Below are positions 1 to 64,000 of a stretch of DNA of 64,000 nucleotides, piece by piece. The position numbers were made by a program, and so were the translations under genes. Each line of letters starts with the position of its first letter. Positions within the stretch are counted from its first letter, which is position 1. The notes beneath the pieces were generated by a model. The model did not search any database, was not told where the DNA came from, and saw nothing but the letters and a program-made list of their open reading frames with translations. Source of the stretch: Clostridia bacterium (GTDB lineage Bacteria; Bacillota; Clostridia; Christensenellales; DTU072); NCBI GenBank assembly GCA_017403145.1, contig JAFQOO010000008.1, positions 102,064-166,063 of the forward strand, given 5' to 3'.

Positions 1-881
1 ACCACAATATGTTCGGGACGAATGCCTAGAATAGCTTTTACACTTTCATTAACGCCGACCTTGAGTTTAGCAAGTTGTTGCTTCGATAGAGTGAATTTGA
101 CAAAACCCGCATCGACTATCGCGCCATCGTTATCGCGCGAAACTATACAATCAAAAAAGTTCATTTGAGGCGTGCCAATGAAGCCTGCCGTAAACTTATT
201 TGCCGGGTGATTGAATAGTTGACGAGGTGCACCAGATTGCATAACGACACCATCTTTCATAACGACTATTCTATCCCCCATTGTCATTGCTTCCACTTGG
301 TCGTGAGTAACGTAAATGAAGGTTGTGCCTAGCTTCCTATGTAGAGCGGATAACTCTGCTCTCATCTTTGCACGAAGCTTTGCATCAAGGTTTGAAAGCG
401 GTTCATCTAGCAAGAAAACGTCGGGCTCACGAACTATTGCCCTACCTAGCGCTACTCTTTGCCTTTGACCGCCTGAAAGATTGGCTGGTTTTGCTTTTAG
501 ATAGTCGCTAAGTCCCAACATTTTTGCTATGGACTCCACCTTATTTTTTATGACTTCTTTGTCAACGCCTTGCATTCTAAGTCCAAAAGAAATGTTGTCT
601 GCAACCGACATATTGGGAAATAGTGCATAGTTTTGGAAAACCATTGCGATATTTCTATCCTTAGATTCAAGCAAATTGACCCTTTTCTCGCCAATAAAAA
701 TATCCCCTGAAGTAATATCTTCAAGTCCTGCTATCATTCTAAGAGTGGTTGACTTGCCACAGCCGGATGGTCCAACAAGTACAACGAACTCCTTATCTTT
801 TATATTGATGCAAACGTCCGAAACAGCTTTAACTTTACCATCATAGACCTTGCATACGTGATTAAGTTTCAATCCTGCCAT
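1..881 (-). CDS. Sugar ABC transporter ATP-binding protein (MsmK/MalK/UgpC-like); C-terminus cut by window edge
   Basis: Not in the ORF track because it runs off the window. Reverse-strand translation from the ATG at 879-881 reads [54 protein letters not shown] (Walker A). Further in it reads [19 protein letters not shown] (ABC signature). It is a paralogue of ORF 5019..6890. Confidence 0.9.
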   Translation of the reverse strand, partial: MAGLKLNHVCKVYDGKVKAVSDVCINIKDKEFVVLVGPSGCGKSTTLRMIAGLEDITSGDIFIGEKRVNLLESKDRNIAMVFQNYALFPNMSVADNISFGLRMQGVDKEVIKNKVESIAKMLGLSDYLKAKPANLSGGQRQRVALGRAIVREPDVFLLDEPLSNLDAKLRAKMRAELSALHRKLGTTFIYVTHDQVEAMTMGDRIVVMKDGVVMQSGAPRQLFNHPANKFTAGFIGTPQMNFFDCIVSRDNDGAIVDAGFVKFTLSKQQLAKLKVGVNESVKAILGIRPEHIV

Positions 882-885
882 AATA

Positions 886-1815
886 TTATCCCTTTACTGC
901 TCCTGCCATTGTTCCGCCAAGAATGTATTTTTGCAACAAGAAGAATACCAAAACCATCGGTGCGGACACCATAACTGCTCCTGCGAGCATTATTGGATAC
1001 ATTGTTACGTACGAGCCACCATTGTGCATAAGCATACCGAGTGAAATTGCTAGCGTATAGTTTTCTTCACTATTCAATACTATAAGTGGCCACAAGAAAT
1101 TGTTATAGTTCCACATAAACGTAGTTATGCCTTGAACGATAAGCATAGGCTTTACGATAGGCATACAAATACGCGAGAAAATCCTAAATCTTCCTGCCCC
1201 GTCAATGGTTGCAGCTTCTTCGATTTCCTTTTCGACAGCCATAAATTGTTGACGCAAAAGGAATATGTTATAAACACTCATAATGAATGGGAATATAAGC
1301 GCCTCCAAAGTATCTATCATTCCAAGATAGTTGATGATTAAAAAGTTAGGGATAAGCATAACGCATCCTGGAATCATCATCGAAGTTAAAGACAACTTGA
1401 AGATTTTATCTCTACCTGCAAACTTCATTCTTGCAAATGCATATGCTGCGATAGAGTTGAGGAACAAATTCAAAGCTGTATTTACAACACAAACAATCAA
1501 CGTGTTGAGAAGTACTTGTGGAATATTGAGTTCATTCCAAGCTTGCACGTAGTTATTGAATACAAATTCAAGTTCTCCACTACCATTCAGAGGCAAAAGA
1601 CTAAACGTGGTGGACGAGAATCCATCAACCGTCTTTAGTGATGATGCTAGTAGCCAAAGATATGGAACGACAAAACAAAGCGTTATAAATATTAACACTG
1701 CATAAATAGAGCCTCTCTTTACTAAAGTAAGGATATTAAAACGCTTAGGAAAAGATAGCTTGCCATATTTCTTTAGCGGGACAGGTGTCAAACTATTAAA
1801 ATTATTGTTTTCCAT
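886..1815 (-). CDS. Carbohydrate ABC transporter permease (MalG/AraQ-like)
   Basis: 309 aa, multi-TM. EAA-type loop EEAATIDGAGRFRIFSRICMPIVKP. Tightly packed with the neighbouring ABC genes. Confidence 0.9.
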   Translation of the reverse strand: MENNNFNSLTPVPLKKYGKLSFPKRFNILTLVKRGSIYAVLIFITLCFVVPYLWLLASSLKTVDGFSSTTFSLLPLNGSGELEFVFNNYVQAWNELNIPQVLLNTLIVCVVNTALNLFLNSIAAYAFARMKFAGRDKIFKLSLTSMMIPGCVMLIPNFLIINYLGMIDTLEALIFPFIMSVYNIFLLRQQFMAVEKEIEEAATIDGAGRFRIFSRICMPIVKPMLIVQGITTFMWNYNNFLWPLIVLNSEENYTLAISLGMLMHNGGSYVTMYPIMLAGAVMVSAPMVLVFFLLQKYILGGTMAGAVKG

Positions 1816-1816
1816 A

Positions 1817-2773
1817 TTAAGCCTCGCCCCCTTTTCTCTTTAAACGTGCAAATAGACTTTTTTTGTTCTTTGCATCAACGTCTTTTGGCAACGCCCTAAA
1901 TTGAATCAACGTTAGGACGAGCAAGAATGCAAATAGGATAAACGACATTGCAGAACCAACGCCCAATTCACCAAAAGTCATAGATTGTTCATATACGCCA
2001 TAGACGTAGGTATAAGTGCTATGATTTGTACCCGTGCCCGTCATAAGCCACATTTGCTCAAAGGCTTGGAACCCGCCAATTATACCCGTAACAAGGAAAA
2101 AGAACACCGTAGGCATAACTCCAGGCACCGTAATGTTCCAAAACTTTTGGAAAGCATTTGCGCCATCAATCGATGCCGCTTCATACAATGAAGAGTCAAT
2201 ATTTTTCATTGCCGAGAGCATAATGAGAACGTTGTAGCCAAGACCACCCCATACGCTCATTACCGCAAGGGTAATCAAGTCAAGGCCCTCCGTACCAAGG
2301 AAGTTGATGTTGGTTCCAAGCAATTGGTTAATCATACCAAACGTGGGGTCGAGCATAAATCTCCAAAGAGCCATAACCGCAACACCAACGGTAACCGACG
2401 GAATATAAAACGCCGTTTTAAAGAATCTCTCGGCCTTTATTTTCGAATTGAGCAATGCCGACACCACTAGGGACAAAATGATATTGATGGGTACCGTGAG
2501 CAAAATATACTCAACGGACACAAGTAGCGACTTCCAAAAATATGGATAGAGCACTCGGTTGGTAAACAGAGCAACGTAGTTATCAAACTGCACCCAGCCA
2601 ATTTCGTTGAGTCCATCCCAATCGGAGAAACTTATTACAAGGGCTATGAGCATTGGCAACAGCTGAAAGATTAAAAAGTATGCAATCAGCGGTGTTACAA
2701 ACAATAGCCCTTGTAGGTTCCGTTTGATGGTAGTTTTTGTTTTTTTTCTCATTTTCATTTTATTCAAATTCAA
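1817..2773 (-). CDS. Carbohydrate ABC transporter permease (MalF/UgpA-like)
   Basis: 318 aa, multi-TM. EAA loop YEAASIDGANAFQKFWNITVPGVMP. 1-nt gap to the next permease. Confidence 0.9.
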   Translation of the reverse strand: MNLNKMKMRKKTKTTIKRNLQGLLFVTPLIAYFLIFQLLPMLIALVISFSDWDGLNEIGWVQFDNYVALFTNRVLYPYFWKSLLVSVEYILLTVPINIILSLVVSALLNSKIKAERFFKTAFYIPSVTVGVAVMALWRFMLDPTFGMINQLLGTNINFLGTEGLDLITLAVMSVWGGLGYNVLIMLSAMKNIDSSLYEAASIDGANAFQKFWNITVPGVMPTVFFFLVTGIIGGFQAFEQMWLMTGTGTNHSTYTYVYGVYEQSMTFGELGVGSAMSFILFAFLLVLTLIQFRALPKDVDAKNKKSLFARLKRKGGEA

Positions 2774-4031
2774 GAACTTGTTCTGCTTGTCCTACTGCCC
2801 TATCAAGTGCTGATTGGATGTTTTCACCATTTTCAAGTATATCTGCTAGCGCGTTAGCAAGATACATATCGTTTACTTTTGTCCAACCCTTAACTGCAGG
2901 ACGTGCCGATGCGGTGTTAAGTTGTTCAAGGACTTTCGCGAGTGATTCTTTAACAACTTCGGAATATGCTTCTCCGGTAACAGGGTTATTGGTGGGAACT
3001 TTTGCAAGTGATTTGATGGCAGCGAAGTTTTGTCCGATAAGTTTTGTAATATTTTCTTCACGAAGCAAGAACTTTACAAGTTGTTTTGCTTGCTCTTCTT
3101 TGCCGGAATCCTTTCTTATTGCAAGGTTTTCACCACCGATATTCGAATATGATACGCCACCATCTTCTTTAGAAATAAAGAGAGTTGCGCCCATATTTTG
3201 TGCACACCAAGTGGGGTTAGCAGAATAGAAATTGACGATGTCTGCACTATGTGCAAGGGTAAACATAACCTTACCCGTTGCAAATGCATTGGTAGTCTCT
3301 CTTACAGTCTTGGGTGATTTTGCATAAAGGTCAACGACCATTTGTGCGGCATTGACTGCTTCGGCACTATTGAAAACTGCTTTATTGTTAGCAACCATTT
3401 GTCCGCCTGCACTCTTCAAAAATGCTTGGAAATACCAAGAAGCATAACCGCCTGCACCAATACCACCAAACAACGCGGTATCTGCAGGAACGTTCATATT
3501 CTTCCATTCGTTCCAGTTCGAAGGTAGTTCCGTAACCAAAGTTTTGTTATATAGCAAAACAGAGGTTGTGAGCGAGAACGGTACTGCATAGGTTGAGCCA
3601 TTGTACACCGCTGTATCCATTGCAGCTGGGAAGAAATCCGATTTTTTGAGGCCCTCTTGTCCTTCTTCTGCAAAGAAGCCTGTATCTAAGTTCAAGCATT
3701 GTGCAACGTAGTCGGCAAGGACGGGTTGGTCAAGATAGAATACGTCGGGTTTGTTGTCCTTGGTTTTAAAGTTAGAAGACAACTTGGTGTTATAGCTATC
3801 CTTGGGTACGTAAATAGGTTTTACTTTGATACCTGTTTCTTGGGTAAATGCCTCAAGAATTTGATTGTATATGGTCTTTGACTGCTCGTTAGCCGGTGCA
3901 TAGGCCATAAAAATCAGCTCGTTAGCATCACCTTCGTTGGTTTTACAGGCAGATAACGTGCCTGCACAAACCGACACCATAAACACCGTCATTATGACAA
4001 GTGCAAAAACTCTGATTTTCTTTGACTTCAT
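2760..4031 (-). CDS. Extracellular sugar-binding lipoprotein (ABC substrate-binding protein, family 1)
   Basis: Signal peptide plus lipobox (GTLSAC). I prefer the ATG at 4031, which has GGAGGA (4039-4044, minus strand) 7 nt upstream, over the track start at 4046, which lies inside that RBS. Confidence 0.85.
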   Translation of the reverse strand: MKSKKIRVFALVIMTVFMVSVCAGTLSACKTNEGDANELIFMAYAPANEQSKTIYNQILEAFTQETGIKVKPIYVPKDSYNTKLSSNFKTKDNKPDVFYLDQPVLADYVAQCLNLDTGFFAEEGQEGLKKSDFFPAAMDTAVYNGSTYAVPFSLTTSVLLYNKTLVTELPSNWNEWKNMNVPADTALFGGIGAGGYASWYFQAFLKSAGGQMVANNKAVFNSAEAVNAAQMVVDLYAKSPKTVRETTNAFATGKVMFTLAHSADIVNFYSANPTWCAQNMGATLFISKEDGGVSYSNIGGENLAIRKDSGKEEQAKQLVKFLLREENITKLIGQNFAAIKSLAKVPTNNPVTGEAYSEVVKESLAKVLEQLNTASARPAVKGWTKVNDMYLANALADILENGENIQSALDRAVGQAEQVLEFE

Positions 4032-4045
4032 ATATGGTTCCTCCA

Positions 4046-5002
4046 TTACGCCGATTCGTTTATAACGAGTTTTGGCGATATTTTACTTCGAGTAGGTTGT
4101 TGGCCGTCAAGCATTGCAAGCAAGGTGTCTGCAAGGCATACGCCAACTTCATACAACGGTTGTTTGACTGTCGTAAGATGAGGATTCGTCATATTTTCAT
4201 ATCCGAATCCGTCAAAGCCAACCACCGAAACGTCTTTGGGGATTTCCAACCCCTTCTCTTTCAACGCATAAGTACAACCGATAGCAATAGCATCTGTCGC
4301 ACACACAAAACCATCAACGAATACGTTTGATAAAAGCAGTTTTTTTGCCACCTCGTATCCTGCTGAAACGTTATTATCACTGCATTCAAGAGCTACCGCT
4401 TCCTTTTGGAATTCTGCCATTTCATCTTTATATCCTTGTAGCCTTTCTTTTGCATAGTGCATATACAATGGCGCGGATAAATATGCTATGTTTTTACATC
4501 CCTTTTCAATAAGATGTTTGACAGCTAACTTTTGCCCTGCATAGTTATCAACGTCAACCCACGCAGGAAGGTTCTCGTGGTTGCCGAATAAGACAACCGG
4601 TTTCTCAATTTGCAACGTGGACAACTTGTCCTCCGCTTCTTTATTGACGCCCATAACTATTACACCATCGCAAGTAACTTTGTGAGGCAATTCCCTACTA
4701 AGCAAGAACGAATAACCACTCTCACCAAGTCTTTCACCAATTGCCGCAACCGTTTGGGTAACAAATGGTTCTGTTGCGGACAATTCTTTGGGAATATACA
4801 CGTGGATGATATTTGTACGTTTTAACGCAAGCGAACGAGCCACTTGATTGGGATAAAAATCCAATTCTTCTGCCTTTTTGAGAATTTTGGCAAGGGTTTT
4901 TGGATTTAATTTGTCCTGATTGTTGAATGCACGAGATACCGTCATTATTGAAAATCCTGTTTCCCTTGCAATATCAGCAATTGTTACGTGCGTCTTTCCC
5001 AT
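4046..5002 (-). CDS. LacI-family transcriptional regulator
   Basis: N-terminal HTH TIADIARETGFSIMTVSRAFNN followed by a periplasmic-binding-protein-like sugar-sensor fold. Embedded in the sugar ABC operon. Confidence 0.9.
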   Translation of the reverse strand: MGKTHVTIADIARETGFSIMTVSRAFNNQDKLNPKTLAKILKKAEELDFYPNQVARSLALKRTNIIHVYIPKELSATEPFVTQTVAAIGERLGESGYSFLLSRELPHKVTCDGVIVMGVNKEAEDKLSTLQIEKPVVLFGNHENLPAWVDVDNYAGQKLAVKHLIEKGCKNIAYLSAPLYMHYAKERLQGYKDEMAEFQKEAVALECSDNNVSAGYEVAKKLLLSNVFVDGFVCATDAIAIGCTYALKEKGLEIPKDVSVVGFDGFGYENMTNPHLTTVKQPLYEVGVCLADTLLAMLDGQQPTRSKISPKLVINESA

Positions 5003-5018
5003 AATAATACCTAATTAA

Positions 5019-6890
5019 TCAAAGTATTCTTACGTCTGTTTTGCTATCGTAAACAACAACGTTATCCATATTGAGAGCAAAATAAATCTGTTCGCCATTA
5101 AAATCTTGTGGTACGGACAAAATTACTTGTTCTCCTTCGAGTGTGCATCTTGCAAACCTTTCTTTGCCATAATCCAATACGTCGTCAACTTGACAAACAA
5201 ATCCATTTTGTTTTATTTCCGACCAAGCAGAAAACTCAAAGTTGAATGCCTTTTTGAATACGTTTTCTTCCGTGCTATTTTGCAACTTCTTGATAAATTC
5301 TTCGCTGATTTCTTGCGTTTGCGCATTTATAGAAGCATAAAATCTCGTTCTTGTCTGCTTTTTGCCACCGTCATCAACGTATTTTTCTTTTTTCTTAGAC
5401 AACTGTACTGGTACCATATTTTGCGTACGTAGTGGTAATTTATTTTCTATGCCTTCCAGCTTGATTTTTTTGAGGTCAATAGATATTTCCTTGCATTGGT
5501 CGGGATTTTCTATATTCAATGCAAATATTTTTTTGTCGCCAAGCTCAAAGACTGCAAGAGCTTTCCCGTCGACGTATTCTTCTTTTTCAAATTTTACGTT
5601 GATTCCATTTGCAACACTAACCGCATCAACGGGCACTCTCATAATATAATCCCCGTCTGCAACCAGCATTGCAGGTGGCAACAGGATTTCTTGTTCTGAT
5701 AACAAAATTTTACCATCCCTAATTTCGCAAGGTAAAACAGATTCTGTGGGTATTCTCAAACAAATATTTGTTTCTGTTTCTTTATCAAAGAAATGGAACT
5801 TTGTACTATCAAGGGAAATCGTGCATACTCTACCGGTTTCAATTTCCGAAAGAGAGGTGCAAATTGTCAAGCCCGTAGGACTTTGCTCCATTGTTTCTTC
5901 TCTTTCTATATCAAGGTCTGCAATTACTTGATAGTCCGTGCCAAGATTTTCCTTGCCATACAATCTGCACGTAAGCTTATGTGGATATTTGTTTTCATCA
6001 AAAGAAATATTTTCACCACGAACGCCCAAAATCACAGTCTTTTCACCATTTAAAAAGGTAAAATCGCACTTCGCAAACGTTGAATATGGTAAAACCATAG
6101 TTTGGTCAACCCCTAAAAATCGAAGTTCTACTTTGTCGCCAACTCTTTTTAAAGTGCAATCAAAAAAGTTCATTTGGGGTGTGCCAATAAAACCGGCAAC
6201 AAATTTATTATATGGATAACGATAAAGATTTCTTGGCGTGTCTATTTGCTGAGTTCTGCCCCCTCTCATAACGACAATGCGCGTACCCATTGTCATTGCT
6301 TCAATTTGGTCGTGAGTAACATAAATAAAGGTTGTGCCAAGCTTCTTGTGCAGTTTCAAAATCTCCGCACGCATTTCGCCACGAAGCTTTGCATCAAGAT
6401 TTGAAAGCGGTTCGTCAAAAAGGAATACCTTTGGTTCTCTAACGATTGCTCTTCCAAGAGCAACCCTTTGTCTTTGTCCACCCGAAAGAGCCTTTGGTTT
6501 TCTTTCAAGATATTGGGTTATACCAAGAATTTCAGCCGCTTCTTTAACTTTTTGGTCAATTTCAGGTTTTTTCATTTTGCGGAGTTTTAGTCCGAATGCC
6601 ATATTGCCATAGACGGTCATATTGGGATAAAGCGCATAGTTTTGGAATACCATTGCAATATCTCGTTCCTTGGGTTCTGCATCGTTAACAACTTCTCCGT
6701 CAATACGAAGTTCCCCTGCCGATATTTCTTCAAGCCCTGCTATCATTCTTAACGTGGTAGATTTACCACAGCCCGATGGACCAACGAAAACCAAAAACTC
6801 TTTGTCGTCGATATCTATTGAGAAATCACTAACCGCCTTTACCCCGTTAGGATAAACCTTGTAAATATGACTTAACTTTAGTCCCGCCAT
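5019..6890 (-). CDS. MsmK/MalK-like ABC ATPase with an extra C-terminal region of about 250 aa
   Basis: [18 protein letters not shown] (Walker A), [19 protein letters not shown] (signature), [11 protein letters not shown] (Walker B). At 623 aa it is far longer than a typical MalK-type ATPase. Confidence 0.85.
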
Positions 6891-6971
6891 AACAAAACTC
6901 CTCTCTTCTTTTAATGCTCAACCGCGGTGGCGTCGTCTTATCATATATAATTTACAACAACTTGCCCTAGA

Positions 6972-6993
6972 AAAATGTTAGCGCTAACATTTT
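6972..6993. promoter_or_regulatory. LacI-type operator: 22-bp perfect palindrome AAAATGTTAGCGCTAACATTTT
   Basis: Perfect dyad with a central CG, checked base by base. The TGTTAGCGCTAACA core resembles LacI-family and cre operators. It lies between the predicted promoter and the first gene of the operon. Confidence 0.6.
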
Positions 6994-7017
6994 ATCGCAT
7001 TAAAAAATCTTAACTTA

Positions 7018-7046
7018 AGTTTACAACAATAATGCTATCTTGTCAA
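7018..7046 (-). promoter_or_regulatory. Sigma-A-type promoter of the sugar ABC operon
   Basis: On the minus strand: TTGACA (7041-7046), 17 nt, TAAACT (7018-7023). Confidence 0.5.
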
Positions 7047-7182
7047 TATCCATTATCTGAACCTATTGCCCTGTGTTGTCAAAATAATCAAGGTTGATAT
7101 GTTGGAATAGCTGTGTTAAAATATTTATATCAAATACTTTATCGTCGTTTTTATTATTACTATTTCTAATTTAACAGAATAT

Positions 7183-7210
7183 AAAAAGAGTGGCACAAGC
7201 CACTCTTTTT
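7183..7210. terminator. Rho-independent (bidirectional-looking) terminator
   Basis: AAAAAGAGTGGC-acaa-GCCACTCTTTTT directly downstream of ORF 7225..7866. It closes the large minus-strand locus. Confidence 0.8.
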
Positions 7211-7224
7211 AAATCATTATAAAA

Positions 7225-7866
7225 CTACTTTTTGCTTTTTTGATATCTATATACTTCTTTGAATTTTTCTGGAGAAGAGGTGTAATAATCAAGTTTGTCG
7301 TTACGTAGCATATAAGAAAATATCGCCACTGAACGAGCTTGACAATTTATTTGCTTTTTCTCGTTAAATTCTATATCGGTATAAACGTTATATTTCTTTA
7401 GATAAGATAAGTCTTTCTCGCTTTGCATTAGCGCTTTTATGTAAATATAATCATAAAACAAACTCTTCGGAACTAATGGGAAATCTTCATCTTTATATCT
7501 AAACCCTGTTAGTTCTTTATCTATACTCCTTATAAAATGCTTTGCCTCGCTCGGCTCTGCATCTATAAGGAATTCAAATTGTTCACCGCCTTCAAACACC
7601 TTTGATGATTGAAAAACACATTCTAAAGGCTTCCCATCAAGCAACAAATTAAAGGCACTTAAATCTGCACCTTCTTTCAAAGGAGATTTTGTAGAAACTT
7701 CCAACACTTTGGCGTACGGATACTTTTTAGTTATGGCAGAATGTAGAGAAATGATGCTTTTTTGTTTTTGAGAAACCTCAAAACCCGGAAATCCCACATA
7801 TTCGACGATTTCCTCCTCAAAGCATCTTTTCCCCTGCCCCACTTTAAAAATCATTTTTGTTGACAT
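7225..7866 (-). CDS. Hypothetical protein (last gene of the locus), no family recognised
   Basis: 213-aa ORF with AAGGAGGGG upstream of the ATG. I recognise no motif, and there is no J-domain HPD. Confidence 0.6.
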   Translation of the reverse strand: MSTKMIFKVGQGKRCFEEEIVEYVGFPGFEVSQKQKSIISLHSAITKKYPYAKVLEVSTKSPLKEGADLSAFNLLLDGKPLECVFQSSKVFEGGEQFEFLIDAEPSEAKHFIRSIDKELTGFRYKDEDFPLVPKSLFYDYIYIKALMQSEKDLSYLKKYNVYTDIEFNEKKQINCQARSVAIFSYMLRNDKLDYYTSSPEKFKEVYRYQKSKK

Positions 7867-7890
7867 TATTCCCCTCCTTTATCAAATAAT

Positions 7891-7924
7891 AAAAGGCTTG
7901 GCTATATTAGCTCAAGCCTTTTAT
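7891..7924 (-). terminator. Hairpin or partial terminator between the Hsp70-like gene and ORF 7225..7866
   Basis: AAAAGGCTTG-(14 nt)-CAAGCCTTTT, followed on the minus strand by a T-rich tract. Confidence 0.4.
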
Positions 7925-7940
7925 ATTTTGATTTTAATGA

Positions 7941-9464
7941 TTATTTGGATACAACCGACATTTTTTGTCTCTTTATTTCTTTGCCAGTTTTTGAATCACA
8001 AGCAATCATTGTTAATTCTCCCTCTGGAGTAAGTTCAAAAGACAATGCTATGCTATACTTTCTAGACAGTTTCAAGGTATACAAATGTTTTGGGACGGGA
8101 ACGTTCATTTTTTGATTTAAATATCTTCCTTCTTCTAATGGGATTTTTGCACCTACTATTAAATTTGCATCATCTATCTCAAACAAACAACAAGGAATTT
8201 CATCTTGATCTTTATCATGAGGAACATAGTTAAAGGATTCTGACTTAATATTCTTTCCGTTAGAAAACTCTTGGTTCTTAGCGATGATTATATCTATTTT
8301 TCTTGTCCCATCGTCAGCAAGAAAGTCGGTACCATATGCATGCGACGTACATTGCTGCACCATACTCCCGATTTTTCCTTGTGATACCAACTTAGAATAA
8401 ATCGCCGCTCCTTTTGCAATAGCATACAAGGGATTCGAAATTACAACTTTACCAAATCTTCCTTCCATCGCTTTTTGAATTTGTGGCATACAACTCCCGC
8501 CACCGACTAAAACAACTTCATCTATGCCATTATTATTCTCTTCTAAACGCCCAACTATTTTATCCACAACTTTCATTGCTTTTTGTAACAACCGTCCACT
8601 TCTACTTTCAAAAGCTTTTCTAGTAATTCGAACGCTATCCAAACCAAATGGATAACCATCAAATGAAAATGCTTCTAAGCTTGATAGGCTATGCTTAAGT
8701 TCATTTATACGGTTCTTAAACATCATCTTTTCTTTATTCGTTAAAGTATTTTCGTCAAACGAAAAACCTTTTTTATTGATTTCATCTATTACCAAGTTTT
8801 TTAGTTCAATGTCCCATTGATTCGCTCCTATATCATCGCCTTCTTTATCTAAAATTTGATAACATTGCTTACCCTTCTCTAAATAAAAACGAACGTATGC
8901 AACATCGAGCGTACCACCGCCTAAATCAAAAATTAATAAATTTTTATCCACTTTTTCATATCTTGTATAAGAAAATGCTCCAGCAACAGGTTCTTCTAGC
9001 GTATGTATTTTTTCTTGATTTAAATTAAGACTTTCCGACAAGTATGTTTTTAATAATGATGCATACTGCGCTTTTGCTATGCTTTTTCCGCTACCAACTG
9101 GCATCGTTATCGTAAGAACTTCTATTTCGGGGTTTTCTCCATTTTGTTTTTGTATTCTTTGTTTATACTCCACAAATGACCCAAGAAAACCTTTAACAAT
9201 TTCTCCAATTGTGGGGGAACCATTTAATGGCTTATAATTAACACCTTGATTACGAATTAGCAATTTAAGCTCTGTTACTAAATTTTGAGGTCTATTTAAT
9301 TTTTCGTCAGTGGTAGCAAAAAAACCATTTCCGAATCCACCTAAAAGATATTCACTGGGCTTTCCAGCATCATGTTCTCCTCGTGATACTATTGTTTGCA
9401 CATCTGTTCCATTTACCCATTGAATATGAGAAGTACACGTTCCAAAATCAAATCCTAATTTCAT
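7941..9464 (-). CDS. Non-canonical Hsp70-family ATPase (lidless, 507 aa)
   Basis: Hsp70/actin-fold motifs FDFGTCTSH (phosphate 1), LIFDLGGGTLDVAYV (phosphate 2) and VVLVGGGSCMPQIQ (adenosine). C-terminal segment FELTPEGELTMIACDSKTGKEIK resembles the SBD-beta motif. No helical lid and no EEVD tail. Confidence 0.85.
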   Translation of the reverse strand: MKLGFDFGTCTSHIQWVNGTDVQTIVSRGEHDAGKPSEYLLGGFGNGFFATTDEKLNRPQNLVTELKLLIRNQGVNYKPLNGSPTIGEIVKGFLGSFVEYKQRIQKQNGENPEIEVLTITMPVGSGKSIAKAQYASLLKTYLSESLNLNQEKIHTLEEPVAGAFSYTRYEKVDKNLLIFDLGGGTLDVAYVRFYLEKGKQCYQILDKEGDDIGANQWDIELKNLVIDEINKKGFSFDENTLTNKEKMMFKNRINELKHSLSSLEAFSFDGYPFGLDSVRITRKAFESRSGRLLQKAMKVVDKIVGRLEENNNGIDEVVLVGGGSCMPQIQKAMEGRFGKVVISNPLYAIAKGAAIYSKLVSQGKIGSMVQQCTSHAYGTDFLADDGTRKIDIIIAKNQEFSNGKNIKSESFNYVPHDKDQDEIPCCLFEIDDANLIVGAKIPLEEGRYLNQKMNVPVPKHLYTLKLSRKYSIALSFELTPEGELTMIACDSKTGKEIKRQKMSVVSK

Positions 9465-9480
9465 TTTTTTCTCTCCTTTT

Positions 9481-10365
9481 TTATCCTAATTCAGCACATA
9501 ATGAATCAATTATTTTTCCAGTAGAATCATTAACTATAAAAAAGACTTTCTCCTCTGAAGTTTTTACTATCTCCCATTGCAATACTTCTTCTTTTTTTGC
9601 ACAATAACTTTTGGTTCTTTTTTCTTTATCATAGCTAATATATATAGTAAGCCATTGACCTTCTTTAGGAACATAAAAATTTCCTTTCGTTATACTATTC
9701 CCTTTTGTATATAACTCTTGTAAAATAGGATCTTTTTCAAAAATATTACGGCTTTCACGTTCTAACAATACACTCTTTATTGATAAATTTGGTATTTCTT
9801 TTTCATTGTTACTCAAAGTCATATTTTTTGTATCCTTTTGTTGTACTATTTTATCGTTAGAAATCGTACTCCCTATATCTTCGCAATATACTATCGGTTT
9901 TTTTGTAATTTTTTCATCTTTAATAACATAACCATACGTTGCATTTGCTAAAACATATTTTCCTTGTCTGTTTTTCTGCAAATATGACTTGTTGGAATCA
10001 ATCACATTATTAATTTCCTCTATGCTCAGCTCTTTTCCAACATTCCATATCATTAAACCTATACCTAAAAAACCTAATTGTTCTTTTATCTTGACCAATA
10101 TACTATTATATCCTTCTTTTATTTCACTAGAAACTTCTTTTTCATTCAAAAAATCCGCAAAACTAGTTATTTGCGTCAATAAGATATCAAGAAGCTTGCT
10201 TGTCGGTATATTCCCTTCTACTTGTTGCTTCGTTTCTTTAATCTTTTTTTCGGCAGTTTCTAAATCCTTTTTTGCGTCTTCTAATGACCCTATAACCGAC
10301 TTGGCTACACCCTCTAATTTTTCTTTTATGTCATCTATAATATATTGATAATCTTCTGCTGCCAT
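9481..10365 (-). CDS. GrpE-like nucleotide-exchange-factor candidate with an extra C-terminal domain
   Basis: N-terminal long coiled coil. Then LLDILLTQITSFADFLNE...IKEGYNSILVKIKEQLGFLGI...G and ATYGYVIKDEKITKKPIV, which parallel the GrpE pattern (LLPVLDNLERAL...EGVEM...L...G..FDP...GY.l.dRvlRPA.V). Sits directly upstream of the Hsp70-like gene. Motif-level call only. Confidence 0.5.
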   Translation of the reverse strand: MAAEDYQYIIDDIKEKLEGVAKSVIGSLEDAKKDLETAEKKIKETKQQVEGNIPTSKLLDILLTQITSFADFLNEKEVSSEIKEGYNSILVKIKEQLGFLGIGLMIWNVGKELSIEEINNVIDSNKSYLQKNRQGKYVLANATYGYVIKDEKITKKPIVYCEDIGSTISNDKIVQQKDTKNMTLSNNEKEIPNLSIKSVLLERESRNIFEKDPILQELYTKGNSITKGNFYVPKEGQWLTIYISYDKEKRTKSYCAKKEEVLQWEIVKTSEEKVFFIVNDSTGKIIDSLCAELG

Positions 10366-10379
10366 AAATTCCTCCTTTA

Positions 10380-12113
10380 TTAAATTGCTAATAATATTTT
10401 TTTCCTTTCCTGGTTATAGTTATCTTCTAATTTCTCTATTGCAATAGCTTTATCTATATCGTCCACGCCCGGAGCATAATAAATTTGGTCGTAGCCTTGC
10501 CTAAAGACTTCCTCTAATTTTACCAATCTCTCCTGTGCTTCCATTCTACTATTGCAAAGCTTTTCTTGCTCTTCGTTTTGTTGTCCATCTTGATGCTCAA
10601 TGGATTGACTTACCTCTGACAACTTTCTCATGGCCTCAAGCAACTGGCTTAGTTTTTCATCTATGCCTTTGTGCTCTGATTGCAGTATAGAATGCCCTTT
10701 TTCTATAAGATTTTTGATTTCTTTATCAAAATAATTTTTAACCTCTTCGCTTAAAACGAGTTTCCCATCACTAGAACATTTTGCATTAGCTTTTTCTAGC
10801 TCTAAAAAAATATCTTCTAGACGTTTAGTTAAGGATTTAAATTGAGATTCTCCTTTCGTCATTTTCTCTTCAAGATAATTTGAAAGGGACTTTAGTGCTT
10901 CTTCATTACTCTGTGCAACATCAATGTTTTTGTAGACCAAAGTCTTAATTGCATCTTGATTTTTAGCTACGTTCTCTAGCTCTCTTATTAGCGTTTTATT
11001 GTCTTTATTAATTATTTCTAGCTGTTTTTCGGTGTCAACACCAATCTTTTTTAATAATTCTTGTTGTTCAACAATACTATCAATGGCTTTTTCTCCATTG
11101 TTTTTTATTGTTTCTAAAAAATCGTTTTGCTTACTAAAACAATTCTCTAATATTTCTTTAGTAAGCATTTTTTCTGCAATTTCTTTGCTAATTTGGTGAT
11201 TTGCTTCAAGCCTTTCTAAAATCACATCGGTGCCTTCTATATCCTTTAAAATAGAATATTCTTTGCCACAAGCGGCACAATAAACCTTAGTATTGCTTTC
11301 GTTAAAATACAAATGTTGTCCATAATATCCACAATTTGGACATTCGTGCGATAATAACTTTAAAGACTGTACGTTGGATTGGATTTGCTCGATAGAGCCA
11401 CCATTCACACGAACTTGGCTTAAATAAGTAGTGATTATTTCTTTAATTTCTTTAAGCTCTTCTTTAATTTCCCAATTGCTCTTTTTTATTAGAACTTCTA
11501 TAATGGAAATCGTTATTTGGTCTTCCGTTTCTAACTTTTGAAACTCCTCATAAAGAGACTCTTCTCTCAAATTTTCAAGAAGCTTTTTAAATACTTCTTT
11601 ATCGTTTGAATTTAGTCCTTGATATGTTTTAGATTCGTAGAAAATTTCTTCTATTTTTATCGAGAAAAGATAGTCGTTGATATATTTTGTAACGTGACTG
11701 CTAGCTCTTTGGATAGCTTGATTATCCTTTCTACGCTCTTTGTTTTCTTTTTTAGTAAAAAAGACAGCTGGTTTCTCCCAAATATTACCCCAAAAATTAG
11801 GTTTTATTTTTTCGCCTACTTCTTTAAAAATGTTCCTAAAATCATTTTTTTGAAGGGAAATTTCCTTGTTGAAAGATTTTTTAAACTCTTCGTTTAGTTT
11901 CTCAAAAGCAGATTCATCTAGTCTATCATCCAAAAGCTCCCCAAGCAATTCTGGGGCCATATTGATGGCAAGCTCTGCTATTTTCTTTATCGACGTGCTT
12001 ATTATCGTGGGGCCTAGAATAGCCGGACCAAGCCCTGCTGTTAACACACCAAGGCCTATCGTGCCACCAATAATAACCCCCATTTGAATGTAGCATTTCG
12101 TATCCTTCTTCAT
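10380..12113 (-). CDS. Membrane-anchored coiled-coil protein with an internal zinc ribbon
   Basis: 577 aa. N-terminal Gly-rich hydrophobic segment (MGVIIGGTIGLGVLTAGLGPAILGPTII), long K/E-rich helical regions, and CPNCGYYGQHLYFNESNTKVYCAACGKEY (CxxC...CxxC). Confidence 0.6.
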   Translation of the reverse strand: MKKDTKCYIQMGVIIGGTIGLGVLTAGLGPAILGPTIISTSIKKIAELAINMAPELLGELLDDRLDESAFEKLNEEFKKSFNKEISLQKNDFRNIFKEVGEKIKPNFWGNIWEKPAVFFTKKENKERRKDNQAIQRASSHVTKYINDYLFSIKIEEIFYESKTYQGLNSNDKEVFKKLLENLREESLYEEFQKLETEDQITISIIEVLIKKSNWEIKEELKEIKEIITTYLSQVRVNGGSIEQIQSNVQSLKLLSHECPNCGYYGQHLYFNESNTKVYCAACGKEYSILKDIEGTDVILERLEANHQISKEIAEKMLTKEILENCFSKQNDFLETIKNNGEKAIDSIVEQQELLKKIGVDTEKQLEIINKDNKTLIRELENVAKNQDAIKTLVYKNIDVAQSNEEALKSLSNYLEEKMTKGESQFKSLTKRLEDIFLELEKANAKCSSDGKLVLSEEVKNYFDKEIKNLIEKGHSILQSEHKGIDEKLSQLLEAMRKLSEVSQSIEHQDGQQNEEQEKLCNSRMEAQERLVKLEEVFRQGYDQIYYAPGVDDIDKAIAIEKLEDNYNQERKKILLAI

Positions 12114-12140
12114 CTTTTCCTCTTTCGTTAATGATATTCT

Positions 12141-12521
12141 TTATCTGTTAGCCCAACTTTGAACGCATTTCCAAATATCGTTTGCTGAATCGTTTATTAT
12201 TGTTAACGAGGCTTCATTTCTATAGTATTTGTCTATTACGTCAAGCTCTTTTTCTATTTTATCTAGGATAACACCATCATTGTTACTACAACTTAGAAAT
12301 TTAATCTTTTGGTAAGAAGCCTTTAATTTCTCGATGGTATCTTCGTTAGTCCGATTGATGCGTGCATTGTTTTCTTCCGTTTTAAATTCCATATCGGATA
12401 AATAACGCGGTTCCCATAGATTTATATAACTATTTAGTCTATTAGTTATCGTGATTCTTCTTCTGTTAAGAGTACTCGCGACACTTTCGGTTGCTTTTTT
12501 ATTTCTTCTGAATATGCACAT
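12141..12521 (-). CDS. Hypothetical protein (126 aa)
   Basis: ORF in operon context with short gaps on both sides. No motif recognised. Confidence 0.5.
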   Translation of the reverse strand: MCIFRRNKKATESVASTLNRRRITITNRLNSYINLWEPRYLSDMEFKTEENNARINRTNEDTIEKLKASYQKIKFLSCSNNDGVILDKIEKELDVIDKYYRNEASLTIINDSANDIWKCVQSWANR

Positions 12522-12550
12522 AGCTAACCTTCTATATTACCATTAACTTT

Positions 12551-13213
12551 TTAATTAATCCTTTCGAGTGTTGAAATACTAATATAACTTATATTACCCG
12601 CGTTTACTGCCTTTACGCCAAAAGATTTAACCGCTTCATCTAAATCTTTCTTACTTATTCCATTTATTGCTTTTCTAACATCCTCTTCGGTGGTACTATC
12701 TTTATCATCAAGAATCTTTCTGATAACATTCTTAACAACAACTTCACGAAGTCTAACACCTAGTCCATCAACTGCTACACCTTTACGAGAATAAGTCGAG
12801 CAATAAATGGTACCATCATTATCCCAACCCGTGGGATTAGATAGCAATCCCAAGTTTTCCCTCACGTTATCCATGCTCCACGTTATAGTTCCATTGGCAC
12901 ACCAACCATTTCCTTTATATCCCCAAGGCATAATAAAAGAAAATGAACTTGTTTTATAGCAAACAACGTCGACAAACCATTTCTCATCGTTTTTTTTCGC
13001 CCTTTTAATAGTTTTATCTTTTATTTCAATTATTTTGTTGCTATCATCTAGTTTTAATGGTATTTCCACATCTTGGCCCTTATAATAAAACGCATACTCA
13101 TATCCCGTAGGTGCTTGTACAAGCATATCTAAAGAAATTTCCATACTCTTTTTTGCCATAAGAACACTAGAATGGTCTGGGATTCTAAATGAAATTATAT
13201 TGTTGTTTGCCAT
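12551..13213 (-). CDS. YdjI-like SPFH (Band_7_1-type) domain protein candidate
   Basis: ISLDMLVQAPTGYEYAFYYKGQ and WGYKGNGWCANGTITWSMDNV resemble, from my memory of B. subtilis YdjI, the patterns LIIRPGQDAVFLNNG and WGT...RANGTFNFKVQD. Needs a profile search. Confidence 0.45.
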   Translation of the reverse strand: MANNNIISFRIPDHSSVLMAKKSMEISLDMLVQAPTGYEYAFYYKGQDVEIPLKLDDSNKIIEIKDKTIKRAKKNDEKWFVDVVCYKTSSFSFIMPWGYKGNGWCANGTITWSMDNVRENLGLLSNPTGWDNDGTIYCSTYSRKGVAVDGLGVRLREVVVKNVIRKILDDKDSTTEEDVRKAINGISKKDLDEAVKSFGVKAVNAGNISYISISTLERIN

Positions 13214-13243
13214 ATTATACCTCTTATCGTTTGCGCTAAATTA

Positions 13244-14914
13244 TTAGTTTTCGGTTTCGGAATTAGCGTTTTCGGTTGCCGAATCTATTATTTGAGATGC
13301 TACGTCTATAGTGATAGTTTGTTCGTTGGATACGTCATTAACAACGGGTTCTTCTTTTGCTACCTCAACAACTTTAGGTTCGCTTGCGTATGCTTCGGGA
13401 GAGAGGTATCTCTTACCTTTTTCGCTTAGACCTCTACCACGATTGGAAATGTTGATAAAGCCAAGTTTAATTAAGTAAGGCTCGAATTCGCTTACGTATA
13501 CACTCGTATCCAAATGTGCTTTTGCAGCGAGAGTTTCGGCTGCCATGATGCCAACGGGGTCGTGAGAAAGTATGTCGAGGATTTCGAGGTCCTTGGTGCG
13601 CAAGCCGATGGGGTCTAGTTCTCTTTCTCTAAAGTACTCTGCTACCATAGCTTCGTTGATGATAAAGGTTTCGGCGTTTATAGCCTTGGTTCTTAGTCCG
13701 TTAACAAAAGACTCAACCTCTCTTATAGAGCTACGACAACGATTGATGCAGTCTTCAAGAACGTTTTCTTCTACTATCAATCCGTATGCTCCAAACTTAT
13801 TCTTGAAAATCTTAGCAAGTTCTTCGCGGGTGTAATCCTTTAGATAGAAGGTCAAATTATTGCATCTATCTTTTATGGTAGAAAGCACCTTATCAGCATC
13901 GGTGGTTGCACCAATGAAGGTAAACTCTTTAATCGGTATGTTTTGGGTCATACCATTATTATCCATATAACTATATACACGGTCGTTTAACAACGTTAAA
14001 AGAGCGGTTTGAATTTGCTTGGGCATTGCATGAATTTCATCAAAAGCAATTACAACGGGTAGACCATAATCGCAAATATTCATAAAGAATTTATGTAGTT
14101 TGCGTTGAGAAGCTACGTCGTTATTGAACGAAGAAGCATCCATAAAACGGAAGTCTACACCAAGTTCTTTTGCGATAAGCTTCATTAGAGTGGACTTACC
14201 TAATCCCCTACTACCAAACAATAGAATGTTATCTATATGCTTTTTACCAAGCTTTTTAGCAGCGGCAATTTCTTGCTTAATACGTCTAACAACGTGAGCT
14301 TGACCTATAAAATCATCCAAGCATTCGGGAGTAAAACCACCATCTTTATCTTTGGTTGCCCCATTTCCGTTATTTGCAACGTCAACGATAGGAACGACGT
14401 CTATATCCTTTTCGACAGCAACGGGAACTACCGGTTCCTTATCCTTTGCGGTAGGAACGTCGGGTTCTTTATCTTTAGCGGTAGGAACGGGGTCGGGGGT
14501 TTCCTTCTTGTCGTCCTTTTGCTTCTTTACAAGGTCATCGATAAGGTCGTCTATATCGTTATCTTTTTTGATAGGAGTCTTCGTGTTGTCAACAATAGAC
14601 TTTTCGATAATAGCATCCCCTCTTGCTATTTGATTAAAAGAAGGTTTGTCTTTTGTGGGAGAGGTAAAACCAAAGAATCCTTGAACGTGTGCATGGTTTA
14701 AACCGGACACCTTGATTAGTTTTATTATGTTATCGATGCTACCTGCAAATACGTCGCATTTTATTGCTTCGTAATACGTGGCAACTTTACCCAATTCTTT
14801 AACGTAGTTAGAAATTTGGGTTAGGTTTTCACATACTGCATCTATATCTTGTCCAATTTGTGCCGCATTTCTTGCAGCCACGTATTTCGCGCGAAGTTTA
14901 TCTAAATCCGCCAT
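13244..14914 (-). CDS. RuvB-like AAA+ ATPase with an N-terminal extension of about 200 aa
   Basis: FIGQAHVVRRIKQEIAAAKKLGKKHIDNILLFGSRGLGKSTLMKLIAKELGV (RuvB-type N-terminal region; P-loop GSRGLGKS instead of GPPGLGKT). Walker B VVIAFDEIH, sensor GATT. RuvB-type C-terminal winged helix LDPIGLRTKDLEILDIL...EPYLIKLGFINISNRGRGLSEKG. N-terminal helical domain, then tandem PTAKDKEP repeats (nt 14429-14488). Confidence 0.75.
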   Translation of the reverse strand: MADLDKLRAKYVAARNAAQIGQDIDAVCENLTQISNYVKELGKVATYYEAIKCDVFAGSIDNIIKLIKVSGLNHAHVQGFFGFTSPTKDKPSFNQIARGDAIIEKSIVDNTKTPIKKDNDIDDLIDDLVKKQKDDKKETPDPVPTAKDKEPDVPTAKDKEPVVPVAVEKDIDVVPIVDVANNGNGATKDKDGGFTPECLDDFIGQAHVVRRIKQEIAAAKKLGKKHIDNILLFGSRGLGKSTLMKLIAKELGVDFRFMDASSFNNDVASQRKLHKFFMNICDYGLPVVIAFDEIHAMPKQIQTALLTLLNDRVYSYMDNNGMTQNIPIKEFTFIGATTDADKVLSTIKDRCNNLTFYLKDYTREELAKIFKNKFGAYGLIVEENVLEDCINRCRSSIREVESFVNGLRTKAINAETFIINEAMVAEYFRERELDPIGLRTKDLEILDILSHDPVGIMAAETLAAKAHLDTSVYVSEFEPYLIKLGFINISNRGRGLSEKGKRYLSPEAYASEPKVVEVAKEEPVVNDVSNEQTITIDVASQIIDSATENANSETEN

Positions 14915-15082
14915 AGTTTTGCCTCCGTTAAATCTTATATATTTTTGATATCATAGATATCGTCGTTTTCTATTTGAGTTGAATAAAAAGCGCCCCTTAT
15001 TAAAACTTTATATCATCTTAACAAGGTGCGCCTTCTTCTATATTAAAGATTCCGTCTTGTCGATGCCCTATTGACAATCAGA

Positions 15083-16267
15083 CTATTTCTTTAAATGTGC
15101 TAGATATTCCATCAAGGTCATATTCTTGGAATAAGCATCAAAGCTCATCAACATTTCGTCAGTGATGGAATTGATGTATTTTCTTAGTACTTCCTCAACG
15201 TCGTCGCGAGTTACACAATCATCTTTGGTCGTTCCGTGTGCGCTAAAGTACTTAACCTCTCTTTCCAAGGGACGATTGATAACTTGCTTACAAATAGCCT
15301 TGATATCGGCACCTGCGTATCCCTCGGTCTTTTTTGCCACCCAATCTATGGTAACGTCGGGAGCACAAGGGATATCCAAACGGTCTTTTATGCTTTCGTC
15401 TTTACCAAGATAGATGGAAATAAGCTTTCTACGAGCTTCCATATCGGGAAGAGGAATATATATTTGGGTTTCGAAACGTCCACCACGTTTAACTGCACTA
15501 TCCAAAATCCAAGGACGGTTGGTAGCTGCGACTATTATACGAATTTGATTTTCTTTAGTGCCGGCAGTAAAGCCATCCATATTGGTTAATAGAGTGGTTA
15601 GTTGCTCTTTGGTGTGTCTGGATTCATCGTCTTCACGACTTGCGGCAATAGCGTCTATTTCGTCGAAGAATATAATGCATTTATCGTACTTCTTCGCTTG
15701 CTCGAAAATCGCGTGAATTACCTTTGCGCCATCACCAACCAAATTTGCCATAACGTCTTTGATTTGAACAACGGCTATTTTGCATCCGAGCTGTCCTGCT
15801 AGACATTTTACCAAATGGGTTTTGCCCGTTCCGGGAGGTCCGTAAAGAAGGATTTGTAGGCCTATGTCTTTACGATACTTTCTATAGATAGGTGCATATT
15901 TAGGGGACAAGGCGGCAAAAACGTTTACTAATAATGCATCTTTTACCTCTTGTAGCCCTGCAACGTCCTTCATTGAAAGGTTAGGAATGTCCGCAGCAAA
16001 CCAATCGGTTTTACTAGCATCCTCCGATGCCGATTGTTTGGTGGCAGGAGCAGGAGCGTTCTTGATTTTTTCTAAATCATCAAGGAACTTCTTAACGATT
16101 TTTGCATTTTGAACGAATTCGCTCTTATATACGTCGGCAACGTTAGGGTTTTGCACCTCTTTATTTGCATATTGCAAAATAATTTGTGCATACTCTTTAG
16201 CACCCTCTAGGTCGTTTTCTTGGCGCTTTTGATTATATATTGCTAAATATCTTTTAAAGGTTTGCAT
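15083..16267 (-). CDS. Vps4/katanin-clade AAA ATPase with an N-terminal MIT-like helical domain
   Basis: [13 protein letters not shown] (Walker A), [10 protein letters not shown] (Walker B). [28 protein letters not shown] closely parallels the Vps4 second region of homology [26 protein letters not shown]. N-terminal ~75 aa helical segment [18 protein letters not shown]...[15 protein letters not shown] fits a MIT-like pattern. Confidence 0.8.
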   Translation of the reverse strand: [394 protein letters not shown]

Positions 16268-16318
16268 AGTTTTATTACTACTAAAGGTTAACTCGTCTTA
16301 TATTTTAGAGAGGCCTTA

Positions 16319-16957
16319 TTAGCCTTTTTTGTTTTCTGCATCTATCATTGCAGTGATTGCATCAATACTAGCATCCATAGTAGTGGGTGCAGCTACGTTT
16401 GAAGGAACGGGAGCGGTGCTCTTAACGAGGCCTTCTCTTAGACGCAAATCTCTAGCTGCTTTTTCTTTTTCGAACCTTTGTTGAATTTTGCTATCCATGA
16501 TGTTCTTATCACCAAACAAACGACGCATTTCTTTGTCTTTGGGATTTCTTAATGCAGTACGTAGTCCACGGATAGACTCTCTCGCCTTGTTAATATCTTT
16601 ACGAGTAGCTATAAGTTTATTGGTAAGTTTTTCAAGGTTAGGTATTTTGGAAAAAGCTTTTCTGCAGTTAGTGATTGCTTTTACGATATCTTCTATATTG
16701 GAGAAAGCCTCGGATATAGTAGCAGCTCTGATGATTTCCTTTTCAATAGCGGCAAAACCATCTCTAAACTCTAGTATTTCAGCTTTTTCTAATAGCATAT
16801 CGTTTGAGCCTTCTTCATCGCCATCGCGAGCCATCTCATCTGCCCAATCATTGTAATTATCGCTTAATTTGTCGAAATTTTTAACTACTTCACGGGCAAG
16901 AAGGGTTGCTTCTGCAATTTGCTCTTTGCGTTTGTACTCTTTGTCAACTTTGCTCAT
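16319..16957 (-). CDS. ESCRT-III/PspA-superfamily-like helical protein (candidate), 212 aa
   Basis: All-helical and charged. The central segment AFSKIPNLEKLTNKLIATRKDINKARESI resembles the CHMP/Snf7 alpha3-4 region (compare ...LKLPQIQKIMMEFERQAEIM...). Flexible tail ends in the amphipathic MDASIDAITAMIDAENKKG. Directly upstream of the Vps4-like gene. Confidence 0.5.
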   Translation of the reverse strand: MSKVDKEYKRKEQIAEATLLAREVVKNFDKLSDNYNDWADEMARDGDEEGSNDMLLEKAEILEFRDGFAAIEKEIIRAATISEAFSNIEDIVKAITNCRKAFSKIPNLEKLTNKLIATRKDINKARESIRGLRTALRNPKDKEMRRLFGDKNIMDSKIQQRFEKEKAARDLRLREGLVKSTAPVPSNVAAPTTMDASIDAITAMIDAENKKG

Positions 16958-16979
16958 AGTTTTGTCTCCTTTATATAAA

Positions 16980-17711
16980 TTAATTTTTATTAGTATTGGT
17001 GTTAATTGCGGTTTGGGGGTCTTCCACAGTTATAGGCATATCAATAGCACGAACGTATGCCTGCTCTCTTTCTCTCTTCTTTTGAATGTTGAGTCTCATC
17101 TTTTCTTGTTCTTCTTTTTCTCTTTCCAAGCGAGACTTGTCCGATTCTTGGTCCATTAGTTTAAACTTTTCTGTTATGGTCGATTGTTTTTTGCTATACA
17201 TTTCAATAACGATTTTGTGTTTAGCAACGACTTGTTTCAATTTAGCCATTAGGTCTACAACCATTTTCTCAATATTTTCGGTCTCTTTTATATTGCGAAC
17301 CATACGAGGAAGCATTTTTTCAGGAATACTTTTGATAACTTCTTCGTACAAACCATTATTTACCAATGCTTGTGCGTGATTGCAAATTTCCCATAGTCCA
17401 ATATAGATATTATTTAAAAATTGGAGTCGACCTTGTAGTATATCCATTCTTGACTCTATCGATTTATATTGCGTTGAGTATGTGTCGTAATGGGCTTTCT
17501 CTACACCAGAAAGAGATTCTATATCTATATCGAGATATTTTTCAATATTCTTTTCTACATCGTTTTGCTCTTTTGCCAATTTTTTCATATCCTCCAATTC
17601 TGCCTCTTTCTGTTCTTTGATAAAACGAATACAAGCTTCAACTACGTCGATTTCTTTTTTTGCTTTTTCTTCGGTATAAATAAAACTTTTAAACCAGTCT
17701 GCTATAGTCAT
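16980..17711 (-). CDS. ESCRT-III/PspA-superfamily-like helical protein (candidate), 243 aa
   Basis: Long helical, coiled-coil sequence. Shares FIYTE and NG(L/Q)YEEVIK(S/G)I motifs with ORF 17860..18210. K/E/R-rich region followed by a Pro-containing tail IDMPITVEDPQ. Confidence 0.45.
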   Translation of the reverse strand: MTIADWFKSFIYTEEKAKKEIDVVEACIRFIKEQKEAELEDMKKLAKEQNDVEKNIEKYLDIDIESLSGVEKAHYDTYSTQYKSIESRMDILQGRLQFLNNIYIGLWEICNHAQALVNNGLYEEVIKSIPEKMLPRMVRNIKETENIEKMVVDLMAKLKQVVAKHKIVIEMYSKKQSTITEKFKLMDQESDKSRLEREKEEQEKMRLNIQKKREREQAYVRAIDMPITVEDPQTAINTNTNKN

Positions 17712-17776
17712 TAATGTTCTCCTATTTGTTTGATGCTTTGGGATAAAAAAATGCCTTTTTCCTCCCCATAAACATT

Positions 17777-17805
17777 ATTATATTATATATTATACAAAAA
17801 TTCAA
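17777..17805 (-). promoter_or_regulatory. Consensus sigma-A promoter upstream of ORF 16980..17711
   Basis: On the minus strand: TTGAAT (17800-17805), 17 nt, TATAAT (17777-17782). Confidence 0.55.
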
Positions 17806-17859
17806 TAGCTATTTTAAATTTTTAAACTAAATCTTTCTTAAAATTTCATATGACGGATT

Positions 17860-18210
17860 TTAATCCATAAAATCCATAACAGCTATTTTTGTAAGGTCTT
17901 TACTCAATTTTTGTAAGATATTCGTACAAGCGTCGATAGCATTTTCAAAATTCTTATTACTGTTAGTTATACGTGCCAAATCTTTTTTCGAAATGCCTTT
18001 TATAACTTCTTCGTATTGACCATTCAACATAAGAGCTTGGGATACTTCGTAAATGGCTTTTATCGTTTCGTAGATATCGCTTTTACTTTTTCCCTCCTCG
18101 ACCGCCTGTTTTTTGCATACTGCGTTTCCACGCTTTTCGACTTCAAGAACTCTTAACGTCGCTCTTCTTTCGGTATAGATAAACTCTTTGATACTATTGG
18201 TTAATTTCAT
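17860..18210 (-). CDS. Short paralogue (116 aa) of the N-terminal and core part of ORF 16980..17711
   Basis: Shared motifs: SIKEFIYTERRA vs SFIYTEEKA, and NGQYEEVIKGISKKDLARI vs NGLYEEVIKSIPEKMLPRM. Has its own promoter and AAGGAAGAGG RBS region. Confidence 0.55.
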   Translation of the reverse strand: MKLTNSIKEFIYTERRATLRVLEVEKRGNAVCKKQAVEEGKSKSDIYETIKAIYEVSQALMLNGQYEEVIKGISKKDLARITNSNKNFENAIDACTNILQKLSKDLTKIAVMDFMD

Positions 18211-18266
18211 TTTACCTCTTCCTTTTAGTTTTTAGGGGAGAATAACCTATCCCCTCTTATGCCTCT

Positions 18267-18295
18267 ATTATATAATTTTGAATATGGAACTTCAA
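18267..18295 (-). promoter_or_regulatory. Consensus sigma-A promoter upstream of ORF 17860..18210
   Basis: On the minus strand: TTGAAG (18290-18295), 17 nt, TATAAT (18267-18272). Followed by a leader hairpin AGGGGA-taggttatt-CTCCCCT. Confidence 0.55.
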
Positions 18296-18360
18296 GGGCA
18301 AAATCCTTAACGAATTACAACTTTTAATATTGATTTTCATAAAAATTCAACCATTTTGGA

Positions 18361-18397
18361 AATTCCCCGCCTACTCTCGTGGGATAAGCGGGGAATT
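18361..18397 (-). terminator. 10-bp GC-rich hairpin just downstream of the T4CP-like gene (possible terminator or processing site)
   Basis: AATTCCCCGC-(17 nt)-GCGGGGAATT. On the minus strand it is followed by TTTCC AAAA, so the U tract is weak. Confidence 0.4.
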
Positions 18398-18403
18398 GGT
18401 TGA

Positions 18404-20239
18404 TTAGTCGTCGAATACTCCCCAAGCTCCTAAGATGTCTTGGTTAGTTCTACGCTTTTTAGTCTTAGCGTTACGGTCGTAAGGGCTTATGGTTTCCGAT
18501 AAAAGCTTTCTCTTTCCGAAAATGGACTTGCTTATGGGCTTACGGAAATCTTGATAGGTTCCTTGCTCTGCCGCTACGTAACTTCTTATATATTGAGCGG
18601 TTACAAGAGGTAGGTGCAGACGCTTCATATAGATATGTCCGGGCTTAATAAGGTCAAGCTGGCTGATGGGCAAAAGTGCTACTTCGACAAGGTCGGAGTT
18701 ATCTAGACCGCTATAAGCGCGATAGCTGGGGACGGTAGTCCTACCGCAGTTCTCGGAAAACTTTACGAGGGTTGCTCTGTTTTGCGAACCGAGGAAGGTC
18801 AATGCGTTACAGTTATCTCTTATGATTTCGGCGCCGTTTACTCCATAAAGCTGTTCGATTTGGTCGTACGATTGAACGTATAAGTGGAACCACATATTAC
18901 GCGAACGCGAGGTTGCAATTTTGTTGTGGAAATCGGTTATTTCGGGAATATTACCGAACTCGTCCAATATAAAGTGAATGGGGCGAGCGTTGGCATTGGT
19001 TTCCGCCATATGGAGTCCTATGCGATAGAAATAGTTGATAAAGCTTGCAGCGATAAAGTAGTCGCTCTTTTCGTAGTCGCGAGTACTTACGAAAATGGCA
19101 ACGGGCTTGGTCTTTGCAACTTCTTCTATGTCGAAAGTGGTTTCACAAGTGAGTTGATAGATATAAGCTTGGAACCAGCTACACATCTTGTTATCGAATA
19201 CGCCGACGTAGCTTTTCATAGTGTTATTAGCATTATTTAAACAGCTGCGGAAAAGGTCGATGGTGGAGGGCTTTCTTCCTTTTATTAAAGGATGGTCGTC
19301 TAGCGAACAGTCTTGCGACACTATTGGAACACGCACGTTCATATAGAAATCGTAAAGGCTTTTTATGGTGAACTGTTCTCTAGTTAAGCCAATTTGAGGG
19401 TCCTCGACGTCTTCGAGCATACAAGTTAGTATACCTCTAAAAAGCTCTTGTGCACCATACTCCCACAAGGGGTCTTTTTGAGATTCTACCGTTATCAAAT
19501 CATGGCTCAATTGGTTAACCATATGGACTATTTCGGATTCCATCATCTCTCTTTGCACGGCTATATAATGCGAACAACTCTCAAAGCTAGCGAAGGCTTT
19601 ATTACCCAAAACGTAGAAGATTGAACCATACTCTTGTATGGAGTCGAAGAGCTCGTAATTATCAAGAGAGCCTGAAACTTCTTTCAAATCTCTACCCAAA
19701 TTTAGGTACTCTTGTTTCGCGTCGAAAATTTCGCCTAGAGGATTCCAGCTATGGGACTGGAATATATCACGGAAATTCAAAACGTATATTTGATAGCCTT
19801 GTGATTGGATAAAGGAAGCGTGCTTTTCAAATAGCTCGCCCTTGGGGTCGGTTGCAAAGATATGTGGCTTATCCTTTTGATATGCTATAGCGCGAAGCTG
19901 AGGCTCTACGCAACCGGTGGTTTTACCGCTACCGGTAGTACCTGCGCAAAGCTCGTGGCAACAAGGAAGATAGTAATATCTCAAGCGACAAGCTTTTTGT
20001 TCTTCTTTAGAAAGAGTTGTATAGCTTGCCATATCGTAAGCTTTGCCATCGGGCGCGACGAAATCGCTAGCAACGGGATAACCATTCATTACTCTATTAG
20101 GTAGTTCGTCGTAGAAAACTTTTTGAATGCAGTGCTCTTCTTTCAACTCGGTATAGTCGATTTTCCTAGAATATTCACAATATTCTTGTATATAATTCTG
20201 GCGACGTATATCATTTATGTTTGTCTTATGCATGGTCAT
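18404..20239 (-). CDS. Soluble VirD4/TraG/TraD-like (type IV coupling protein family) ATPase
   Basis: Walker A CAGTTGSGKTTGCVEPQL; ATDPKGELFEK...SWNPL; Walker B region IHFILDEFGNIP; SRSRNMWFHLYVQSYDQIEQLYG...IIRDNCNALTFLGSQN...FSENCGRTT. All match T4CP signatures. No N-terminal TM helices. Start moved to the ATG at 20239 (MTMHK), which has AGGAGGA 8 nt upstream; this removes the overlap with the upstream gene. Confidence 0.8.
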   Translation of the reverse strand: MTMHKTNINDIRRQNYIQEYCEYSRKIDYTELKEEHCIQKVFYDELPNRVMNGYPVASDFVAPDGKAYDMASYTTLSKEEQKACRLRYYYLPCCHELCAGTTGSGKTTGCVEPQLRAIAYQKDKPHIFATDPKGELFEKHASFIQSQGYQIYVLNFRDIFQSHSWNPLGEIFDAKQEYLNLGRDLKEVSGSLDNYELFDSIQEYGSIFYVLGNKAFASFESCSHYIAVQREMMESEIVHMVNQLSHDLITVESQKDPLWEYGAQELFRGILTCMLEDVEDPQIGLTREQFTIKSLYDFYMNVRVPIVSQDCSLDDHPLIKGRKPSTIDLFRSCLNNANNTMKSYVGVFDNKMCSWFQAYIYQLTCETTFDIEEVAKTKPVAIFVSTRDYEKSDYFIAASFINYFYRIGLHMAETNANARPIHFILDEFGNIPEITDFHNKIATSRSRNMWFHLYVQSYDQIEQLYGVNGAEIIRDNCNALTFLGSQNRATLVKFSENCGRTTVPSYRAYSGLDNSDLVEVALLPISQLDLIKPGHIYMKRLHLPLVTAQYIRSYVAAEQGTYQDFRKPISKSIFGKRKLLSETISPYDRNAKTKKRRTNQDILGAWGVFDD

Positions 20240-20256
20240 ATTCGTATCCTCCTTTA

Positions 20257-21186
20257 TTATAATCCAAAGCCGAAGCCGGCACGCTTGAGAGGTTTGAACG
20301 AGGAGTTGGTGAGCTCCTTCCACTCTTTTCTCTCATAGTTATTTATGTAACCCATTCTATCGTAGTTGTCGATATTAGCGTTTTGCATTGCTTCAACGAA
20401 TGCGAAGTCAATTCTATTTACGCCTACTCCGAATACGATATCTTGTTTTACGCTTGCGATAAAGACGTAATAGTTACGAGCCTTTTCGCTATAATTCTTT
20501 TCTTCTTCCTTAGGTATGATGGTGTAACCTTCGTCAAGATACTTCTCTGCAAGAGAGGCTACTTCGTACATAAGTTCGCTGTTGGTTTTATCCCCGGTAA
20601 GCTCGTAGGCATAGGCTAGCATATACATAGAAGGGATATCACCCCAAGCAACACACTGTGATAGACGATGTATGCCCTTTTCGTAATTTTGCTCGCAACC
20701 GATACCTAAAAGGTATAGCAATCCAGTTTGTCTGGTTAATAGAACGTGTCCCGAAGAGGCACTCGCTCTAATTTTGTTAAAACGTGTATGAGGCTGATAT
20801 AGAATAATTTGAGTATAATCAAACCATTCTTCATTAAGCATTCCTTCACATTTAGTTGCCATAGAGTGCAATTCACTAATAGCGTCGCACTTCATATCCA
20901 TAATATATTGTTCATCGTTGAGTTCGTCGTAGTTTAGCACTTCAACGTTCATCGCGTTGACGGTACGACGGTCTTCTAGATAGTTGATTCCCATCATTTT
21001 GTCGCTAAAAATGGTGGCCTTGGCAAATTCTACGAAAGACTTATCACTCTTATATGCATTGCCGATAAAAGATATTATTTTCTTCATATCTTCTTGATAA
21101 GCAATAGAGTGAGCGTTGGACATCAAGGTCGTAGAAAATACCATCGTGTAATATTGTTGATAATTTTTAAATACTTCGTGCATCAT
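20257..21186 (-). CDS. Sel1-like repeat (SLR/TPR-type) protein
   Basis: TGLLYLLGIGCEQNYEKGIHRLSQCVAWGDIPSMYMLAYAYELTGD fits the Sel1 repeat consensus. The start is uncertain. I favour the ATGATG at 21186 (GGAAGGA RBS) over the track start at 21327, which overlaps the upstream gene by 62 nt. Confidence 0.55.
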   Translation of the reverse strand: MMHEVFKNYQQYYTMVFSTTLMSNAHSIAYQEDMKKIISFIGNAYKSDKSFVEFAKATIFSDKMMGINYLEDRRTVNAMNVEVLNYDELNDEQYIMDMKCDAISELHSMATKCEGMLNEEWFDYTQIILYQPHTRFNKIRASASSGHVLLTRQTGLLYLLGIGCEQNYEKGIHRLSQCVAWGDIPSMYMLAYAYELTGDKTNSELMYEVASLAEKYLDEGYTIIPKEEEKNYSEKARNYYVFIASVKQDIVFGVGVNRIDFAFVEAMQNANIDNYDRMGYINNYERKEWKELTNSSFKPLKRAGFGFGL

Positions 21187-21265
21187 CTTTATAATCCTTC
21201 CTTTAGTTTCGTAGTTATGTTTTTGCGATTGGGTTGCTTCATGGTTAAAATAACTTGCGTTGTTT

Positions 21266-22213
21266 TTAGTTAGCCTCCATTTCATCCATAAATTTTCTTT
21301 CGTTGATATTGCCTTTGATATAATCAACGAGTATTGGGTAATATTTTGATAATGTTTGGGTTACCGAGTCAAAGATTTCTTCGTATCTTCCGGCTGAGAA
21401 AGTTGCTTTGTCCGAGTCTACTATTATGCGGTAAGTAACCTGCCCTTTATAGAAGTCTACGTTAAATAATCCGTACTCCATTTTGTTGTTTAGATGGGCG
21501 ATAGCCATCATAACGTCAGCCCCTCTTTCTAGCTCGAACCCACAAGGTAAAAGGTGTGTTAGTGCTATCAATTCGCCCTCCATATCACCTTTTAAAAACA
21601 TCGGTATGGTCCTACCCGATTCGGGTGTCTTACCTTTAAGCTTCCACTTATATGCGGTTAATCCGTGATGGGAAGTTACAAACAAACCGAATTTTTCACA
21701 AGCCTTTTGTGCGTGTCTTATGCGCAATCCCTCGTCGCTATTACGGGTGTCGCCGGAATAATAGTAAGTGTTTCTTTTGAAACTATTAACGTTTCCCGTT
21801 TCCAGCAAGGTTGCCAAATCCTTTTCAAAAGATTCGCAGGCTCGTTTTAAGGTGAATATTTGGTGTTTTAGTGATACCGTGCTTGTTAGCGATGGTTCTA
21901 TAAAGATTTTTCTTTTAACGCCTACCTTTCTTTTATCTATATCGCAAACGTAAACTATATTTTTTCTCCAGCTATCCCTGATTAGGTTGTTCAAGTAAGC
22001 TACTGCTAGTACTGCATCGAGTAAATTGTTCCTTGCGATTTTTATATGATAGTAAACTAGAAATTCAAGTTCGTTTTTTTCGAGGTCTAGCCTTACCTTC
22101 AAATCGTAGTTCTCGTCTTCCCAAGAGGCTTCGCATATTTTATTGGTAATATTTTTTCTTTCTTTGATTTTTGCCATTATAAAATCAACTGATTTTCTGG
22201 TTGCTTCTTGCAT
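21266..22213 (-). CDS. Tandem YbjN/CesT-type (secretion-chaperone-like) domain protein, candidate
   Basis: Two internal repeats with the pattern ...LLDAVLAVAYLNNLIRDSW...VYVCDIDKRKVGVKR... and ...GADVMMAIAHLNNKMEYGLFNVDFYKGQVTYR..., reminiscent of YbjN-family domains. First gene after the promoter. AAAGGAGG RBS. Confidence 0.4.
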   Translation of the reverse strand: MQEATRKSVDFIMAKIKERKNITNKICEASWEDENYDLKVRLDLEKNELEFLVYYHIKIARNNLLDAVLAVAYLNNLIRDSWRKNIVYVCDIDKRKVGVKRKIFIEPSLTSTVSLKHQIFTLKRACESFEKDLATLLETGNVNSFKRNTYYYSGDTRNSDEGLRIRHAQKACEKFGLFVTSHHGLTAYKWKLKGKTPESGRTIPMFLKGDMEGELIALTHLLPCGFELERGADVMMAIAHLNNKMEYGLFNVDFYKGQVTYRIIVDSDKATFSAGRYEEIFDSVTQTLSKYYPILVDYIKGNINERKFMDEMEAN

Positions 22214-22521
22214 TTATGCACCTCCTTTAAAACGATTAAAAACTTTCCCTTGTCTTAACAAAACAAATAAAGACATACCTAACGCGCCAAATATTAGCAC
22301 GTATATATACTAGTCGACAAAAACCGAGCAGAAACTGCCCGTTTAAATATTAAATTGATAAGGGTGTGGGAGTTAAAAATTTGCAACAAAAAACAAACTC
22401 TTCTTTAACTCTAAATTGTTACGATTGCTCTTTAAATTTCGTCCTTCACAGGGTATTACGTAAAGACGAATAAAAATTCCTTAAAACTTTTTTGGGAGAA
22501 TTCCCAATCTCGTCTAGATAC

Positions 22522-22550
22522 ATTATAGCAATTAGAAAATCAATAGTCAA
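22522..22550 (-). promoter_or_regulatory. Consensus sigma-A promoter driving the locus (about 300-nt leader)
   Basis: On the minus strand: TTGACT (22545-22550), exactly 17 nt, TATAAT (22522-22527). It lies inside track ORF 22446..22631, which I therefore reject. Confidence 0.65.
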
Positions 22551-22700
22551 TACTTTTTTTAAAAATAATTTCTTGACTTTTGTGCAAAAAAATCGCCTTT
22601 TTCGGTTGATTTTATAGAAATTATTTGCCATCGCGCGCGTTCTATATAATAGGAAAATCCTATGCTAAAATCTTAAACCAGATAAACAAACAAATAAATC

Positions 22701-22934
22701 CTATTCCTCAAAATCATTAAAATAATCCCTTTGAAAGAACTCCGCAAGAGTAATGCCAGCACCTTCACAAAAGCGTTTAACCGTGATAACTTTGGAGCAT
22801 TGAGTTCTTCCTTTTATTAGGTCATAAATACTTGAGGGAGACATTCCGCCCTTTAAACAAGCATCGCAAATACTAATATCCTTTTCCTTGCATATTTCTT
22901 CAATTCTTTTAACTATTGCATCGTTTAAACTCAT
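22701..22934 (-). CDS. XRE-family helix-turn-helix regulator (77 aa)
   Basis: Cro/C1-type HTH pattern ...KDISICDACLKGGMSPSSIYDLIKGRTQCSKVITVKRFCEGAGITLAEFF. AAGGAG RBS. Confidence 0.8.
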   Translation of the reverse strand: MSLNDAIVKRIEEICKEKDISICDACLKGGMSPSSIYDLIKGRTQCSKVITVKRFCEGAGITLAEFFQRDYFNDFEE

Positions 22935-22937
22935 ATT

Positions 22938-23068
22938 ACTAATCGTGGAACTCCTTTATGATTTTCCACGATTAGTATTACCCACTTCAAATTATTTTTC
23001 TCGTGGAATTCCACGATATTGACAAAATGCTCGACTTGTTATATCCTACTATCGTGGAATTCCACGAT
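22938..23068. promoter_or_regulatory. Operator cluster: three dyads built on ATCGTGGAA/TTCCACGAT around a divergent promoter
   Basis: TACTAATCGTGGAA-13 nt-TTCCACGATTAGTA (22938-22977); TCGTGGAATTCCACGA (23001-23016); ATCGTGGAATTCCACGAT (23051-23068). TTGACA (23019-23024), 17 nt, TATCCT lies between the last two dyads. Confidence 0.65.
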
Positions 23069-23083
23069 AGTAGGAGTTTGCTT

Positions 23084-23545
23084 ATGATATTGACTTTTAT
23101 AGGTCATCGCGACACTAGAATAACAGAAAAACTAAAAAAAGAAGTCCGTACACATCTAAGAAACTTTATCAATTTAAACGTTAAAACTTTTTACTGCGGG
23201 GGTATGGGTGCCTTTGATAATTTGTGTGCAGAATTACTAAAAGAGCTTAAAGAAGAATTTCCTCATATTAAAAGATATCTGGTCGTTCCCTATCTTGACA
23301 ACAATTTTTTAAGAATAGCTCAAGAACTAGTTTCAACAAATTATTATGATGAAATTTTGTACCCTCCAATTGAAAACGTCTTTCCAAAATATGCCATTTT
23401 AGCTCGAAATAAATATATGATAGATAAAGCCGACCTCTTAATTTCATTCGTATCACAACGATATGGTGGAGCATATCAATCTTTTTTATATGCTAAAAAG
23501 AAAAAGTCTTCAATTCAAATTATTAACTTAGGAAGTTTAAATTAA
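23084..23545 (+). CDS. SLOG-superfamily DUF1273 / YpsA-like protein
   Basis: MILTFIGHRD...FYCGGMGAFDNLCAE...LARNKYMIDKADLLISF match the DUF1273 (YpsA/YoqJ-like) pattern. I prefer the start at the ATG at 23084 (AGGAG 7 nt upstream). The track start at 23003 lies in the operator and promoter region. Confidence 0.7.
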   Translation: MILTFIGHRDTRITEKLKKEVRTHLRNFINLNVKTFYCGGMGAFDNLCAELLKELKEEFPHIKRYLVVPYLDNNFLRIAQELVSTNYYDEILYPPIENVFPKYAILARNKYMIDKADLLISFVSQRYGGAYQSFLYAKKKKSSIQIINLGSLN

Positions 23546-23554
23546 AAAGGGCTC

Positions 23555-23917
23555 TTTTATGGATACCCTATAAGGGATTTTTAATTTAATACAAAAGTGT
23601 AGCCCACTATACTTCGCTTTAAGGCGAAACATGGTGGGCTTTTCTTATCCACAAAAGATTAAGATGATTTAGTTTTATTTTTAGCCTTGTGGCTAAAAGT
23701 GATATTGTTTACGCAGTAAACAGTTTAGACGAGCGAAGCGAACGCCAACTGCGTAAGCAGTTTTATTTTGGCTATCGCCAAAGTTATATTAAATAAATCC
23801 TTAACTCGCCGTAAGGCGAATATAACTGCCGTAAAGCAATCTCACTCGTCATTAGACGAATATCACAAATCCGTAAGGATTTATTTAGTTGCCGAATCCC
23901 TTGTAGGGACTCGGCTT
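23555..23917 (+). repeat. Copy 1 of a hairpin-rich intergenic element (candidate structured ncRNA or MITE/BOX-like element)
   Basis: Near-identical to 34682-35006 apart from one variable module. It contains at least 9 short stem-loops, several with GTAA loops. It is flanked by AAAAGGGCTCTTT (23545-23557) and AAAGAGCCCTTTTT (23918-23931), which are reverse complements of each other. Confidence 0.75.
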
Positions 23918-23945
23918 AAAGAGCCCTTTTTGTTTTAATAAATAA

Positions 23946-25331
23946 TTATCCCTCTATCCTTTCTTCGCTCGGTGTAGAGCTTACGTATAGGGTTTCGGGA
24001 TGCTTCTTTTGATAGTACCACGCACCCATAATCGGTATCAACGTTAGGAGTGCTACGCAAGCAGCTATCAAGAACAAATGCCACGAGGGGGTATATCCCG
24101 GTTGTATTGCTCCGTTTTGTTCCATTTGTTCAATATATATTCCTAGATTTTCGACTATAGGTTCGGCGATAACGGGACCGGATATCATAGGTACCAATAC
24201 GTAAAATACCAATCTTACGCCCTCTAGTTGTCCGCGTTGTGATTCGGGATATAGATTCTTACACCAAATCATTAGTGCTTGATATATGCACATATATCCA
24301 CCGCCAACGAAGATAGTACCAAGTATTACTACCGCTGTCATTGCGCCACCCGTTCCACTTAGCGCTCCGGTAACCGATATAATGCCAAGACCAACAACGT
24401 TCATAAGTAGCGCCACTATTAGTACGGGAATAAACTTTTGCTTGTTTATAAACTTGCCCGCTATAAGAGTAAAGGGTATTGCTATTACTAAACCAACGCC
24501 AAGCCAAACTCCGGCAAGTCCCGTATCGTATCCAAGAGAGTGGATAAAGTAAATAGTCATATAGGGGAAATAGATATTAAAGCTTATGAAGAACATTGCA
24601 AATATGCAAAGAACTATAAGCAAAAGTTTGTTCTTCCAAAGAAGCTTAAAGTTGAAGGCTTGGGCGAATTGATGCCAAAAGCCCTTTTCGTCCACGCTGG
24701 GTGTAAGCATAGGACTATCTTTAACCGCCCACATACAATATAGACCGACTAGGATAACAAACGCACCCATAATTAGGAAGAATGCAAAATATCCTACTGC
24801 ATCTATTATGATACCGCCTATCAAAGTACCTACGATGGTTGCTATAACGGGCTGAACCGCTATAACTGCGCCCAGAGGACCGCGATTTTCGGGAGTGGTG
24901 ATATCGGTAAGGTGAGGATTGAAGCCAGCATCGTTGCCAAGCGAACCGAAGAATGACATCAGAGCATCGGCAACTATAACCATTACGCCAAGAGCAACGA
25001 CGTTACCTGCGAATATTCCGTCGGCAAAGAAATCTATTACTCCAAACAATATGGTAAATATACCCCACAAAATATATCCCCAAACAATAAATGGCTTACG
25101 CTTACCCATTCTATCGCTCCAAGTTCCCGAAAGAAAGGTGGAGAAGGTTGTTACTATTGCGGAAATAGCAACCATTGCGGTGATAATCCACGGAACCGCT
25201 CCTATTCTACCATAAACGAAGGTGTTGAACCATTGGTTTTCGATGTTCCAAGCAAGCTGACCGGCAAGACCTGCCACCCATATTACTATCCAAGTTTTTG
25301 CACCAAGACCGCTTTTTGCTTTGTTAGACAT
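23946..25331 (-). CDS. MFS-type transporter (GPH/sugar-cation symporter-like)
   Basis: 461 aa with about 12 hydrophobic segments. SGTWSDRMGKRKPF motif typical of the MFS loop 2-3. Confidence 0.8.
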   Translation of the reverse strand: MSNKAKSGLGAKTWIVIWVAGLAGQLAWNIENQWFNTFVYGRIGAVPWIITAMVAISAIVTTFSTFLSGTWSDRMGKRKPFIVWGYILWGIFTILFGVIDFFADGIFAGNVVALGVMVIVADALMSFFGSLGNDAGFNPHLTDITTPENRGPLGAVIAVQPVIATIVGTLIGGIIIDAVGYFAFFLIMGAFVILVGLYCMWAVKDSPMLTPSVDEKGFWHQFAQAFNFKLLWKNKLLLIVLCIFAMFFISFNIYFPYMTIYFIHSLGYDTGLAGVWLGVGLVIAIPFTLIAGKFINKQKFIPVLIVALLMNVVGLGIISVTGALSGTGGAMTAVVILGTIFVGGGYMCIYQALMIWCKNLYPESQRGQLEGVRLVFYVLVPMISGPVIAEPIVENLGIYIEQMEQNGAIQPGYTPSWHLFLIAACVALLTLIPIMGAWYYQKKHPETLYVSSTPSEERIEG

Positions 25332-25443
25332 AGTATTTCTCCTTATATTTATTCTACGTAATCATCATAACATATTAAATATATTGTTTCAAGATGGATT
25401 TTTTATGCTATAATGGTTTTATTAAATAAAAGTAGGTGAAATT

Positions 25444-26814
25444 ATGAATAAAGTAAAAAACGTACTTATAGTAAACGGTAGCCCCAAAGGAAATAATAGC
25501 ATCTCTTTGCAAACGAGCAAATATTTGGAGCTCTATTTTCCCGAAATAACCTTCGAGGTACTAAACGTAGGTGCCAAAATCAAAGCCCTCGAAAAAGATA
25601 TGAGCGAAGCTCTTGAAAAACTAAAAAGCACCGACCTTATAATATTTTCCTATCCCGTATACACTTTTATCGCTCCCTATCAACTACACCGCTTTATAGA
25701 GCTCGTTAAGGAAAGTGGCGTGGATTTAAATGGTAAGTTCGCCACCCAAATTAGCACTTCCAAACACTTTTACGATTGGACTGCTCACCGCTATATAGAA
25801 GACAATGCACTAGACCTCGGCTTAAAGTACGTTAAAGGTCTTTCCGCCGATATGGACGACCTTACCACCAAAAAGGGACAAAAAGAGGCTCTGGACTTTT
25901 TTAACCACCTTCTTTATCAAGTGGAAAACGATATATACGAGCGCAACACGTTCTCTTACGAAGAACCCAAAAAGGTTCCTGTTGTTTTGAGCGAGGACAC
26001 CCAAACAAGTGATAATGGCGATATTGTAATCTTGACTAACTGCGAAGAAAACGACGAGCAGTTAAAGGATATGATAACTTTATTCGCTCAAAAATCACCT
26101 CGTAAAACCCGTGTTATAAACGTACGTGAATACCCCTTCAAGGGCGGTTGCTTGGGCTGCTTTAGATGTGCTACTAGTGGTAAATGTATATACAAGGATA
26201 ACTTTGACGAATTCTTGCGTGGCGAAATTCAAACTGCCGAAAGCATAGTTTTTGCTTTTACTATCAAGGACCACTCTATGGGAGCTAGCTTCAAACTATA
26301 CGACGATAGACAATTTTGCAACGGACACCGCACGGTAACTATGGGAATGCCTATGGGATATATTATAAGTGGTAATCTATCCAAGGAAGAAAACCTAAAA
26401 GTTATCATTGAAGGTAGAGCCAACGTAGGCGGTAACTATCTAGCCGGTGTTGCTACCGATGAATTCGACCCCAACCGCGAAATAGAAAACCTTGCAAAGA
26501 ATATTGATTATGCTTTGAAAAATAGTTACGTTCCTCCGCAAAATTTCCTCGGCATCGGCGGTATGAAAATCTTCCGCGACCTTATTTGGCAAATGCAAGG
26601 AATGATGCGCGCCGACCACAAGTTCTACAAGGCACACGGTCAATACGATTTCCCACAAAAGAAGCGTGGTAGAATGATTGCTATGTATCTAGTCGGTGCT
26701 ATGATGTCTAACAAAAAGCTGATGGCAAAGGCGGGCGATATGGTTAACAAGGGTATGTTGATGCCTTACCAAAAGGTACTAGACAACGCCAAGAAAAAGT
26801 TAGAAAGCAAATAG
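25444..26814 (+). CDS. Flavodoxin-like-fold NAD(P)H-dependent oxidoreductase (two-domain, Cys-rich)
   Basis: N-terminal VLIVNGSPKGNNSISL... is an FMN-reductase-type motif. A second similar domain carries GGCLGCFRCATSGKC. An extended -10 (TGcTATAAT) lies upstream. Confidence 0.7.
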   Translation: MNKVKNVLIVNGSPKGNNSISLQTSKYLELYFPEITFEVLNVGAKIKALEKDMSEALEKLKSTDLIIFSYPVYTFIAPYQLHRFIELVKESGVDLNGKFATQISTSKHFYDWTAHRYIEDNALDLGLKYVKGLSADMDDLTTKKGQKEALDFFNHLLYQVENDIYERNTFSYEEPKKVPVVLSEDTQTSDNGDIVILTNCEENDEQLKDMITLFAQKSPRKTRVINVREYPFKGGCLGCFRCATSGKCIYKDNFDEFLRGEIQTAESIVFAFTIKDHSMGASFKLYDDRQFCNGHRTVTMGMPMGYIISGNLSKEENLKVIIEGRANVGGNYLAGVATDEFDPNREIENLAKNIDYALKNSYVPPQNFLGIGGMKIFRDLIWQMQGMMRADHKFYKAHGQYDFPQKKRGRMIAMYLVGAMMSNKKLMAKAGDMVNKGMLMPYQKVLDNAKKKLESK

Positions 26815-26820
26815 TAAATA

Positions 26821-26845
26821 AAGGGAGCAATCGCTCCCTTTTTTA
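26821..26845 (+). terminator. Rho-independent terminator
   Basis: AAGGGAGC-aatc-GCTCCCTT followed by TTTTT, 7 nt after the stop codon. Confidence 0.8.
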
Positions 26846-26935
26846 GGCTCACGCGCACGCAAAATATACAATTGACTAATGTGCTTTTATATAGTATAAT
26901 TAAAAGTCGTATAATGCGATTTTTGGAGAAAAAGT

Positions 26936-27805
26936 ATGAAGAAAATCACCTTTGCCAAACCAATAGACAAGAGAAAGGCGGTAGAGATAGCGCATATAGT
27001 TTATGCTGTTCTACTCATTGCTCTTGCTATTACCGTTGGTATCTTGTTTATCGTGAACGTCGTTGACGTGTATAACTCCAGCGACTTTTCACCCTTTACG
27101 GTAGAAGCTATATCTAGCCACTTTAGGGCTATTGCAGTACCCGTAATTATGCTACCCTGCCTTGCCGTAATAGGTTTTGTTTTGCATTTTATATTCCCTC
27201 TTGAAAGCAAAACTATCAAAGTAGAAAACGACAAAGCTCTCGATACGCTATCGCAAAAAGTAAATCTCGATTTAGTTGATTTGGGTACCAAAAAAGCTGT
27301 TGTTAGGGAGCGCTACTTCCGTTTAGGCGCAACTTTGGGTTCAACTTTAATATGGATAATCGCACTCGTTATCATACTTGTTTTCACCCTAAATCCTGCT
27401 AGCTACGAGGGCGAGACAGTCAACCAATCGGTTAAAGATTTGGCACTCGCAGTATTCCCTTCGGCACTAATTTCAATTGGCGTTAGCTATGCCGTGAGCA
27501 TAGTGAACAAGCTCTCCAAAAAACGCGAACTAGAATTATTAAAGAGCATAATCAAACAAAACAAGGAAGCTCTTGACGGAAATGGCAAAAGCGGTCTTCT
27601 CCCCCAAATCGACAGCTTGTTTAACCTTGTTAATAAAATTAAATCGGCAATGGGTAAATACGAAAACGTTACCCTTTGGGCTTGTAGAGGCGCTATACTC
27701 GTTATAGCAGTCGTTCTCATCGTGCTAGGCATTGTTAACGGTGGAATGACCGACGTGCTAGATAAAGCAATTCGTATATGTACAGAATGTATAGGGCTAG
27801 GTTAA
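26936..27805 (+). CDS. Multi-pass membrane protein with a C-terminal CxxC (IRICTECIGLG)
   Basis: 289 aa, about 5 hydrophobic helices, terminal C-T-E-C motif. First gene of a three-gene redox-looking cluster. Confidence 0.6.
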   Translation: MKKITFAKPIDKRKAVEIAHIVYAVLLIALAITVGILFIVNVVDVYNSSDFSPFTVEAISSHFRAIAVPVIMLPCLAVIGFVLHFIFPLESKTIKVENDKALDTLSQKVNLDLVDLGTKKAVVRERYFRLGATLGSTLIWIIALVIILVFTLNPASYEGETVNQSVKDLALAVFPSALISIGVSYAVSIVNKLSKKRELELLKSIIKQNKEALDGNGKSGLLPQIDSLFNLVNKIKSAMGKYENVTLWACRGAILVIAVVLIVLGIVNGGMTDVLDKAIRICTECIGLG

Positions 27806-27809
27806 TATT

Positions 27810-28769
27810 ATGAAGGCAAAAGAATTTTTCAAAAAGTTATATAGCAAAATAGAAAGGTATTTGCCCTCTAGAAGAAGGCTTATACAAGTGTACTCTATGC
27901 TTCTCTTTAACGCAAACATTAAGGGCTTTGCAACGGGTACTATATATCAAGGACCTCTTAAGAATATGTGCACGCCCGGACTAAATTGTTATTCTTGTCC
28001 CGGTGCCGCTCTTAGCTGTCCTTTGGGTGCTTTGCAAAACGCACTTATAGCTTCTGACAAGACCGCTCCCTATTTTATGGTAGGAATAATAATACTATTC
28101 GGCTTCCTATTCGGTAGATGGATATGCGGTTTCCTATGCCCCTTTGGACTTATACAAGATTTACTCTACAAAATCAAGTCCCCTAAAGTAGGCAAAGGTA
28201 GAGTTACCCGTGCATTTTCGGGCTTAAAATACGTTTTCCTATTGGTATTCGTAATTATTCTTCCTCTTATGTTTGCAATGCAAGGAAGCATCATCCCCGC
28301 ATTCTGCAAATACGTTTGTCCCGCAGGAACGTTAGGTGGAGCGATAGGACTGCTATCGCACCCCAACAACACCGACCTTCTCACTATGCTAGGCGGACTA
28401 TTCACTTGGAAGTTCGTAGTGCTTGTCGTGGTAGCAATAACCTCGATATTTACCTATCGTTTCTTCTGTCGTTTTATATGTCCTCTAGGCGCGCTATACA
28501 GCCTATTTAACAAGGTAAGTCTAATTGGTATAACCTACGATAAGAAAACTTGTATTGACTGCGGAAAGTGTGTTTCCCATTGTAAAATGGATATCAAGCA
28601 CGTAGGCGACCGCGAATGTATAAGTTGCGGTGAGTGTATCCCCGTCTGCCCCACCAAAGCGATTTCTTGGAAAGGTGGAAAGATAAAGATACACGCAAAC
28701 GAAATTGATACGTCTATAGCAAGTAACGCTATTGCAAGCGAGGAAAAGGGGGTAGAAAGCAATGACTAA
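27810..28769 (+). CDS. Membrane 4Fe-4S ferredoxin-type protein (NapH/MauN-like)
   Basis: Repeated CPxG motifs in TM regions (CPGAALSCPLGALQ, CPFGLIQD, CPAGTLGG, CPLGALYS), plus CIDCGKCVSHC and CISCGECIPVCP clusters. Confidence 0.8.
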   Translation: MKAKEFFKKLYSKIERYLPSRRRLIQVYSMLLFNANIKGFATGTIYQGPLKNMCTPGLNCYSCPGAALSCPLGALQNALIASDKTAPYFMVGIIILFGFLFGRWICGFLCPFGLIQDLLYKIKSPKVGKGRVTRAFSGLKYVFLLVFVIILPLMFAMQGSIIPAFCKYVCPAGTLGGAIGLLSHPNNTDLLTMLGGLFTWKFVVLVVVAITSIFTYRFFCRFICPLGALYSLFNKVSLIGITYDKKTCIDCGKCVSHCKMDIKHVGDRECISCGECIPVCPTKAISWKGGKIKIHANEIDTSIASNAIASEEKGVESND

Positions 28770-29373
28770 AACCCAAAAGCTCATATTAGAAATAGTAGTA
28801 GCAGTTCTTATGATAGCCCTTCTCACCGGTGCACTTGTCTATTATAACGCGATAGATAAAGTTCCTACCGATTTTGAGGAAGATAACGACGACAACCCCT
28901 CTAACGAATTTATTCCCACGGGCAACCAAGTAGGTTTTATGTGCCCCACTTACGACCTACGCAACGTATATGATAGTGGTAAAACCAACGTTGAAAATCT
29001 ACGCGGTAAAGTGGTTGTAATAAACTTTTGGTACACGACTTGTGGCCCTTGCGTTGCGGAGCTACCCTACTTTAACCAACTAGCCAACGCTTATGCCGAC
29101 GACGTTACCGTGCTGATTATCCACGCGGCGTTTGATGAAGAAACTACCGCACCATATATCGACGAGCATTATCCCAACACCAAAATGCTAACCGCTTTCG
29201 ACGATGCTGTAGCCAACCAAAGCGACTATTTCTATAAGAAGCTAGGCGGTAAGGGAACCTATCCTATGACGGTAATACTTGACGAAAACGGTGTTATCAC
29301 CCACAACGTTAAAAAGTCTATTTCCGGTTATGCCGAGCTTGAAGGATACGTTCAAGAAGCACTATCAAAATAA
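28762..29373 (+). CDS. TlpA/ResA-like membrane-anchored thiol-disulfide oxidoreductase
   Basis: N-terminal TM anchor. Thioredoxin-fold motif VVVINFWYTTCGPCVAELPYF (CxxC). Confidence 0.8.
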   Translation: MTKTQKLILEIVVAVLMIALLTGALVYYNAIDKVPTDFEEDNDDNPSNEFIPTGNQVGFMCPTYDLRNVYDSGKTNVENLRGKVVVINFWYTTCGPCVAELPYFNQLANAYADDVTVLIIHAAFDEETTAPYIDEHYPNTKMLTAFDDAVANQSDYFYKKLGGKGTYPMTVILDENGVITHNVKKSISGYAELEGYVQEALSK

Positions 29374-29449
29374 AGGTCTTTCCCAAAAGAAAAAAGCACT
29401 CTTTGGGTGACCTAATTGAAACTTGCAGATTATTTTATTTAAAATGTTA

Positions 29450-29485
29450 AATGACTGGTACAAAATAATGTATCAGTCATTTTTC
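29450..29485 (+). terminator. Putative terminator of the redox cluster
   Basis: AATGACTG-(16 nt)-CAGTCATT followed by TTTTC. Confidence 0.45.
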
Positions 29486-29738
29486 TTTGCTAAAAATAAA
29501 AATATATTCTCCGATTTTCCCTTTCGGTTGTGGCTATTGTCGCATAAAAAAATCCAAAAGTAAACTACTTCGGAAAAACTTTTGACCTTGATTTTAAGGT
29601 CTTTTTTATTTTACAAATCTTTTATTTCTTTAATGTCCTTAAACGCTTCCAATGTAGCACTAAAGTCACTCATTTTTATTTTTCTCCTTTTTTCTTCTAT
29701 TCTATCACACTAAATATGACAATACGGGTCATATTTAC

Positions 29739-30518
29739 TTATTTTCTTTCCCTTAATCTTCTAAAAAATGTTGCTCTACTTATTTTTAATATCCTAGACG
29801 CTTGGTCTGCGGATATTTTTCCGTGCAAATAATCATTAGCAACTCTATCAAAGAGTAATGGGTCAATTTTTATTTGTCCACGACCTTTATAAACGTTTTG
29901 TTCTTTCGCTTTTTCTATTCCGCGCATTCTAAGCTTTTTTTTGCGCTCAAATTCACGGATATACATCGGCATTAAAAGTCTGTAATAGTAAAGGCGAGAT
30001 TTGTCGTCTATTATGATATCATCAGCATAAAGATAATCGCCAAAGCAAATAATTTCAAGCAATTTTTTATTTAGACTATCCGACCTTTTTACCAAATCGT
30101 ACATAGAGCGCTCTTTATAACTAACAGCATCTTTACCGTCAAAAGGCATAACGAAAAATCTATCGCCTGAATATCTCTTGTTTGTTTTAATGAGCCATTC
30201 TAAGCGGTTCAATGCTTGCATACCGCTTTCTTCCATCAACGCCCACAAATCTTCACGATGTTCACTTGGCGTTCTTTCCGCAATAAAAGTGGGAACTATA
30301 TTCTTACGTTCATATACGGCTCTTTTCAAACTCAAATCAAGTCCGGGAATGCCCTGAAATAAGTGGTCAGGCAACATATCAATAACGTTATAAAATGGAC
30401 GGAATATATAGTTAAATGCACCGTCTTCCCATTCTTCATATTCAATTTTAGCAATTTTGTAAATGAACTTATAATCGTCTTCAAGGCAGATAAAGCCCAT
30501 TGTGGTTAACTTTCTCAT
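29739..30518 (-). CDS. Uncharacterised protein with a C-terminal resolvase-type HTH (putative partner or antitoxin of the HipA-like kinase)
   Basis: 259 aa. The C-terminus ISADQASRILKISRATFFRRLRERK is a typical short HTH. Separated by a 1-nt gap from the upstream kinase gene. Confidence 0.6.
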   Translation of the reverse strand: MRKLTTMGFICLEDDYKFIYKIAKIEYEEWEDGAFNYIFRPFYNVIDMLPDHLFQGIPGLDLSLKRAVYERKNIVPTFIAERTPSEHREDLWALMEESGMQALNRLEWLIKTNKRYSGDRFFVMPFDGKDAVSYKERSMYDLVKRSDSLNKKLLEIICFGDYLYADDIIIDDKSRLYYYRLLMPMYIREFERKKKLRMRGIEKAKEQNVYKGRGQIKIDPLLFDRVANDYLHGKISADQASRILKISRATFFRRLRERK

Positions 30519-30519
30519 T

Positions 30520-31377
30520 TTATTTCTCCATTAATTTCTTGTAAGCGGGGAGCAATATTTTTTCAAATCTTTGTCTTAATATATATTTGTAAAATTCTTT
30601 ATGAGTATCGGTTAAAAACGGGGTTTCGTCAATCAATTCGTCGATTTTTTCTTGCGAATATCTTTCGCATATTTTTATAACCGCTTCATTACATTCCTTA
30701 AACTCTAATGAATTGATTACTTCAAAATAAGAACTCTTTTTGCCGTTTAATTGGACTTGCGACGTGGGGAATTTATAAATCCTTTCGTTTGTCATTTCTT
30801 CCGACTGCATAATTTGTTTCATCATATCATCATCTACAAGCTGAGAATAAAGTGATGAGCCATTGTCAAAAACGGGGGCAAGTGTATATTTGTTGTTCTT
30901 TTTTAAGAATCCCCAATTCCCACCGTGTCTATCAAAGTTACCAATTAATGCGTCCACAACATAAATATCCCAAAACATATTTATTGTTTCTTGAACGTTT
31001 GTAAGTTTTACATTATCTCGAAGCATTTGCATTATATCTTGATAGGAATATTGATAGGTTTCCTTGTCTTGTTCAAGCGAACTTTCACCAACATCGTTAA
31101 AGGGTACGAATTGCGTTTCGCCGTTAATAAAATTTTTGCACGCCACAACTTGCTCACCATTGTATAATCCAAGATAGGTGTCTTGCGTTTCAAAGCCAAG
31201 CAACTCAAAAATATGCGAGCCGACGTACTCAGAGATGTGATTAAGACGTTTCACACCGAAATTTGTTTGCTTTTGAAATTTAATCATATATTCAAAGCCG
31301 TCAACATTTACGCCAAATTTACGTTCTGTTCCACCATAATATGTGTTAGTTTTTTCGTATTTTGAAAAGTCTATCAT
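30520..31377 (-). CDS. HipA-C/CtkA-like Ser/Thr kinase domain protein
   Basis: VVDALIGNFDRHGGNWGFL carries the HipA-family catalytic D-R-H-x-x-N loop. At 285 aa it lacks the HipA N-terminal domains. Confidence 0.75.
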   Translation of the reverse strand: MIDFSKYEKTNTYYGGTERKFGVNVDGFEYMIKFQKQTNFGVKRLNHISEYVGSHIFELLGFETQDTYLGLYNGEQVVACKNFINGETQFVPFNDVGESSLEQDKETYQYSYQDIMQMLRDNVKLTNVQETINMFWDIYVVDALIGNFDRHGGNWGFLKKNNKYTLAPVFDNGSSLYSQLVDDDMMKQIMQSEEMTNERIYKFPTSQVQLNGKKSSYFEVINSLEFKECNEAVIKICERYSQEKIDELIDETPFLTDTHKEFYKYILRQRFEKILLPAYKKLMEK

Positions 31378-31427
31378 ATAATCTCCTCAATAAATCAATA
31401 GGGTTATGTTTCTATTTTGACACAATA

Positions 31428-31456
31428 ACTATAACACATATTGAAAGTATTGTCAA
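31428..31456 (-). promoter_or_regulatory. Sigma-A promoter of the HipA-like pair
   Basis: On the minus strand: TTGACA (31451-31456), 17 nt, TATAGT (31428-31433). Confidence 0.55.
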
Positions 31457-31538
31457 GCAATTATGGCGCCTGTATCAATAGAATTATAGATTTATTTTGA
31501 TACGTTTTGTTTTTCTGCTTAAAAGATATTTGTGCATA

Positions 31539-31570
31539 GAAAAAGAACTTGGATTTTACTTCCAAGTTCT
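31539..31570 (-). terminator. Rho-independent terminator downstream of the 954-aa lipoprotein gene
   Basis: AGAACTTGGA-(7 nt)-TCCAAGTTCT followed on the minus strand by TTTTC. Confidence 0.65.
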
Positions 31571-31680
31571 ACATTCTTGATTCACCCGAAATAGTGTATT
31601 CCTATTGATTTTGATTTATTTTTCAAAATCCCTATGAAATACACCCTTTGCGAGTGCTTTTCTTTTTTGCTTATCGTTTG

Positions 31681-34545
31681 TTAAATTCCTTTTACAGCAA
31701 AGCTTACGCCATCAAGTATATTTTCATCGCCATATTCTTTTGCTGTAGAAACTCTAATGGTTACGACCTCCCCTGCTTCTACTGCAAATACGTCGTCAAC
31801 AAGCTCGGTATAAACGTCGTCTACAAATACAGTAATGGTTGCATCAATGTTAATAACTTGTATTGACATTGCTTCTAGTACAGTATAAGTGTAATAATAT
31901 TCGCTTACTCCGGGGTTGTCGATAGAAGTTCCTTCTATAAAGTCGGGAGTATTTATGGTTTGAGAGAATACCAAAGCAAAGGGGTTATCGCTTGTTCCGG
32001 TTGCAACTGCATCACCGGAGGTAAGGTCCAAAACCTCGGTTCCCCATCTAAGCTTAACGTCGCCTTGAGGAGCGGTAATCTTTATGCAAAGTCTAACGTC
32101 CAAGGATACTTGTAATACGCTTGCATTCTTGGTTGCATCGTATTCGCTTACAGCTCTAGGATTGGTAAAGTTATAGTTATCTAGGTTGTAGTTATAGCAA
32201 GCAAGGTTATAATTGCCGGCTACGAATACGTAGTAGAATGCGGGTGCTTGTTCGGTTAGGTTTCTGCTTGACCAAGTAGCTTCAATATATGCTTCGCCAC
32301 TTTCGGAAATGGATACAGCATAAGCAGGAGCATTGCTTTGTCCTTCGCTTGCCCAAAGATAAGGTAATTCTTGCGAGCCAACTCTTGATAGGCTAAGAGC
32401 ATAATAGGTTTCGTATTGCCACTTATCTGCGCCCTCTAATCCATCTGTATCATAATCTTGCATTGCAAAATATGAACCATCTGCATTTTCGTAGAATTTA
32501 ATATAATTTGCGGGTAGGTTCTTAATATCTGCTTTAATCAAGTGAATAGGATACTCTTGGATATTTTTAAAGGTTACGATACCATTTTCGCTAATAGCGC
32601 TTGCAACAATGTTTCCGTCATAAATGAGGTCTACTTCAATACCGGATGCGGTAAGGTCGTTTTCAAGACCAATGATTTCTTTAGTTATGTTTACAACGTA
32701 ATCGTAGTATGCGGGAGCATAGCTAATATTGAAGGTTGCTTGACCTTCCCCTATTACTGCAAAATTAATGGTGTCGCCCTTTGCAATAACCGCCTTGTTC
32801 GTTGCAACACCTTCTATTTCGAAGCTAACGTCGTTAGAAGAAGAAAGGGTTAAGGTTGCGGTAGAGTCGTCTGCTTCAAAGGTGTAATAATATTTACCAT
32901 TTACTAGGTTTACGGATACTTCTCCGTCAATTTCGGTTTCCTTAATTAGCTCGTTCGCTCCGCTTATTCCCTTTAGTTCAACGCTTGCGCCCCAGTAACC
33001 GAGGTTCTCGCGAGCCTCGATTAAAAGTATTTGGTCGCTTGCTCCTAGCCCTACCTTTACTTCACCATCATCTAGTTGATATTGGTTTTCTTCTTCGTCA
33101 ACAACAATAACGTCAGCACCATCTATAACTAAGGTTGCACCTTGAGGATTAACCACCTTGCAATAAATCTTTTCGTTTACGTTAAGAGAGGGAAGGGAAT
33201 TGAATCCATAAACCAAATCGATGGGAGCTTGTTCACTACCAAGAACCAAGTTATCGTTAATTAATATATTGTGATTGGTAACGCCGTTTTTCTCTATTTT
33301 ATAAAGCGGAGATGCAGCTTCTCCAACGTTTTCGGTTTTAACGAAATATACGTCATAGGGTATCATAGATAAAGAAGCAACACCGGTTGCATCAGTTTCT
33401 GCAGATGCAACTTCTTCAAAAAGGCGGTTATAGAAAACAACTCTTATTCCTTCTACGGAAAGAGTTTGATTAGTTCTATCAACGTTAACGGTATAATTAA
33501 CTTTGTTGAGGAAGGTAAAATTTATGAGCATATTGTTGCTCGTTAAGTCTTGTACGCCTTCTTCTCTATATCCCCAAACGTATCGAGGGTCGTTTTCTAC
33601 GTGCTTTGCTATTAGATAGTAATTGTAGATGGTATCGTTTCCTACTTTGTAGGAAATCTCCTTATAAATGGGAAAAGTTGCTTTACCATCTGCGCCCGTT
33701 ACAACAGTGGTTACAAGAGCATCGGTTTCTGCATCGTATACTTTAACTTCTATATCGCTAAAGTTCGAAAAAAAGCCACCGACTGTAACGGTGGCCATAT
33801 TGAGCTTAACTATTTCTATCGTAATAGTCTTATCGCTATCGAAATCGTCGTAGTGAGTGTAGTCGGTAGAGCCCGGAAGATTTAGCTTTTCGCCATCTTT
33901 GAGTGCATATCCATTGGGTGTTGCATTTATGGATACGTATGCGTTTTCTACACTATAGCCGGATATTGCATATGATGCTTGACCATTTACGTCGGTGAAA
34001 GGCTTGGTTGCCATACAAGTTTCGCCAAAGCAAAGTTGAACTTGTACGCCTTCTACTGCATCACCATTTTGGTCAACTACTTTGATTTGATAAATGTCCT
34101 TTTTAACCGCTGCGTTAGAAGTTAAAAGCTTACCTTCTTCAAAACGGAATATAGTTTGGTCGATATCGTATTCTTCGGGAACTTCCAATACTTCTACCAT
34201 AACCAGCATTGCTCCCTTACGTACTCTAAACACTACGGTTCCGTTTGCATCGGTGGTCTTAACCTCGTCATTGGTTCCGTTAACGTTAACCATTACGGAT
34301 GCGCCTTCAACAGGGTTTAGGTCGGTATCTCTAAGAATAAAGGTGTATTCCTCTTTACCATCGTCGGTGGTTGTATCTCCGACGTTATTATCGTTAGAGA
34401 TTTTTTCTCCGCAGTTATCACATTTGAAATCATTGTCTTCGTCTATGTGCTCGGTGCATTTGTCGTTACAAGCAAACAATGATATTGCCATAACAGCAAC
34501 GAGAGCGATAGTCAAAACCAACGTTAATATTCTTGATTTTTTCAT
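31681..34545 (-). CDS. Large surface lipoprotein: CHCC mini-domain plus prealbumin/Cna-B-like beta-sandwich repeats
   Basis: Signal peptide with lipobox LFAC. CNDKCTEHIDEDNDFKCDNCGE motif, then TDANGTVVF-type beta-sandwich modules. 954 aa. Confidence 0.75.
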   Translation of the reverse strand: MKKSRILTLVLTIALVAVMAISLFACNDKCTEHIDEDNDFKCDNCGEKISNDNNVGDTTTDDGKEEYTFILRDTDLNPVEGASVMVNVNGTNDEVKTTDANGTVVFRVRKGAMLVMVEVLEVPEEYDIDQTIFRFEEGKLLTSNAAVKKDIYQIKVVDQNGDAVEGVQVQLCFGETCMATKPFTDVNGQASYAISGYSVENAYVSINATPNGYALKDGEKLNLPGSTDYTHYDDFDSDKTITIEIVKLNMATVTVGGFFSNFSDIEVKVYDAETDALVTTVVTGADGKATFPIYKEISYKVGNDTIYNYYLIAKHVENDPRYVWGYREEGVQDLTSNNMLINFTFLNKVNYTVNVDRTNQTLSVEGIRVVFYNRLFEEVASAETDATGVASLSMIPYDVYFVKTENVGEAASPLYKIEKNGVTNHNILINDNLVLGSEQAPIDLVYGFNSLPSLNVNEKIYCKVVNPQGATLVIDGADVIVVDEEENQYQLDDGEVKVGLGASDQILLIEARENLGYWGASVELKGISGANELIKETEIDGEVSVNLVNGKYYYTFEADDSTATLTLSSSNDVSFEIEGVATNKAVIAKGDTINFAVIGEGQATFNISYAPAYYDYVVNITKEIIGLENDLTASGIEVDLIYDGNIVASAISENGIVTFKNIQEYPIHLIKADIKNLPANYIKFYENADGSYFAMQDYDTDGLEGADKWQYETYYALSLSRVGSQELPYLWASEGQSNAPAYAVSISESGEAYIEATWSSRNLTEQAPAFYYVFVAGNYNLACYNYNLDNYNFTNPRAVSEYDATKNASVLQVSLDVRLCIKITAPQGDVKLRWGTEVLDLTSGDAVATGTSDNPFALVFSQTINTPDFIEGTSIDNPGVSEYYYTYTVLEAMSIQVINIDATITVFVDDVYTELVDDVFAVEAGEVVTIRVSTAKEYGDENILDGVSFAVKGI

Positions 34546-34681
34546 ATTATTACTCCTACATATATGTTACGAATATAAATTTATTATAATATAAAAAGCC
34601 AACTTGTCAAGGCAATACCATAAAAAAGCCCAAAATTTACCTATTTGGTTTACTCTTTTTTCCCTTTTTGAAAAAAAGTCC

Positions 34682-35006
34682 TTTATGGATACCCTATAAG
34701 GGATTTTTAATTTAATACAAAAGTGTAGCCCACTATACTTCGCTTTAAGGCGAAATATGGTGGGCTTTTCTTATCCACAAAAGATTAAAATAATTTAGTT
34801 TTATTTTTAGCCTTGTGGCTAAAAGTGATATGCAAGACAAATCTTGCGTTATATTTTGGCTAACGCCAAAGTTATATTAAATAAATCCACAACTTGCCGT
34901 TAGGCAAATATAACTGTCGTTAGGCAATATAACTCGTCGTTAGACGAATATCACAAATCCGTTTAGGATTTATTTAGTTGCCGAATCCCTTGTAGGGACT
35001 CGGCTT
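34682..35006 (+). repeat. Copy 2 of the hairpin-rich intergenic element
   Basis: Same orientation as copy 1. The conserved 5' part (TTTATGGATACCCTATAAGGGATTTTTAATTTAATACAAAAGTGTAGCCCAC...) and 3' part (...GTTGCCGAATCCCTTGTAGGGACTCGGCTT) are present. The middle module is replaced by GCAAGA-caaa-TCTTGC. Confidence 0.75.
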
Positions 35007-35034
35007 TGGGGCTTTCTTCTATTTATTCTTGGTA

Positions 35035-36459
35035 TTAATCAATAGTACATAAGCAGAACATCCAAGCATACTCTTCTAGTACGCTAACCCCTGCCTTTTC
35101 GCCGAATATGTGTCTCTCGGTATCAAAGTCCCACCATTTGTTGACGGTACCATATTCTTGGATACCTTTAATCATTCCACTGGTTAGGTAATAGATACCT
35201 GCGGTCTCATGGGCTTTTTCTAAGCAAGCGAAAATGTGTTCTTGGTAGCTGTTCTTTTCTACGAAATTACCATCTTCGTCAAAGATGTATACGCCAAAGT
35301 GTCCGTTATTTGCAAGGGCTTCGAGAGTAAAATAATCTTTGGGCTCGTCGCCGGTTGCCGAGGGCATAGTTGTGGGAGTATGCTTAAGTTGGATATATAC
35401 TACTTTACCATCTTTGTTACCGAGGTGATATAATCCGTCGGTTTCGTTATAAACCAACTCGTGAGCTTGGGTGAGGTTAAAGTAGCTAAGGTCGCTTTCA
35501 GCAAGTTCTTCGGGAAGGTTGAGGTCGCCGGGGATATTTGCGGGATAGTAGTTCCAAGGTAGCTCTTCCAGAGAGATGGGAGCTTCCGCTATTTTCTTAA
35601 TCTTAAGAATACCATTCCCTGCGCTAACCTTAGATTTAACACCGAAAACGTAAGGGGTAGCTTCGCTTTCACCATGAGGAAGGTTCATAGCCCTAATGGT
35701 CATCTTTATTTGATTATCGGCAACGATATCCTCTTCATTAGCTAAATTTTGTTCGTATAATTGCAAAGGACCTCCGTTGTAGGTAAGATAAACGCCAAAG
35801 TTTGACTCGAAAGTGATACTATATATACCGGTTTTTTCTGCTACCCATACTATAGGAGTAATGGTAGTAGTGGTTGAACTCATTACAAAAGAGCCCTCTC
35901 CCTTTACAAAAGGAGCTTCCTTTACTTCTATGAAATCACATTCCATTAAGCCAACCTTTTCGTTAGAGGCAATTATAACACTTGCTTCTACTACTAGGTT
36001 TTTCTTGGTGGGAGTTACCTCTAGCTCGCCTTCGCCAAAGCTTAGTTTACGAGAAAGAGTATCCACAAGAACAACGTCGTATTTATCAAGAGCAAGTCTA
36101 GTATAAACGTAACCGTTTACATCGGTGGGTTGCATTGTAACTCTTTGTCCATCTTTATGGAACTCTACGATAACGTCGGCATAACCGCCACCGATACCAT
36201 TAGAAACGAATACCGAGTAGGTATGCTTACCATCGTTTAAAGGTTGGTCTTCACCACAAACGTCGCACTTTTCGTCTAGGTTTTTATCAACGTGAGTGCA
36301 TTGTGCAGGTGTTTCGGGCATACTTTCGCCACAAACGTCGCAAAGTTTATCACTATCGTTATCAACGTGTTCAGTGCACTTTTCGTTACAAGCAACCATA
36401 GCTATAACTAGAACGAGCACACACAAAATTACGCTAGCTATTTTTAGGTATTTTTTCAT
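35035..36459 (-). CDS. Surface lipoprotein with a duplicated CHCC mini-domain
   Basis: Lipobox MVAC. CNEKCTEHVDNDSDKLCDVCGE followed by CTHVDKNLDEKCDVCGE, then a TDVNGYVY beta-sandwich module. Confidence 0.75.
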   Translation of the reverse strand: MKKYLKIASVILCVLVLVIAMVACNEKCTEHVDNDSDKLCDVCGESMPETPAQCTHVDKNLDEKCDVCGEDQPLNDGKHTYSVFVSNGIGGGYADVIVEFHKDGQRVTMQPTDVNGYVYTRLALDKYDVVLVDTLSRKLSFGEGELEVTPTKKNLVVEASVIIASNEKVGLMECDFIEVKEAPFVKGEGSFVMSSTTTTITPIVWVAEKTGIYSITFESNFGVYLTYNGGPLQLYEQNLANEEDIVADNQIKMTIRAMNLPHGESEATPYVFGVKSKVSAGNGILKIKKIAEAPISLEELPWNYYPANIPGDLNLPEELAESDLSYFNLTQAHELVYNETDGLYHLGNKDGKVVYIQLKHTPTTMPSATGDEPKDYFTLEALANNGHFGVYIFDEDGNFVEKNSYQEHIFACLEKAHETAGIYYLTSGMIKGIQEYGTVNKWWDFDTERHIFGEKAGVSVLEEYAWMFCLCTID

Positions 36460-36526
36460 TTTACACTCCTACTTTAAGGGCGCTTTTTATAGCGCCCCTA
36501 TCGTTTATTTTTTAGTTTTGGGTATC

Positions 36527-39400
36527 TTATTCCCCTTGTTCAGCGCCTAAATACTCGAAATAGTAGCAAAGCTTGGTCCAAGAGTTTTCTATCCCGCTAA
36601 AGGAATATTTGTCGACAAGTTTTTGTAGTATACCGGCTAGTTCTTCGTTAACGGGAACGCAACCTGCTGCAAGACTGGCTTCGGAACCGTATTCACCGTC
36701 GGAGCTTATCATAGCATTTTCTGCGTACCATTGGATGCGGTCGCTATAGTCAATACCACCGGGAACGATATTGTCTTCTTCGTCCTTTCCGAAATTAAAT
36801 CCGCCAAGCTCCAAAATACCTGCAACGTGAACGTTTTTGTCTGCATCTTCATCGTAATAATCGTGCGATAGAATTGCTTTTTGCATAAAACCGGTGATAA
36901 CGGGTAGAGAGAAATCAACGTATATCTTGGAATCGCCTACGTAGTAGTATCCATCGTCCTTGAGAACGGGAATAGCTCCGCCTGCTACGGTGATGTAGTC
37001 GTCAACTTCCATACCGGTTGCGGGGTCAATCTTCTTGGGAGGTTCGCCCGTGGTTGGGTCGATATAGAAGGTGAAAGGTGCGGGAGAAGCATATCTAAAC
37101 ATAGTGTAGGTTTCGCCTAGATATTCTACCTTGAAGTTTACGGTACCGGTTTCGGTAGTATCATAGTAAGCAATATCAATAAAGTATTCTTTGCCTGCTT
37201 CAAAGTAATATACCATACATACGTTGTTCGAACCATATTCGATTTGTGTATAAACTTGGTCGTTGTTGGTATCAGTAAATCTTTCATAGTGGTCGGCAGT
37301 GTAAAGAGGATTCTTGGAATAAAAGGTTTCTTCATCAAGAATCCAACCATCTAGTTCCGAGGTACCATTAGATAGGATACGATATACACCACTTTGTTCG
37401 GGAGTAAATCCAAAGATTTTACCACGAGGCATTATAATAGTTTTATAAGTTACGGAGTTTGGATATTCGTTTAAGCCAACCTCGTCGTTAACGATAGTTT
37501 CATATGCGCTAAAGGGAGCAAGACCTGCGATGGGGTCTTCTAGTTGTTTGCTGGTTCCGTATGCATCATAATACTTGCAGAAACGTAGCCAACCCTTTTC
37601 GGTTGCATCACGAACACCACCGGGATAGTAAACGGTCATCTTGTCGAGTAGCCCTTTTAGCTCTGCGTTAACGGTGCAATATCCGCCGATTTCGGAGTTG
37701 GAGGAATAAGAGCAATAATTTTCAAAAGTGGGATAGTAATCAACGCCATCTATTTCGAAACCTTTTTCGAGGGCATATAGGTAAAGAGAGGTTCTTCCGG
37801 TACTCTTGTCGTCTAGAACGTAGTTCATCAAGTTTGCAAGTAGAAGAGGTCCGTTTGCATTACCTACGTGATAGTATCCATCTTGTTCGTTAAATACTGC
37901 TTCTACGTGGTTTTGGTATTCCGTATTCAAGTTAATGGGTGTCGAAACAGCGTTTCTTGGAATATAAGTTTCAACGTCTATTGCATCTTTGTTTACAACG
38001 GAAAGGTTCTTGATATAAACGGTATCATCACCATCGTCGGTGTCGAGGTCCTTGTTGTAAACAAAGCTTACTTTATAGGTTCCGTCTTGGGTTGCAACGT
38101 AGGGATAAAGGGTTTTCCAGGTGGGGTTTTCGTCTGCGCCGGAAATGGTGTAGATAACCTCTCCTTCAACTAGAACGTAGAAGTAGTCGCCACCACGTTC
38201 CGTTGAGCAAATATAATCAAGAGCAAGTGCTTGGTTTTGTTGTAAAGTTACGTCAACGTGCATAGCACTTACGCTACTATATCTATAGGCGTTAGAGGTT
38301 GCCATACATTGAGCTCCTTCTTTCTCGGAAAGAACGAAGGGCCAGTAGTACTCGGCATCTGCACTTTCGGTTTCGGGATAGTAGGTTACGTTACCAAGAC
38401 CATTACCGCTCATAACGGTTGCTACCTCTGTGCTGGAAGGTTGGCTTACGTTGGGAACCTCTCTGGGGGTTAGCTCGTCGATAGAGCTAAATAGTTTTTG
38501 TTGATAATCGTCTGCGCTAAAATACTCGAACATTTGAGTCCAAGGATATAGATAAGGCAAGGAACCGATTTCGATTAAGCAAATTACACCATACTTATCA
38601 ATCATTACGGAAGTGGGATAGCCCGTGCTAGAGAAAGCCCCATAAAGGTCGACGGTATGAACGCCCATTTGGATATTTTCTATACCATAGGTGTTTTGGA
38701 ATATTTGTACGTCGCTAAATGAATCACCATTGGTATCAACGGATATAACCGCGATATCTTCGTACATTCCCGCTGCTTGGTCAAGGTATGGGAACTCGGT
38801 TATACAAGGATTACAGGTGGTGTAGAAGAAGTTTAGAAGAACTGCATCGTGGGTCTTTAGAGCTTCGCTTAGCTTGAATACGTTTCCGTCGGTAGTGTTA
38901 ACGGTAAAGTCTTTCATAACGCTACCTACTTTGTAATTAGCGTGTGCGCCTTCCACTACTTCTGTTTGCAAAACGATATTTGCAACTTTGTCCGCATTAA
39001 AATAGTACTTGTCTTCTAGTACGTAACCATCGGGAAGGTTAGCGGGGCTTACTTCGATATAGTAATTGCCGGGAACAATCGCTTTGGTTGCTTGACCATT
39101 AGCATCGGTTGCCATCCATTCTACCATCGAACCGGTTGAAGCGTCGCGAACGTATGCGGTTAGGTCTTTTAGTCCGGCACCTGCTACGTTTTTAACGTTA
39201 ATGGTATAGGTTGCGGTTTGAGCATTGTTGTTGGAACCATCGTCGTTGTCGTCGTTGGACATCGTTTCGCCACAGTTGTCGCAAACAAGGTCTCCGTCGG
39301 CATCGGCGTGCTCGGTGCATTTGTCGTTACAAGCTACCGTCAATCCCGTTACTAACAACACGAGAACGAGAAGTATAGCTATAACCATCTTTTTTCTCAT
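36527..39400 (-). CDS. Large surface lipoprotein: CHCC mini-domain, beta-sandwich, and an embedded TlpA-like thioredoxin domain
   Basis: Lipobox TVAC. CNDKCTEHADADGDLVCDNCGE; TDANGQATKAIVPGNYYIEV; thioredoxin motif AVLLNFFYTTCNPCITEFPYL. Confidence 0.75.
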   Translation of the reverse strand: MRKKMVIAILLVLVLLVTGLTVACNDKCTEHADADGDLVCDNCGETMSNDDNDDGSNNNAQTATYTINVKNVAGAGLKDLTAYVRDASTGSMVEWMATDANGQATKAIVPGNYYIEVSPANLPDGYVLEDKYYFNADKVANIVLQTEVVEGAHANYKVGSVMKDFTVNTTDGNVFKLSEALKTHDAVLLNFFYTTCNPCITEFPYLDQAAGMYEDIAVISVDTNGDSFSDVQIFQNTYGIENIQMGVHTVDLYGAFSSTGYPTSVMIDKYGVICLIEIGSLPYLYPWTQMFEYFSADDYQQKLFSSIDELTPREVPNVSQPSSTEVATVMSGNGLGNVTYYPETESADAEYYWPFVLSEKEGAQCMATSNAYRYSSVSAMHVDVTLQQNQALALDYICSTERGGDYFYVLVEGEVIYTISGADENPTWKTLYPYVATQDGTYKVSFVYNKDLDTDDGDDTVYIKNLSVVNKDAIDVETYIPRNAVSTPINLNTEYQNHVEAVFNEQDGYYHVGNANGPLLLANLMNYVLDDKSTGRTSLYLYALEKGFEIDGVDYYPTFENYCSYSSNSEIGGYCTVNAELKGLLDKMTVYYPGGVRDATEKGWLRFCKYYDAYGTSKQLEDPIAGLAPFSAYETIVNDEVGLNEYPNSVTYKTIIMPRGKIFGFTPEQSGVYRILSNGTSELDGWILDEETFYSKNPLYTADHYERFTDTNNDQVYTQIEYGSNNVCMVYYFEAGKEYFIDIAYYDTTETGTVNFKVEYLGETYTMFRYASPAPFTFYIDPTTGEPPKKIDPATGMEVDDYITVAGGAIPVLKDDGYYYVGDSKIYVDFSLPVITGFMQKAILSHDYYDEDADKNVHVAGILELGGFNFGKDEEDNIVPGGIDYSDRIQWYAENAMISSDGEYGSEASLAAGCVPVNEELAGILQKLVDKYSFSGIENSWTKLCYYFEYLGAEQGE

Positions 39401-39709
39401 TGAGTTATCTCCTTTGTTTTTAACGCATTATATTGCAATCAAAAACACTTTTTGTTATACGGAGTTAATTTTACCACTTGCACAAAGAAAAAGCAATTAT
39501 TTTGGTATAATGCGCAAATATTCTCTATTTTTTACAATTTATAGAGTTTACTAAAAATTTACTCGCGTTATTTAATTTTTATTATTTAAATATTTATACT
39601 TAACTTGCGAAAAACACGCGTTTGTGGTATTATTGTACCAACTATACTTTAGTATGGTGCATTTTCGTGCAATAAATTAGGCGAAAGCCAAAAAACATAA
39701 GGAAGTCCT

Positions 39710-42700
39710 ATGAGTAGTAGTAAAACAAAAAGAATTTCACCCTATCTCTTAACCGCACTAACCGTGCTTATGGTTGCTTTGATGGCGTTTACTTGCGCTT
39801 GCAACCCTCAAGCAGAAGATTTGTCTAACAACGAAGACCTTTCTAGTGCAACCCCATATATCAAAGTTTTCGACAAAGAATTCAAGAACGTAAACCTTGA
39901 AGATTACTTTGATAATAACGTTATCCAACAACTCCCCACCACCGTTAAAGATAGCGATTATATCTCGGTTATCCTTTCCACTAGCGATAAAAACATACTC
40001 GATAGCTACGACAATGCGGAAAGCGACCTAACCCTACAAGAGTACTTTGCTACCGAAGAAGCCAGCGCAATTCGTCGTAACATCGATACCACCAACTCCG
40101 CTATTCTTAACGACCTTACCAAAAAGGGAATTTCCTACGATAAAGGGGTTGACTACTACACCCTTTTGAGTGGTAAAGAAATTGTTATAAAAGCAAAAGA
40201 TTTCTACGACGTATGCAATATCGTCGGCGACCGCGCAAACGTTATCGTTAGCGAAGTTTACGAAACCGAAGCTTACAAAAACGTGCTCGTTAACAACACT
40301 GTTAACGTATACGATACCGGTATCTTCAATAGTTCCGACTTCCCCTATCAAGGCGAAGGTACCGTCGTTGCAGTTCTAGATACCGGTCTTGACTACTACC
40401 ATACCGCATTCTCGACTGCCAACTTTACCGCAGACCGCGCAAAACTAGGTATGACTATCGACGACGTTGCAAGCGTTATTAACGGAACGGTTGCAAGCAC
40501 TATGCAATCGGGCCTTACCGCAAACGACGTTTATATTAGCGAAAAGGTTCCCTATGCGTTCGACTATGCTGACGGAGACTCCGACGTATATCCCTTGTAC
40601 TCCAACCACGGTACCCACGTTGCAGGCGTTATCGCCGGTAAAGACGACGTTATCACCGGCGTTGCTCCCGAAGCACAACTTGCTATTATGAAAATATTCA
40701 GCGACGTTGACGCTCAAGCAAGAGCTTCTTGGATTATCCGCGCTCTAGAAGACTGCGTTATTATCGACGTTGATATCATCAATATGAGTATCGGTACCAG
40801 CTGTGGCTTCAGTCGTGAAACCGATAAAGAAGCAGTTAGCGGTGTATACGATAAAATTCGCGCTCGCGGTATCAATATGGTTGTTGCCGCATCCAACTCT
40901 TTTAACTCCACCTATAACTCCGAAAAGAACGGTAACTTGGGACTAACTTCTAACCCCGACTCCGCTACCGTTTCTTCTCCCTCTACCTATAAAGGCGCAC
41001 TATCTATTGCCTCTATCAACGGTGCAAAGACTTCCTACATTCTTTACGAAGGACAAATTATCTATTTCGTAGAATCCACCAACCGCGTTGCGGAAGAAAA
41101 GAGCTTCGTTGACGATATCTTGGGAGAAGGCGAAGATGAAAAAACCGTTGAATACGTTACCATCCCCGGCGTTGGTAGAACCGCAGATTATACCGGCATT
41201 GACATAAAGGGTAAGGTAGCCCTTATCGCTCGTGGCTCCAACACCTTCGAAGAAAAAGCAAACGTTGCTCAAACTCAAGGGGCTTTGGGCGCTATCATTT
41301 ATAACAACGTTTCCGGTGATATCCGTATGAACGTTGGCGATACCACTATCGCAGTTTGCTCCATTTCCCAAGACGAAGGTGAACTCCTTGCTTCCAAGAG
41401 TAGCGGTACCATTACCATTTCCCGCTCGCAAGCAAGCGGTCCCTTTATGAGCGACTTTAGCTCTTGGGGCCCCTCTCCCGACCTAGAAATCAAGCCCGAA
41501 CTTACCGCACACGGTGGTAACATTCTAAGCTCTGTTCCCGGACAAGATTACGACGAAATTTCCGGCACCTCTATGGCTACCCCAAACGTAAGCGGTCTTA
41601 CCGCACTTATCCGTCAATACGTTAAAGAAAACTTTAGCGCTATTTCCGGCGACGACGTTCAAGTAGCCGCTATGGTTAACCGCCTACTAATGTCGACTGC
41701 CGACGTTGTTTACAACACCAACGGACTACCCTACTCCGTACGTAAACAAGGTGCAGGTCTTGCTAACGTCGTAGACGCAGCTTCCACCAAAGCAGTTATC
41801 TACACCTACAAGAACAGCGAGCTTATGGATAAGTCCAAAATAGAGCTTGGCGACGACCCTCTAAAAAAGGGTGTTTACGAGTTCTCTTTCGACGTTTATA
41901 ACTTTGGCACCACTTCTCTTTCTTACGACCTATCCGCTATCGTTATGACCGAAGGCGTTAGCGAAACCAAGACCAACCAAGGCGAAACGACCGTTACCGA
42001 AGACGGTTATATCCTAGAGGGTGCAAACGTAGCTATAAATCACGTAACCGGTGGCACTCTTAACGGTGCAAAGGTTAGCATCGAAGCAGGTAAAACCGCA
42101 ACCGTTACGATGACTATCACCCTAACCGACGAAAACAAAAAGTACCTTGACGAAAGCTTTAGAAACGGTATGTACGTTGAAGGCTTCGTTACCCTAAAAG
42201 GTCTAGAAGGTGCAACCGATATAGGCTTCCCCTATCTTGCTTTCTACGGCGACTGGACCGTTGCTCCTTTGTTCGACCTAGATTACTTTGCAACCAATAA
42301 AGATGAACTAGACGATAGCATCGACCTACTAGATAAAACTCTACCCGACGCATATGCAAGCCGTCCCGTTGGCGGTGTTTACGCTGACTACGTAAGCTTC
42401 CTCGGCACCTACTACTTTGAACAAAAGCCCGGTAGCACTATGATTAGCGCGGATAGAAAATATATCTCCCTTTCCAACACCGAGGGTACCATCAATAAAC
42501 TAAGCTATGCTTGGATGGGTATGCTTCGTAACGCAAGAGAAGTCGATGTTACTATCACCGACGACGCAACCGGCGAAGTAGTATTCTCCAAGACCGAAAA
42601 GGATATCCGTAAATCCTATGGCGATGGTGGTCCTATCTATCCCGCACAAGTTAAGATAGGCTTTACTCCCTCCGATTATAATCTACCCAACAACAGCACC

Positions 42701-45700
42701 TATACCGTAACTCTTAACGGTAGACTGGACTATGGCGACGGTGGCGTTAACACCAACCTTAACAATACCTTCACCTTCCCTCTAATGATAGACTTCCAAG
42801 CTCCCGTAGTAGAAGACGTTGAGTTCTATACCGAATACGATAATACCGAAAAGAAAAATCGTTTATACGCAAAAATAGCAGTATACGACAACCACTATTC
42901 AATGGCTGCTCTTATCGGTACCATAACCGCGGACGCGTCGGGCACACTAGCTCTTAACGGATTCGAGCATTATATGACTCCCATATATTCCTCGTTCAAC
43001 AACACTTCCTATATCACCTACGAGTTGACCGAGCATTTGGATACCATCAAGAACGCTTACGACAATATCTATAAGATTTATGGTAAAGAACAAGCTTCCA
43101 AGATACTAACCACTCCTATCTTTACCGTATCTCTATACGACTATGCCCTCAATAACGCAACCTACGAAATAGCTGTTCCCAACGACTATATTGATTGCTA
43201 TTTTAAAGAATCGGTTATCACCATCTCTCCCAACGAAACCTATAGCCTAGAGCCTTTGGTATTCCCCTCAACCGAGTGGTTCGAGCTAATTAACTTTAGC
43301 CACTACACCTCCGACCCCTCCGTTGCAGAAGTTGTTCCCGGCACCAACAAGCTAATCGCTTATGCCCCCGGCGACACCCTTATCTCTGCACAATACGTTG
43401 ATATCAATGGTGTTAAGAAGGAATTTTCCGTTCACGTTCACGTTCTCGCTCCTAGCGAAGAGGGCTATCGTCGTTTCGACGAACCCGTAGTTCACAAGTT
43501 TGAAGTTACCGGTTACCACACTAATAAAGCATATTATAAAATTGACTCTACCGAACGCGACATAGGTCAAACGGGCGATGATAGAAGCTTCCCTAACAGG
43601 AACAATTTGAACCTATCTTTATATCCCTCCGAATCGGTAACTCTAAAATACGATTTGGTTGCATTCTTCCCCGATAGAACTACCGTTGAATTCAAGTCTT
43701 CCAACACTAATATCGTCGACGTATCCTCTACGGGCATCATTACCGCTAAAGCAGAAGGCTTTGCTTCCATTTCGGTTAAAGTTCTAAAGGATAACGAATC
43801 AACTTACTACTCGAAGAATATTTCCATAACCGTTAAAGACCCCTATATCACTAGCGGTCCCACCCTTACCAACTACTATGGTCTAGGTGGCTCGGTTGTT
43901 ATCCCCTCTTCGCTTGCAATAACCGAAATCGGTACCTTCGCATTCTCCAACTTCGATTACGTTGAGAAAACCGAAGACGACCGTTACGACCCCACCGAAG
44001 ACCCCGAACTTACCAAACAATGGTTCTTGGGCGATAACACCATTACCGAAGTAGTTATTCCCGAAGGCGTAGAAACCATAAGCGCATACGCATTCGCTAA
44101 CCTAACCGCTCTAAAGAAGATAACCCTACCTTCTACCCTAACTACGATAAGCTATGGTGCATTCTACGGATGTTCCTCTCTTACCACTATCAATGGCATA
44201 AAGCACGTTAAGTTCATTAACCAAAACGCATTTGCATTCTGCGATATAACCGGCACTTTGGATTTCGACAAGACCATCGCTGTTGCAGACAACGCATTTG
44301 CTTACAACACACATCTTAAGAAGGTAACCCTTTCCGAGCATACTCAATCGGTTGGTCAATACGCTTTCGCAGGCAACACCGCCCTCGAAACCCTAACCAT
44401 CAATGCCGAAAAGATTAAGCTTGGTCAATTCGCATTTAGCGGATGCTCCTCTCTAAAGACCGTTTCCGTTAACACCGCAGTTATCCCCACCGGTCTATTT
44501 AACGAATGTACCTCTCTTGAAAGCATTACCATAGGTAAAGACGTTGCGGTTATAGGCGAATACGCTTTCTATAATACCGCTATCACCTCGGTAACCGTTC
44601 AACAAGGAAACCAAAACTTCTATCCCGTATCCGGTAAGCCCTATATGCTAAATGCTGATGGTAGCGTTCTCACTTTCGTTACTCCCGCTTATGCAGGTGA
44701 AATAGTCGTTAGTGAGTCTACCGTTACCACCATTGGTCCCGCCGCCCTATCCGGCAATACCAGAGTAACCGCTTTCCGCGCACCTAGCGTAACTAAGGTT
44801 ATGGATAACGCGTTTAGAGGATGCGAAAACCTAGAAGTTATAGAGCTTGGTACCCTTTCTCAAATAGGCGACTATGCCTTTATGAGAACCGCTATTACCG
44901 ATACCCACTCCTTTACAAACGTAAATAAGATTGGCGCATACGCATACTATGGTACCAACGTTACTTCCGTAACCATTCCCAATGGTATGGAAATAGGCGA
45001 AGGCGCATTCGAAGAATGTAGAAAACTTGCTACCGTCGTTATAGGCGACAACGTAAAAGTAGGTGCTAACGCATTCAAACTTGATTGGCAACTTGCAGAA
45101 AACTATACTATTTCCGCTCTTGAAAAAGACCATACCGAACGTACGGTTTACTACTACAACCTACTAAGCGCACTCACCTCTCTAACCATAGGCGACGACG
45201 TTACCCTCGGAAACGGTGCATTCTATGGTGCAACCAAGATTACCTCTATCACCCTCGGTAACAACGTATATATCGGTAATCAAGCATTCTACAATACCGA
45301 AAGCCTTACCTCTATCGATTTGAGCAAGGCAAGCCATATCGGCTCCGAAGCTTTTAGCGCTGTAGTTCTTTCTCTTATCTATTACGACCCCGCACAAGAG
45401 GTTGTAAGCTCTACCATTCCTCAAGACGTTGATGGTAATTATAGATATCGTATTTACTCCAACAAGCTTGTAAATATCTCTATCAATGCAAATACCATTG
45501 GTTCCGATGCCTTCGCTTTCAACGAGAGTCTTGAAACCGTTACCCTCGGCGACAACGTTCAAAACGTTAATAATAGAGCATTCGCTTCTTGTACCGCGCT
45601 ACACACCATTAACCTCAATAAGGTTGTAAATATCGGCTCCGAAGCATTCGCTCAAGCAAAACTTACCGAAGCAAATCTTGAAAGTGCTATAAACGTCGAC

Positions 45701-47203
45701 GAATTCGCATTTATCGAAAACGAAAGCCTTATCCAAGTAACCTTTGGTGCAAATATTAACACCCTCGGCGAAGGTGCTTTCAGTTATGCAAAAGCCCTCA
45801 CCACTATCAATGGTGAAGAAAAGATTAAGAATATCGGCGATTATGCATTTGCATATACCGCTATCAACGAAGCAGACCTTACCTCAGCAGAAAGGATAGG
45901 CACTCACGCCTTCCTCAAGGAAACTATGGGTGCGTTCACCTTGAAGCTTGGTACTTCTATCAAAGAAATCGGCGATAACCCCTTTGCTAACTGCAACGTT
46001 CAAGGTCAATTTAGCACTATCGTAAGCACCGAATTCAATGGCGTTCAATACGAAGAAACAAGTTATACCTACGACCTAAGCGACACCGTAAAAGTTATAG
46101 ATGGTTCTATCTATAGAATAGTTCCTAACGGTTACGAGCTAATCACCTTCGCAGGTATAAGCAACCATAACGTAACCCTTGCTGATAACACCGTAAGAAT
46201 TGGTGCTATGGCGTTTATGGGTTCGGGTGTAGTAAACGTAACTCTCCCCTATACCGTTGCTTCTATAGGACACAAAGCATTCTACGAATGCGATAGCTTG
46301 GCACTAGTAACAATGCAAAGCTACGATGCTCCCGTTCTTGAAGAAGAATTCGACGTTGTTTACGCTACCAGCGGTGAAAACGCTCCTATGCAAGACGAAG
46401 ATGCAGAAAACTATGGCTGGGACGGTCTTGGTATCGTTAAGTACTATATGTGGAATATGTGGGATAGTATGAACGGTATCCCCGTATACTCCAACTTCTA
46501 CTATGGTGCAAACTTTGTAGATTACGTTGGTAAGGTTGATAAGAACGTATTCCTAGTTCGCCCTGTAAACGGTCAAAACTACGACTCGTTCATAATGAAC
46601 CACTACTTCAGCTTGCAAATTCTTGGCGCAGCCGCTGCAGACGATATCACTCTTGAAGCTATAAAGGTCATTGCAGAGCTACCCGAAACCATTCAATTAA
46701 CCGATAAGCTAGCAGTCCAAAAGGCAAGAGAAGCTTATGATAAGATTGCTTCCTACGAGCAACGCGCTTTGGTTACAAACTATCAAAAGTTAACCGATGC
46801 CGAGCTAAGACTAAAGACTCTAGAGAACCTTGCCGGCGGCGGTAGCGACGAGCTTCCCGAAGAAAAACCCGTAGAAGAGGGCATCAACCTTCCCGCACTA
46901 ATACTTTCTATAGTATTCGGTTCGGTTGGCATTCTAGGCGCAATTGCTATCGTTCTCTATCTATACTTTACCGGCAAGCTCAAGCTCCCCACCTTCCACA
47001 AGAAGAAAGCAACCGTTAAACCCCTAATCCCCGGTGCAAACCAAAAGGTTGTTAGAAAGTTAGTTAAGAAGGTAGTTAGAAGAGTTGTCGTATACAATCC
47101 CGACACCGACGAATACGTAGAAGTAGATAACTCCCAAGAACAAATCAATCAAGAAATAACCGAAACGGAAACTCTTTCCGAAAAGGATGAAGATAATGAA
47201 TAA
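39710..47203 (+). CDS. Giant cell-surface subtilisin-like (S8) peptidase with PA, Ig-like and BspA-type leucine-rich-repeat regions and a C-terminal TM anchor
   Basis: Catalytic triad motifs VVAVLDTGLDYYH, SNHGTHVAGVIAG and SGTSMATPNVSGLTAL. Dozens of IGxxAFxxC/T..L..I.I repeats. TM segment LPALILSIVFGSVGILGAIAIVLYLYF followed by a charged tail. Confidence 0.85.
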   Translation: MSSSKTKRISPYLLTALTVLMVALMAFTCACNPQAEDLSNNEDLSSATPYIKVFDKEFKNVNLEDYFDNNVIQQLPTTVKDSDYISVILSTSDKNILDSYDNAESDLTLQEYFATEEASAIRRNIDTTNSAILNDLTKKGISYDKGVDYYTLLSGKEIVIKAKDFYDVCNIVGDRANVIVSEVYETEAYKNVLVNNTVNVYDTGIFNSSDFPYQGEGTVVAVLDTGLDYYHTAFSTANFTADRAKLGMTIDDVASVINGTVASTMQSGLTANDVYISEKVPYAFDYADGDSDVYPLYSNHGTHVAGVIAGKDDVITGVAPEAQLAIMKIFSDVDAQARASWIIRALEDCVIIDVDIINMSIGTSCGFSRETDKEAVSGVYDKIRARGINMVVAASNSFNSTYNSEKNGNLGLTSNPDSATVSSPSTYKGALSIASINGAKTSYILYEGQIIYFVESTNRVAEEKSFVDDILGEGEDEKTVEYVTIPGVGRTADYTGIDIKGKVALIARGSNTFEEKANVAQTQGALGAIIYNNVSGDIRMNVGDTTIAVCSISQDEGELLASKSSGTITISRSQASGPFMSDFSSWGPSPDLEIKPELTAHGGNILSSVPGQDYDEISGTSMATPNVSGLTALIRQYVKENFSAISGDDVQVAAMVNRLLMSTADVVYNTNGLPYSVRKQGAGLANVVDAASTKAVIYTYKNSELMDKSKIELGDDPLKKGVYEFSFDVYNFGTTSLSYDLSAIVMTEGVSETKTNQGETTVTEDGYILEGANVAINHVTGGTLNGAKVSIEAGKTATVTMTITLTDENKKYLDESFRNGMYVEGFVTLKGLEGATDIGFPYLAFYGDWTVAPLFDLDYFATNKDELDDSIDLLDKTLPDAYASRPVGGVYADYVSFLGTYYFEQKPGSTMISADRKYISLSNTEGTINKLSYAWMGMLRNAREVDVTITDDATGEVVFSKTEKDIRKSYGDGGPIYPAQVKIGFTPSDYNLPNNSTYTVTLNGRLDYGDGGVNTNLNNTFTFPLMIDFQAPVVEDVEFYTEYDNTEKKNRLYAKIAVYDNHYSMAALIGTITADASGTLALNGFEHYMTPIYSSFNNTSYITYELTEHLDTIKNAYDNIYKIYGKEQASKILTTPIFTVSLYDYALNNATYEIAVPNDYIDCYFKESVITISPNETYSLEPLVFPSTEWFELINFSHYTSDPSVAEVVPGTNKLIAYAPGDTLISAQYVDINGVKKEFSVHVHVLAPSEEGYRRFDEPVVHKFEVTGYHTNKAYYKIDSTERDIGQTGDDRSFPNRNNLNLSLYPSESVTLKYDLVAFFPDRTTVEFKSSNTNIVDVSSTGIITAKAEGFASISVKVLKDNESTYYSKNISITVKDPYITSGPTLTNYYGLGGSVVIPSSLAITEIGTFAFSNFDYVEKTEDDRYDPTEDPELTKQWFLGDNTITEVVIPEGVETISAYAFANLTALKKITLPSTLTTISYGAFYGCSSLTTINGIKHVKFINQNAFAFCDITGTLDFDKTIAVADNAFAYNTHLKKVTLSEHTQSVGQYAFAGNTALETLTINAEKIKLGQFAFSGCSSLKTVSVNTAVIPTGLFNECTSLESITIGKDVAVIGEYAFYNTAITSVTVQQGNQNFYPVSGKPYMLNADGSVLTFVTPAYAGEIVVSESTVTTIGPAALSGNTRVTAFRAPSVTKVMDNAFRGCENLEVIELGTLSQIGDYAFMRTAITDTHSFTNVNKIGAYAYYGTNVTSVTIPNGMEIGEGAFEECRKLATVVIGDNVKVGANAFKLDWQLAENYTISALEKDHTERTVYYYNLLSALTSLTIGDDVTLGNGAFYGATKITSITLGNNVYIGNQAFYNTESLTSIDLSKASHIGSEAFSAVVLSLIYYDPAQEVVSSTIPQDVDGNYRYRIYSNKLVNISINANTIGSDAFAFNESLETVTLGDNVQNVNNRAFASCTALHTINLNKVVNIGSEAFAQAKLTEANLESAINVDEFAFIENESLIQVTFGANINTLGEGAFSYAKALTTINGEEKIKNIGDYAFAYTAINEADLTSAERIGTHAFLKETMGAFTLKLGTSIKEIGDNPFANCNVQGQFSTIVSTEFNGVQYEETSYTYDLSDTVKVIDGSIYRIVPNGYELITFAGISNHNVTLADNTVRIGAMAFMGSGVVNVTLPYTVASIGHKAFYECDSLALVTMQSYDAPVLEEEFDVVYATSGENAPMQDEDAENYGWDGLGIVKYYMWNMWDSMNGIPVYSNFYYGANFVDYVGKVDKNVFLVRPVNGQNYDSFIMNHYFSLQILGAAAADDITLEAIKVIAELPETIQLTDKLAVQKAREAYDKIASYEQRALVTNYQKLTDAELRLKTLENLAGGGSDELPEEKPVEEGINLPALILSIVFGSVGILGAIAIVLYLYFTGKLKLPTFHKKKATVKPLIPGANQKVVRKLVKKVVRRVVVYNPDTDEYVEVDNSQEQINQEITETETLSEKDEDNE

Positions 47204-48641
47204 GAAAGTTTTAGTTACAATAGTAATTGCTCTTTGTATGATAGTTGCTCTTACGGTTGTATCCTGTAACCAATGGGATACCCCTTATAAGCAACTAAAC
47301 AAAGACGGAAATACCGTTAGTGTTAAATACAACATTAACGGTGGCGTTTTCCTAGAAACCCCCGACGTTACGTTGGTCGACGTTTTCAATTTGGTTAACG
47401 CAAAGTCTCTTGGTGGCGGTAAAAAGAGCATAGTTCCCATTGACCCTGCCAACGAAGACGTTCGTGGCACAGCTCAAACGGTATCTCGCACCAACCATTT
47501 CTTTGCAGGCTGGTACGTAACCAACGTTAATGCGGACGGTTCCTATACCATTACCTCTCAAAAATGGAACTTTGGCGACTCTTTCGTCTTTGAAGCTTCT
47601 AAAGCAAAAGAGGCAGAAAAGCCCGTTCTCGTTCTTAGCGCAAGATGGATACCTTTTACTACGTTCAATTTCTATAAGCAAAACGAAGATGGTTCTTTCC
47701 CCCAAGCACCCACCACTAGCGTGGTTGCGGAAAAGTTAGAGCTTCCCGTTTGGAACGAAAGTACCGGTGCTCTCCGCTACAACCAATATCCCAAGTTTGA
47801 CGATTGGACCTTTGAAGAGGCTTTTTCCTCTTCCGATATGAGCGAAAAAATTACCGAGACTTTGCAAGGTGAATCCTACTTTGACGAGATATTAAACGAC
47901 TTTATAACCAAAAGTATTAACGTTTACGTAACCTACAAGAAAGGAACTTGGTACAAAATCCATAACGCTTCTTCATTCATAAATAACGCAAGCAGTTCCG
48001 CTATTTACGACATCCAAGCCGACCTGGACTTTGAAGGTGCAATATGGCCCGCTACTTTCTCATCGAACACCTTTAATGGTAAGATTTACGGAAATAACCA
48101 CACCTTTAGTAATATTTCCGCCCTACAATACTCCGATAACACCAAGCTAAGCTACGGTTTATTCGGTATCGTAGGCTCTACCGCCCTCATTAAAGACCTA
48201 ACCTTTACTAACGTTTCGTTTACTATCGGCGGTTTGGATAACTCTAACGGAAACCCCTCTTACTATGGTATTTTCGCAGGTAAGATAGAAAATGGTGCTC
48301 AACTACAAAGCGTAACCCTTTCTAACGCTAAACTGCTCCTAAATAGTGCAAAAGGTTATATGTTCGATATGCTCGATACTATTTCCGTTTCACAAAAATA
48401 TAAAAACCTTATTGAAGGTAAATATAATATCAACCTTTCGGTTTATGAAAATAATAGTAGCTCTAATATCACCACTTCGGGATTGAGCGTAGCATTTACC
48501 GAACCCGATGAAAAGGTATTCGTAAACGGTATCTATGATAAATATAACAACACCCCCGGCGTTGTTAAGAAGAGCGTTAGCGAACTATTCACCTTTACCA
48601 CCGACCCCGCAGGCAACGTTACCATTACTCCGGTAGCTTAA
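47187..48641 (+). CDS. Surface lipoprotein with a Listeria/Bacteroides-type repeat (FAGWY)
   Basis: Lipobox VVSC. HFFAGWY motif. Overlaps the protease gene by 17 nt, consistent with translational coupling. Confidence 0.65.
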   Translation: MKIMNKKVLVTIVIALCMIVALTVVSCNQWDTPYKQLNKDGNTVSVKYNINGGVFLETPDVTLVDVFNLVNAKSLGGGKKSIVPIDPANEDVRGTAQTVSRTNHFFAGWYVTNVNADGSYTITSQKWNFGDSFVFEASKAKEAEKPVLVLSARWIPFTTFNFYKQNEDGSFPQAPTTSVVAEKLELPVWNESTGALRYNQYPKFDDWTFEEAFSSSDMSEKITETLQGESYFDEILNDFITKSINVYVTYKKGTWYKIHNASSFINNASSSAIYDIQADLDFEGAIWPATFSSNTFNGKIYGNNHTFSNISALQYSDNTKLSYGLFGIVGSTALIKDLTFTNVSFTIGGLDNSNGNPSYYGIFAGKIENGAQLQSVTLSNAKLLLNSAKGYMFDMLDTISVSQKYKNLIEGKYNINLSVYENNSSSNITTSGLSVAFTEPDEKVFVNGIYDKYNNTPGVVKKSVSELFTFTTDPAGNVTITPVA

Positions 48642-48686
48642 GCCCAGGAATATTCAAACGAAAATAATATGGAGGTATCTAACTAG

Positions 48687-51557
48687 ATGAAGAGGAAATT
48701 ATTTTCTATTCTAATGGTAGTTGCAATGCTTGCTGGGCTCGTTCTTCCCCTCGTAGCTTGTAACTCCACCAGCTCCACGGATGCTCTAGTTATTATGACG
48801 GATGCTCTAGACGGTTTGTTTAACCCCTTCTATTCTACAACCGCCCCCGACGCAACCATAGTATCTATGACCCAAATAGGAATGCTTACTACCGGTTACG
48901 TTAACGAAGAAGCAACCGTTGCTTTTGGCGACGACGAAGCTGTCGCAGTTAAAGATATGGCTTATGCCTACGATTCGAATACCGATAAAACAACCTATAC
49001 TTTCGTTATCAAAAACGGTATTCAATTTAGCGACGGACATCCCCTAACTATCGAAGACGTTCTATTCAATATATACGTTTATCTAGACCCCGTTTACGCA
49101 GGTTCTAGCACTATGTACTCTACCGATATAGTAGGTCTTGCCGACTATAGAACCCAAACTCAAGGTAGCGACGATAGCGACACCGACGAGGTTATCGCAG
49201 AGCAAGCACAGGCTCGCGCAAACAACCGTATCAGGGAGTTGATAAACCTATTCCGTCAAGTAGGTCAACTTCCCAGCGGTACCTATGAAGCAAGCGATGC
49301 TCAAATGAGAGAAGCTATCAACGACCACTCCTTGTCTAGCGGTTATATCGAGGCTATTTCCAACGACCCCTCGGAAGTAACCAACGCTAACCTTCTTGCA
49401 GACTACGAACGTACCCTATCCGAGTTCAAAGAAGAGCTAGGTAGAGATTATGAGTCCGCAAAAGAATCTTTCACCGAAGAACCCTATAAATCAACGGGTG
49501 AATTTGACGAAATTACCTCTTTTATGTACGCGGAAGGTTTTGTTAACGTTGAATACGTAAAAGACCCCGTTACCAATAAGCCCAAGTACGACCAAATCGA
49601 AAAGGTTACCCGTCAATACTCCACCGACGTTGTTAAAGATAAAGAGTCCGCTATCAACTACGTTTACAATGCTAAGACCACCACCGGTCTTGACGAAATT
49701 CTTCTTTATTGGGGTACCGGTAACACTCTTAGCGCAGAATATACCGCACAAGCAAAGCAAGTTATACTTCTTGAAAAAATTACCGGCGACCAACTACTCG
49801 TTCCCAGCATTAGCGGTATCGTTTCCGTTGGACACCACACCGATGAAACCCAAGTTACCATTAACGATAACACCTATCAAGTAGCTCACGAGCATAATGA
49901 AAAAGATGGTACTCCTCTAAACAAGGACGAATACGACGTTCTTCGCATTACCATCAATGGCGTTGACCCCAAAGCAATTTGGAACTTTGCATTCAGCGTT
50001 GCTCCTCAACACTACTACTCCGCTGCAAACTATGGCGATACCCCTCACTCCGTTGATATTGCAAACCATAACTACGGCGTTGATTACGCAAGCTTTTCTT
50101 TCCACACCAACGTTATCCAATCACAAAAGAATATAAGGGTACCTATGGGCGCGGGCGCATACGTAGCAACCGATGCTAACAATAATTCTAACCCCGAAGG
50201 TAATGCTTTCTATCGTGATAACGTTGTTTATTTCAAGAGAAACAACGGTTTTATGATGGGACAACCCAATATTGAAAAGGTTCGTTACCAAGTAGTTAGT
50301 GCAACCAACGCTCTTAACGTATTGGAAACCGGCGCAGTTCACTTTGTAACCCCTCAATTTACCCCCAATAACATTACCAAGATAAATTCTCTAAAAGAAA
50401 AGGGTATCGAATCCACCTCTACCGACCAACTTGGTTATGGTTATATCGGTATTAACGCAGGTAAAGTTAAAAACATCAATTTGCGTAAAGCAATAATGTA
50501 CGCAATGGATACTTCGCTTGCAATCAACTACTACTCCACCGGTACCGCTAAGAACATCTATTGGCCTATGAGTACCGTTTCTTGGGCATATCCCAAACAA
50601 GGTAACGTTCTCGACCAAGATAATGGTAGAACCTACGCTTCCGGTTATCTAGGCGACGAAGCCGCAAAACAAGCTATCCAGCAATGTATGACAGCTGCAA
50701 ACGTTACCGAAGGCGATAGCCAACTCAAGTTGAAATTCACTATCGCAGGTTCCTCTCTAACCGACCACCCCACCTACGCTACCTTCCAAAAAGCAGCAAC
50801 CATTCTTAACGAATGTGGCTGGAACGTCGAAGTAGTTGCCGATACGCAAGCACTAACCAAGCTTTCAACCGGTGCTCTAGCAGTTTGGGCGGCGGCTTGG
50901 GGAACCACTATAGACCCCGATATGTATCAGGTTTACCACAAGAATTCCACCGCAACCAGCGTTCTTGCTTGGGGATATAACGAAATTCTCAACCAAGACG
51001 GATACGATACCGAAAAGGATATCCTCAACAAGCTTTCCGAAGTTATCGACGATGCTCGTGGAACCGATAATAGAAAGGATAGAAGTGATTATTATAAGGT
51101 TGCTATGGGTTACGTTCTCGACCTTGCTATAGAGCTTCCCGTTTACCAAAGAAAGGTTCTTTACGCTTACAATGCTGAGGTAATAGACGCATCCTCTCTA
51201 CCCGAAACCATCAACCCCTACACCTCTCCCCTAGATAAGCTTTGGGAAATTAAGCTTACCGACGAAGCTAGTGCTTCTAATGGCGCAGGCGGTCTTCCCG
51301 GCGGTGCTGTAGCAGGCATAATTATAGCTTGCTTCTTCGGTGCTTGGATTATTGCAATCGGCGTGCTGTTTGCAACCAAGAAGCTTACCATTTCTTCCGT
51401 TCGCAAGATGCTAAAGCTGGATAAGAAGGAAGATATGGGCGACCTAGAATTCGACGAAGAGGTACTCCTAGACGAAGATGGACAATATATCATTCTGGAA
51501 GAGGAAATCTACGTGGAAGAAGACGTTATCGTAGATATTGATAACGTTGATAAATAA
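48687..51557 (+). CDS. Family-5 (OppA/DppA-like) ABC substrate-binding protein, unusually large and carrying both a lipobox and a C-terminal TM anchor
   Basis: Lipobox LVAC. SBP_bac_5-type segments (VIMTDALDGLFNPFYSTT..., YTFVIKNGIQFSDGHPLTIEDV). C-terminal TM GAVAGIIIACFFGAWIIAIGVLFA followed by an acidic tail. 956 aa. Confidence 0.8.
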   Translation: MKRKLFSILMVVAMLAGLVLPLVACNSTSSTDALVIMTDALDGLFNPFYSTTAPDATIVSMTQIGMLTTGYVNEEATVAFGDDEAVAVKDMAYAYDSNTDKTTYTFVIKNGIQFSDGHPLTIEDVLFNIYVYLDPVYAGSSTMYSTDIVGLADYRTQTQGSDDSDTDEVIAEQAQARANNRIRELINLFRQVGQLPSGTYEASDAQMREAINDHSLSSGYIEAISNDPSEVTNANLLADYERTLSEFKEELGRDYESAKESFTEEPYKSTGEFDEITSFMYAEGFVNVEYVKDPVTNKPKYDQIEKVTRQYSTDVVKDKESAINYVYNAKTTTGLDEILLYWGTGNTLSAEYTAQAKQVILLEKITGDQLLVPSISGIVSVGHHTDETQVTINDNTYQVAHEHNEKDGTPLNKDEYDVLRITINGVDPKAIWNFAFSVAPQHYYSAANYGDTPHSVDIANHNYGVDYASFSFHTNVIQSQKNIRVPMGAGAYVATDANNNSNPEGNAFYRDNVVYFKRNNGFMMGQPNIEKVRYQVVSATNALNVLETGAVHFVTPQFTPNNITKINSLKEKGIESTSTDQLGYGYIGINAGKVKNINLRKAIMYAMDTSLAINYYSTGTAKNIYWPMSTVSWAYPKQGNVLDQDNGRTYASGYLGDEAAKQAIQQCMTAANVTEGDSQLKLKFTIAGSSLTDHPTYATFQKAATILNECGWNVEVVADTQALTKLSTGALAVWAAAWGTTIDPDMYQVYHKNSTATSVLAWGYNEILNQDGYDTEKDILNKLSEVIDDARGTDNRKDRSDYYKVAMGYVLDLAIELPVYQRKVLYAYNAEVIDASSLPETINPYTSPLDKLWEIKLTDEASASNGAGGLPGGAVAGIIIACFFGAWIIAIGVLFATKKLTISSVRKMLKLDKKEDMGDLEFDEEVLLDEDGQYIILEEEIYVEEDVIVDIDNVDK

Positions 51558-51657
51558 TAACTCATAAACACAATAACAACTAACGCAACAAACAACTAAT
51601 CAAAAAATACGTGGTGTGTCGGCTCCACCCGGCACACCGAAATAGGAACAAAGAACT

Positions 51658-52653
51658 ATGATAAAATACATTCTCAAAAGACTTGGTCTAACGGTACTTA
51701 TTCTACTCGGTGTTTCTCTTATCATTTACGTATTGATAAGACTTATGCCCGTAGACTTTATCGAAAAGAAAATAGCCGAAATGAACCAAGGTGGTGCAAC
51801 CATCGACCAGGCTACCATAGACAATATGAAAGCTATGTACGGTCTTACCGACGACACCTTCCTCGGCGTGCTAAAAGGCTATTGGAGCTGGCTAACCAAA
51901 CTCGTTCAATTCGACTTTGGTACCTCGTTTAAATATGGTATCCCCGTTATTGACGTTATCAAGGACAGTATGGGTATAAGCTTTGCGGTTGCCCTACTAG
52001 CTACCATATTCGAGTTTATGATAGCCATACCTCTTGGTATAACCGCCGCCACGCACCAATATTCCATTCGCGACTACGTAGTTACCGTACTCGTTATGAT
52101 AGGTATATCACTACCATCCTTCTTCTTTGGACAAGTGCTAAAAGACTTGTTTGCAATGAAGCTCGGTTGGTTCCCCAACTCCGGTCTTACCGACGCAACA
52201 AAGGACCTAACCGGTTTTGCAAAGTTGATGGACTATGCTTGGCATATGTTCGTACCCGTACTAACGGTAGTTATACTTTCTATCGGTGGAAGAATGAGAA
52301 TGACCAGAACGGAAATGTTGGAGGTTATGAACTCCGACTATATCCGTACCGCAAGAGCAAAGGGTTTGAGCGAAAGAAAGGTTATATATAAGCACGCCTT
52401 CCGTAACACTCTTATTCCCCTAGTTACCTCTCTTGCAGGATTACTCCCCAGCTTGTTCAGCGGTGCTATCATTACCGAGCAAATATTCGACCTTCCCGGT
52501 ATTGGTAACCTTGCTTTCCAAGCTATGGACGCAGGCGATATCCCCTTTATAATGGGTTACAATATGTTCCTTGCCCTACTAAGCGTTATGGGTGTTTTGC
52601 TTGCCGACTTGATGTACGCCGTCGTAGACCCGCGCGTTAAACTCACAGACTAA
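51658..52653 (+). CDS. Oligopeptide/dipeptide ABC permease (OppB/DppB-like)
   Basis: MIKYILKRLGLTVLILLGVSLIIYVLIRLMP is the classic OppB N-terminus. DYIRTARAKGLSERKVIYKHAFRN is the EAA loop. Confidence 0.9.
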   Translation: MIKYILKRLGLTVLILLGVSLIIYVLIRLMPVDFIEKKIAEMNQGGATIDQATIDNMKAMYGLTDDTFLGVLKGYWSWLTKLVQFDFGTSFKYGIPVIDVIKDSMGISFAVALLATIFEFMIAIPLGITAATHQYSIRDYVVTVLVMIGISLPSFFFGQVLKDLFAMKLGWFPNSGLTDATKDLTGFAKLMDYAWHMFVPVLTVVILSIGGRMRMTRTEMLEVMNSDYIRTARAKGLSERKVIYKHAFRNTLIPLVTSLAGLLPSLFSGAIITEQIFDLPGIGNLAFQAMDAGDIPFIMGYNMFLALLSVMGVLLADLMYAVVDPRVKLTD

Positions 52654-52664
52654 GGAGGAGAATT

Positions 52665-53759
52665 ATGGAAAATATGGAAAATAAAGAAAATATTACCGTA
52701 GAAGAAAACCAAATTCTTCCCACCGAGCAAGTGGAAGAAAACCAAAATGGTAAAAAAGAAGCAGACGATAGCATCGAGAGAAACGTTCGTTTGATGTCCC
52801 CCGGTAGAATGGTTATGAGAAGATTCTTCCGCTCTAAGCTTTCTATCGTTGGTTTGGTTATGCTAGTATCACTATTCCTATTCTGTTTCTTAGGACCGGT
52901 TTGTTACACAAAATGGGAAAGTAACGAAATCGATTACTCAAATCGTGTGGAATACGCTACTACCGAAATAGAATTTGTAGACGAAAATGGTAAAACCCAA
53001 GTATTCTATCAAGTTATCGAAACCATCAAGCAACCCAACGCTTTTGCTAAGCCCTCCCTTGAACACCCCCTCGGTACCGACGGTCAAGGTTGGGATAACC
53101 TCGCTCGTTTGATGGAAGGCGGTAAAGTATCGCTCGCTATAAGCTTTATTACCGTATTTATTATTACCATATTAGGTATTATATTTGGCGGTATTGCAGG
53201 TTACTTTGGCGGTGCAGTAGATAATATCATAATGAGACTGTGCGATATTCTCATGTGTCTACCCGGCTTCCCTATCCTACTCGTTGTGGGAACGCTACTA
53301 GAAAGTATGGGCATAGCTTCACAATTCCGCATTTACTACCTGATGGGCTTCCTATCCCTAATTAGCTGGCCCGGTGTTGCTCGTCTCGTTCGTGGTCAAA
53401 TACTTTCTCTCCGTGAGCAAGAATATATGGTTGCGGCAGAAGCTATGGGTTACTCCACCATAAGAAAGATATTCAAGCACCTTATCCCCAACGTTATGCC
53501 CCAACTTATCGTTAATATGACTTTGAGCCTTGGTAGTATGATTTTGTACGAAGCATCACTATCATTCTTAGGTCTTGGTGCTACTGCCGAATTCGCAGCT
53601 TGGGGTACTATGATTAACTCCGCTAACGACCTTAACGTTCTACAAAACTACTTTAACGTTTGGGGCCCGCCCGGAATTTGCATCATCATTGCTGTTCTTG
53701 GCTTTAACTTTATCGGCGACGGTCTACGCGACGCACTCGACCCCAAAGCAAGGAGATAA
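52665..53759 (+). CDS. Oligopeptide/dipeptide ABC permease (OppC/DppC-like)
   Basis: HPLGTDGQGWDNLARL and EYMVAAEAMGYSTIRKIFKHLIPN motifs. Confidence 0.9.
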   Translation: MENMENKENITVEENQILPTEQVEENQNGKKEADDSIERNVRLMSPGRMVMRRFFRSKLSIVGLVMLVSLFLFCFLGPVCYTKWESNEIDYSNRVEYATTEIEFVDENGKTQVFYQVIETIKQPNAFAKPSLEHPLGTDGQGWDNLARLMEGGKVSLAISFITVFIITILGIIFGGIAGYFGGAVDNIIMRLCDILMCLPGFPILLVVGTLLESMGIASQFRIYYLMGFLSLISWPGVARLVRGQILSLREQEYMVAAEAMGYSTIRKIFKHLIPNVMPQLIVNMTLSLGSMILYEASLSFLGLGATAEFAAWGTMINSANDLNVLQNYFNVWGPPGICIIIAVLGFNFIGDGLRDALDPKARR

Positions 53760-53764
53760 CGGAT

Positions 53765-55159
53765 ATGGCTATTGATATAAAAAATATTACCGAAAAAATT
53801 AAGACTACCACCGATGAAATAGTGGAAATCGTCAAGAAAAAACTACAAAAGAAAAACGACGGACACTATCTTTCCGGTAAAGAAGTTCGCGCCATCGCCA
53901 AATCTAACAAAAAGGCTATGATGGCACTCGAAAAGGAAAAGAACCGCAAAAAAGCCGAACACGAATATCTCGGTGTTATGAAGGATGATAAAAACATCTT
54001 GGAAATAGATAACCTTCACACCTATTTCTATACCGACCAAGGTATCGTAAAGGCTGTTAACGGTGTTTCTATCAATATCCCCCAAAACTCTACCGTTGGT
54101 ATAGTTGGTGAGTCGGGTTGCGGTAAGAGTGTTACTTCTATGTCCGTTATGCGTTTGCTACAAGGCCCTACCGGTCAAATAGCTAGCGGTTCCATTCGCT
54201 TTAAATCCCTCGACTTTAAGCGCGACGAAGAAGGTAACCCTATTCCCATTTACGTTCGTACCAAAAACGGTAAAGTGATTTATAAGAAAAAGAAGGATAA
54301 GAAAGGCAAGTTCGTTCTAGACCAAGAAGGTAAACCCGTTTTGGTTCCCGTTCAAGCAGTTAATGAAAACGGTGTTCTTTCCTACGAAATGGAAGAAAAG
54401 GTCTTTGATATAGCAAAAATGCCCATCCACGAGGTTCACAAAATCCGCGGTAGACAAATTGCTATGATATTCCAAGAACCTATGACCTCTCTTAACCCTG
54501 TATTTACCATAGGTAATCAGCTAGACGAAGTAACCTTTATCCATACCCCCGGCGCTACTAAGGAAATGGCAAAAGCTCACTCCCTAGAAATGCTAAAGCT
54601 CGTTGGTATAGATAAATCCGACCGTGTATACAACGCCTATCCTCACGAACTATCAGGCGGTATGCGTCAACGTGTTATGATAGCTATGGCTCTTGCTTGC
54701 GACCCCAGACTAATTATCGCAGACGAACCTACCACCGCTCTAGACGTTACCATTCAAGCACAAATCCTAGACCTTCTACGCGACCTTAAACAACGTATGA
54801 ACGGTTCTATTATGCTAATTACCCACGACCTCGGTATCATAGCGGAAATGGCAGATTACGTCGTCGTTATGTATGCAGGTAGAGTTATTGAACAAGGTAC
54901 CGTTAAAGAAATATTCCATAACCCTATGCACCCCTACACTATGGGACTACAAAAATCAAAGCCAAGTATGGATACCAAGAGCGATACCCTGTTTAATATA
55001 CCCGGTAACGTACCTAACCCCGTAAATATGCCCACCCATTGCTACTTTAAGGACCGTTGCGACAAGTGCATCGCAAAATGTTCGGGAGATTATCCTTGTA
55101 TGATGCAAGTTTCCCCCACCCACTACGTAGCTTGCCACTTGTACGATAAGGAGGACTAA
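53765..55159 (+). CDS. OppD/DppD-like ABC ATPase with an N-terminal extension and an internal basic insertion
   Basis: GIVGESGCGKSV (Walker A), LSGGMRQRVMIAMAL, LIIADEPTTALD. An extra ~85 aa at the N-terminus and a K-rich insert (KNGKVIYKKKKDKKGKF). C-terminal Cys-rich oligo_HPY region. Confidence 0.85.
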   Translation: MAIDIKNITEKIKTTTDEIVEIVKKKLQKKNDGHYLSGKEVRAIAKSNKKAMMALEKEKNRKKAEHEYLGVMKDDKNILEIDNLHTYFYTDQGIVKAVNGVSINIPQNSTVGIVGESGCGKSVTSMSVMRLLQGPTGQIASGSIRFKSLDFKRDEEGNPIPIYVRTKNGKVIYKKKKDKKGKFVLDQEGKPVLVPVQAVNENGVLSYEMEEKVFDIAKMPIHEVHKIRGRQIAMIFQEPMTSLNPVFTIGNQLDEVTFIHTPGATKEMAKAHSLEMLKLVGIDKSDRVYNAYPHELSGGMRQRVMIAMALACDPRLIIADEPTTALDVTIQAQILDLLRDLKQRMNGSIMLITHDLGIIAEMADYVVVMYAGRVIEQGTVKEIFHNPMHPYTMGLQKSKPSMDTKSDTLFNIPGNVPNPVNMPTHCYFKDRCDKCIAKCSGDYPCMMQVSPTHYVACHLYDKED

Positions 55160-55160
55160 A

Positions 55161-56258
55161 ATGGAGAATATGGAAAACGTCGTTTTAGAAAACGAAAAGA
55201 GTATAGTAGAAGAAGAAGAAGAAATCAAGGAAGAAAACACCAAAAAGATAATTTTGGAAGTTAAAAATCTTCGCAAATGCTTCCCCGTTAAGAAATCTAT
55301 GACGGGCAAAGTCCTAAAAGAACTTGTTGCTGTTGATAACGTTTCGTTCACCTTGAACGCAGGCGAAACTATCGGTATAGTTGGCGAATCTGGTTGCGGT
55401 AAAACCACTCTAGGTAGAACCATTCTTAAACTCCATCAACCCTCCGGCGGTCAAATTATCTTCGACGGAGAGGATATTACAAAGTATAAGAATAAGCAAA
55501 TGAGGCATCTTCGTACCGATATGCAAATCATATTCCAAGACCCCTATTCCTCTTTGCCCCCCAGAGCTACCGTAGGCGACATCCTTTCCGAGCCCGTTAG
55601 AGTACACAATATCGTACCCAAAGAGCAAGTAAAAGATTACGTTATGGATTTGATGGAAAAATGTGGTCTTCGCGACTATTATTACGAACGTTATCCCCAC
55701 GAATTCAGCGGTGGTCAACGTCAAAGAATTTGTATTGCAAGAGCACTATCCGTTAACCCCAAGCTCGTTATTTGCGACGAGCCCGTTAGCGCACTTGACG
55801 TTTCTATCCAAGCACAAATTATCAACCTTCTACGCGACCTACAAAAGAAGCTAAATCTTACCTATCTATTTATATCTCACGATATAAGCGTAGTTAAGTT
55901 TATAAGCGACAAAATCGGCGTTATGTATTTGGGAGCTATGGTAGAGTTCGGTACCAAAAAGGATATCTTCGACAAGCCTTTACACCCCTATACCCAAGCA
56001 CTATTTAGCGCTATACCCAATCCTAACCCCGACGTCAAAATGAATCGTATAGTTCTAAAAGGCGATATCCCCTCTCCCGTAAATCCTCCGAGCGGATGTC
56101 GTTTCCATACCCGTTGCCCCCACGCAACCGAACGTTGCGCCCAAGAAGCGCCCGCTTTTAAAAACTACGACGGACATTATTGCGCTTGCCACCTAGTAGA
56201 CGAGCAATATAACGGAAAGGTAGAGGAAGAAGTAGAAAATGAGCAAAAAGAAGACTAA
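55161..56258 (+). CDS. OppF/DppF-like ABC ATPase
   Basis: GIVGESGCGKTT, FSGGQRQRICIARAL, LVICDEPVSALD. C-terminal GCRFHTRCPHATERC. Confidence 0.9.
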   Translation: MENMENVVLENEKSIVEEEEEIKEENTKKIILEVKNLRKCFPVKKSMTGKVLKELVAVDNVSFTLNAGETIGIVGESGCGKTTLGRTILKLHQPSGGQIIFDGEDITKYKNKQMRHLRTDMQIIFQDPYSSLPPRATVGDILSEPVRVHNIVPKEQVKDYVMDLMEKCGLRDYYYERYPHEFSGGQRQRICIARALSVNPKLVICDEPVSALDVSIQAQIINLLRDLQKKLNLTYLFISHDISVVKFISDKIGVMYLGAMVEFGTKKDIFDKPLHPYTQALFSAIPNPNPDVKMNRIVLKGDIPSPVNPPSGCRFHTRCPHATERCAQEAPAFKNYDGHYCACHLVDEQYNGKVEEEVENEQKED

Positions 56259-56535
56259 GCACGCAAACAAAGAGAAAGCTAAAAAGGAGAAAATCGTATA
56301 TATTGACGATGGTAGTACCGTCGTTGATATGAGCGGAACGATACGAGGCTCTAAAAAGCCCCAAAACGCGCCGAAAGACCCCGTAACAGGTTCTCCTATA
56401 GGAAACAGCTTCAAAGACCAAGTAAGGACCTATTTTCAAGCTGTAAAGCAAAATTTGGTTCCTATGTTCGTGGTTATACTTGGTATATGCGTAATATTCG
56501 GTGTAATGTATCTTATATTGGAACTTGCCTCTTAA
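56239..56535 (+). CDS. Small basic protein with a C-terminal TM helix (98 aa)
   Basis: Overlaps oppF-like by 20 nt. K-rich N-terminus; TM segment LVPMFVVILGICVIFGVMYLIL. Followed by a terminator. Confidence 0.5.
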   Translation: MSKKKTKHANKEKAKKEKIVYIDDGSTVVDMSGTIRGSKKPQNAPKDPVTGSPIGNSFKDQVRTYFQAVKQNLVPMFVVILGICVIFGVMYLILELAS

Positions 56536-56940
56536 AAACACTTTTATTTAGATGCTAGACAAGATAAATGAAGAACCCCTAAAGGTTGCTGCAGTGGACC
56601 GACTGCGCCCTAAAGGGGTTTTTGTTTTATGAAGTCATTTGCTAAAAGCGCGGTATTATCTAATACGTATATGTGGTGCCTCTTAAAAACACGCTAGTTT
56701 GGATGAAGAACGAGTAAAACAATAAAAGCCACTTGACGGGACTTTACTACGAGGTAAACGACCGAAAGTGGCTTTTGTTTTATGAAGTTGTTCGCCATAG
56801 TATCCTTATCGTTCAGTTTATCTTTTCTCTTCACCTATGTTAGACCTCTTAAAAACGCGCTAGTTTGGATGCTAGGCGAAGGAAAAGAAAAAAACCGAGG
56901 GGTTGCTGTACTACTAAGTACTGCGCCCCAACGGCTTTTT
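56528..56940 (+). repeat. Three tandem units of about 150-165 bp, each a conserved box followed by a terminator-like hairpin
   Basis: The box CCTCTTAAAAAC(A/G)C...(T)TT(A/G)GATG occurs at 56528, 56679 and 56845. Hairpins with T tracts lie at 56576-56629, 56727-56780 and 56895-40. Units 1 and 2 also share TTTTGTTTTATGAAGT. Confidence 0.6.
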
Positions 56941-56975
56941 ACTTTTTCAATGAATAGCGCCAAAATAGCGCGTTT

Positions 56976-59390
56976 TTACCTGTTTTTGGGAAGGAATCCT
57001 CTAAATATCTTCCCTAACCCACCTTTGACACCATTACAGCAATCTAGGATACCTTCTACGGTATAGGGAGAAACGATGCCACCGGTCCAACCGGAGAAAG
57101 CACGGAGAGGTAGGTCTTTAACGGATTGAGTAATCATTTCGGGGTTCTCGGCACCAATAGCTACAAGTTTTGCTGCATTTGTCAACAATAGGTACATACC
57201 GTTACCAAATGCGCTGGGACGAAGTTGTGAAATAGTGTTGTTGATAGTAAAGGAGCCTTTTTCGAAAGGAGCATTGCCGGGGAGTTCTTTACCATATACT
57301 GCTTGGAACTCTTCTTCCTTTACTTCGGTTGCGGTTGCTAGGTTGTAGTATACGGGAGCAACTGCACTATAATCGGGAACTTCTACGTCGGCTTTAGCAC
57401 CGGTTACGTTTACTTCGCTTTCTAGCTTGATATCTCTTGAAGAAGCGCCTACCAAAATCTTATATGCACCGCTTTCTACGTGCCAATCGTTAATATTAAC
57501 GTTGTAGTATGCGTATGCACGAGAATCTAGAGTAATATTTACTTCCTTCTCTTCGCCTGCTTTCAAGAATACCTTTGCGAAACCTTTTAGTTCTTTTTGG
57601 GCTTTGTAAATCTTGGATTCGGGAGCCGAAACATAAACTTGTGCTACTTCTGCACCATCTCTTTCGCCTACGTTCTTAATCTTGAATGATACTACTAAAT
57701 CTTCGCCCTCGTTAATTGCGGAAGCGGAAAGCTTAATATCACTATATTCAAAGTTCGTATAGCTCAAGCCATAACCGAAGGGATAACGTACGTCTTTACC
57801 TGCGGTATCAAAGTAACGATATCCAATATAAATAGATTCGCGGTGTTCAACAGAGCGCGGTCCCATTTGATAGTATGCACTAGAAAGTGCGTCTTCGTTT
57901 GCGATGGGATAGGTTTCTGCAAGTTTACCGCTGGGGTTAACTGCTCCATATACTAGGTCAAGAGTTGCTTCTCCACCTGCTTGTCCGGTAAGATACATAT
58001 TAAGAATACTCTTAACCTTATCCGCCCAATCACCTATAACAACGGGTGAACCACCGGAAATAATTACTATTACGTTTTGGTTTACCTTCAAAATTTCGTT
58101 GATAAGGGTTACGTGGCTAGAAGGCATTTCCATATGTCTTCTATCAAAGCCTTCACTTTCATAAGCAGCGGTTAGTCCTACGAATACGAGAACTGCATCC
58201 TTGCCTTTTGATGCTTCAACAGCTTTGTTGATAAGCTTTTCATTGTATCCATCGCCCTTCAAAGAATAACCAGCAGAATAAGTATATTTCTTACCTGCCT
58301 CGTCAAGAGCATCGGTAAAGGATACCGTCTTGGGACAGTTGATATGGCTTGAACCTGCGCCTTGATAACGAAGTTCTTTTGCAAGAGTACCTATAACTGC
58401 TATGTTCTCGTTACCACTTAGAGGTAGTCCGCCATCGTTCTTTAGAAGAACTGCACCGTTTGCGGCAGCCTTTCTAGCAAGAGCGTGATGTTTAGCAAAA
58501 TCGATGTCTCCCGTGCTCTCGTTGGGTTTAGCTTCAATGGCAAACTTGATAAGACGAAGTACGACTTTATCAAGGTCTTCCATCGATAGTTCGCCTGCCT
58601 TAACAGCCTTGACTATCTTACGGTCGTTCATACCACCGTTGCCGGGCATTTCGAGGTCGTTACCTGCCTTAACACCCTCTACTCTATCGTTTATGCCACC
58701 CCAATCGGATACTACCATTCCTTCAAAGCCCCATTCGCCACGAAGTACGTCGGTAAGTAAACGTTTGTTTTCTGCCATATAAGTTCCGTTAACGCGGTTA
58801 TAAGAACTCATAATGGTCTTGGGTTGTTCTTTTTTAACGATATATTCAAATGCGGAAAGATAAATTTCGCGGAGTGCTCTTTCATCAACAATCGTATCGA
58901 TGCTCATACGGTCGTGCTCTTGGTTGTTTGCACAAAAGTGTTTTACGCTAACGCCAATACCATTCTTTTGTACACCGTGAACGTAGCTTGCACCAAGTCT
59001 TCCTGCTAGGAATGGGTCTTCTGCAATATACTCGAAGTTTCTACCACATAGAGGACTTCTCTTCATATTTATTCCAGGTCCTAATACGGTAGTAACACCC
59101 AAACACTTTGCTTCTTCTGCAATAGCATTACCAACTTCTTCAAGTAATTCTACGTCCCAGCTTGAGCCGGTAGTTACAGCTGTGGGAAAACAGGTTGCCG
59201 TTTCAGCTGGTCTCATAATATTGGTACCGGCTGATGCCTTTTCCTTACGGAGTCCGTGAGGACCATCGCTCATCCATACGGAAGGAACCTTGTCTTCTAT
59301 TTCTTTAGTGAGCCAAAAAGTCTTACCGGAACACAAAGAAGCTTTTTCTTCAAGAGTGAGAGAATTTAGTATTTCTACGTATTTATCCAT
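56976..59390 (-). CDS. Glycoside hydrolase family 3 beta-glucosidase/xylosidase-like enzyme
   Basis: GH3 motifs: MSDGPHGLRK, KHFCANNQEHDRM, VVSDWGG (nucleophile region), C-terminal Fn3-like domain. Start set at the ATG at 59390 (MDKYVEIL) with GGAGG upstream. The track GTG at 59402 lies in the RBS. Confidence 0.9.
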   Translation of the reverse strand: MDKYVEILNSLTLEEKASLCSGKTFWLTKEIEDKVPSVWMSDGPHGLRKEKASAGTNIMRPAETATCFPTAVTTGSSWDVELLEEVGNAIAEEAKCLGVTTVLGPGINMKRSPLCGRNFEYIAEDPFLAGRLGASYVHGVQKNGIGVSVKHFCANNQEHDRMSIDTIVDERALREIYLSAFEYIVKKEQPKTIMSSYNRVNGTYMAENKRLLTDVLRGEWGFEGMVVSDWGGINDRVEGVKAGNDLEMPGNGGMNDRKIVKAVKAGELSMEDLDKVVLRLIKFAIEAKPNESTGDIDFAKHHALARKAAANGAVLLKNDGGLPLSGNENIAVIGTLAKELRYQGAGSSHINCPKTVSFTDALDEAGKKYTYSAGYSLKGDGYNEKLINKAVEASKGKDAVLVFVGLTAAYESEGFDRRHMEMPSSHVTLINEILKVNQNVIVIISGGSPVVIGDWADKVKSILNMYLTGQAGGEATLDLVYGAVNPSGKLAETYPIANEDALSSAYYQMGPRSVEHRESIYIGYRYFDTAGKDVRYPFGYGLSYTNFEYSDIKLSASAINEGEDLVVSFKIKNVGERDGAEVAQVYVSAPESKIYKAQKELKGFAKVFLKAGEEKEVNITLDSRAYAYYNVNINDWHVESGAYKILVGASSRDIKLESEVNVTGAKADVEVPDYSAVAPVYYNLATATEVKEEEFQAVYGKELPGNAPFEKGSFTINNTISQLRPSAFGNGMYLLLTNAAKLVAIGAENPEMITQSVKDLPLRAFSGWTGGIVSPYTVEGILDCCNGVKGGLGKIFRGFLPKNR

Positions 59391-59693
59391 TTCAACCTCC
59401 ACGATTGTATTTTTTCTTTCCGCGCATACGTACGCATTATAATTTATTATAATATAGGTATCAATTTAAGTCAATAGCCGATTTTTTTAACTTTTCCTAT
59501 TTTTTACACGTAGATATTTTCTTCTGTTTTTTACTATTTCATTATATGTTTTTATTTGTTTGCTTGCTTTTTTTATTATTTGTTTTTTTGGATATCTTTT
59601 ATTCAAATTAAGGATACCTAAATTAGCAAATTTAATCATATTCCATTATATATAGAATACACTTTTTAGAGCAAAATTTATTTTTATACCGTA

Positions 59694-59722
59694 TTGACTA
59701 CGTTATACTTTAGTGCTATACT
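59694..59722 (+). promoter_or_regulatory. Sigma-A promoter of the lipase-like gene
   Basis: TTGACT (59694-59699), 17 nt, TATACT (59717-59722). Confidence 0.5.
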
Positions 59723-59750
59723 AAAGTATATCTTTGTTTTGGAGTGGATT

Positions 59751-61061
59751 ATGAAAAGATTAGCTTTAACCGTTGTTATCGTTTTGCTCGCAGTTTGTTG
59801 TGGACTAGGCGGAGCCGTTGCCATCAATAAGCTTTTCCCTAGTGAAGAAACTATAGATTTCGCTTGGGATAAGATTAGAGTAGCAGACGAAAGTTTGTAC
59901 CCCGATAATTTTGAATATATAGACTATGCAGAAGAGGTTAAGTTCGATTACGAAAAATATCCTCTACTAAAAAATCAAGGTCTTTTCTGGTGCAGATGGG
60001 ACGACGAAGCTAATATGATTATAAAGGTTGATGCAACTACTCCCGAAGGCGCATCTATCGTTGACCCAAATAAACCCACTATCATAAATATACACGGTAT
60101 GCTTAACGAAGGATACTTTATGGAAGAAATGTATTGGGCACCCCCTACCAACGCTACCGCCGAAGAGCTTGGTTATGAGTATCCCGTTCAAATGTTCCAA
60201 TTTTGGATGGATAAAGGCTATAACGTAGGTATGTATAGCTATCAAAAATTTGCATCCGAGGAATTTAGCTATCACTTTATAGAAGAAAAAATGTGGGCTA
60301 CCGATGGTCCTACCGGTATCCGTTATCAAAAACCCGACCGCTCGTTTGACGAAGACGTTTCCGAGTATACTATTACCGAGCACTTTGCCGCAGATTATAT
60401 TAGAGCTATGAGACTTCTTCCCGATAACTTTGGCGACAAGGAAATAAGATTTGCAGCACACTCTATGGGTGGTCAAATGCTTAACGGTGGTACCTTCCTA
60501 CTAACCGAGCTTGCTTCCGTTGGTCAATTGAATCCCAACCAACTTCCCGATAGAATAACTATGGAAGATACCTTCTTTGGTATTGCTATTCCTTCCGGCG
60601 ATACTTATAATTTTGCAGGATACACCGACCTTACCGTTAGATGGAGTGGTAAAAAGTTACCTATCAGTACCGGTTTTGCATCCGTTGAATGTATGAAAGA
60701 CCTTGCCGCAAACGGTATAGTCGTTGAATTTGTTACCTATGAAGGAAGCGCACTACTCGCATTCTATCATCCAGATATTACTAAAACCATAAAAGAAATT
60801 AGTGTATTCGTTTTGATGCAACCTTACTTTACTGCCGATGGTGGCGGACAACATAACGGTGTAAGAGAATATTATTTGAGTTCTATCATTCGCGATTACG
60901 AAGGTGAAGGTTTAACCGACGAAGAAAAGATAGCTTTTAGTGCATCTTTACCTACTGAAGAGCTTAAAAACTATATTGGAAGAAGCTTCAAGATAGTAGA
61001 AGGTGGTACAACTCTAATGACCTACGACGACGTATTCGTAGAAATCACCGACAAAAAATAA
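59751..61061 (+). CDS. Secreted or membrane-anchored alpha/beta-hydrolase (lipase/esterase-like)
   Basis: Start at the ATG at 59751 (MKRLALTVVIVLLAVCC..., signal-like, GGAG upstream). Nucleophile-elbow motif AAHSMGGQ. Confidence 0.65.
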   Translation: MKRLALTVVIVLLAVCCGLGGAVAINKLFPSEETIDFAWDKIRVADESLYPDNFEYIDYAEEVKFDYEKYPLLKNQGLFWCRWDDEANMIIKVDATTPEGASIVDPNKPTIINIHGMLNEGYFMEEMYWAPPTNATAEELGYEYPVQMFQFWMDKGYNVGMYSYQKFASEEFSYHFIEEKMWATDGPTGIRYQKPDRSFDEDVSEYTITEHFAADYIRAMRLLPDNFGDKEIRFAAHSMGGQMLNGGTFLLTELASVGQLNPNQLPDRITMEDTFFGIAIPSGDTYNFAGYTDLTVRWSGKKLPISTGFASVECMKDLAANGIVVEFVTYEGSALLAFYHPDITKTIKEISVFVLMQPYFTADGGGQHNGVREYYLSSIIRDYEGEGLTDEEKIAFSASLPTEELKNYIGRSFKIVEGGTTLMTYDDVFVEITDKK

Positions 61062-61064
61062 ATT

Positions 61065-61730
61065 ATGAAAAAAACTTTAATTTGTATAGGTGGTGGAGAA
61101 ATCCGCTCTAAAGAAACCTTAAAAATTGACGAACAAATTGCCTTTTTAGCAAAGGAACGTGCAGGAGAAAATAGAGCAGTCTCGGTATTTGTCGGGACTG
61201 CTTCTCACGATTCCCTACCATATTTCAATTCTTTTCGTAAAACCTATACTTCGAATTTTGATATAAAAGCCGACCTTGCTCTTCTTACCAAAAAGGATAT
61301 TCCTATGGAAAAAATAAAGGGTAAGCTAGAAAAAGCCGACCTTATTTACGTTGGTGGCGGAAACACTATTTTTATGCTGGACGTTTGGCGTAAAACGGGC
61401 TTTTTAGATATGCTTTTAGATGCTTATAATCGTGGTGTTATAATCGCCGGTCTATCCGCAGGCGCTATATGTTGGTTTGAAAATATGTATACCGATTCTA
61501 TAGAGGGTTCTAAGTACGGAGTAGAAAAAGGGTTAGGTATTTTGAAAGGAATTATGAGTCCTCATTATAACGAACGTCCCGAGTTTGACGACGTAGCAAA
61601 AAATTATCCTATTGCTTATGCGATAGAAAACAATAGCGCCATAGTTTTCGAGGACGGAGTTTTTGTAAAAACACTTACTTCAGGTGGTAATTCTTATCTA
61701 TTAAAAGAGGGTAATAGAGTTAAACTATAA
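61065..61730 (+). CDS. Peptidase S51 (PepE/cyanophycinase-like dipeptidase)
   Basis: LIYVGGGNTIFML and VIIAGLSAGAICWFE (the Ser nucleophile region) match the S51 family pattern. Confidence 0.75.
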   Translation: MKKTLICIGGGEIRSKETLKIDEQIAFLAKERAGENRAVSVFVGTASHDSLPYFNSFRKTYTSNFDIKADLALLTKKDIPMEKIKGKLEKADLIYVGGGNTIFMLDVWRKTGFLDMLLDAYNRGVIIAGLSAGAICWFENMYTDSIEGSKYGVEKGLGILKGIMSPHYNERPEFDDVAKNYPIAYAIENNSAIVFEDGVFVKTLTSGGNSYLLKEGNRVKL

Positions 61731-61744
61731 ACCTTTCTTTTCCC

Positions 61745-61773
61745 TTGAAATATTATATTATTTATGTTATAAT
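61745..61773 (+). promoter_or_regulatory. Sigma-A promoter immediately upstream of dnaA
   Basis: TTGAAA (61745-61750), 17 nt, TGtTATAAT (extended -10, 61765-61773). The -10 ends only 9 nt before the dnaA ATG, and no Shine-Dalgarno sequence is visible. Confidence 0.5.
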
Positions 61774-61782
61774 ATCTATACT

Positions 61783-63150
61783 ATGTTAGATATTAAAAAT
61801 TTATGGAAAGAAGCTTGTAGCACTATTATAGGAATAAAAGGTATAAACGCCGTTTCTTATGCTGTTTGGATAGACTCCTTAACGCCCCTTTGTGTTAAGG
61901 ACAATTCTCTTGTTCTTCTTGCTCCTTCTTCGAATAACAAAGTTACCGTTAATAAGAATTATAAAGAGGCTATTTGCGAGGCTCTTACTCGCGTAGGCTC
62001 TATGATTACCGATATAACCGTTATTATCGAGCAAGAAAAGGATATCTATGCCGAAGAAATAAAACAATATTCCGAAATTACCAAAGAAAAACCCCAAATG
62101 GATACAAAACAACAATTTGTTTCTCGTTATACCTTTGATAATTTCGTTATAGGTGAATCCAATAATCTTGCATATAACGCTGCTCTTAACGTTGCACAAT
62201 CCCCCGGTGTTTCCAATACCACCTATCTTGGATTCAATCCCCTATTTATATATGGTGGAGTAGGTCTTGGTAAAACCCACCTTTTGCATTCTATAGGTAA
62301 TTATATTGCCGATAATATGCCGGAAATGAAGGTGCTTTATACTACCTCCGAGCAACTTATAAACGACTTTGTAAGCTCGCTTGCTTCCAACAAGATGGTG
62401 GCTTTCCGTACTAAATACCGCAGTGTAGACGTTTTAATGATAGACGATATACAATTCCTCAAAAAACGTACCGGTCTACAAGAAGCCATATTCCATATTT
62501 TTAACGACCTATATCTAAACGGAAAACAAATAGTCCTTACTTCCGACCGTCCTCCTAAAGAAATCGAAACTTTAGAGGACCGTCTTCTTTCTCGTTTTGA
62601 AGCAGGACTTATTGCAGATATCGGCGCTCCCAACCTAGATATGAGAATTGCTATTATCCGCAAAAAAATGGACTTCGAAAAAATAACGGTTAACGACGAC
62701 GTCGTTTATTATATCGCTGAAAAATGCGACTCTAACATCCGTGAACTAGAAGGTAATTTGAGTAGAGTTGTTTTCTATGCAAAACTAAAAGGTCTTCCCT
62801 GCCCTACTTTAGATATTGCAAAAGAAGCAATGAGCCACACCTCAACTAAAAAACAAGGTGTTATCGATAGCCAAGATATCATAAACGCAACTTGCAACTA
62901 TTTTAAAATAAATAAGTCCGATATCATTGGTAAAAAGAAGACCAAAGACCTCGCTGAAGCACGTATGATAGCTATCTATCTTATAACCGATATGCTCGCT
63001 ATTCCGCTTGTTTCTATTGGCCAATTATTCGGTGGTCGCGACCACACTACTATAATACACGCGCGCGATAAGATACATACCCAACTACAAGAAGGCAACC
63101 CTCAAATAAAGCGCGCTGTAGACGATATTAAAAATATGCTAAAGGACTAA
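61783..63150 (+). CDS. dnaA: Chromosomal replication initiator DnaA
   Basis: The N-terminus MLDIKNLWKEACSTI parallels the DnaA N-terminus. AAA+ core FIYGGVGLGKTHLLHSIGN, LMIDDIQFL. C-terminal DNA-binding domain ARMIAIYLITDM...IGQLFGGRDHTTIIHA. Confidence 0.97.
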   Translation: MLDIKNLWKEACSTIIGIKGINAVSYAVWIDSLTPLCVKDNSLVLLAPSSNNKVTVNKNYKEAICEALTRVGSMITDITVIIEQEKDIYAEEIKQYSEITKEKPQMDTKQQFVSRYTFDNFVIGESNNLAYNAALNVAQSPGVSNTTYLGFNPLFIYGGVGLGKTHLLHSIGNYIADNMPEMKVLYTTSEQLINDFVSSLASNKMVAFRTKYRSVDVLMIDDIQFLKKRTGLQEAIFHIFNDLYLNGKQIVLTSDRPPKEIETLEDRLLSRFEAGLIADIGAPNLDMRIAIIRKKMDFEKITVNDDVVYYIAEKCDSNIRELEGNLSRVVFYAKLKGLPCPTLDIAKEAMSHTSTKKQGVIDSQDIINATCNYFKINKSDIIGKKKTKDLAEARMIAIYLITDMLAIPLVSIGQLFGGRDHTTIIHARDKIHTQLQEGNPQIKRAVDDIKNMLKD

Positions 63151-63339
63151 GTGGAAAACTTTTTAAAGTGTGGATTACCCCTTGATAGAAATCAACTTTT
63201 TATCCACATTAAAAAGTAAACGTTTCCTCTATTTACTTTCATTTTTTAAGTAAATTTTGGCTGTCGTAACACTTATCCACATATCAACGATGCTTATTAT
63301 TATTAATAATCCTAATTCTTATAAATAAGGAGATAAAAT
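63151..63339 (+). promoter_or_regulatory. dnaA-dnaN intergenic region with three DnaA boxes (candidate oriC segment)
   Basis: TGTGGATTA (63169-63177, reverse orientation, one mismatch), TTATCCACA (63200-63208), TTATCCACA (63273-63281). An AT-rich stretch ATTATTATTAATAATCC follows. Confidence 0.65.
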
Positions 63340-64000
63340 ATGAAATTCATATGTAATACCGAAGAATTTTCAAACGCTACTGCAACCGTATCTAAAGCGA
63401 TATCGGCTAAACCTAATATTCCAATTTTGGAAGGTATAAAACTTTCCGTCCAAGAAGATACCGTTACCATTTCCGCAACCGATTTGGAACTCTTTATCGA
63501 AACTAAAATTAAAGCATCCGTTAAAATAGAGGGCGAATGTGTTGTAAATGGCAAATTCCTAAACGAATTCGTTAAAAAACTTACCTATTTAGACGAAATA
63601 GAGCTTGAAAAATTAGGTAATACTTTATTTATAAGATATGGTGATAACGAAACCGAAATTCAATGCTTAGAAGAAGATACCTATCCTGAAATCAGAAAGG
63701 TTTCCGATGAAGTTTTCTTCAAGGTTAAAGAAGGCGATTTAAAAGAAGCTATCGAAGCTATTAGCTACTGCGTCGCTCAAGACGATAACCGTCCTATTCT
63801 TAAAGGTATCCTTCTAGACCTACAAGGCGACGAGCTTACCGCTGTTGCCCTAGACGGATATAGACTAGGATATGCAAAATGTGAAGTAGTAGATTCTTCA
63901 AGAGGAGATTATAAGATTATTATCCCCGGTAAAACTCTTTCGGAAATAGCAAAGATTTTTGAAGAAGGAGATAAGATTATAAAAATAACTATGCAAAAGA
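63340..64000 (+). CDS. dnaN: DNA polymerase III beta sliding clamp, N-terminal part (runs off the window)
   Basis: ATG at 63340 with AAGGAGA upstream. The translation MKFICNTEEFSNATATVSKAISAKPNIPILEGIKLSVQEDTVTISATDLELFIE is the typical DnaN N-terminus. Not in the ORF track because it is open-ended. Confidence 0.9.
   Translation, partial: MKFICNTEEFSNATATVSKAISAKPNIPILEGIKLSVQEDTVTISATDLELFIETKIKASVKIEGECVVNGKFLNEFVKKLTYLDEIELEKLGNTLFIRYGDNETEIQCLEEDTYPEIRKVSDEVFFKVKEGDLKEAIEAISYCVAQDDNRPILKGILLDLQGDELTAVALDGYRLGYAKCEVVDSSRGDYKIIIPGKTLSEIAKIFEEGDKIIKITMQK

Follow-up and report, generated by a model that had tools for sequence, protein, structure and literature searches.

A Gut-1-type hairpin array from gut Clostridia, reinterpreted as a MITE/BIME-like repeat in terminator loops

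What is a chain of short hairpins doing in the gap between two convergent genes? The question is raised by a piece of intergenic DNA in the window (the whole stretch of 64,000 nucleotides analysed here), where a ypsA-like gene on the plus strand (23003-23545) and an MFS gene on the minus strand (23946-25331) run towards each other. A first-pass annotation proposed a candidate structured RNA at this site. Our verdict is that the element belongs to a mobile repeat family and is not a one-off new RNA gene, and we reinterpret it as a MITE/BIME-like repeat in terminator loops.

An element inside a terminator hairpin

All ten of the stem-loops first proposed for the interval 23545-23931 were found in place. 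The interval itself has to be divided. Its core, 23559-23917, is the element proper, a non-coding chain of stem-loops, whereas 23544-23557 and 23918-23931 are the two halves of a host terminator hairpin (no strand assigned), the left half consisting of an A-run and GGGCTCTTT and the right half of AAAGAGCCC and a T-run. That the element is an insertion within a terminator hairpin is the main point of this locus, and it had been overlooked.

The element opens with a left end (LE, 23559-23580, plus strand) that carries a small hairpin, CCCT-ATA-AGGG, at 23566-23576. It closes with a right end (RE, 23891-23917, plus strand), a hairpin GCCGA-ATCCCTTGTAGGGAC-TCGGC plus TT, the hairpin sequence being GCCGAATCCCTTGTAGGGACTCGGC. 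LE is identical in both copies of the element in the window and could be aligned across 58 homologues; the RE 22-mer is also identical in both window copies. Read from the sequence, LE is an imperfect inverted repeat of RE, with about 14 of 22 positions matching the reverse complement of RE. The two share a core, TCC(C)TAYAAGGGA, and each end also forms a hairpin alone. Within the element there follows a large hairpin (23601-23646, plus strand), in which AGCCCAC..GTGGGCT surrounds CTTCGC/GCGAA, and then TTTTCTT. It has 15 consensus pairs, the T-run is present in 58/58 sequences, and the whole looks, by its sequence, like a plus-strand terminator. A DnaA-box-like 9-mer, TTATCCACA, lies at 23645-23653 on the plus strand.

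The remainder of the element is built from small hairpins, again on the plus strand. The left arm (23679-23789) holds modules at 23679-23698, 23706-23722, 23747-23762 and 23767-23782, each followed by a linker of the GTGATAT/GTTATAT type. The right arm (23806-23866) holds the hairpins TCGCC-GTAA-GGCGA, TGCC-GTAA-AGCA and TCGTC-ATTA-GACGA, each followed by ATATAAC, ATCTCAC or ATATCAC, the reverse complement of the left-arm linkers. The TATAAC/TATCAC spacers described earlier are real, and between the two arms the linkers (GTKATAT and ATATMAC) run in opposite orientations. At the centre is a half-unit, AAATAAATCC (23791-23800), which is complementary to GGATTTATTT (23877-23886) in the terminal unit (23867-23890; AAATCC-GTAA-GGATTT plus ATTTAGTT). 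This long-range helix of 10 bp is part of the consensus fold of 65 sequences; since it is invariant, it shows no covariation within this AT-rich family. GC-rich families have analogous centre pairs, TATATTCGCC/GGCGAATATA and TTTATTCGCC/GGCGAATAAA.

A good illustration of the host site is provided by an allele that lacks the element. At locus L001, from sample ERZ27317254, the ypsA and MFS genes are identical to those of the window, and between them is an intact hairpin, GGGCTCTTT-C-AAAGAGCCC, with a T-run at the gene 3′ end, as befits an intrinsic terminator; the empty allele reads AAAAAAGGGCTCTTT-C-AAAGAGCCCTTTTT. This hairpin is the terminator common to the two convergent genes. In the window and in L121 the element lies between the two terminator stem halves of the same locus. 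The loop C occurs in the empty allele only, and because it is missing from the filled allele the empty one is not an assembly collapse. A third allele, L122, has the same junctions and other inner modules: the host flanks agree at 395/400 and 87/90 positions, the 5′ module at 147/150, the 3′ end at 43/45 and the interior at 112/165. The element is polymorphic between strains, this one locus being an empty site or holding variant A or variant B. It is the only empty/filled pair that we found, and a search of JGI metagenomes turned up no empty allele of the second window copy. An empty allele might also arise if a structured insert were deleted, so insertion is the direction that we infer. The junctions carry T or TT on both sides, with no consistent target-site duplication; models with TT, TA or TTA as the duplicated target were each contradicted by some junctions and were rejected.

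The same setting is seen in other copies, where the element has entered the loop of an intrinsic terminator hairpin already present at the gene 3′ end. In 75 copies the best stem formed from flank to flank has a mean of 9.4 Watson-Crick pairs, compared with 6.9 when flanks are mismatched, and stems of at least 10 pairs occur in 34 copies versus 6 in the mismatched-flank control. A T-rich run lies within 30 nt after RE in 69 of the 75 and an A-rich run in 3, and of the 37 copies whose flanks form a strong stem, 27 have both an A-run and a T-run. Where both neighbouring genes were called (65 copies), they are convergent in 36 cases, tandem in 27 and divergent in 2. RE also occurs alone at terminator tips (L014, L046 and L054). 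For the copy described above, the host stem closes in minimum-free-energy folds and in centroids, with RNA parameters on both strands and with DNA parameters.

Copies, modules and pairing

The second copy that had been reported for the window was recovered at 34685-35007 (plus strand), between the stop of one minus-strand gene (35035-36459) and the promoter of another (31681-34545). Its 5′ 164 nt are 95% identical to copy 1 and its last 42 nt are 100% identical. Here the host stem halves (no strand assigned) are AAAGTCC (34675-34681), preceded by an A-run, and its partner GGGCTTT (35009-35015); the stem closes in the minus-strand minimum-free-energy fold, and the centroid keeps 1 outer pair only. 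A perfect promoter, TTGACA-16-TATAAT at 34610-34583, lies outside the copy. Two differences between the copies that had been described earlier hold good: the stem TCGCC/GGCGA of copy 1 becomes TTGCC/GGCAA in copy 2, with changes on both sides, and the module TGTTTAC..GCAGTT is swapped for GCAAGACAAATCTTGC.

Further copies are plentiful, as a search for homologues had been proposed to establish. Exact matches to the 22 nt of RE number more than 116 in about 50 gut MAGs of Christensenellaceae and relatives, with at least 5-7 copies per MAG among the matches listed, scattered over many contigs. The hosts include Christensenellaceae, Catabacter, Scatosoma and other gut Clostridia of humans and ruminants. 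A fuzzy left-end pattern paired only 8 of the 116 right ends, because left ends vary, and we replaced it with flank complementarity and nhmmer. In 68 pairs LE and RE span 257-409 nt, with no ORF between them. Four contigs (L119, L120, L123 and L124) break off inside RE. Searches of phage, plasmid and IMG/VR collections with the element or RE gave no match and no carrier.

The element is multi-copy, and copies exchange their inner hairpin modules. The left arm is the most variable part, with modules replaced both between copies and between strains. One unit occurs in both orientations, as TTGCCTATCGGCAA and as the reverse complement TTGCCGATAGGCAA (in L037 and L070). The comparison with BOX-like modular repeats, made when the locus was first described, is an apt one, since copies differ by the exchange, gain and loss of hairpin modules.

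While sequence drifts, the stems are maintained by compensatory change. The suggestion that pairing is selected over sequence is supported by 58-65 homologues, in which 3 of the 15 pairs of the large 5′ hairpin and 8 of the 32 consensus pairs of the 3′ arm change on both sides with pairing kept; in the right arm (65 sequences) the covariation affects 8 of the 12 pairs of the three unit hairpins. Compared with dinucleotide shuffles, the 391-nt stretch folds with z-scores of -11.4 (plus strand) and -11.8 (minus strand) as RNA, and of -9.1 with DNA parameters. A 'rod' model, in which linkers pair with linkers between the arms, is partly predicted for L205 and not for the window copy.

Two other proposals fared less well. 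The plus strand had been taken as the RNA strand, which is not established: it is the minus strand that fits the Rfam model described below, and tests on wobble pairs give conflicting answers. Counts of G:U versus C:A pairs favour the plus strand in the right arm (about 24 versus 5 cells) and the minus strand in the left arm (7 versus 1 distinct units, from about 5 lineages), and in the GC-rich families the trend in unit orientation is the opposite (6 versus 2). The large hairpin is uninformative, because it has one wobble and one C:A on either strand. With the arms and the GC-rich families in disagreement, we dropped the strand assignment from wobble counts. The GTAA loops are not conserved either; GTTA, GATA, ATTA, GTA and others are equally common, and the idea of GNRA loops was rejected, tetraloops of these other kinds and triloops being as frequent.

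The Gut-1 motif and competing explanations

Is the element then a new structured RNA family? A match to a known repeat or Rfam family had been named as the finding that would speak against this, and the Rfam search returned one. The Gut-1 motif (RF01706) matches the minus strand of copy 1 at 23815-23891 (48.2 bits, E about 1e-8) and that of copy 2 at 34903-34980 (34.5 bits), in both cases over the full model length. Both scores lie below the gathering cut-off of 50 bits; a scan of the whole window at the gathering threshold gave no match, and Gut-1 was found by an E-value scan only. Among homologous copies elsewhere, 18 loci gave 10 Gut-1 matches of 50.4-55.5 bits, each adjoining RE. A tRNA/tmRNA scan found none. 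Judged by these alignments, the small-hairpin 3′ arm of the element is what Rfam calls the Gut-1 motif, and a divergent member of that known family.

The resemblance extends beyond the matching arm. Alignment to the model shows tandem small hairpins, three or four in number, with covarying stems and GUGAWAU linkers (GUGAUAU/GUGAAAU), and both sources are gut-derived Clostridia. The flanks of the Gut-1 seeds, taken from the Weinberg Stockholm file, have the same wider architecture as our element. Five metagenome loci that score 59-75 bits (L128, L205, L235, L180 and L166) show an enclosing stem, two inverted arms and complementarity between centre and terminal unit, so that seeds and high-scoring members share one layout of enclosing stem, end hairpin, arm, centre half-unit and inverted second arm. 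The differences are equally plain. The AT-rich subfamily of the window shares almost no primary sequence with the seeds except the linkers, and where the Rfam entry is an sRNA gene of 77 nt, here the motif is one arm of a terminator-loop insertion of about 360 nt that is polymorphic for presence and absence. Gut-1 was described from human-gut sequences, with no sequenced organism, and was rated 'Y' for being an RNA (Weinberg et al. 2010, PMC2864571); a literature search for Gut-1, RF01706 and Christensenellaceae repeats turned up nothing beyond that paper.

This rating, together with the Rfam class 'Gene; sRNA', leads to one alternative: a functional structured RNA of about 350 nt, or a 3′-UTR domain. 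Its hairpin array, with conserved single-stranded heptamer linkers between the hairpins, would bind a protein or act as its sponge, or else would shield the upstream mRNA against 3′ exonucleases, mobility being secondary. Covarying stems would suit such an RNA, yet the loops are not conserved and the wobble tests favour no consistent strand. The heptamer linkers and the architecture are common to AT-rich and GC-rich families that are otherwise unlike in sequence, GC-rich members have C(UUCG)G-type loops on the GUGAUAU strand, and RE is identical in more than 50 species; on the other hand, module number and identity vary even at one locus, and presence is optional, as the empty L001 demonstrates. 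The element sits where read-through transcripts exist, but for the discrete transcript once envisaged a promoter scan of the element gave no match above background and no convincing internal candidate. Relative to the gene that reads into it, the element has no fixed orientation (16 versus 11 in tandem contexts), and the large hairpin with its T-run would stop plus-strand transcripts ahead of the arrays. We regard the functional RNA as a possible though rather unlikely account. It is partly compatible with a mobile repeat.

It is considerably more doubtful that the element acts as a double-stranded array of protein sites, in which the 21-22-bp period and the conserved heptamers would be comparable to iterons, or to the sub-terminal repeats that transposase binds in Tn7 and Mu ends, read by a nucleoid, partition or recombination protein. 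The linkers do recur every 20-22 bp and are inverted between the arms as transposon-end binding sites are, and it is the linkers and not the stems whose sequence is conserved. However, the 13-17 bp between linkers stay palindromic by compensatory change while their sequence drifts, which argues for selection for intrastrand pairing and not for a duplex-binding site, and no candidate protein gene is linked to the copies, either in 116 neighbourhoods or in about 0.88 Mb of flanking sequence.

Very improbable, in our view, is a replication element, namely a DnaA-titrating site or auxiliary origin, a reading that stems from TTATCCACA and from the closeness of dnaA/oriC in the window. The window does contain 5 perfect boxes where 0.5 are expected, two of them just after dnaA (63200 and 63273) and two in the elements (23645 and 34771, as previously noted). 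Each copy has just one, however, a perfect box occurs in 35 of 58 members (36 of 58 with a relaxed consensus) and is missing in the other 23 and in the GC-rich relatives (0/6 GC-rich Gut-1 elements), and the copies are scattered over MAG contigs with no clustering near an origin. The box is not a family feature, and we rejected this reading for lack of conservation. The idea that the hairpins cluster by chance in an AT-rich intergenic region, or that they result from misassembly, has only the low regional G+C content to recommend it and is refuted by z-scores of about -11 with no shuffle folding as well, by the second copy in the window and by more than 116 homologous loci from independent assemblies, which leaves it scarcely credible.

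A mobile repeat and its relation to known systems

The explanation that we favour, with a probability of roughly 0.6, is that the element is a MITE/BIME-like interspersed repeat found in Christensenellales and related gut Clostridia: it is modular, non-coding and non-autonomous, and Gut-1 is its small-hairpin arm. Such a repeat would be moved in trans by an enzyme encoded elsewhere. The substrate of this enzyme is probably hairpin DNA, single-stranded and folded or else extruded, as for the HUH/Y1 enzymes of REP and IS200/IS605, and the enzyme would integrate the repeat into the exposed loop of terminator hairpins. The parts recognised may be the conserved end hairpins and the heptamer linkers (GTKATAT/ATATMAC), in which case the stems need only pair. 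Insertion could be tolerated because the compact insert reunites the host stem halves and brings its own hairpin-plus-T-run, so that termination of the flanking genes would survive. Any RNA would be a read-through 3′ UTR without a promoter of its own, and modules would turn over when copies recombine, or undergo gene conversion, at their conserved linkers and ends.

The search for the enzyme itself was negative in the window and around the copies. No transposase, recombinase or HUH gene was present in the window (Pfam searches of 39 window ORFs) or adjoining the 116 copies. When ORFs within 2.5 kb of these copies were clustered, they comprised spurious element-spanning ORFs and housekeeping genes only, and clustering of all ORFs in about 0.88 Mb around the copies gave no multi-copy or transposase-like family. 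Nor was there an autonomous relative with the same ends and a transposase among the 68 LE-RE pairs, the 116 neighbourhoods, the 0.88 Mb or the window. The lack of a clear target-site duplication and the imperfect terminal inverted repeats also count against a mobile repeat. That RE is identical across many genera, with no phage or plasmid carrier found, fits an element useful to its host at least as well as a purely selfish one.

A bolder proposal is that Gut-1-type elements form a distinct class of mobile DNA, which homes specifically into intrinsic terminator loops by means of a hairpin- or single-strand-specific enzyme. That enzyme would recognise the array formed by the two inverted arms with their heptamer-spaced hairpins. 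The class would be shared by AT-rich and GC-rich gut Clostridia, and its elements would rebuild a working bidirectional terminator around themselves and may supply useful 3′-UTR structure, which would explain their conservation between genera. We think this unlikely as it stands and put it forward as speculation.

These results bear on the annotation of RNA families. Gut-1 has been in Rfam since 2010 as an orphan 'sRNA' from human-gut reads, without host or context. The window and its relatives provide hosts, a full layout of about 260-410 nt and a new reading, in which a mobile modular repeat in terminator loops has the motif as one of its arms. Gut-1 matches should accordingly not be counted as independent sRNA genes. 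For metagenome assembly it is of use to know that contigs break at Gut-1-type elements, and the family is relevant to the study of 3′ UTRs and termination in a gut family that is discussed clinically. If the targeting of terminator loops is enzymatic, it points to a new hairpin-specific mobilisation system.

How does the element compare with repeats that are already known? Like a MITE, it is small, non-coding, multi-copy and dispersed, with presence/absence polymorphism at one locus only. By description it resembles BOX, RUP, SPRITE and bacterial MITEs, which are also small, non-coding and multi-copy with stable folds, and which are built from modules whose inner part varies in number (boxA-boxB(n)-boxC). 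These repeats lie in intergenic regions or 3′ UTRs, some are terminator-like, and elements insert into each other (PMC10969869). No sequence similarity between them and our element is expected. Our element differs in that we found for it neither a clear target-site duplication nor a parent insertion sequence, its target appears to be specifically the intrinsic terminator loop, and its inner modules are hairpins of 13-17 nt spaced by a conserved heptamer.

The IS200/IS605-derived PATEs are similar in that each end has a sub-terminal hairpin, a target-site duplication is not obvious and non-coding derivatives are mobilised in trans, and a single-stranded DNA logic would fit insertion into an exposed hairpin loop. 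PATEs insert 3′ of a conserved tetra- or pentanucleotide and have no inverted repeats. In contrast, our element has no conserved target of 4-5 nt 5′ of LE beyond TT, its ends are imperfect inverted repeats of each other, and no Y1 transposase was seen in the 116 neighbourhoods or in about 0.88 Mb around copies.

The REP/BIME repeats of Enterobacteria and Pseudomonas are associated with RAYT, a Y1/HUH transposase, of which the window contains no gene. Here the likeness is one of organisation: these repeats too consist of short palindromic units that lie outside genes, whether at a 3′ end or in the gap between convergent genes, and are co-transcribed as 3′ UTR structures. They form mosaics with conserved linker motifs and units in opposite orientations, their stems are kept by compensatory change and they encode no transposase in cis. 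The units of our element are, however, inverted between two arms and not alternating, and its mosaic has defined ends and sits inside a host terminator loop. Finally, whereas REPs are usually species-specific, this element is conserved across genera.

Two copies of a modular element

The interval 23545-23931 separates two genes, lying between their stop codons: on the plus strand a ypsA-like gene with a Pfam YpsA match (23003-23545), and on the minus strand one for an MFS transporter (23946-25331). The first-pass annotation had described a hairpin-rich, two-copy element here, and this observation stands, with each of the listed stem-loops readable in the sequence. Relative to dinucleotide-preserving shuffles, the copy 1 stretch folds strongly as RNA on the plus strand (-146.5 kcal/mol, z = -11.4) and on the minus strand (-146.8 kcal/mol, z = -11.8); under DNA parameters its z is -9.1. 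Copy 2 (34685-35007) shares its first 164 nt with copy 1 at 95% identity and its last 42 nt exactly, with a divergent middle. Comparing the two also recovers the reported compensatory change (TCGCC/GGCGA to TTGCC/GGCAA), the swap of a hairpin module and a perfect TTATCCACA, a DnaA-box-like 9-mer, in each.

Read on the plus strand, copy 1 opens with a left end formed by the small hairpin CCCT-ATA-AGGG (23559-23580), followed by a large hairpin (23601-23640) with TTTTCTT after it, and TTATCCACA (23645-23653). The left arm (23679-23789) is a series of hairpins, every one with a GTGATAT/GTTATAT-type linker after it. Beyond a centre half-unit, AAATAAATCC (23791-23800), the right arm (23806-23866) has three small hairpins, each followed by a linker (ATATAAC, ATCTCAC or ATATCAC) that is the reverse complement of those in the left arm. 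The terminal unit (23867-23890) is AAATCC-GTAA-GGATTT plus ATTTAGTT, with GGATTTATTT complementary to the centre, and the right-end hairpin is GCCGA-ATCCCTTGTAGGGAC-TCGGC (23891-23915). A core, TCC(C)TAYAAGGGA, is common to the left end and the reverse-complemented right end. One and the same hairpin unit can occur in either arm, in opposite orientation: it reads TTGCCTATCGGCAA in the left arm, while the right arm of L037 and L070 has the reverse complement, TTGCCGATAGGCAA.

Measured between their left and right ends, complete elements are 257-409 nt long, without any ORF. Their constant part is the centre, right arm and right end; the left portion is frequently replaced or truncated among copies. 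At three loci (L014, L046, L054) the 25-nt right-end hairpin, GCCGAATCCCTTGTAGGGACTCGGC, is also found by itself, capping terminator stems that are ordinary in other respects; it may represent a minimal unit of mobility or what is left of a deleted element.

Insertion in terminator loops

One metagenome contig (L001) encodes a YpsA-like protein identical to that of the window, together with the MFS gene. The two genes are only 43 bp apart, and the sequence between them, ...TTAAAAAAGGGCTCTTT-C-AAAGAGCCCTTTTTG..., is a canonical bidirectional intrinsic terminator. In the filled allele, found in the window and at locus L121, the element lies between GGGCTCTTT and AAAGAGCCC. The loop C of the empty allele is missing from the filled one, so L001 cannot be an assembler's collapse of a repeat. 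A third allele, L122, has unchanged junctions and a different element. Its host flanks are identical at 395/400 and 87/90 positions, as are 147/150 of the 5′ module and 43/45 of the 3′ end, with only 112/165 in the interior, where whole modules are replaced. These modules also occur in other species (e.g. L049, L010), which means that the difference arose by a separate insertion or through gene conversion by another copy, and not by point mutation. Four further contigs of the two loci (L119, L120, L123, L124) end within the right end, as expected of a multi-copy repeat. Upstream of the element, L122 has a truncated ypsA-like gene replaced by unrelated sequence with a long palindrome (CCCACT..CGTGGAATTCCACG..AGTGGG), a second, different rearrangement of the copy 1 locus.

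Copy 2 is bracketed by AAAGTCC ... GGGCTTT, a stem that is closed in the minimum-free-energy fold and of which the centroid keeps one outer pair only. Across 75 copies, the flank before the left end pairs with the flank after the right end in a best stem averaging 9.4 Watson-Crick pairs, versus 6.9 when flanks are mismatched between loci; stems of at least 10 pairs occur in 34 of the 75, versus 6 in this control. Within 30 nt after the right end, a T-rich run is found in 69/75 copies and an A-rich run in 3, and 27 of the 37 strong-stem copies combine an A-run upstream with a T-run downstream. Neighbouring genes were called on both sides of 65 copies: they are convergent at 36, tandem at 27 (16 in one orientation, 11 in the other) and divergent at 2.

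As to the surroundings, copy 1 lies about 1.3 kb past the right edge of an island-like gene set (about 7200-22200, minus strand) that includes a DarT1-associated NADAR antitoxin (7225-7866, minus), a TraG/VirD4-type coupling protein (18404-20323, minus), an Hsp70-like protein, RuvB-like and other AAA ATPases and several ORFs without a Pfam match. Copy 2 lies between two of three genes for large putative surface proteins (31681-34545, 35035-36459 and 36527-39400, minus), whose N termini share repeated signal-like segments containing cysteine (repeat families D5, D7). Elsewhere, between ABC-transporter and GH3 glycosidase genes, 56519-56950 holds a tandem array of three repeats, about 150-165 nt long (periods 151 and 166), each with a conserved CCTCTTAAAAACRC...TAGTTTGGATG segment, a long terminator-like hairpin and then GTTTTATGAAG. 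Short hydrophobic ORFs begin at ATGAAG in these repeats, and at the gathering threshold Rfam gave no match to them; the repeats may be tandem units for small peptides or small RNAs.

Kinship with Gut-1

An Rfam scan at gathering thresholds returned nothing. With an E-value threshold there is a single strong match, of copy 1 to Gut-1 (RF01706) over the full model length on the minus strand (23815-23891, 48.2 bits, E about 1e-8), against a gathering cut-off of 50 bits; the equivalent place in copy 2 scores 34.5 bits. In 18 right-end-bearing loci there are 10 matches above the cut-off (50.4-55.5 bits), each directly adjoining the right end on the opposite strand to it. The element's small-hairpin arm is therefore Gut-1, of which the window copies are slightly sub-threshold members. 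The first-pass annotation had proposed a candidate structured RNA and named an Rfam match among its refutations; with the Gut-1 match, the motif family is a known one. Gut-1 was described as a probable non-coding RNA (Weinberg et al. 2010, PMC2864571). We found no later literature on it, nor, in the literature searched, its hosts, the full element, the terminator-loop location or the insertion polymorphism.

The 22-nt right end, GAATCCCTTGTAGGGACTCGGC, has more than 116 exact matches in a species-representative genome collection. Those listed all come from MAGs of gut origin, whose labels are Christensenellaceae, Clostridia, Catabacter, Candidatus Scatosoma, Candidatus Stercoripulliclostridium or Eubacteriales and whose samples were taken from humans, sheep, goats, yak, water deer and buffalo; several MAGs have at least 5-7 right-end loci each. 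The MAGs listed do not include that of the window's organism. Among the matches listed, the closest piece to the window is a 1.7-kb gene segment (80% identity) in a Christensenellaceae MAG (L021), whose element shows 83% identity over the 5′ module and 96% over the 3′ arm. The HipA-like kinase gene region (window 30520-31377, minus) is the only syntenic match (80% identity, L021) among the 116 MAG loci listed.

The flanks in Weinberg's alignment follow the same plan as the window element. In BAAZ01000095, for example, GGGGCUGCC ... GGCAGCCCC encloses a large hairpin, GUGAUAU-linked hairpins, the centre and AUAUCAC-linked hairpins. Scanning metagenomes for three GTGATAT linkers spaced 12-17 nt gave 120 loci, 28 of them with hairpin-like, non-identical units. 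Members scoring 59-75 bits for Gut-1 include L128, L205, L235, L180 and L166. Members of this type have a host stem with T-run, an end hairpin, about four GTGATAT-linker units, a centre half-unit (TATATTCGCC), about four ATATCAC-linker units and a last unit in which GGCGAATATA complements the centre. L156 carries TTTATTCGCC and GGCGAATAAA, which differ in a compensatory way. Architecture and heptamer linkers are thus conserved between families without other common sequence. L205 (3478-3790) and other GC-rich Gut-1 loci have equal arms of about 4 + 4 units. In the predicted L205 fold, left-arm linkers pair with right-arm linkers to give a rod from which hairpins project sideways. This alternative to a fold made up of local hairpins only is not predicted for the window copy.

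A perfect TTATCCACA is present in only 35/58 distinct family members and in 0/6 GC-rich Gut-1 elements. Elsewhere in the window, a dnaA ORF (61783-63150, plus; Pfam Bac_DnaA, 220 bits) is followed by two perfect DnaA boxes at 63200 and 63273 (region 63200-63281), so the chromosomal replication origin is probably at the window's right end. The window's fifth perfect box is at 8560.

Functional RNA or mobile repeat

Pairing in the element's stems is preserved. Both-sided changes occur in 3 of 15 consensus pairs of the large hairpin (2 of the 3 from one 13-sequence subfamily split) and in 8 of 32 of the 3′ arm, all within three unit hairpins; these are counts of non-independent events and no significance test. 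The 10-bp centre/terminal helix and right-end hairpin are invariant throughout, and the unit loops vary without conservation (GTAA, GTTA, GATA, ATTA, GAAA, GTA and others). Preserved pairing is expected equally of RNA and of single-stranded or extruded DNA. The main rival reading is a functional RNA, which we consider less likely, and which is partly compatible with a mobile repeat. That the right end is identical across genera, and that the linkers are conserved, speaks for the element being read by something.

Wobble pairs were also considered. Read as plus strand, the right arm shows G:U in about 24 cells versus C:A in 5, and the left arm C:A in 7 distinct units versus G:U in 1; GC-rich Gut-1 arrays show the opposite tendency by unit orientation. 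Whichever strand is read, a single wobble and a single C:A are seen in the large hairpin, and in the right-end hairpin an A:C on the plus strand would be a G:U on the minus. We rejected fixing the strand from these counts, since the right arm, left arm and GC-rich arrays disagree.

No promoter-like site inside the element rises above background; a perfect TTGACA-16-TATAAT (34610-34583, minus) is that of the downstream gene, outside copy 2. In the plus orientation, the large hairpin and T-run look like a terminator that would stop transcripts from the left. On the minus strand, Rfam's orientation of Gut-1, transcripts from the MFS gene at copy 1, or from the gene at 35035-36459 at copy 2, would traverse the arrays and end at the host stem and T-run.

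A multi-copy, polymorphic element of the Gut-1 lineage that is inserted in terminator loops, exchanges modules and preserves its pairing is best explained, with a probability of about 0.6, as a non-autonomous, modular, MITE/BIME-like repeat integrating into terminator-hairpin loops. We found no transposase or recombinase within the window, no recurrent ORF beside 116 copies, no multi-copy ORF family in about 0.88 Mb around copies, and no match to the element in IMG/VR, GenBank phages or PLSDB plasmids. On this reading the repeat would be moved in trans by a hairpin- or single-strand-specific enzyme, with its ends and linkers as the parts recognised. Insertion would be tolerated since the fold of the element restores the host terminator, with expression presumably only as 3′ UTR. 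On present evidence this is not a new kind of system: the window element is a divergent member of the known Gut-1 motif family, an orphan Rfam motif that here gains context and a testable mechanism.
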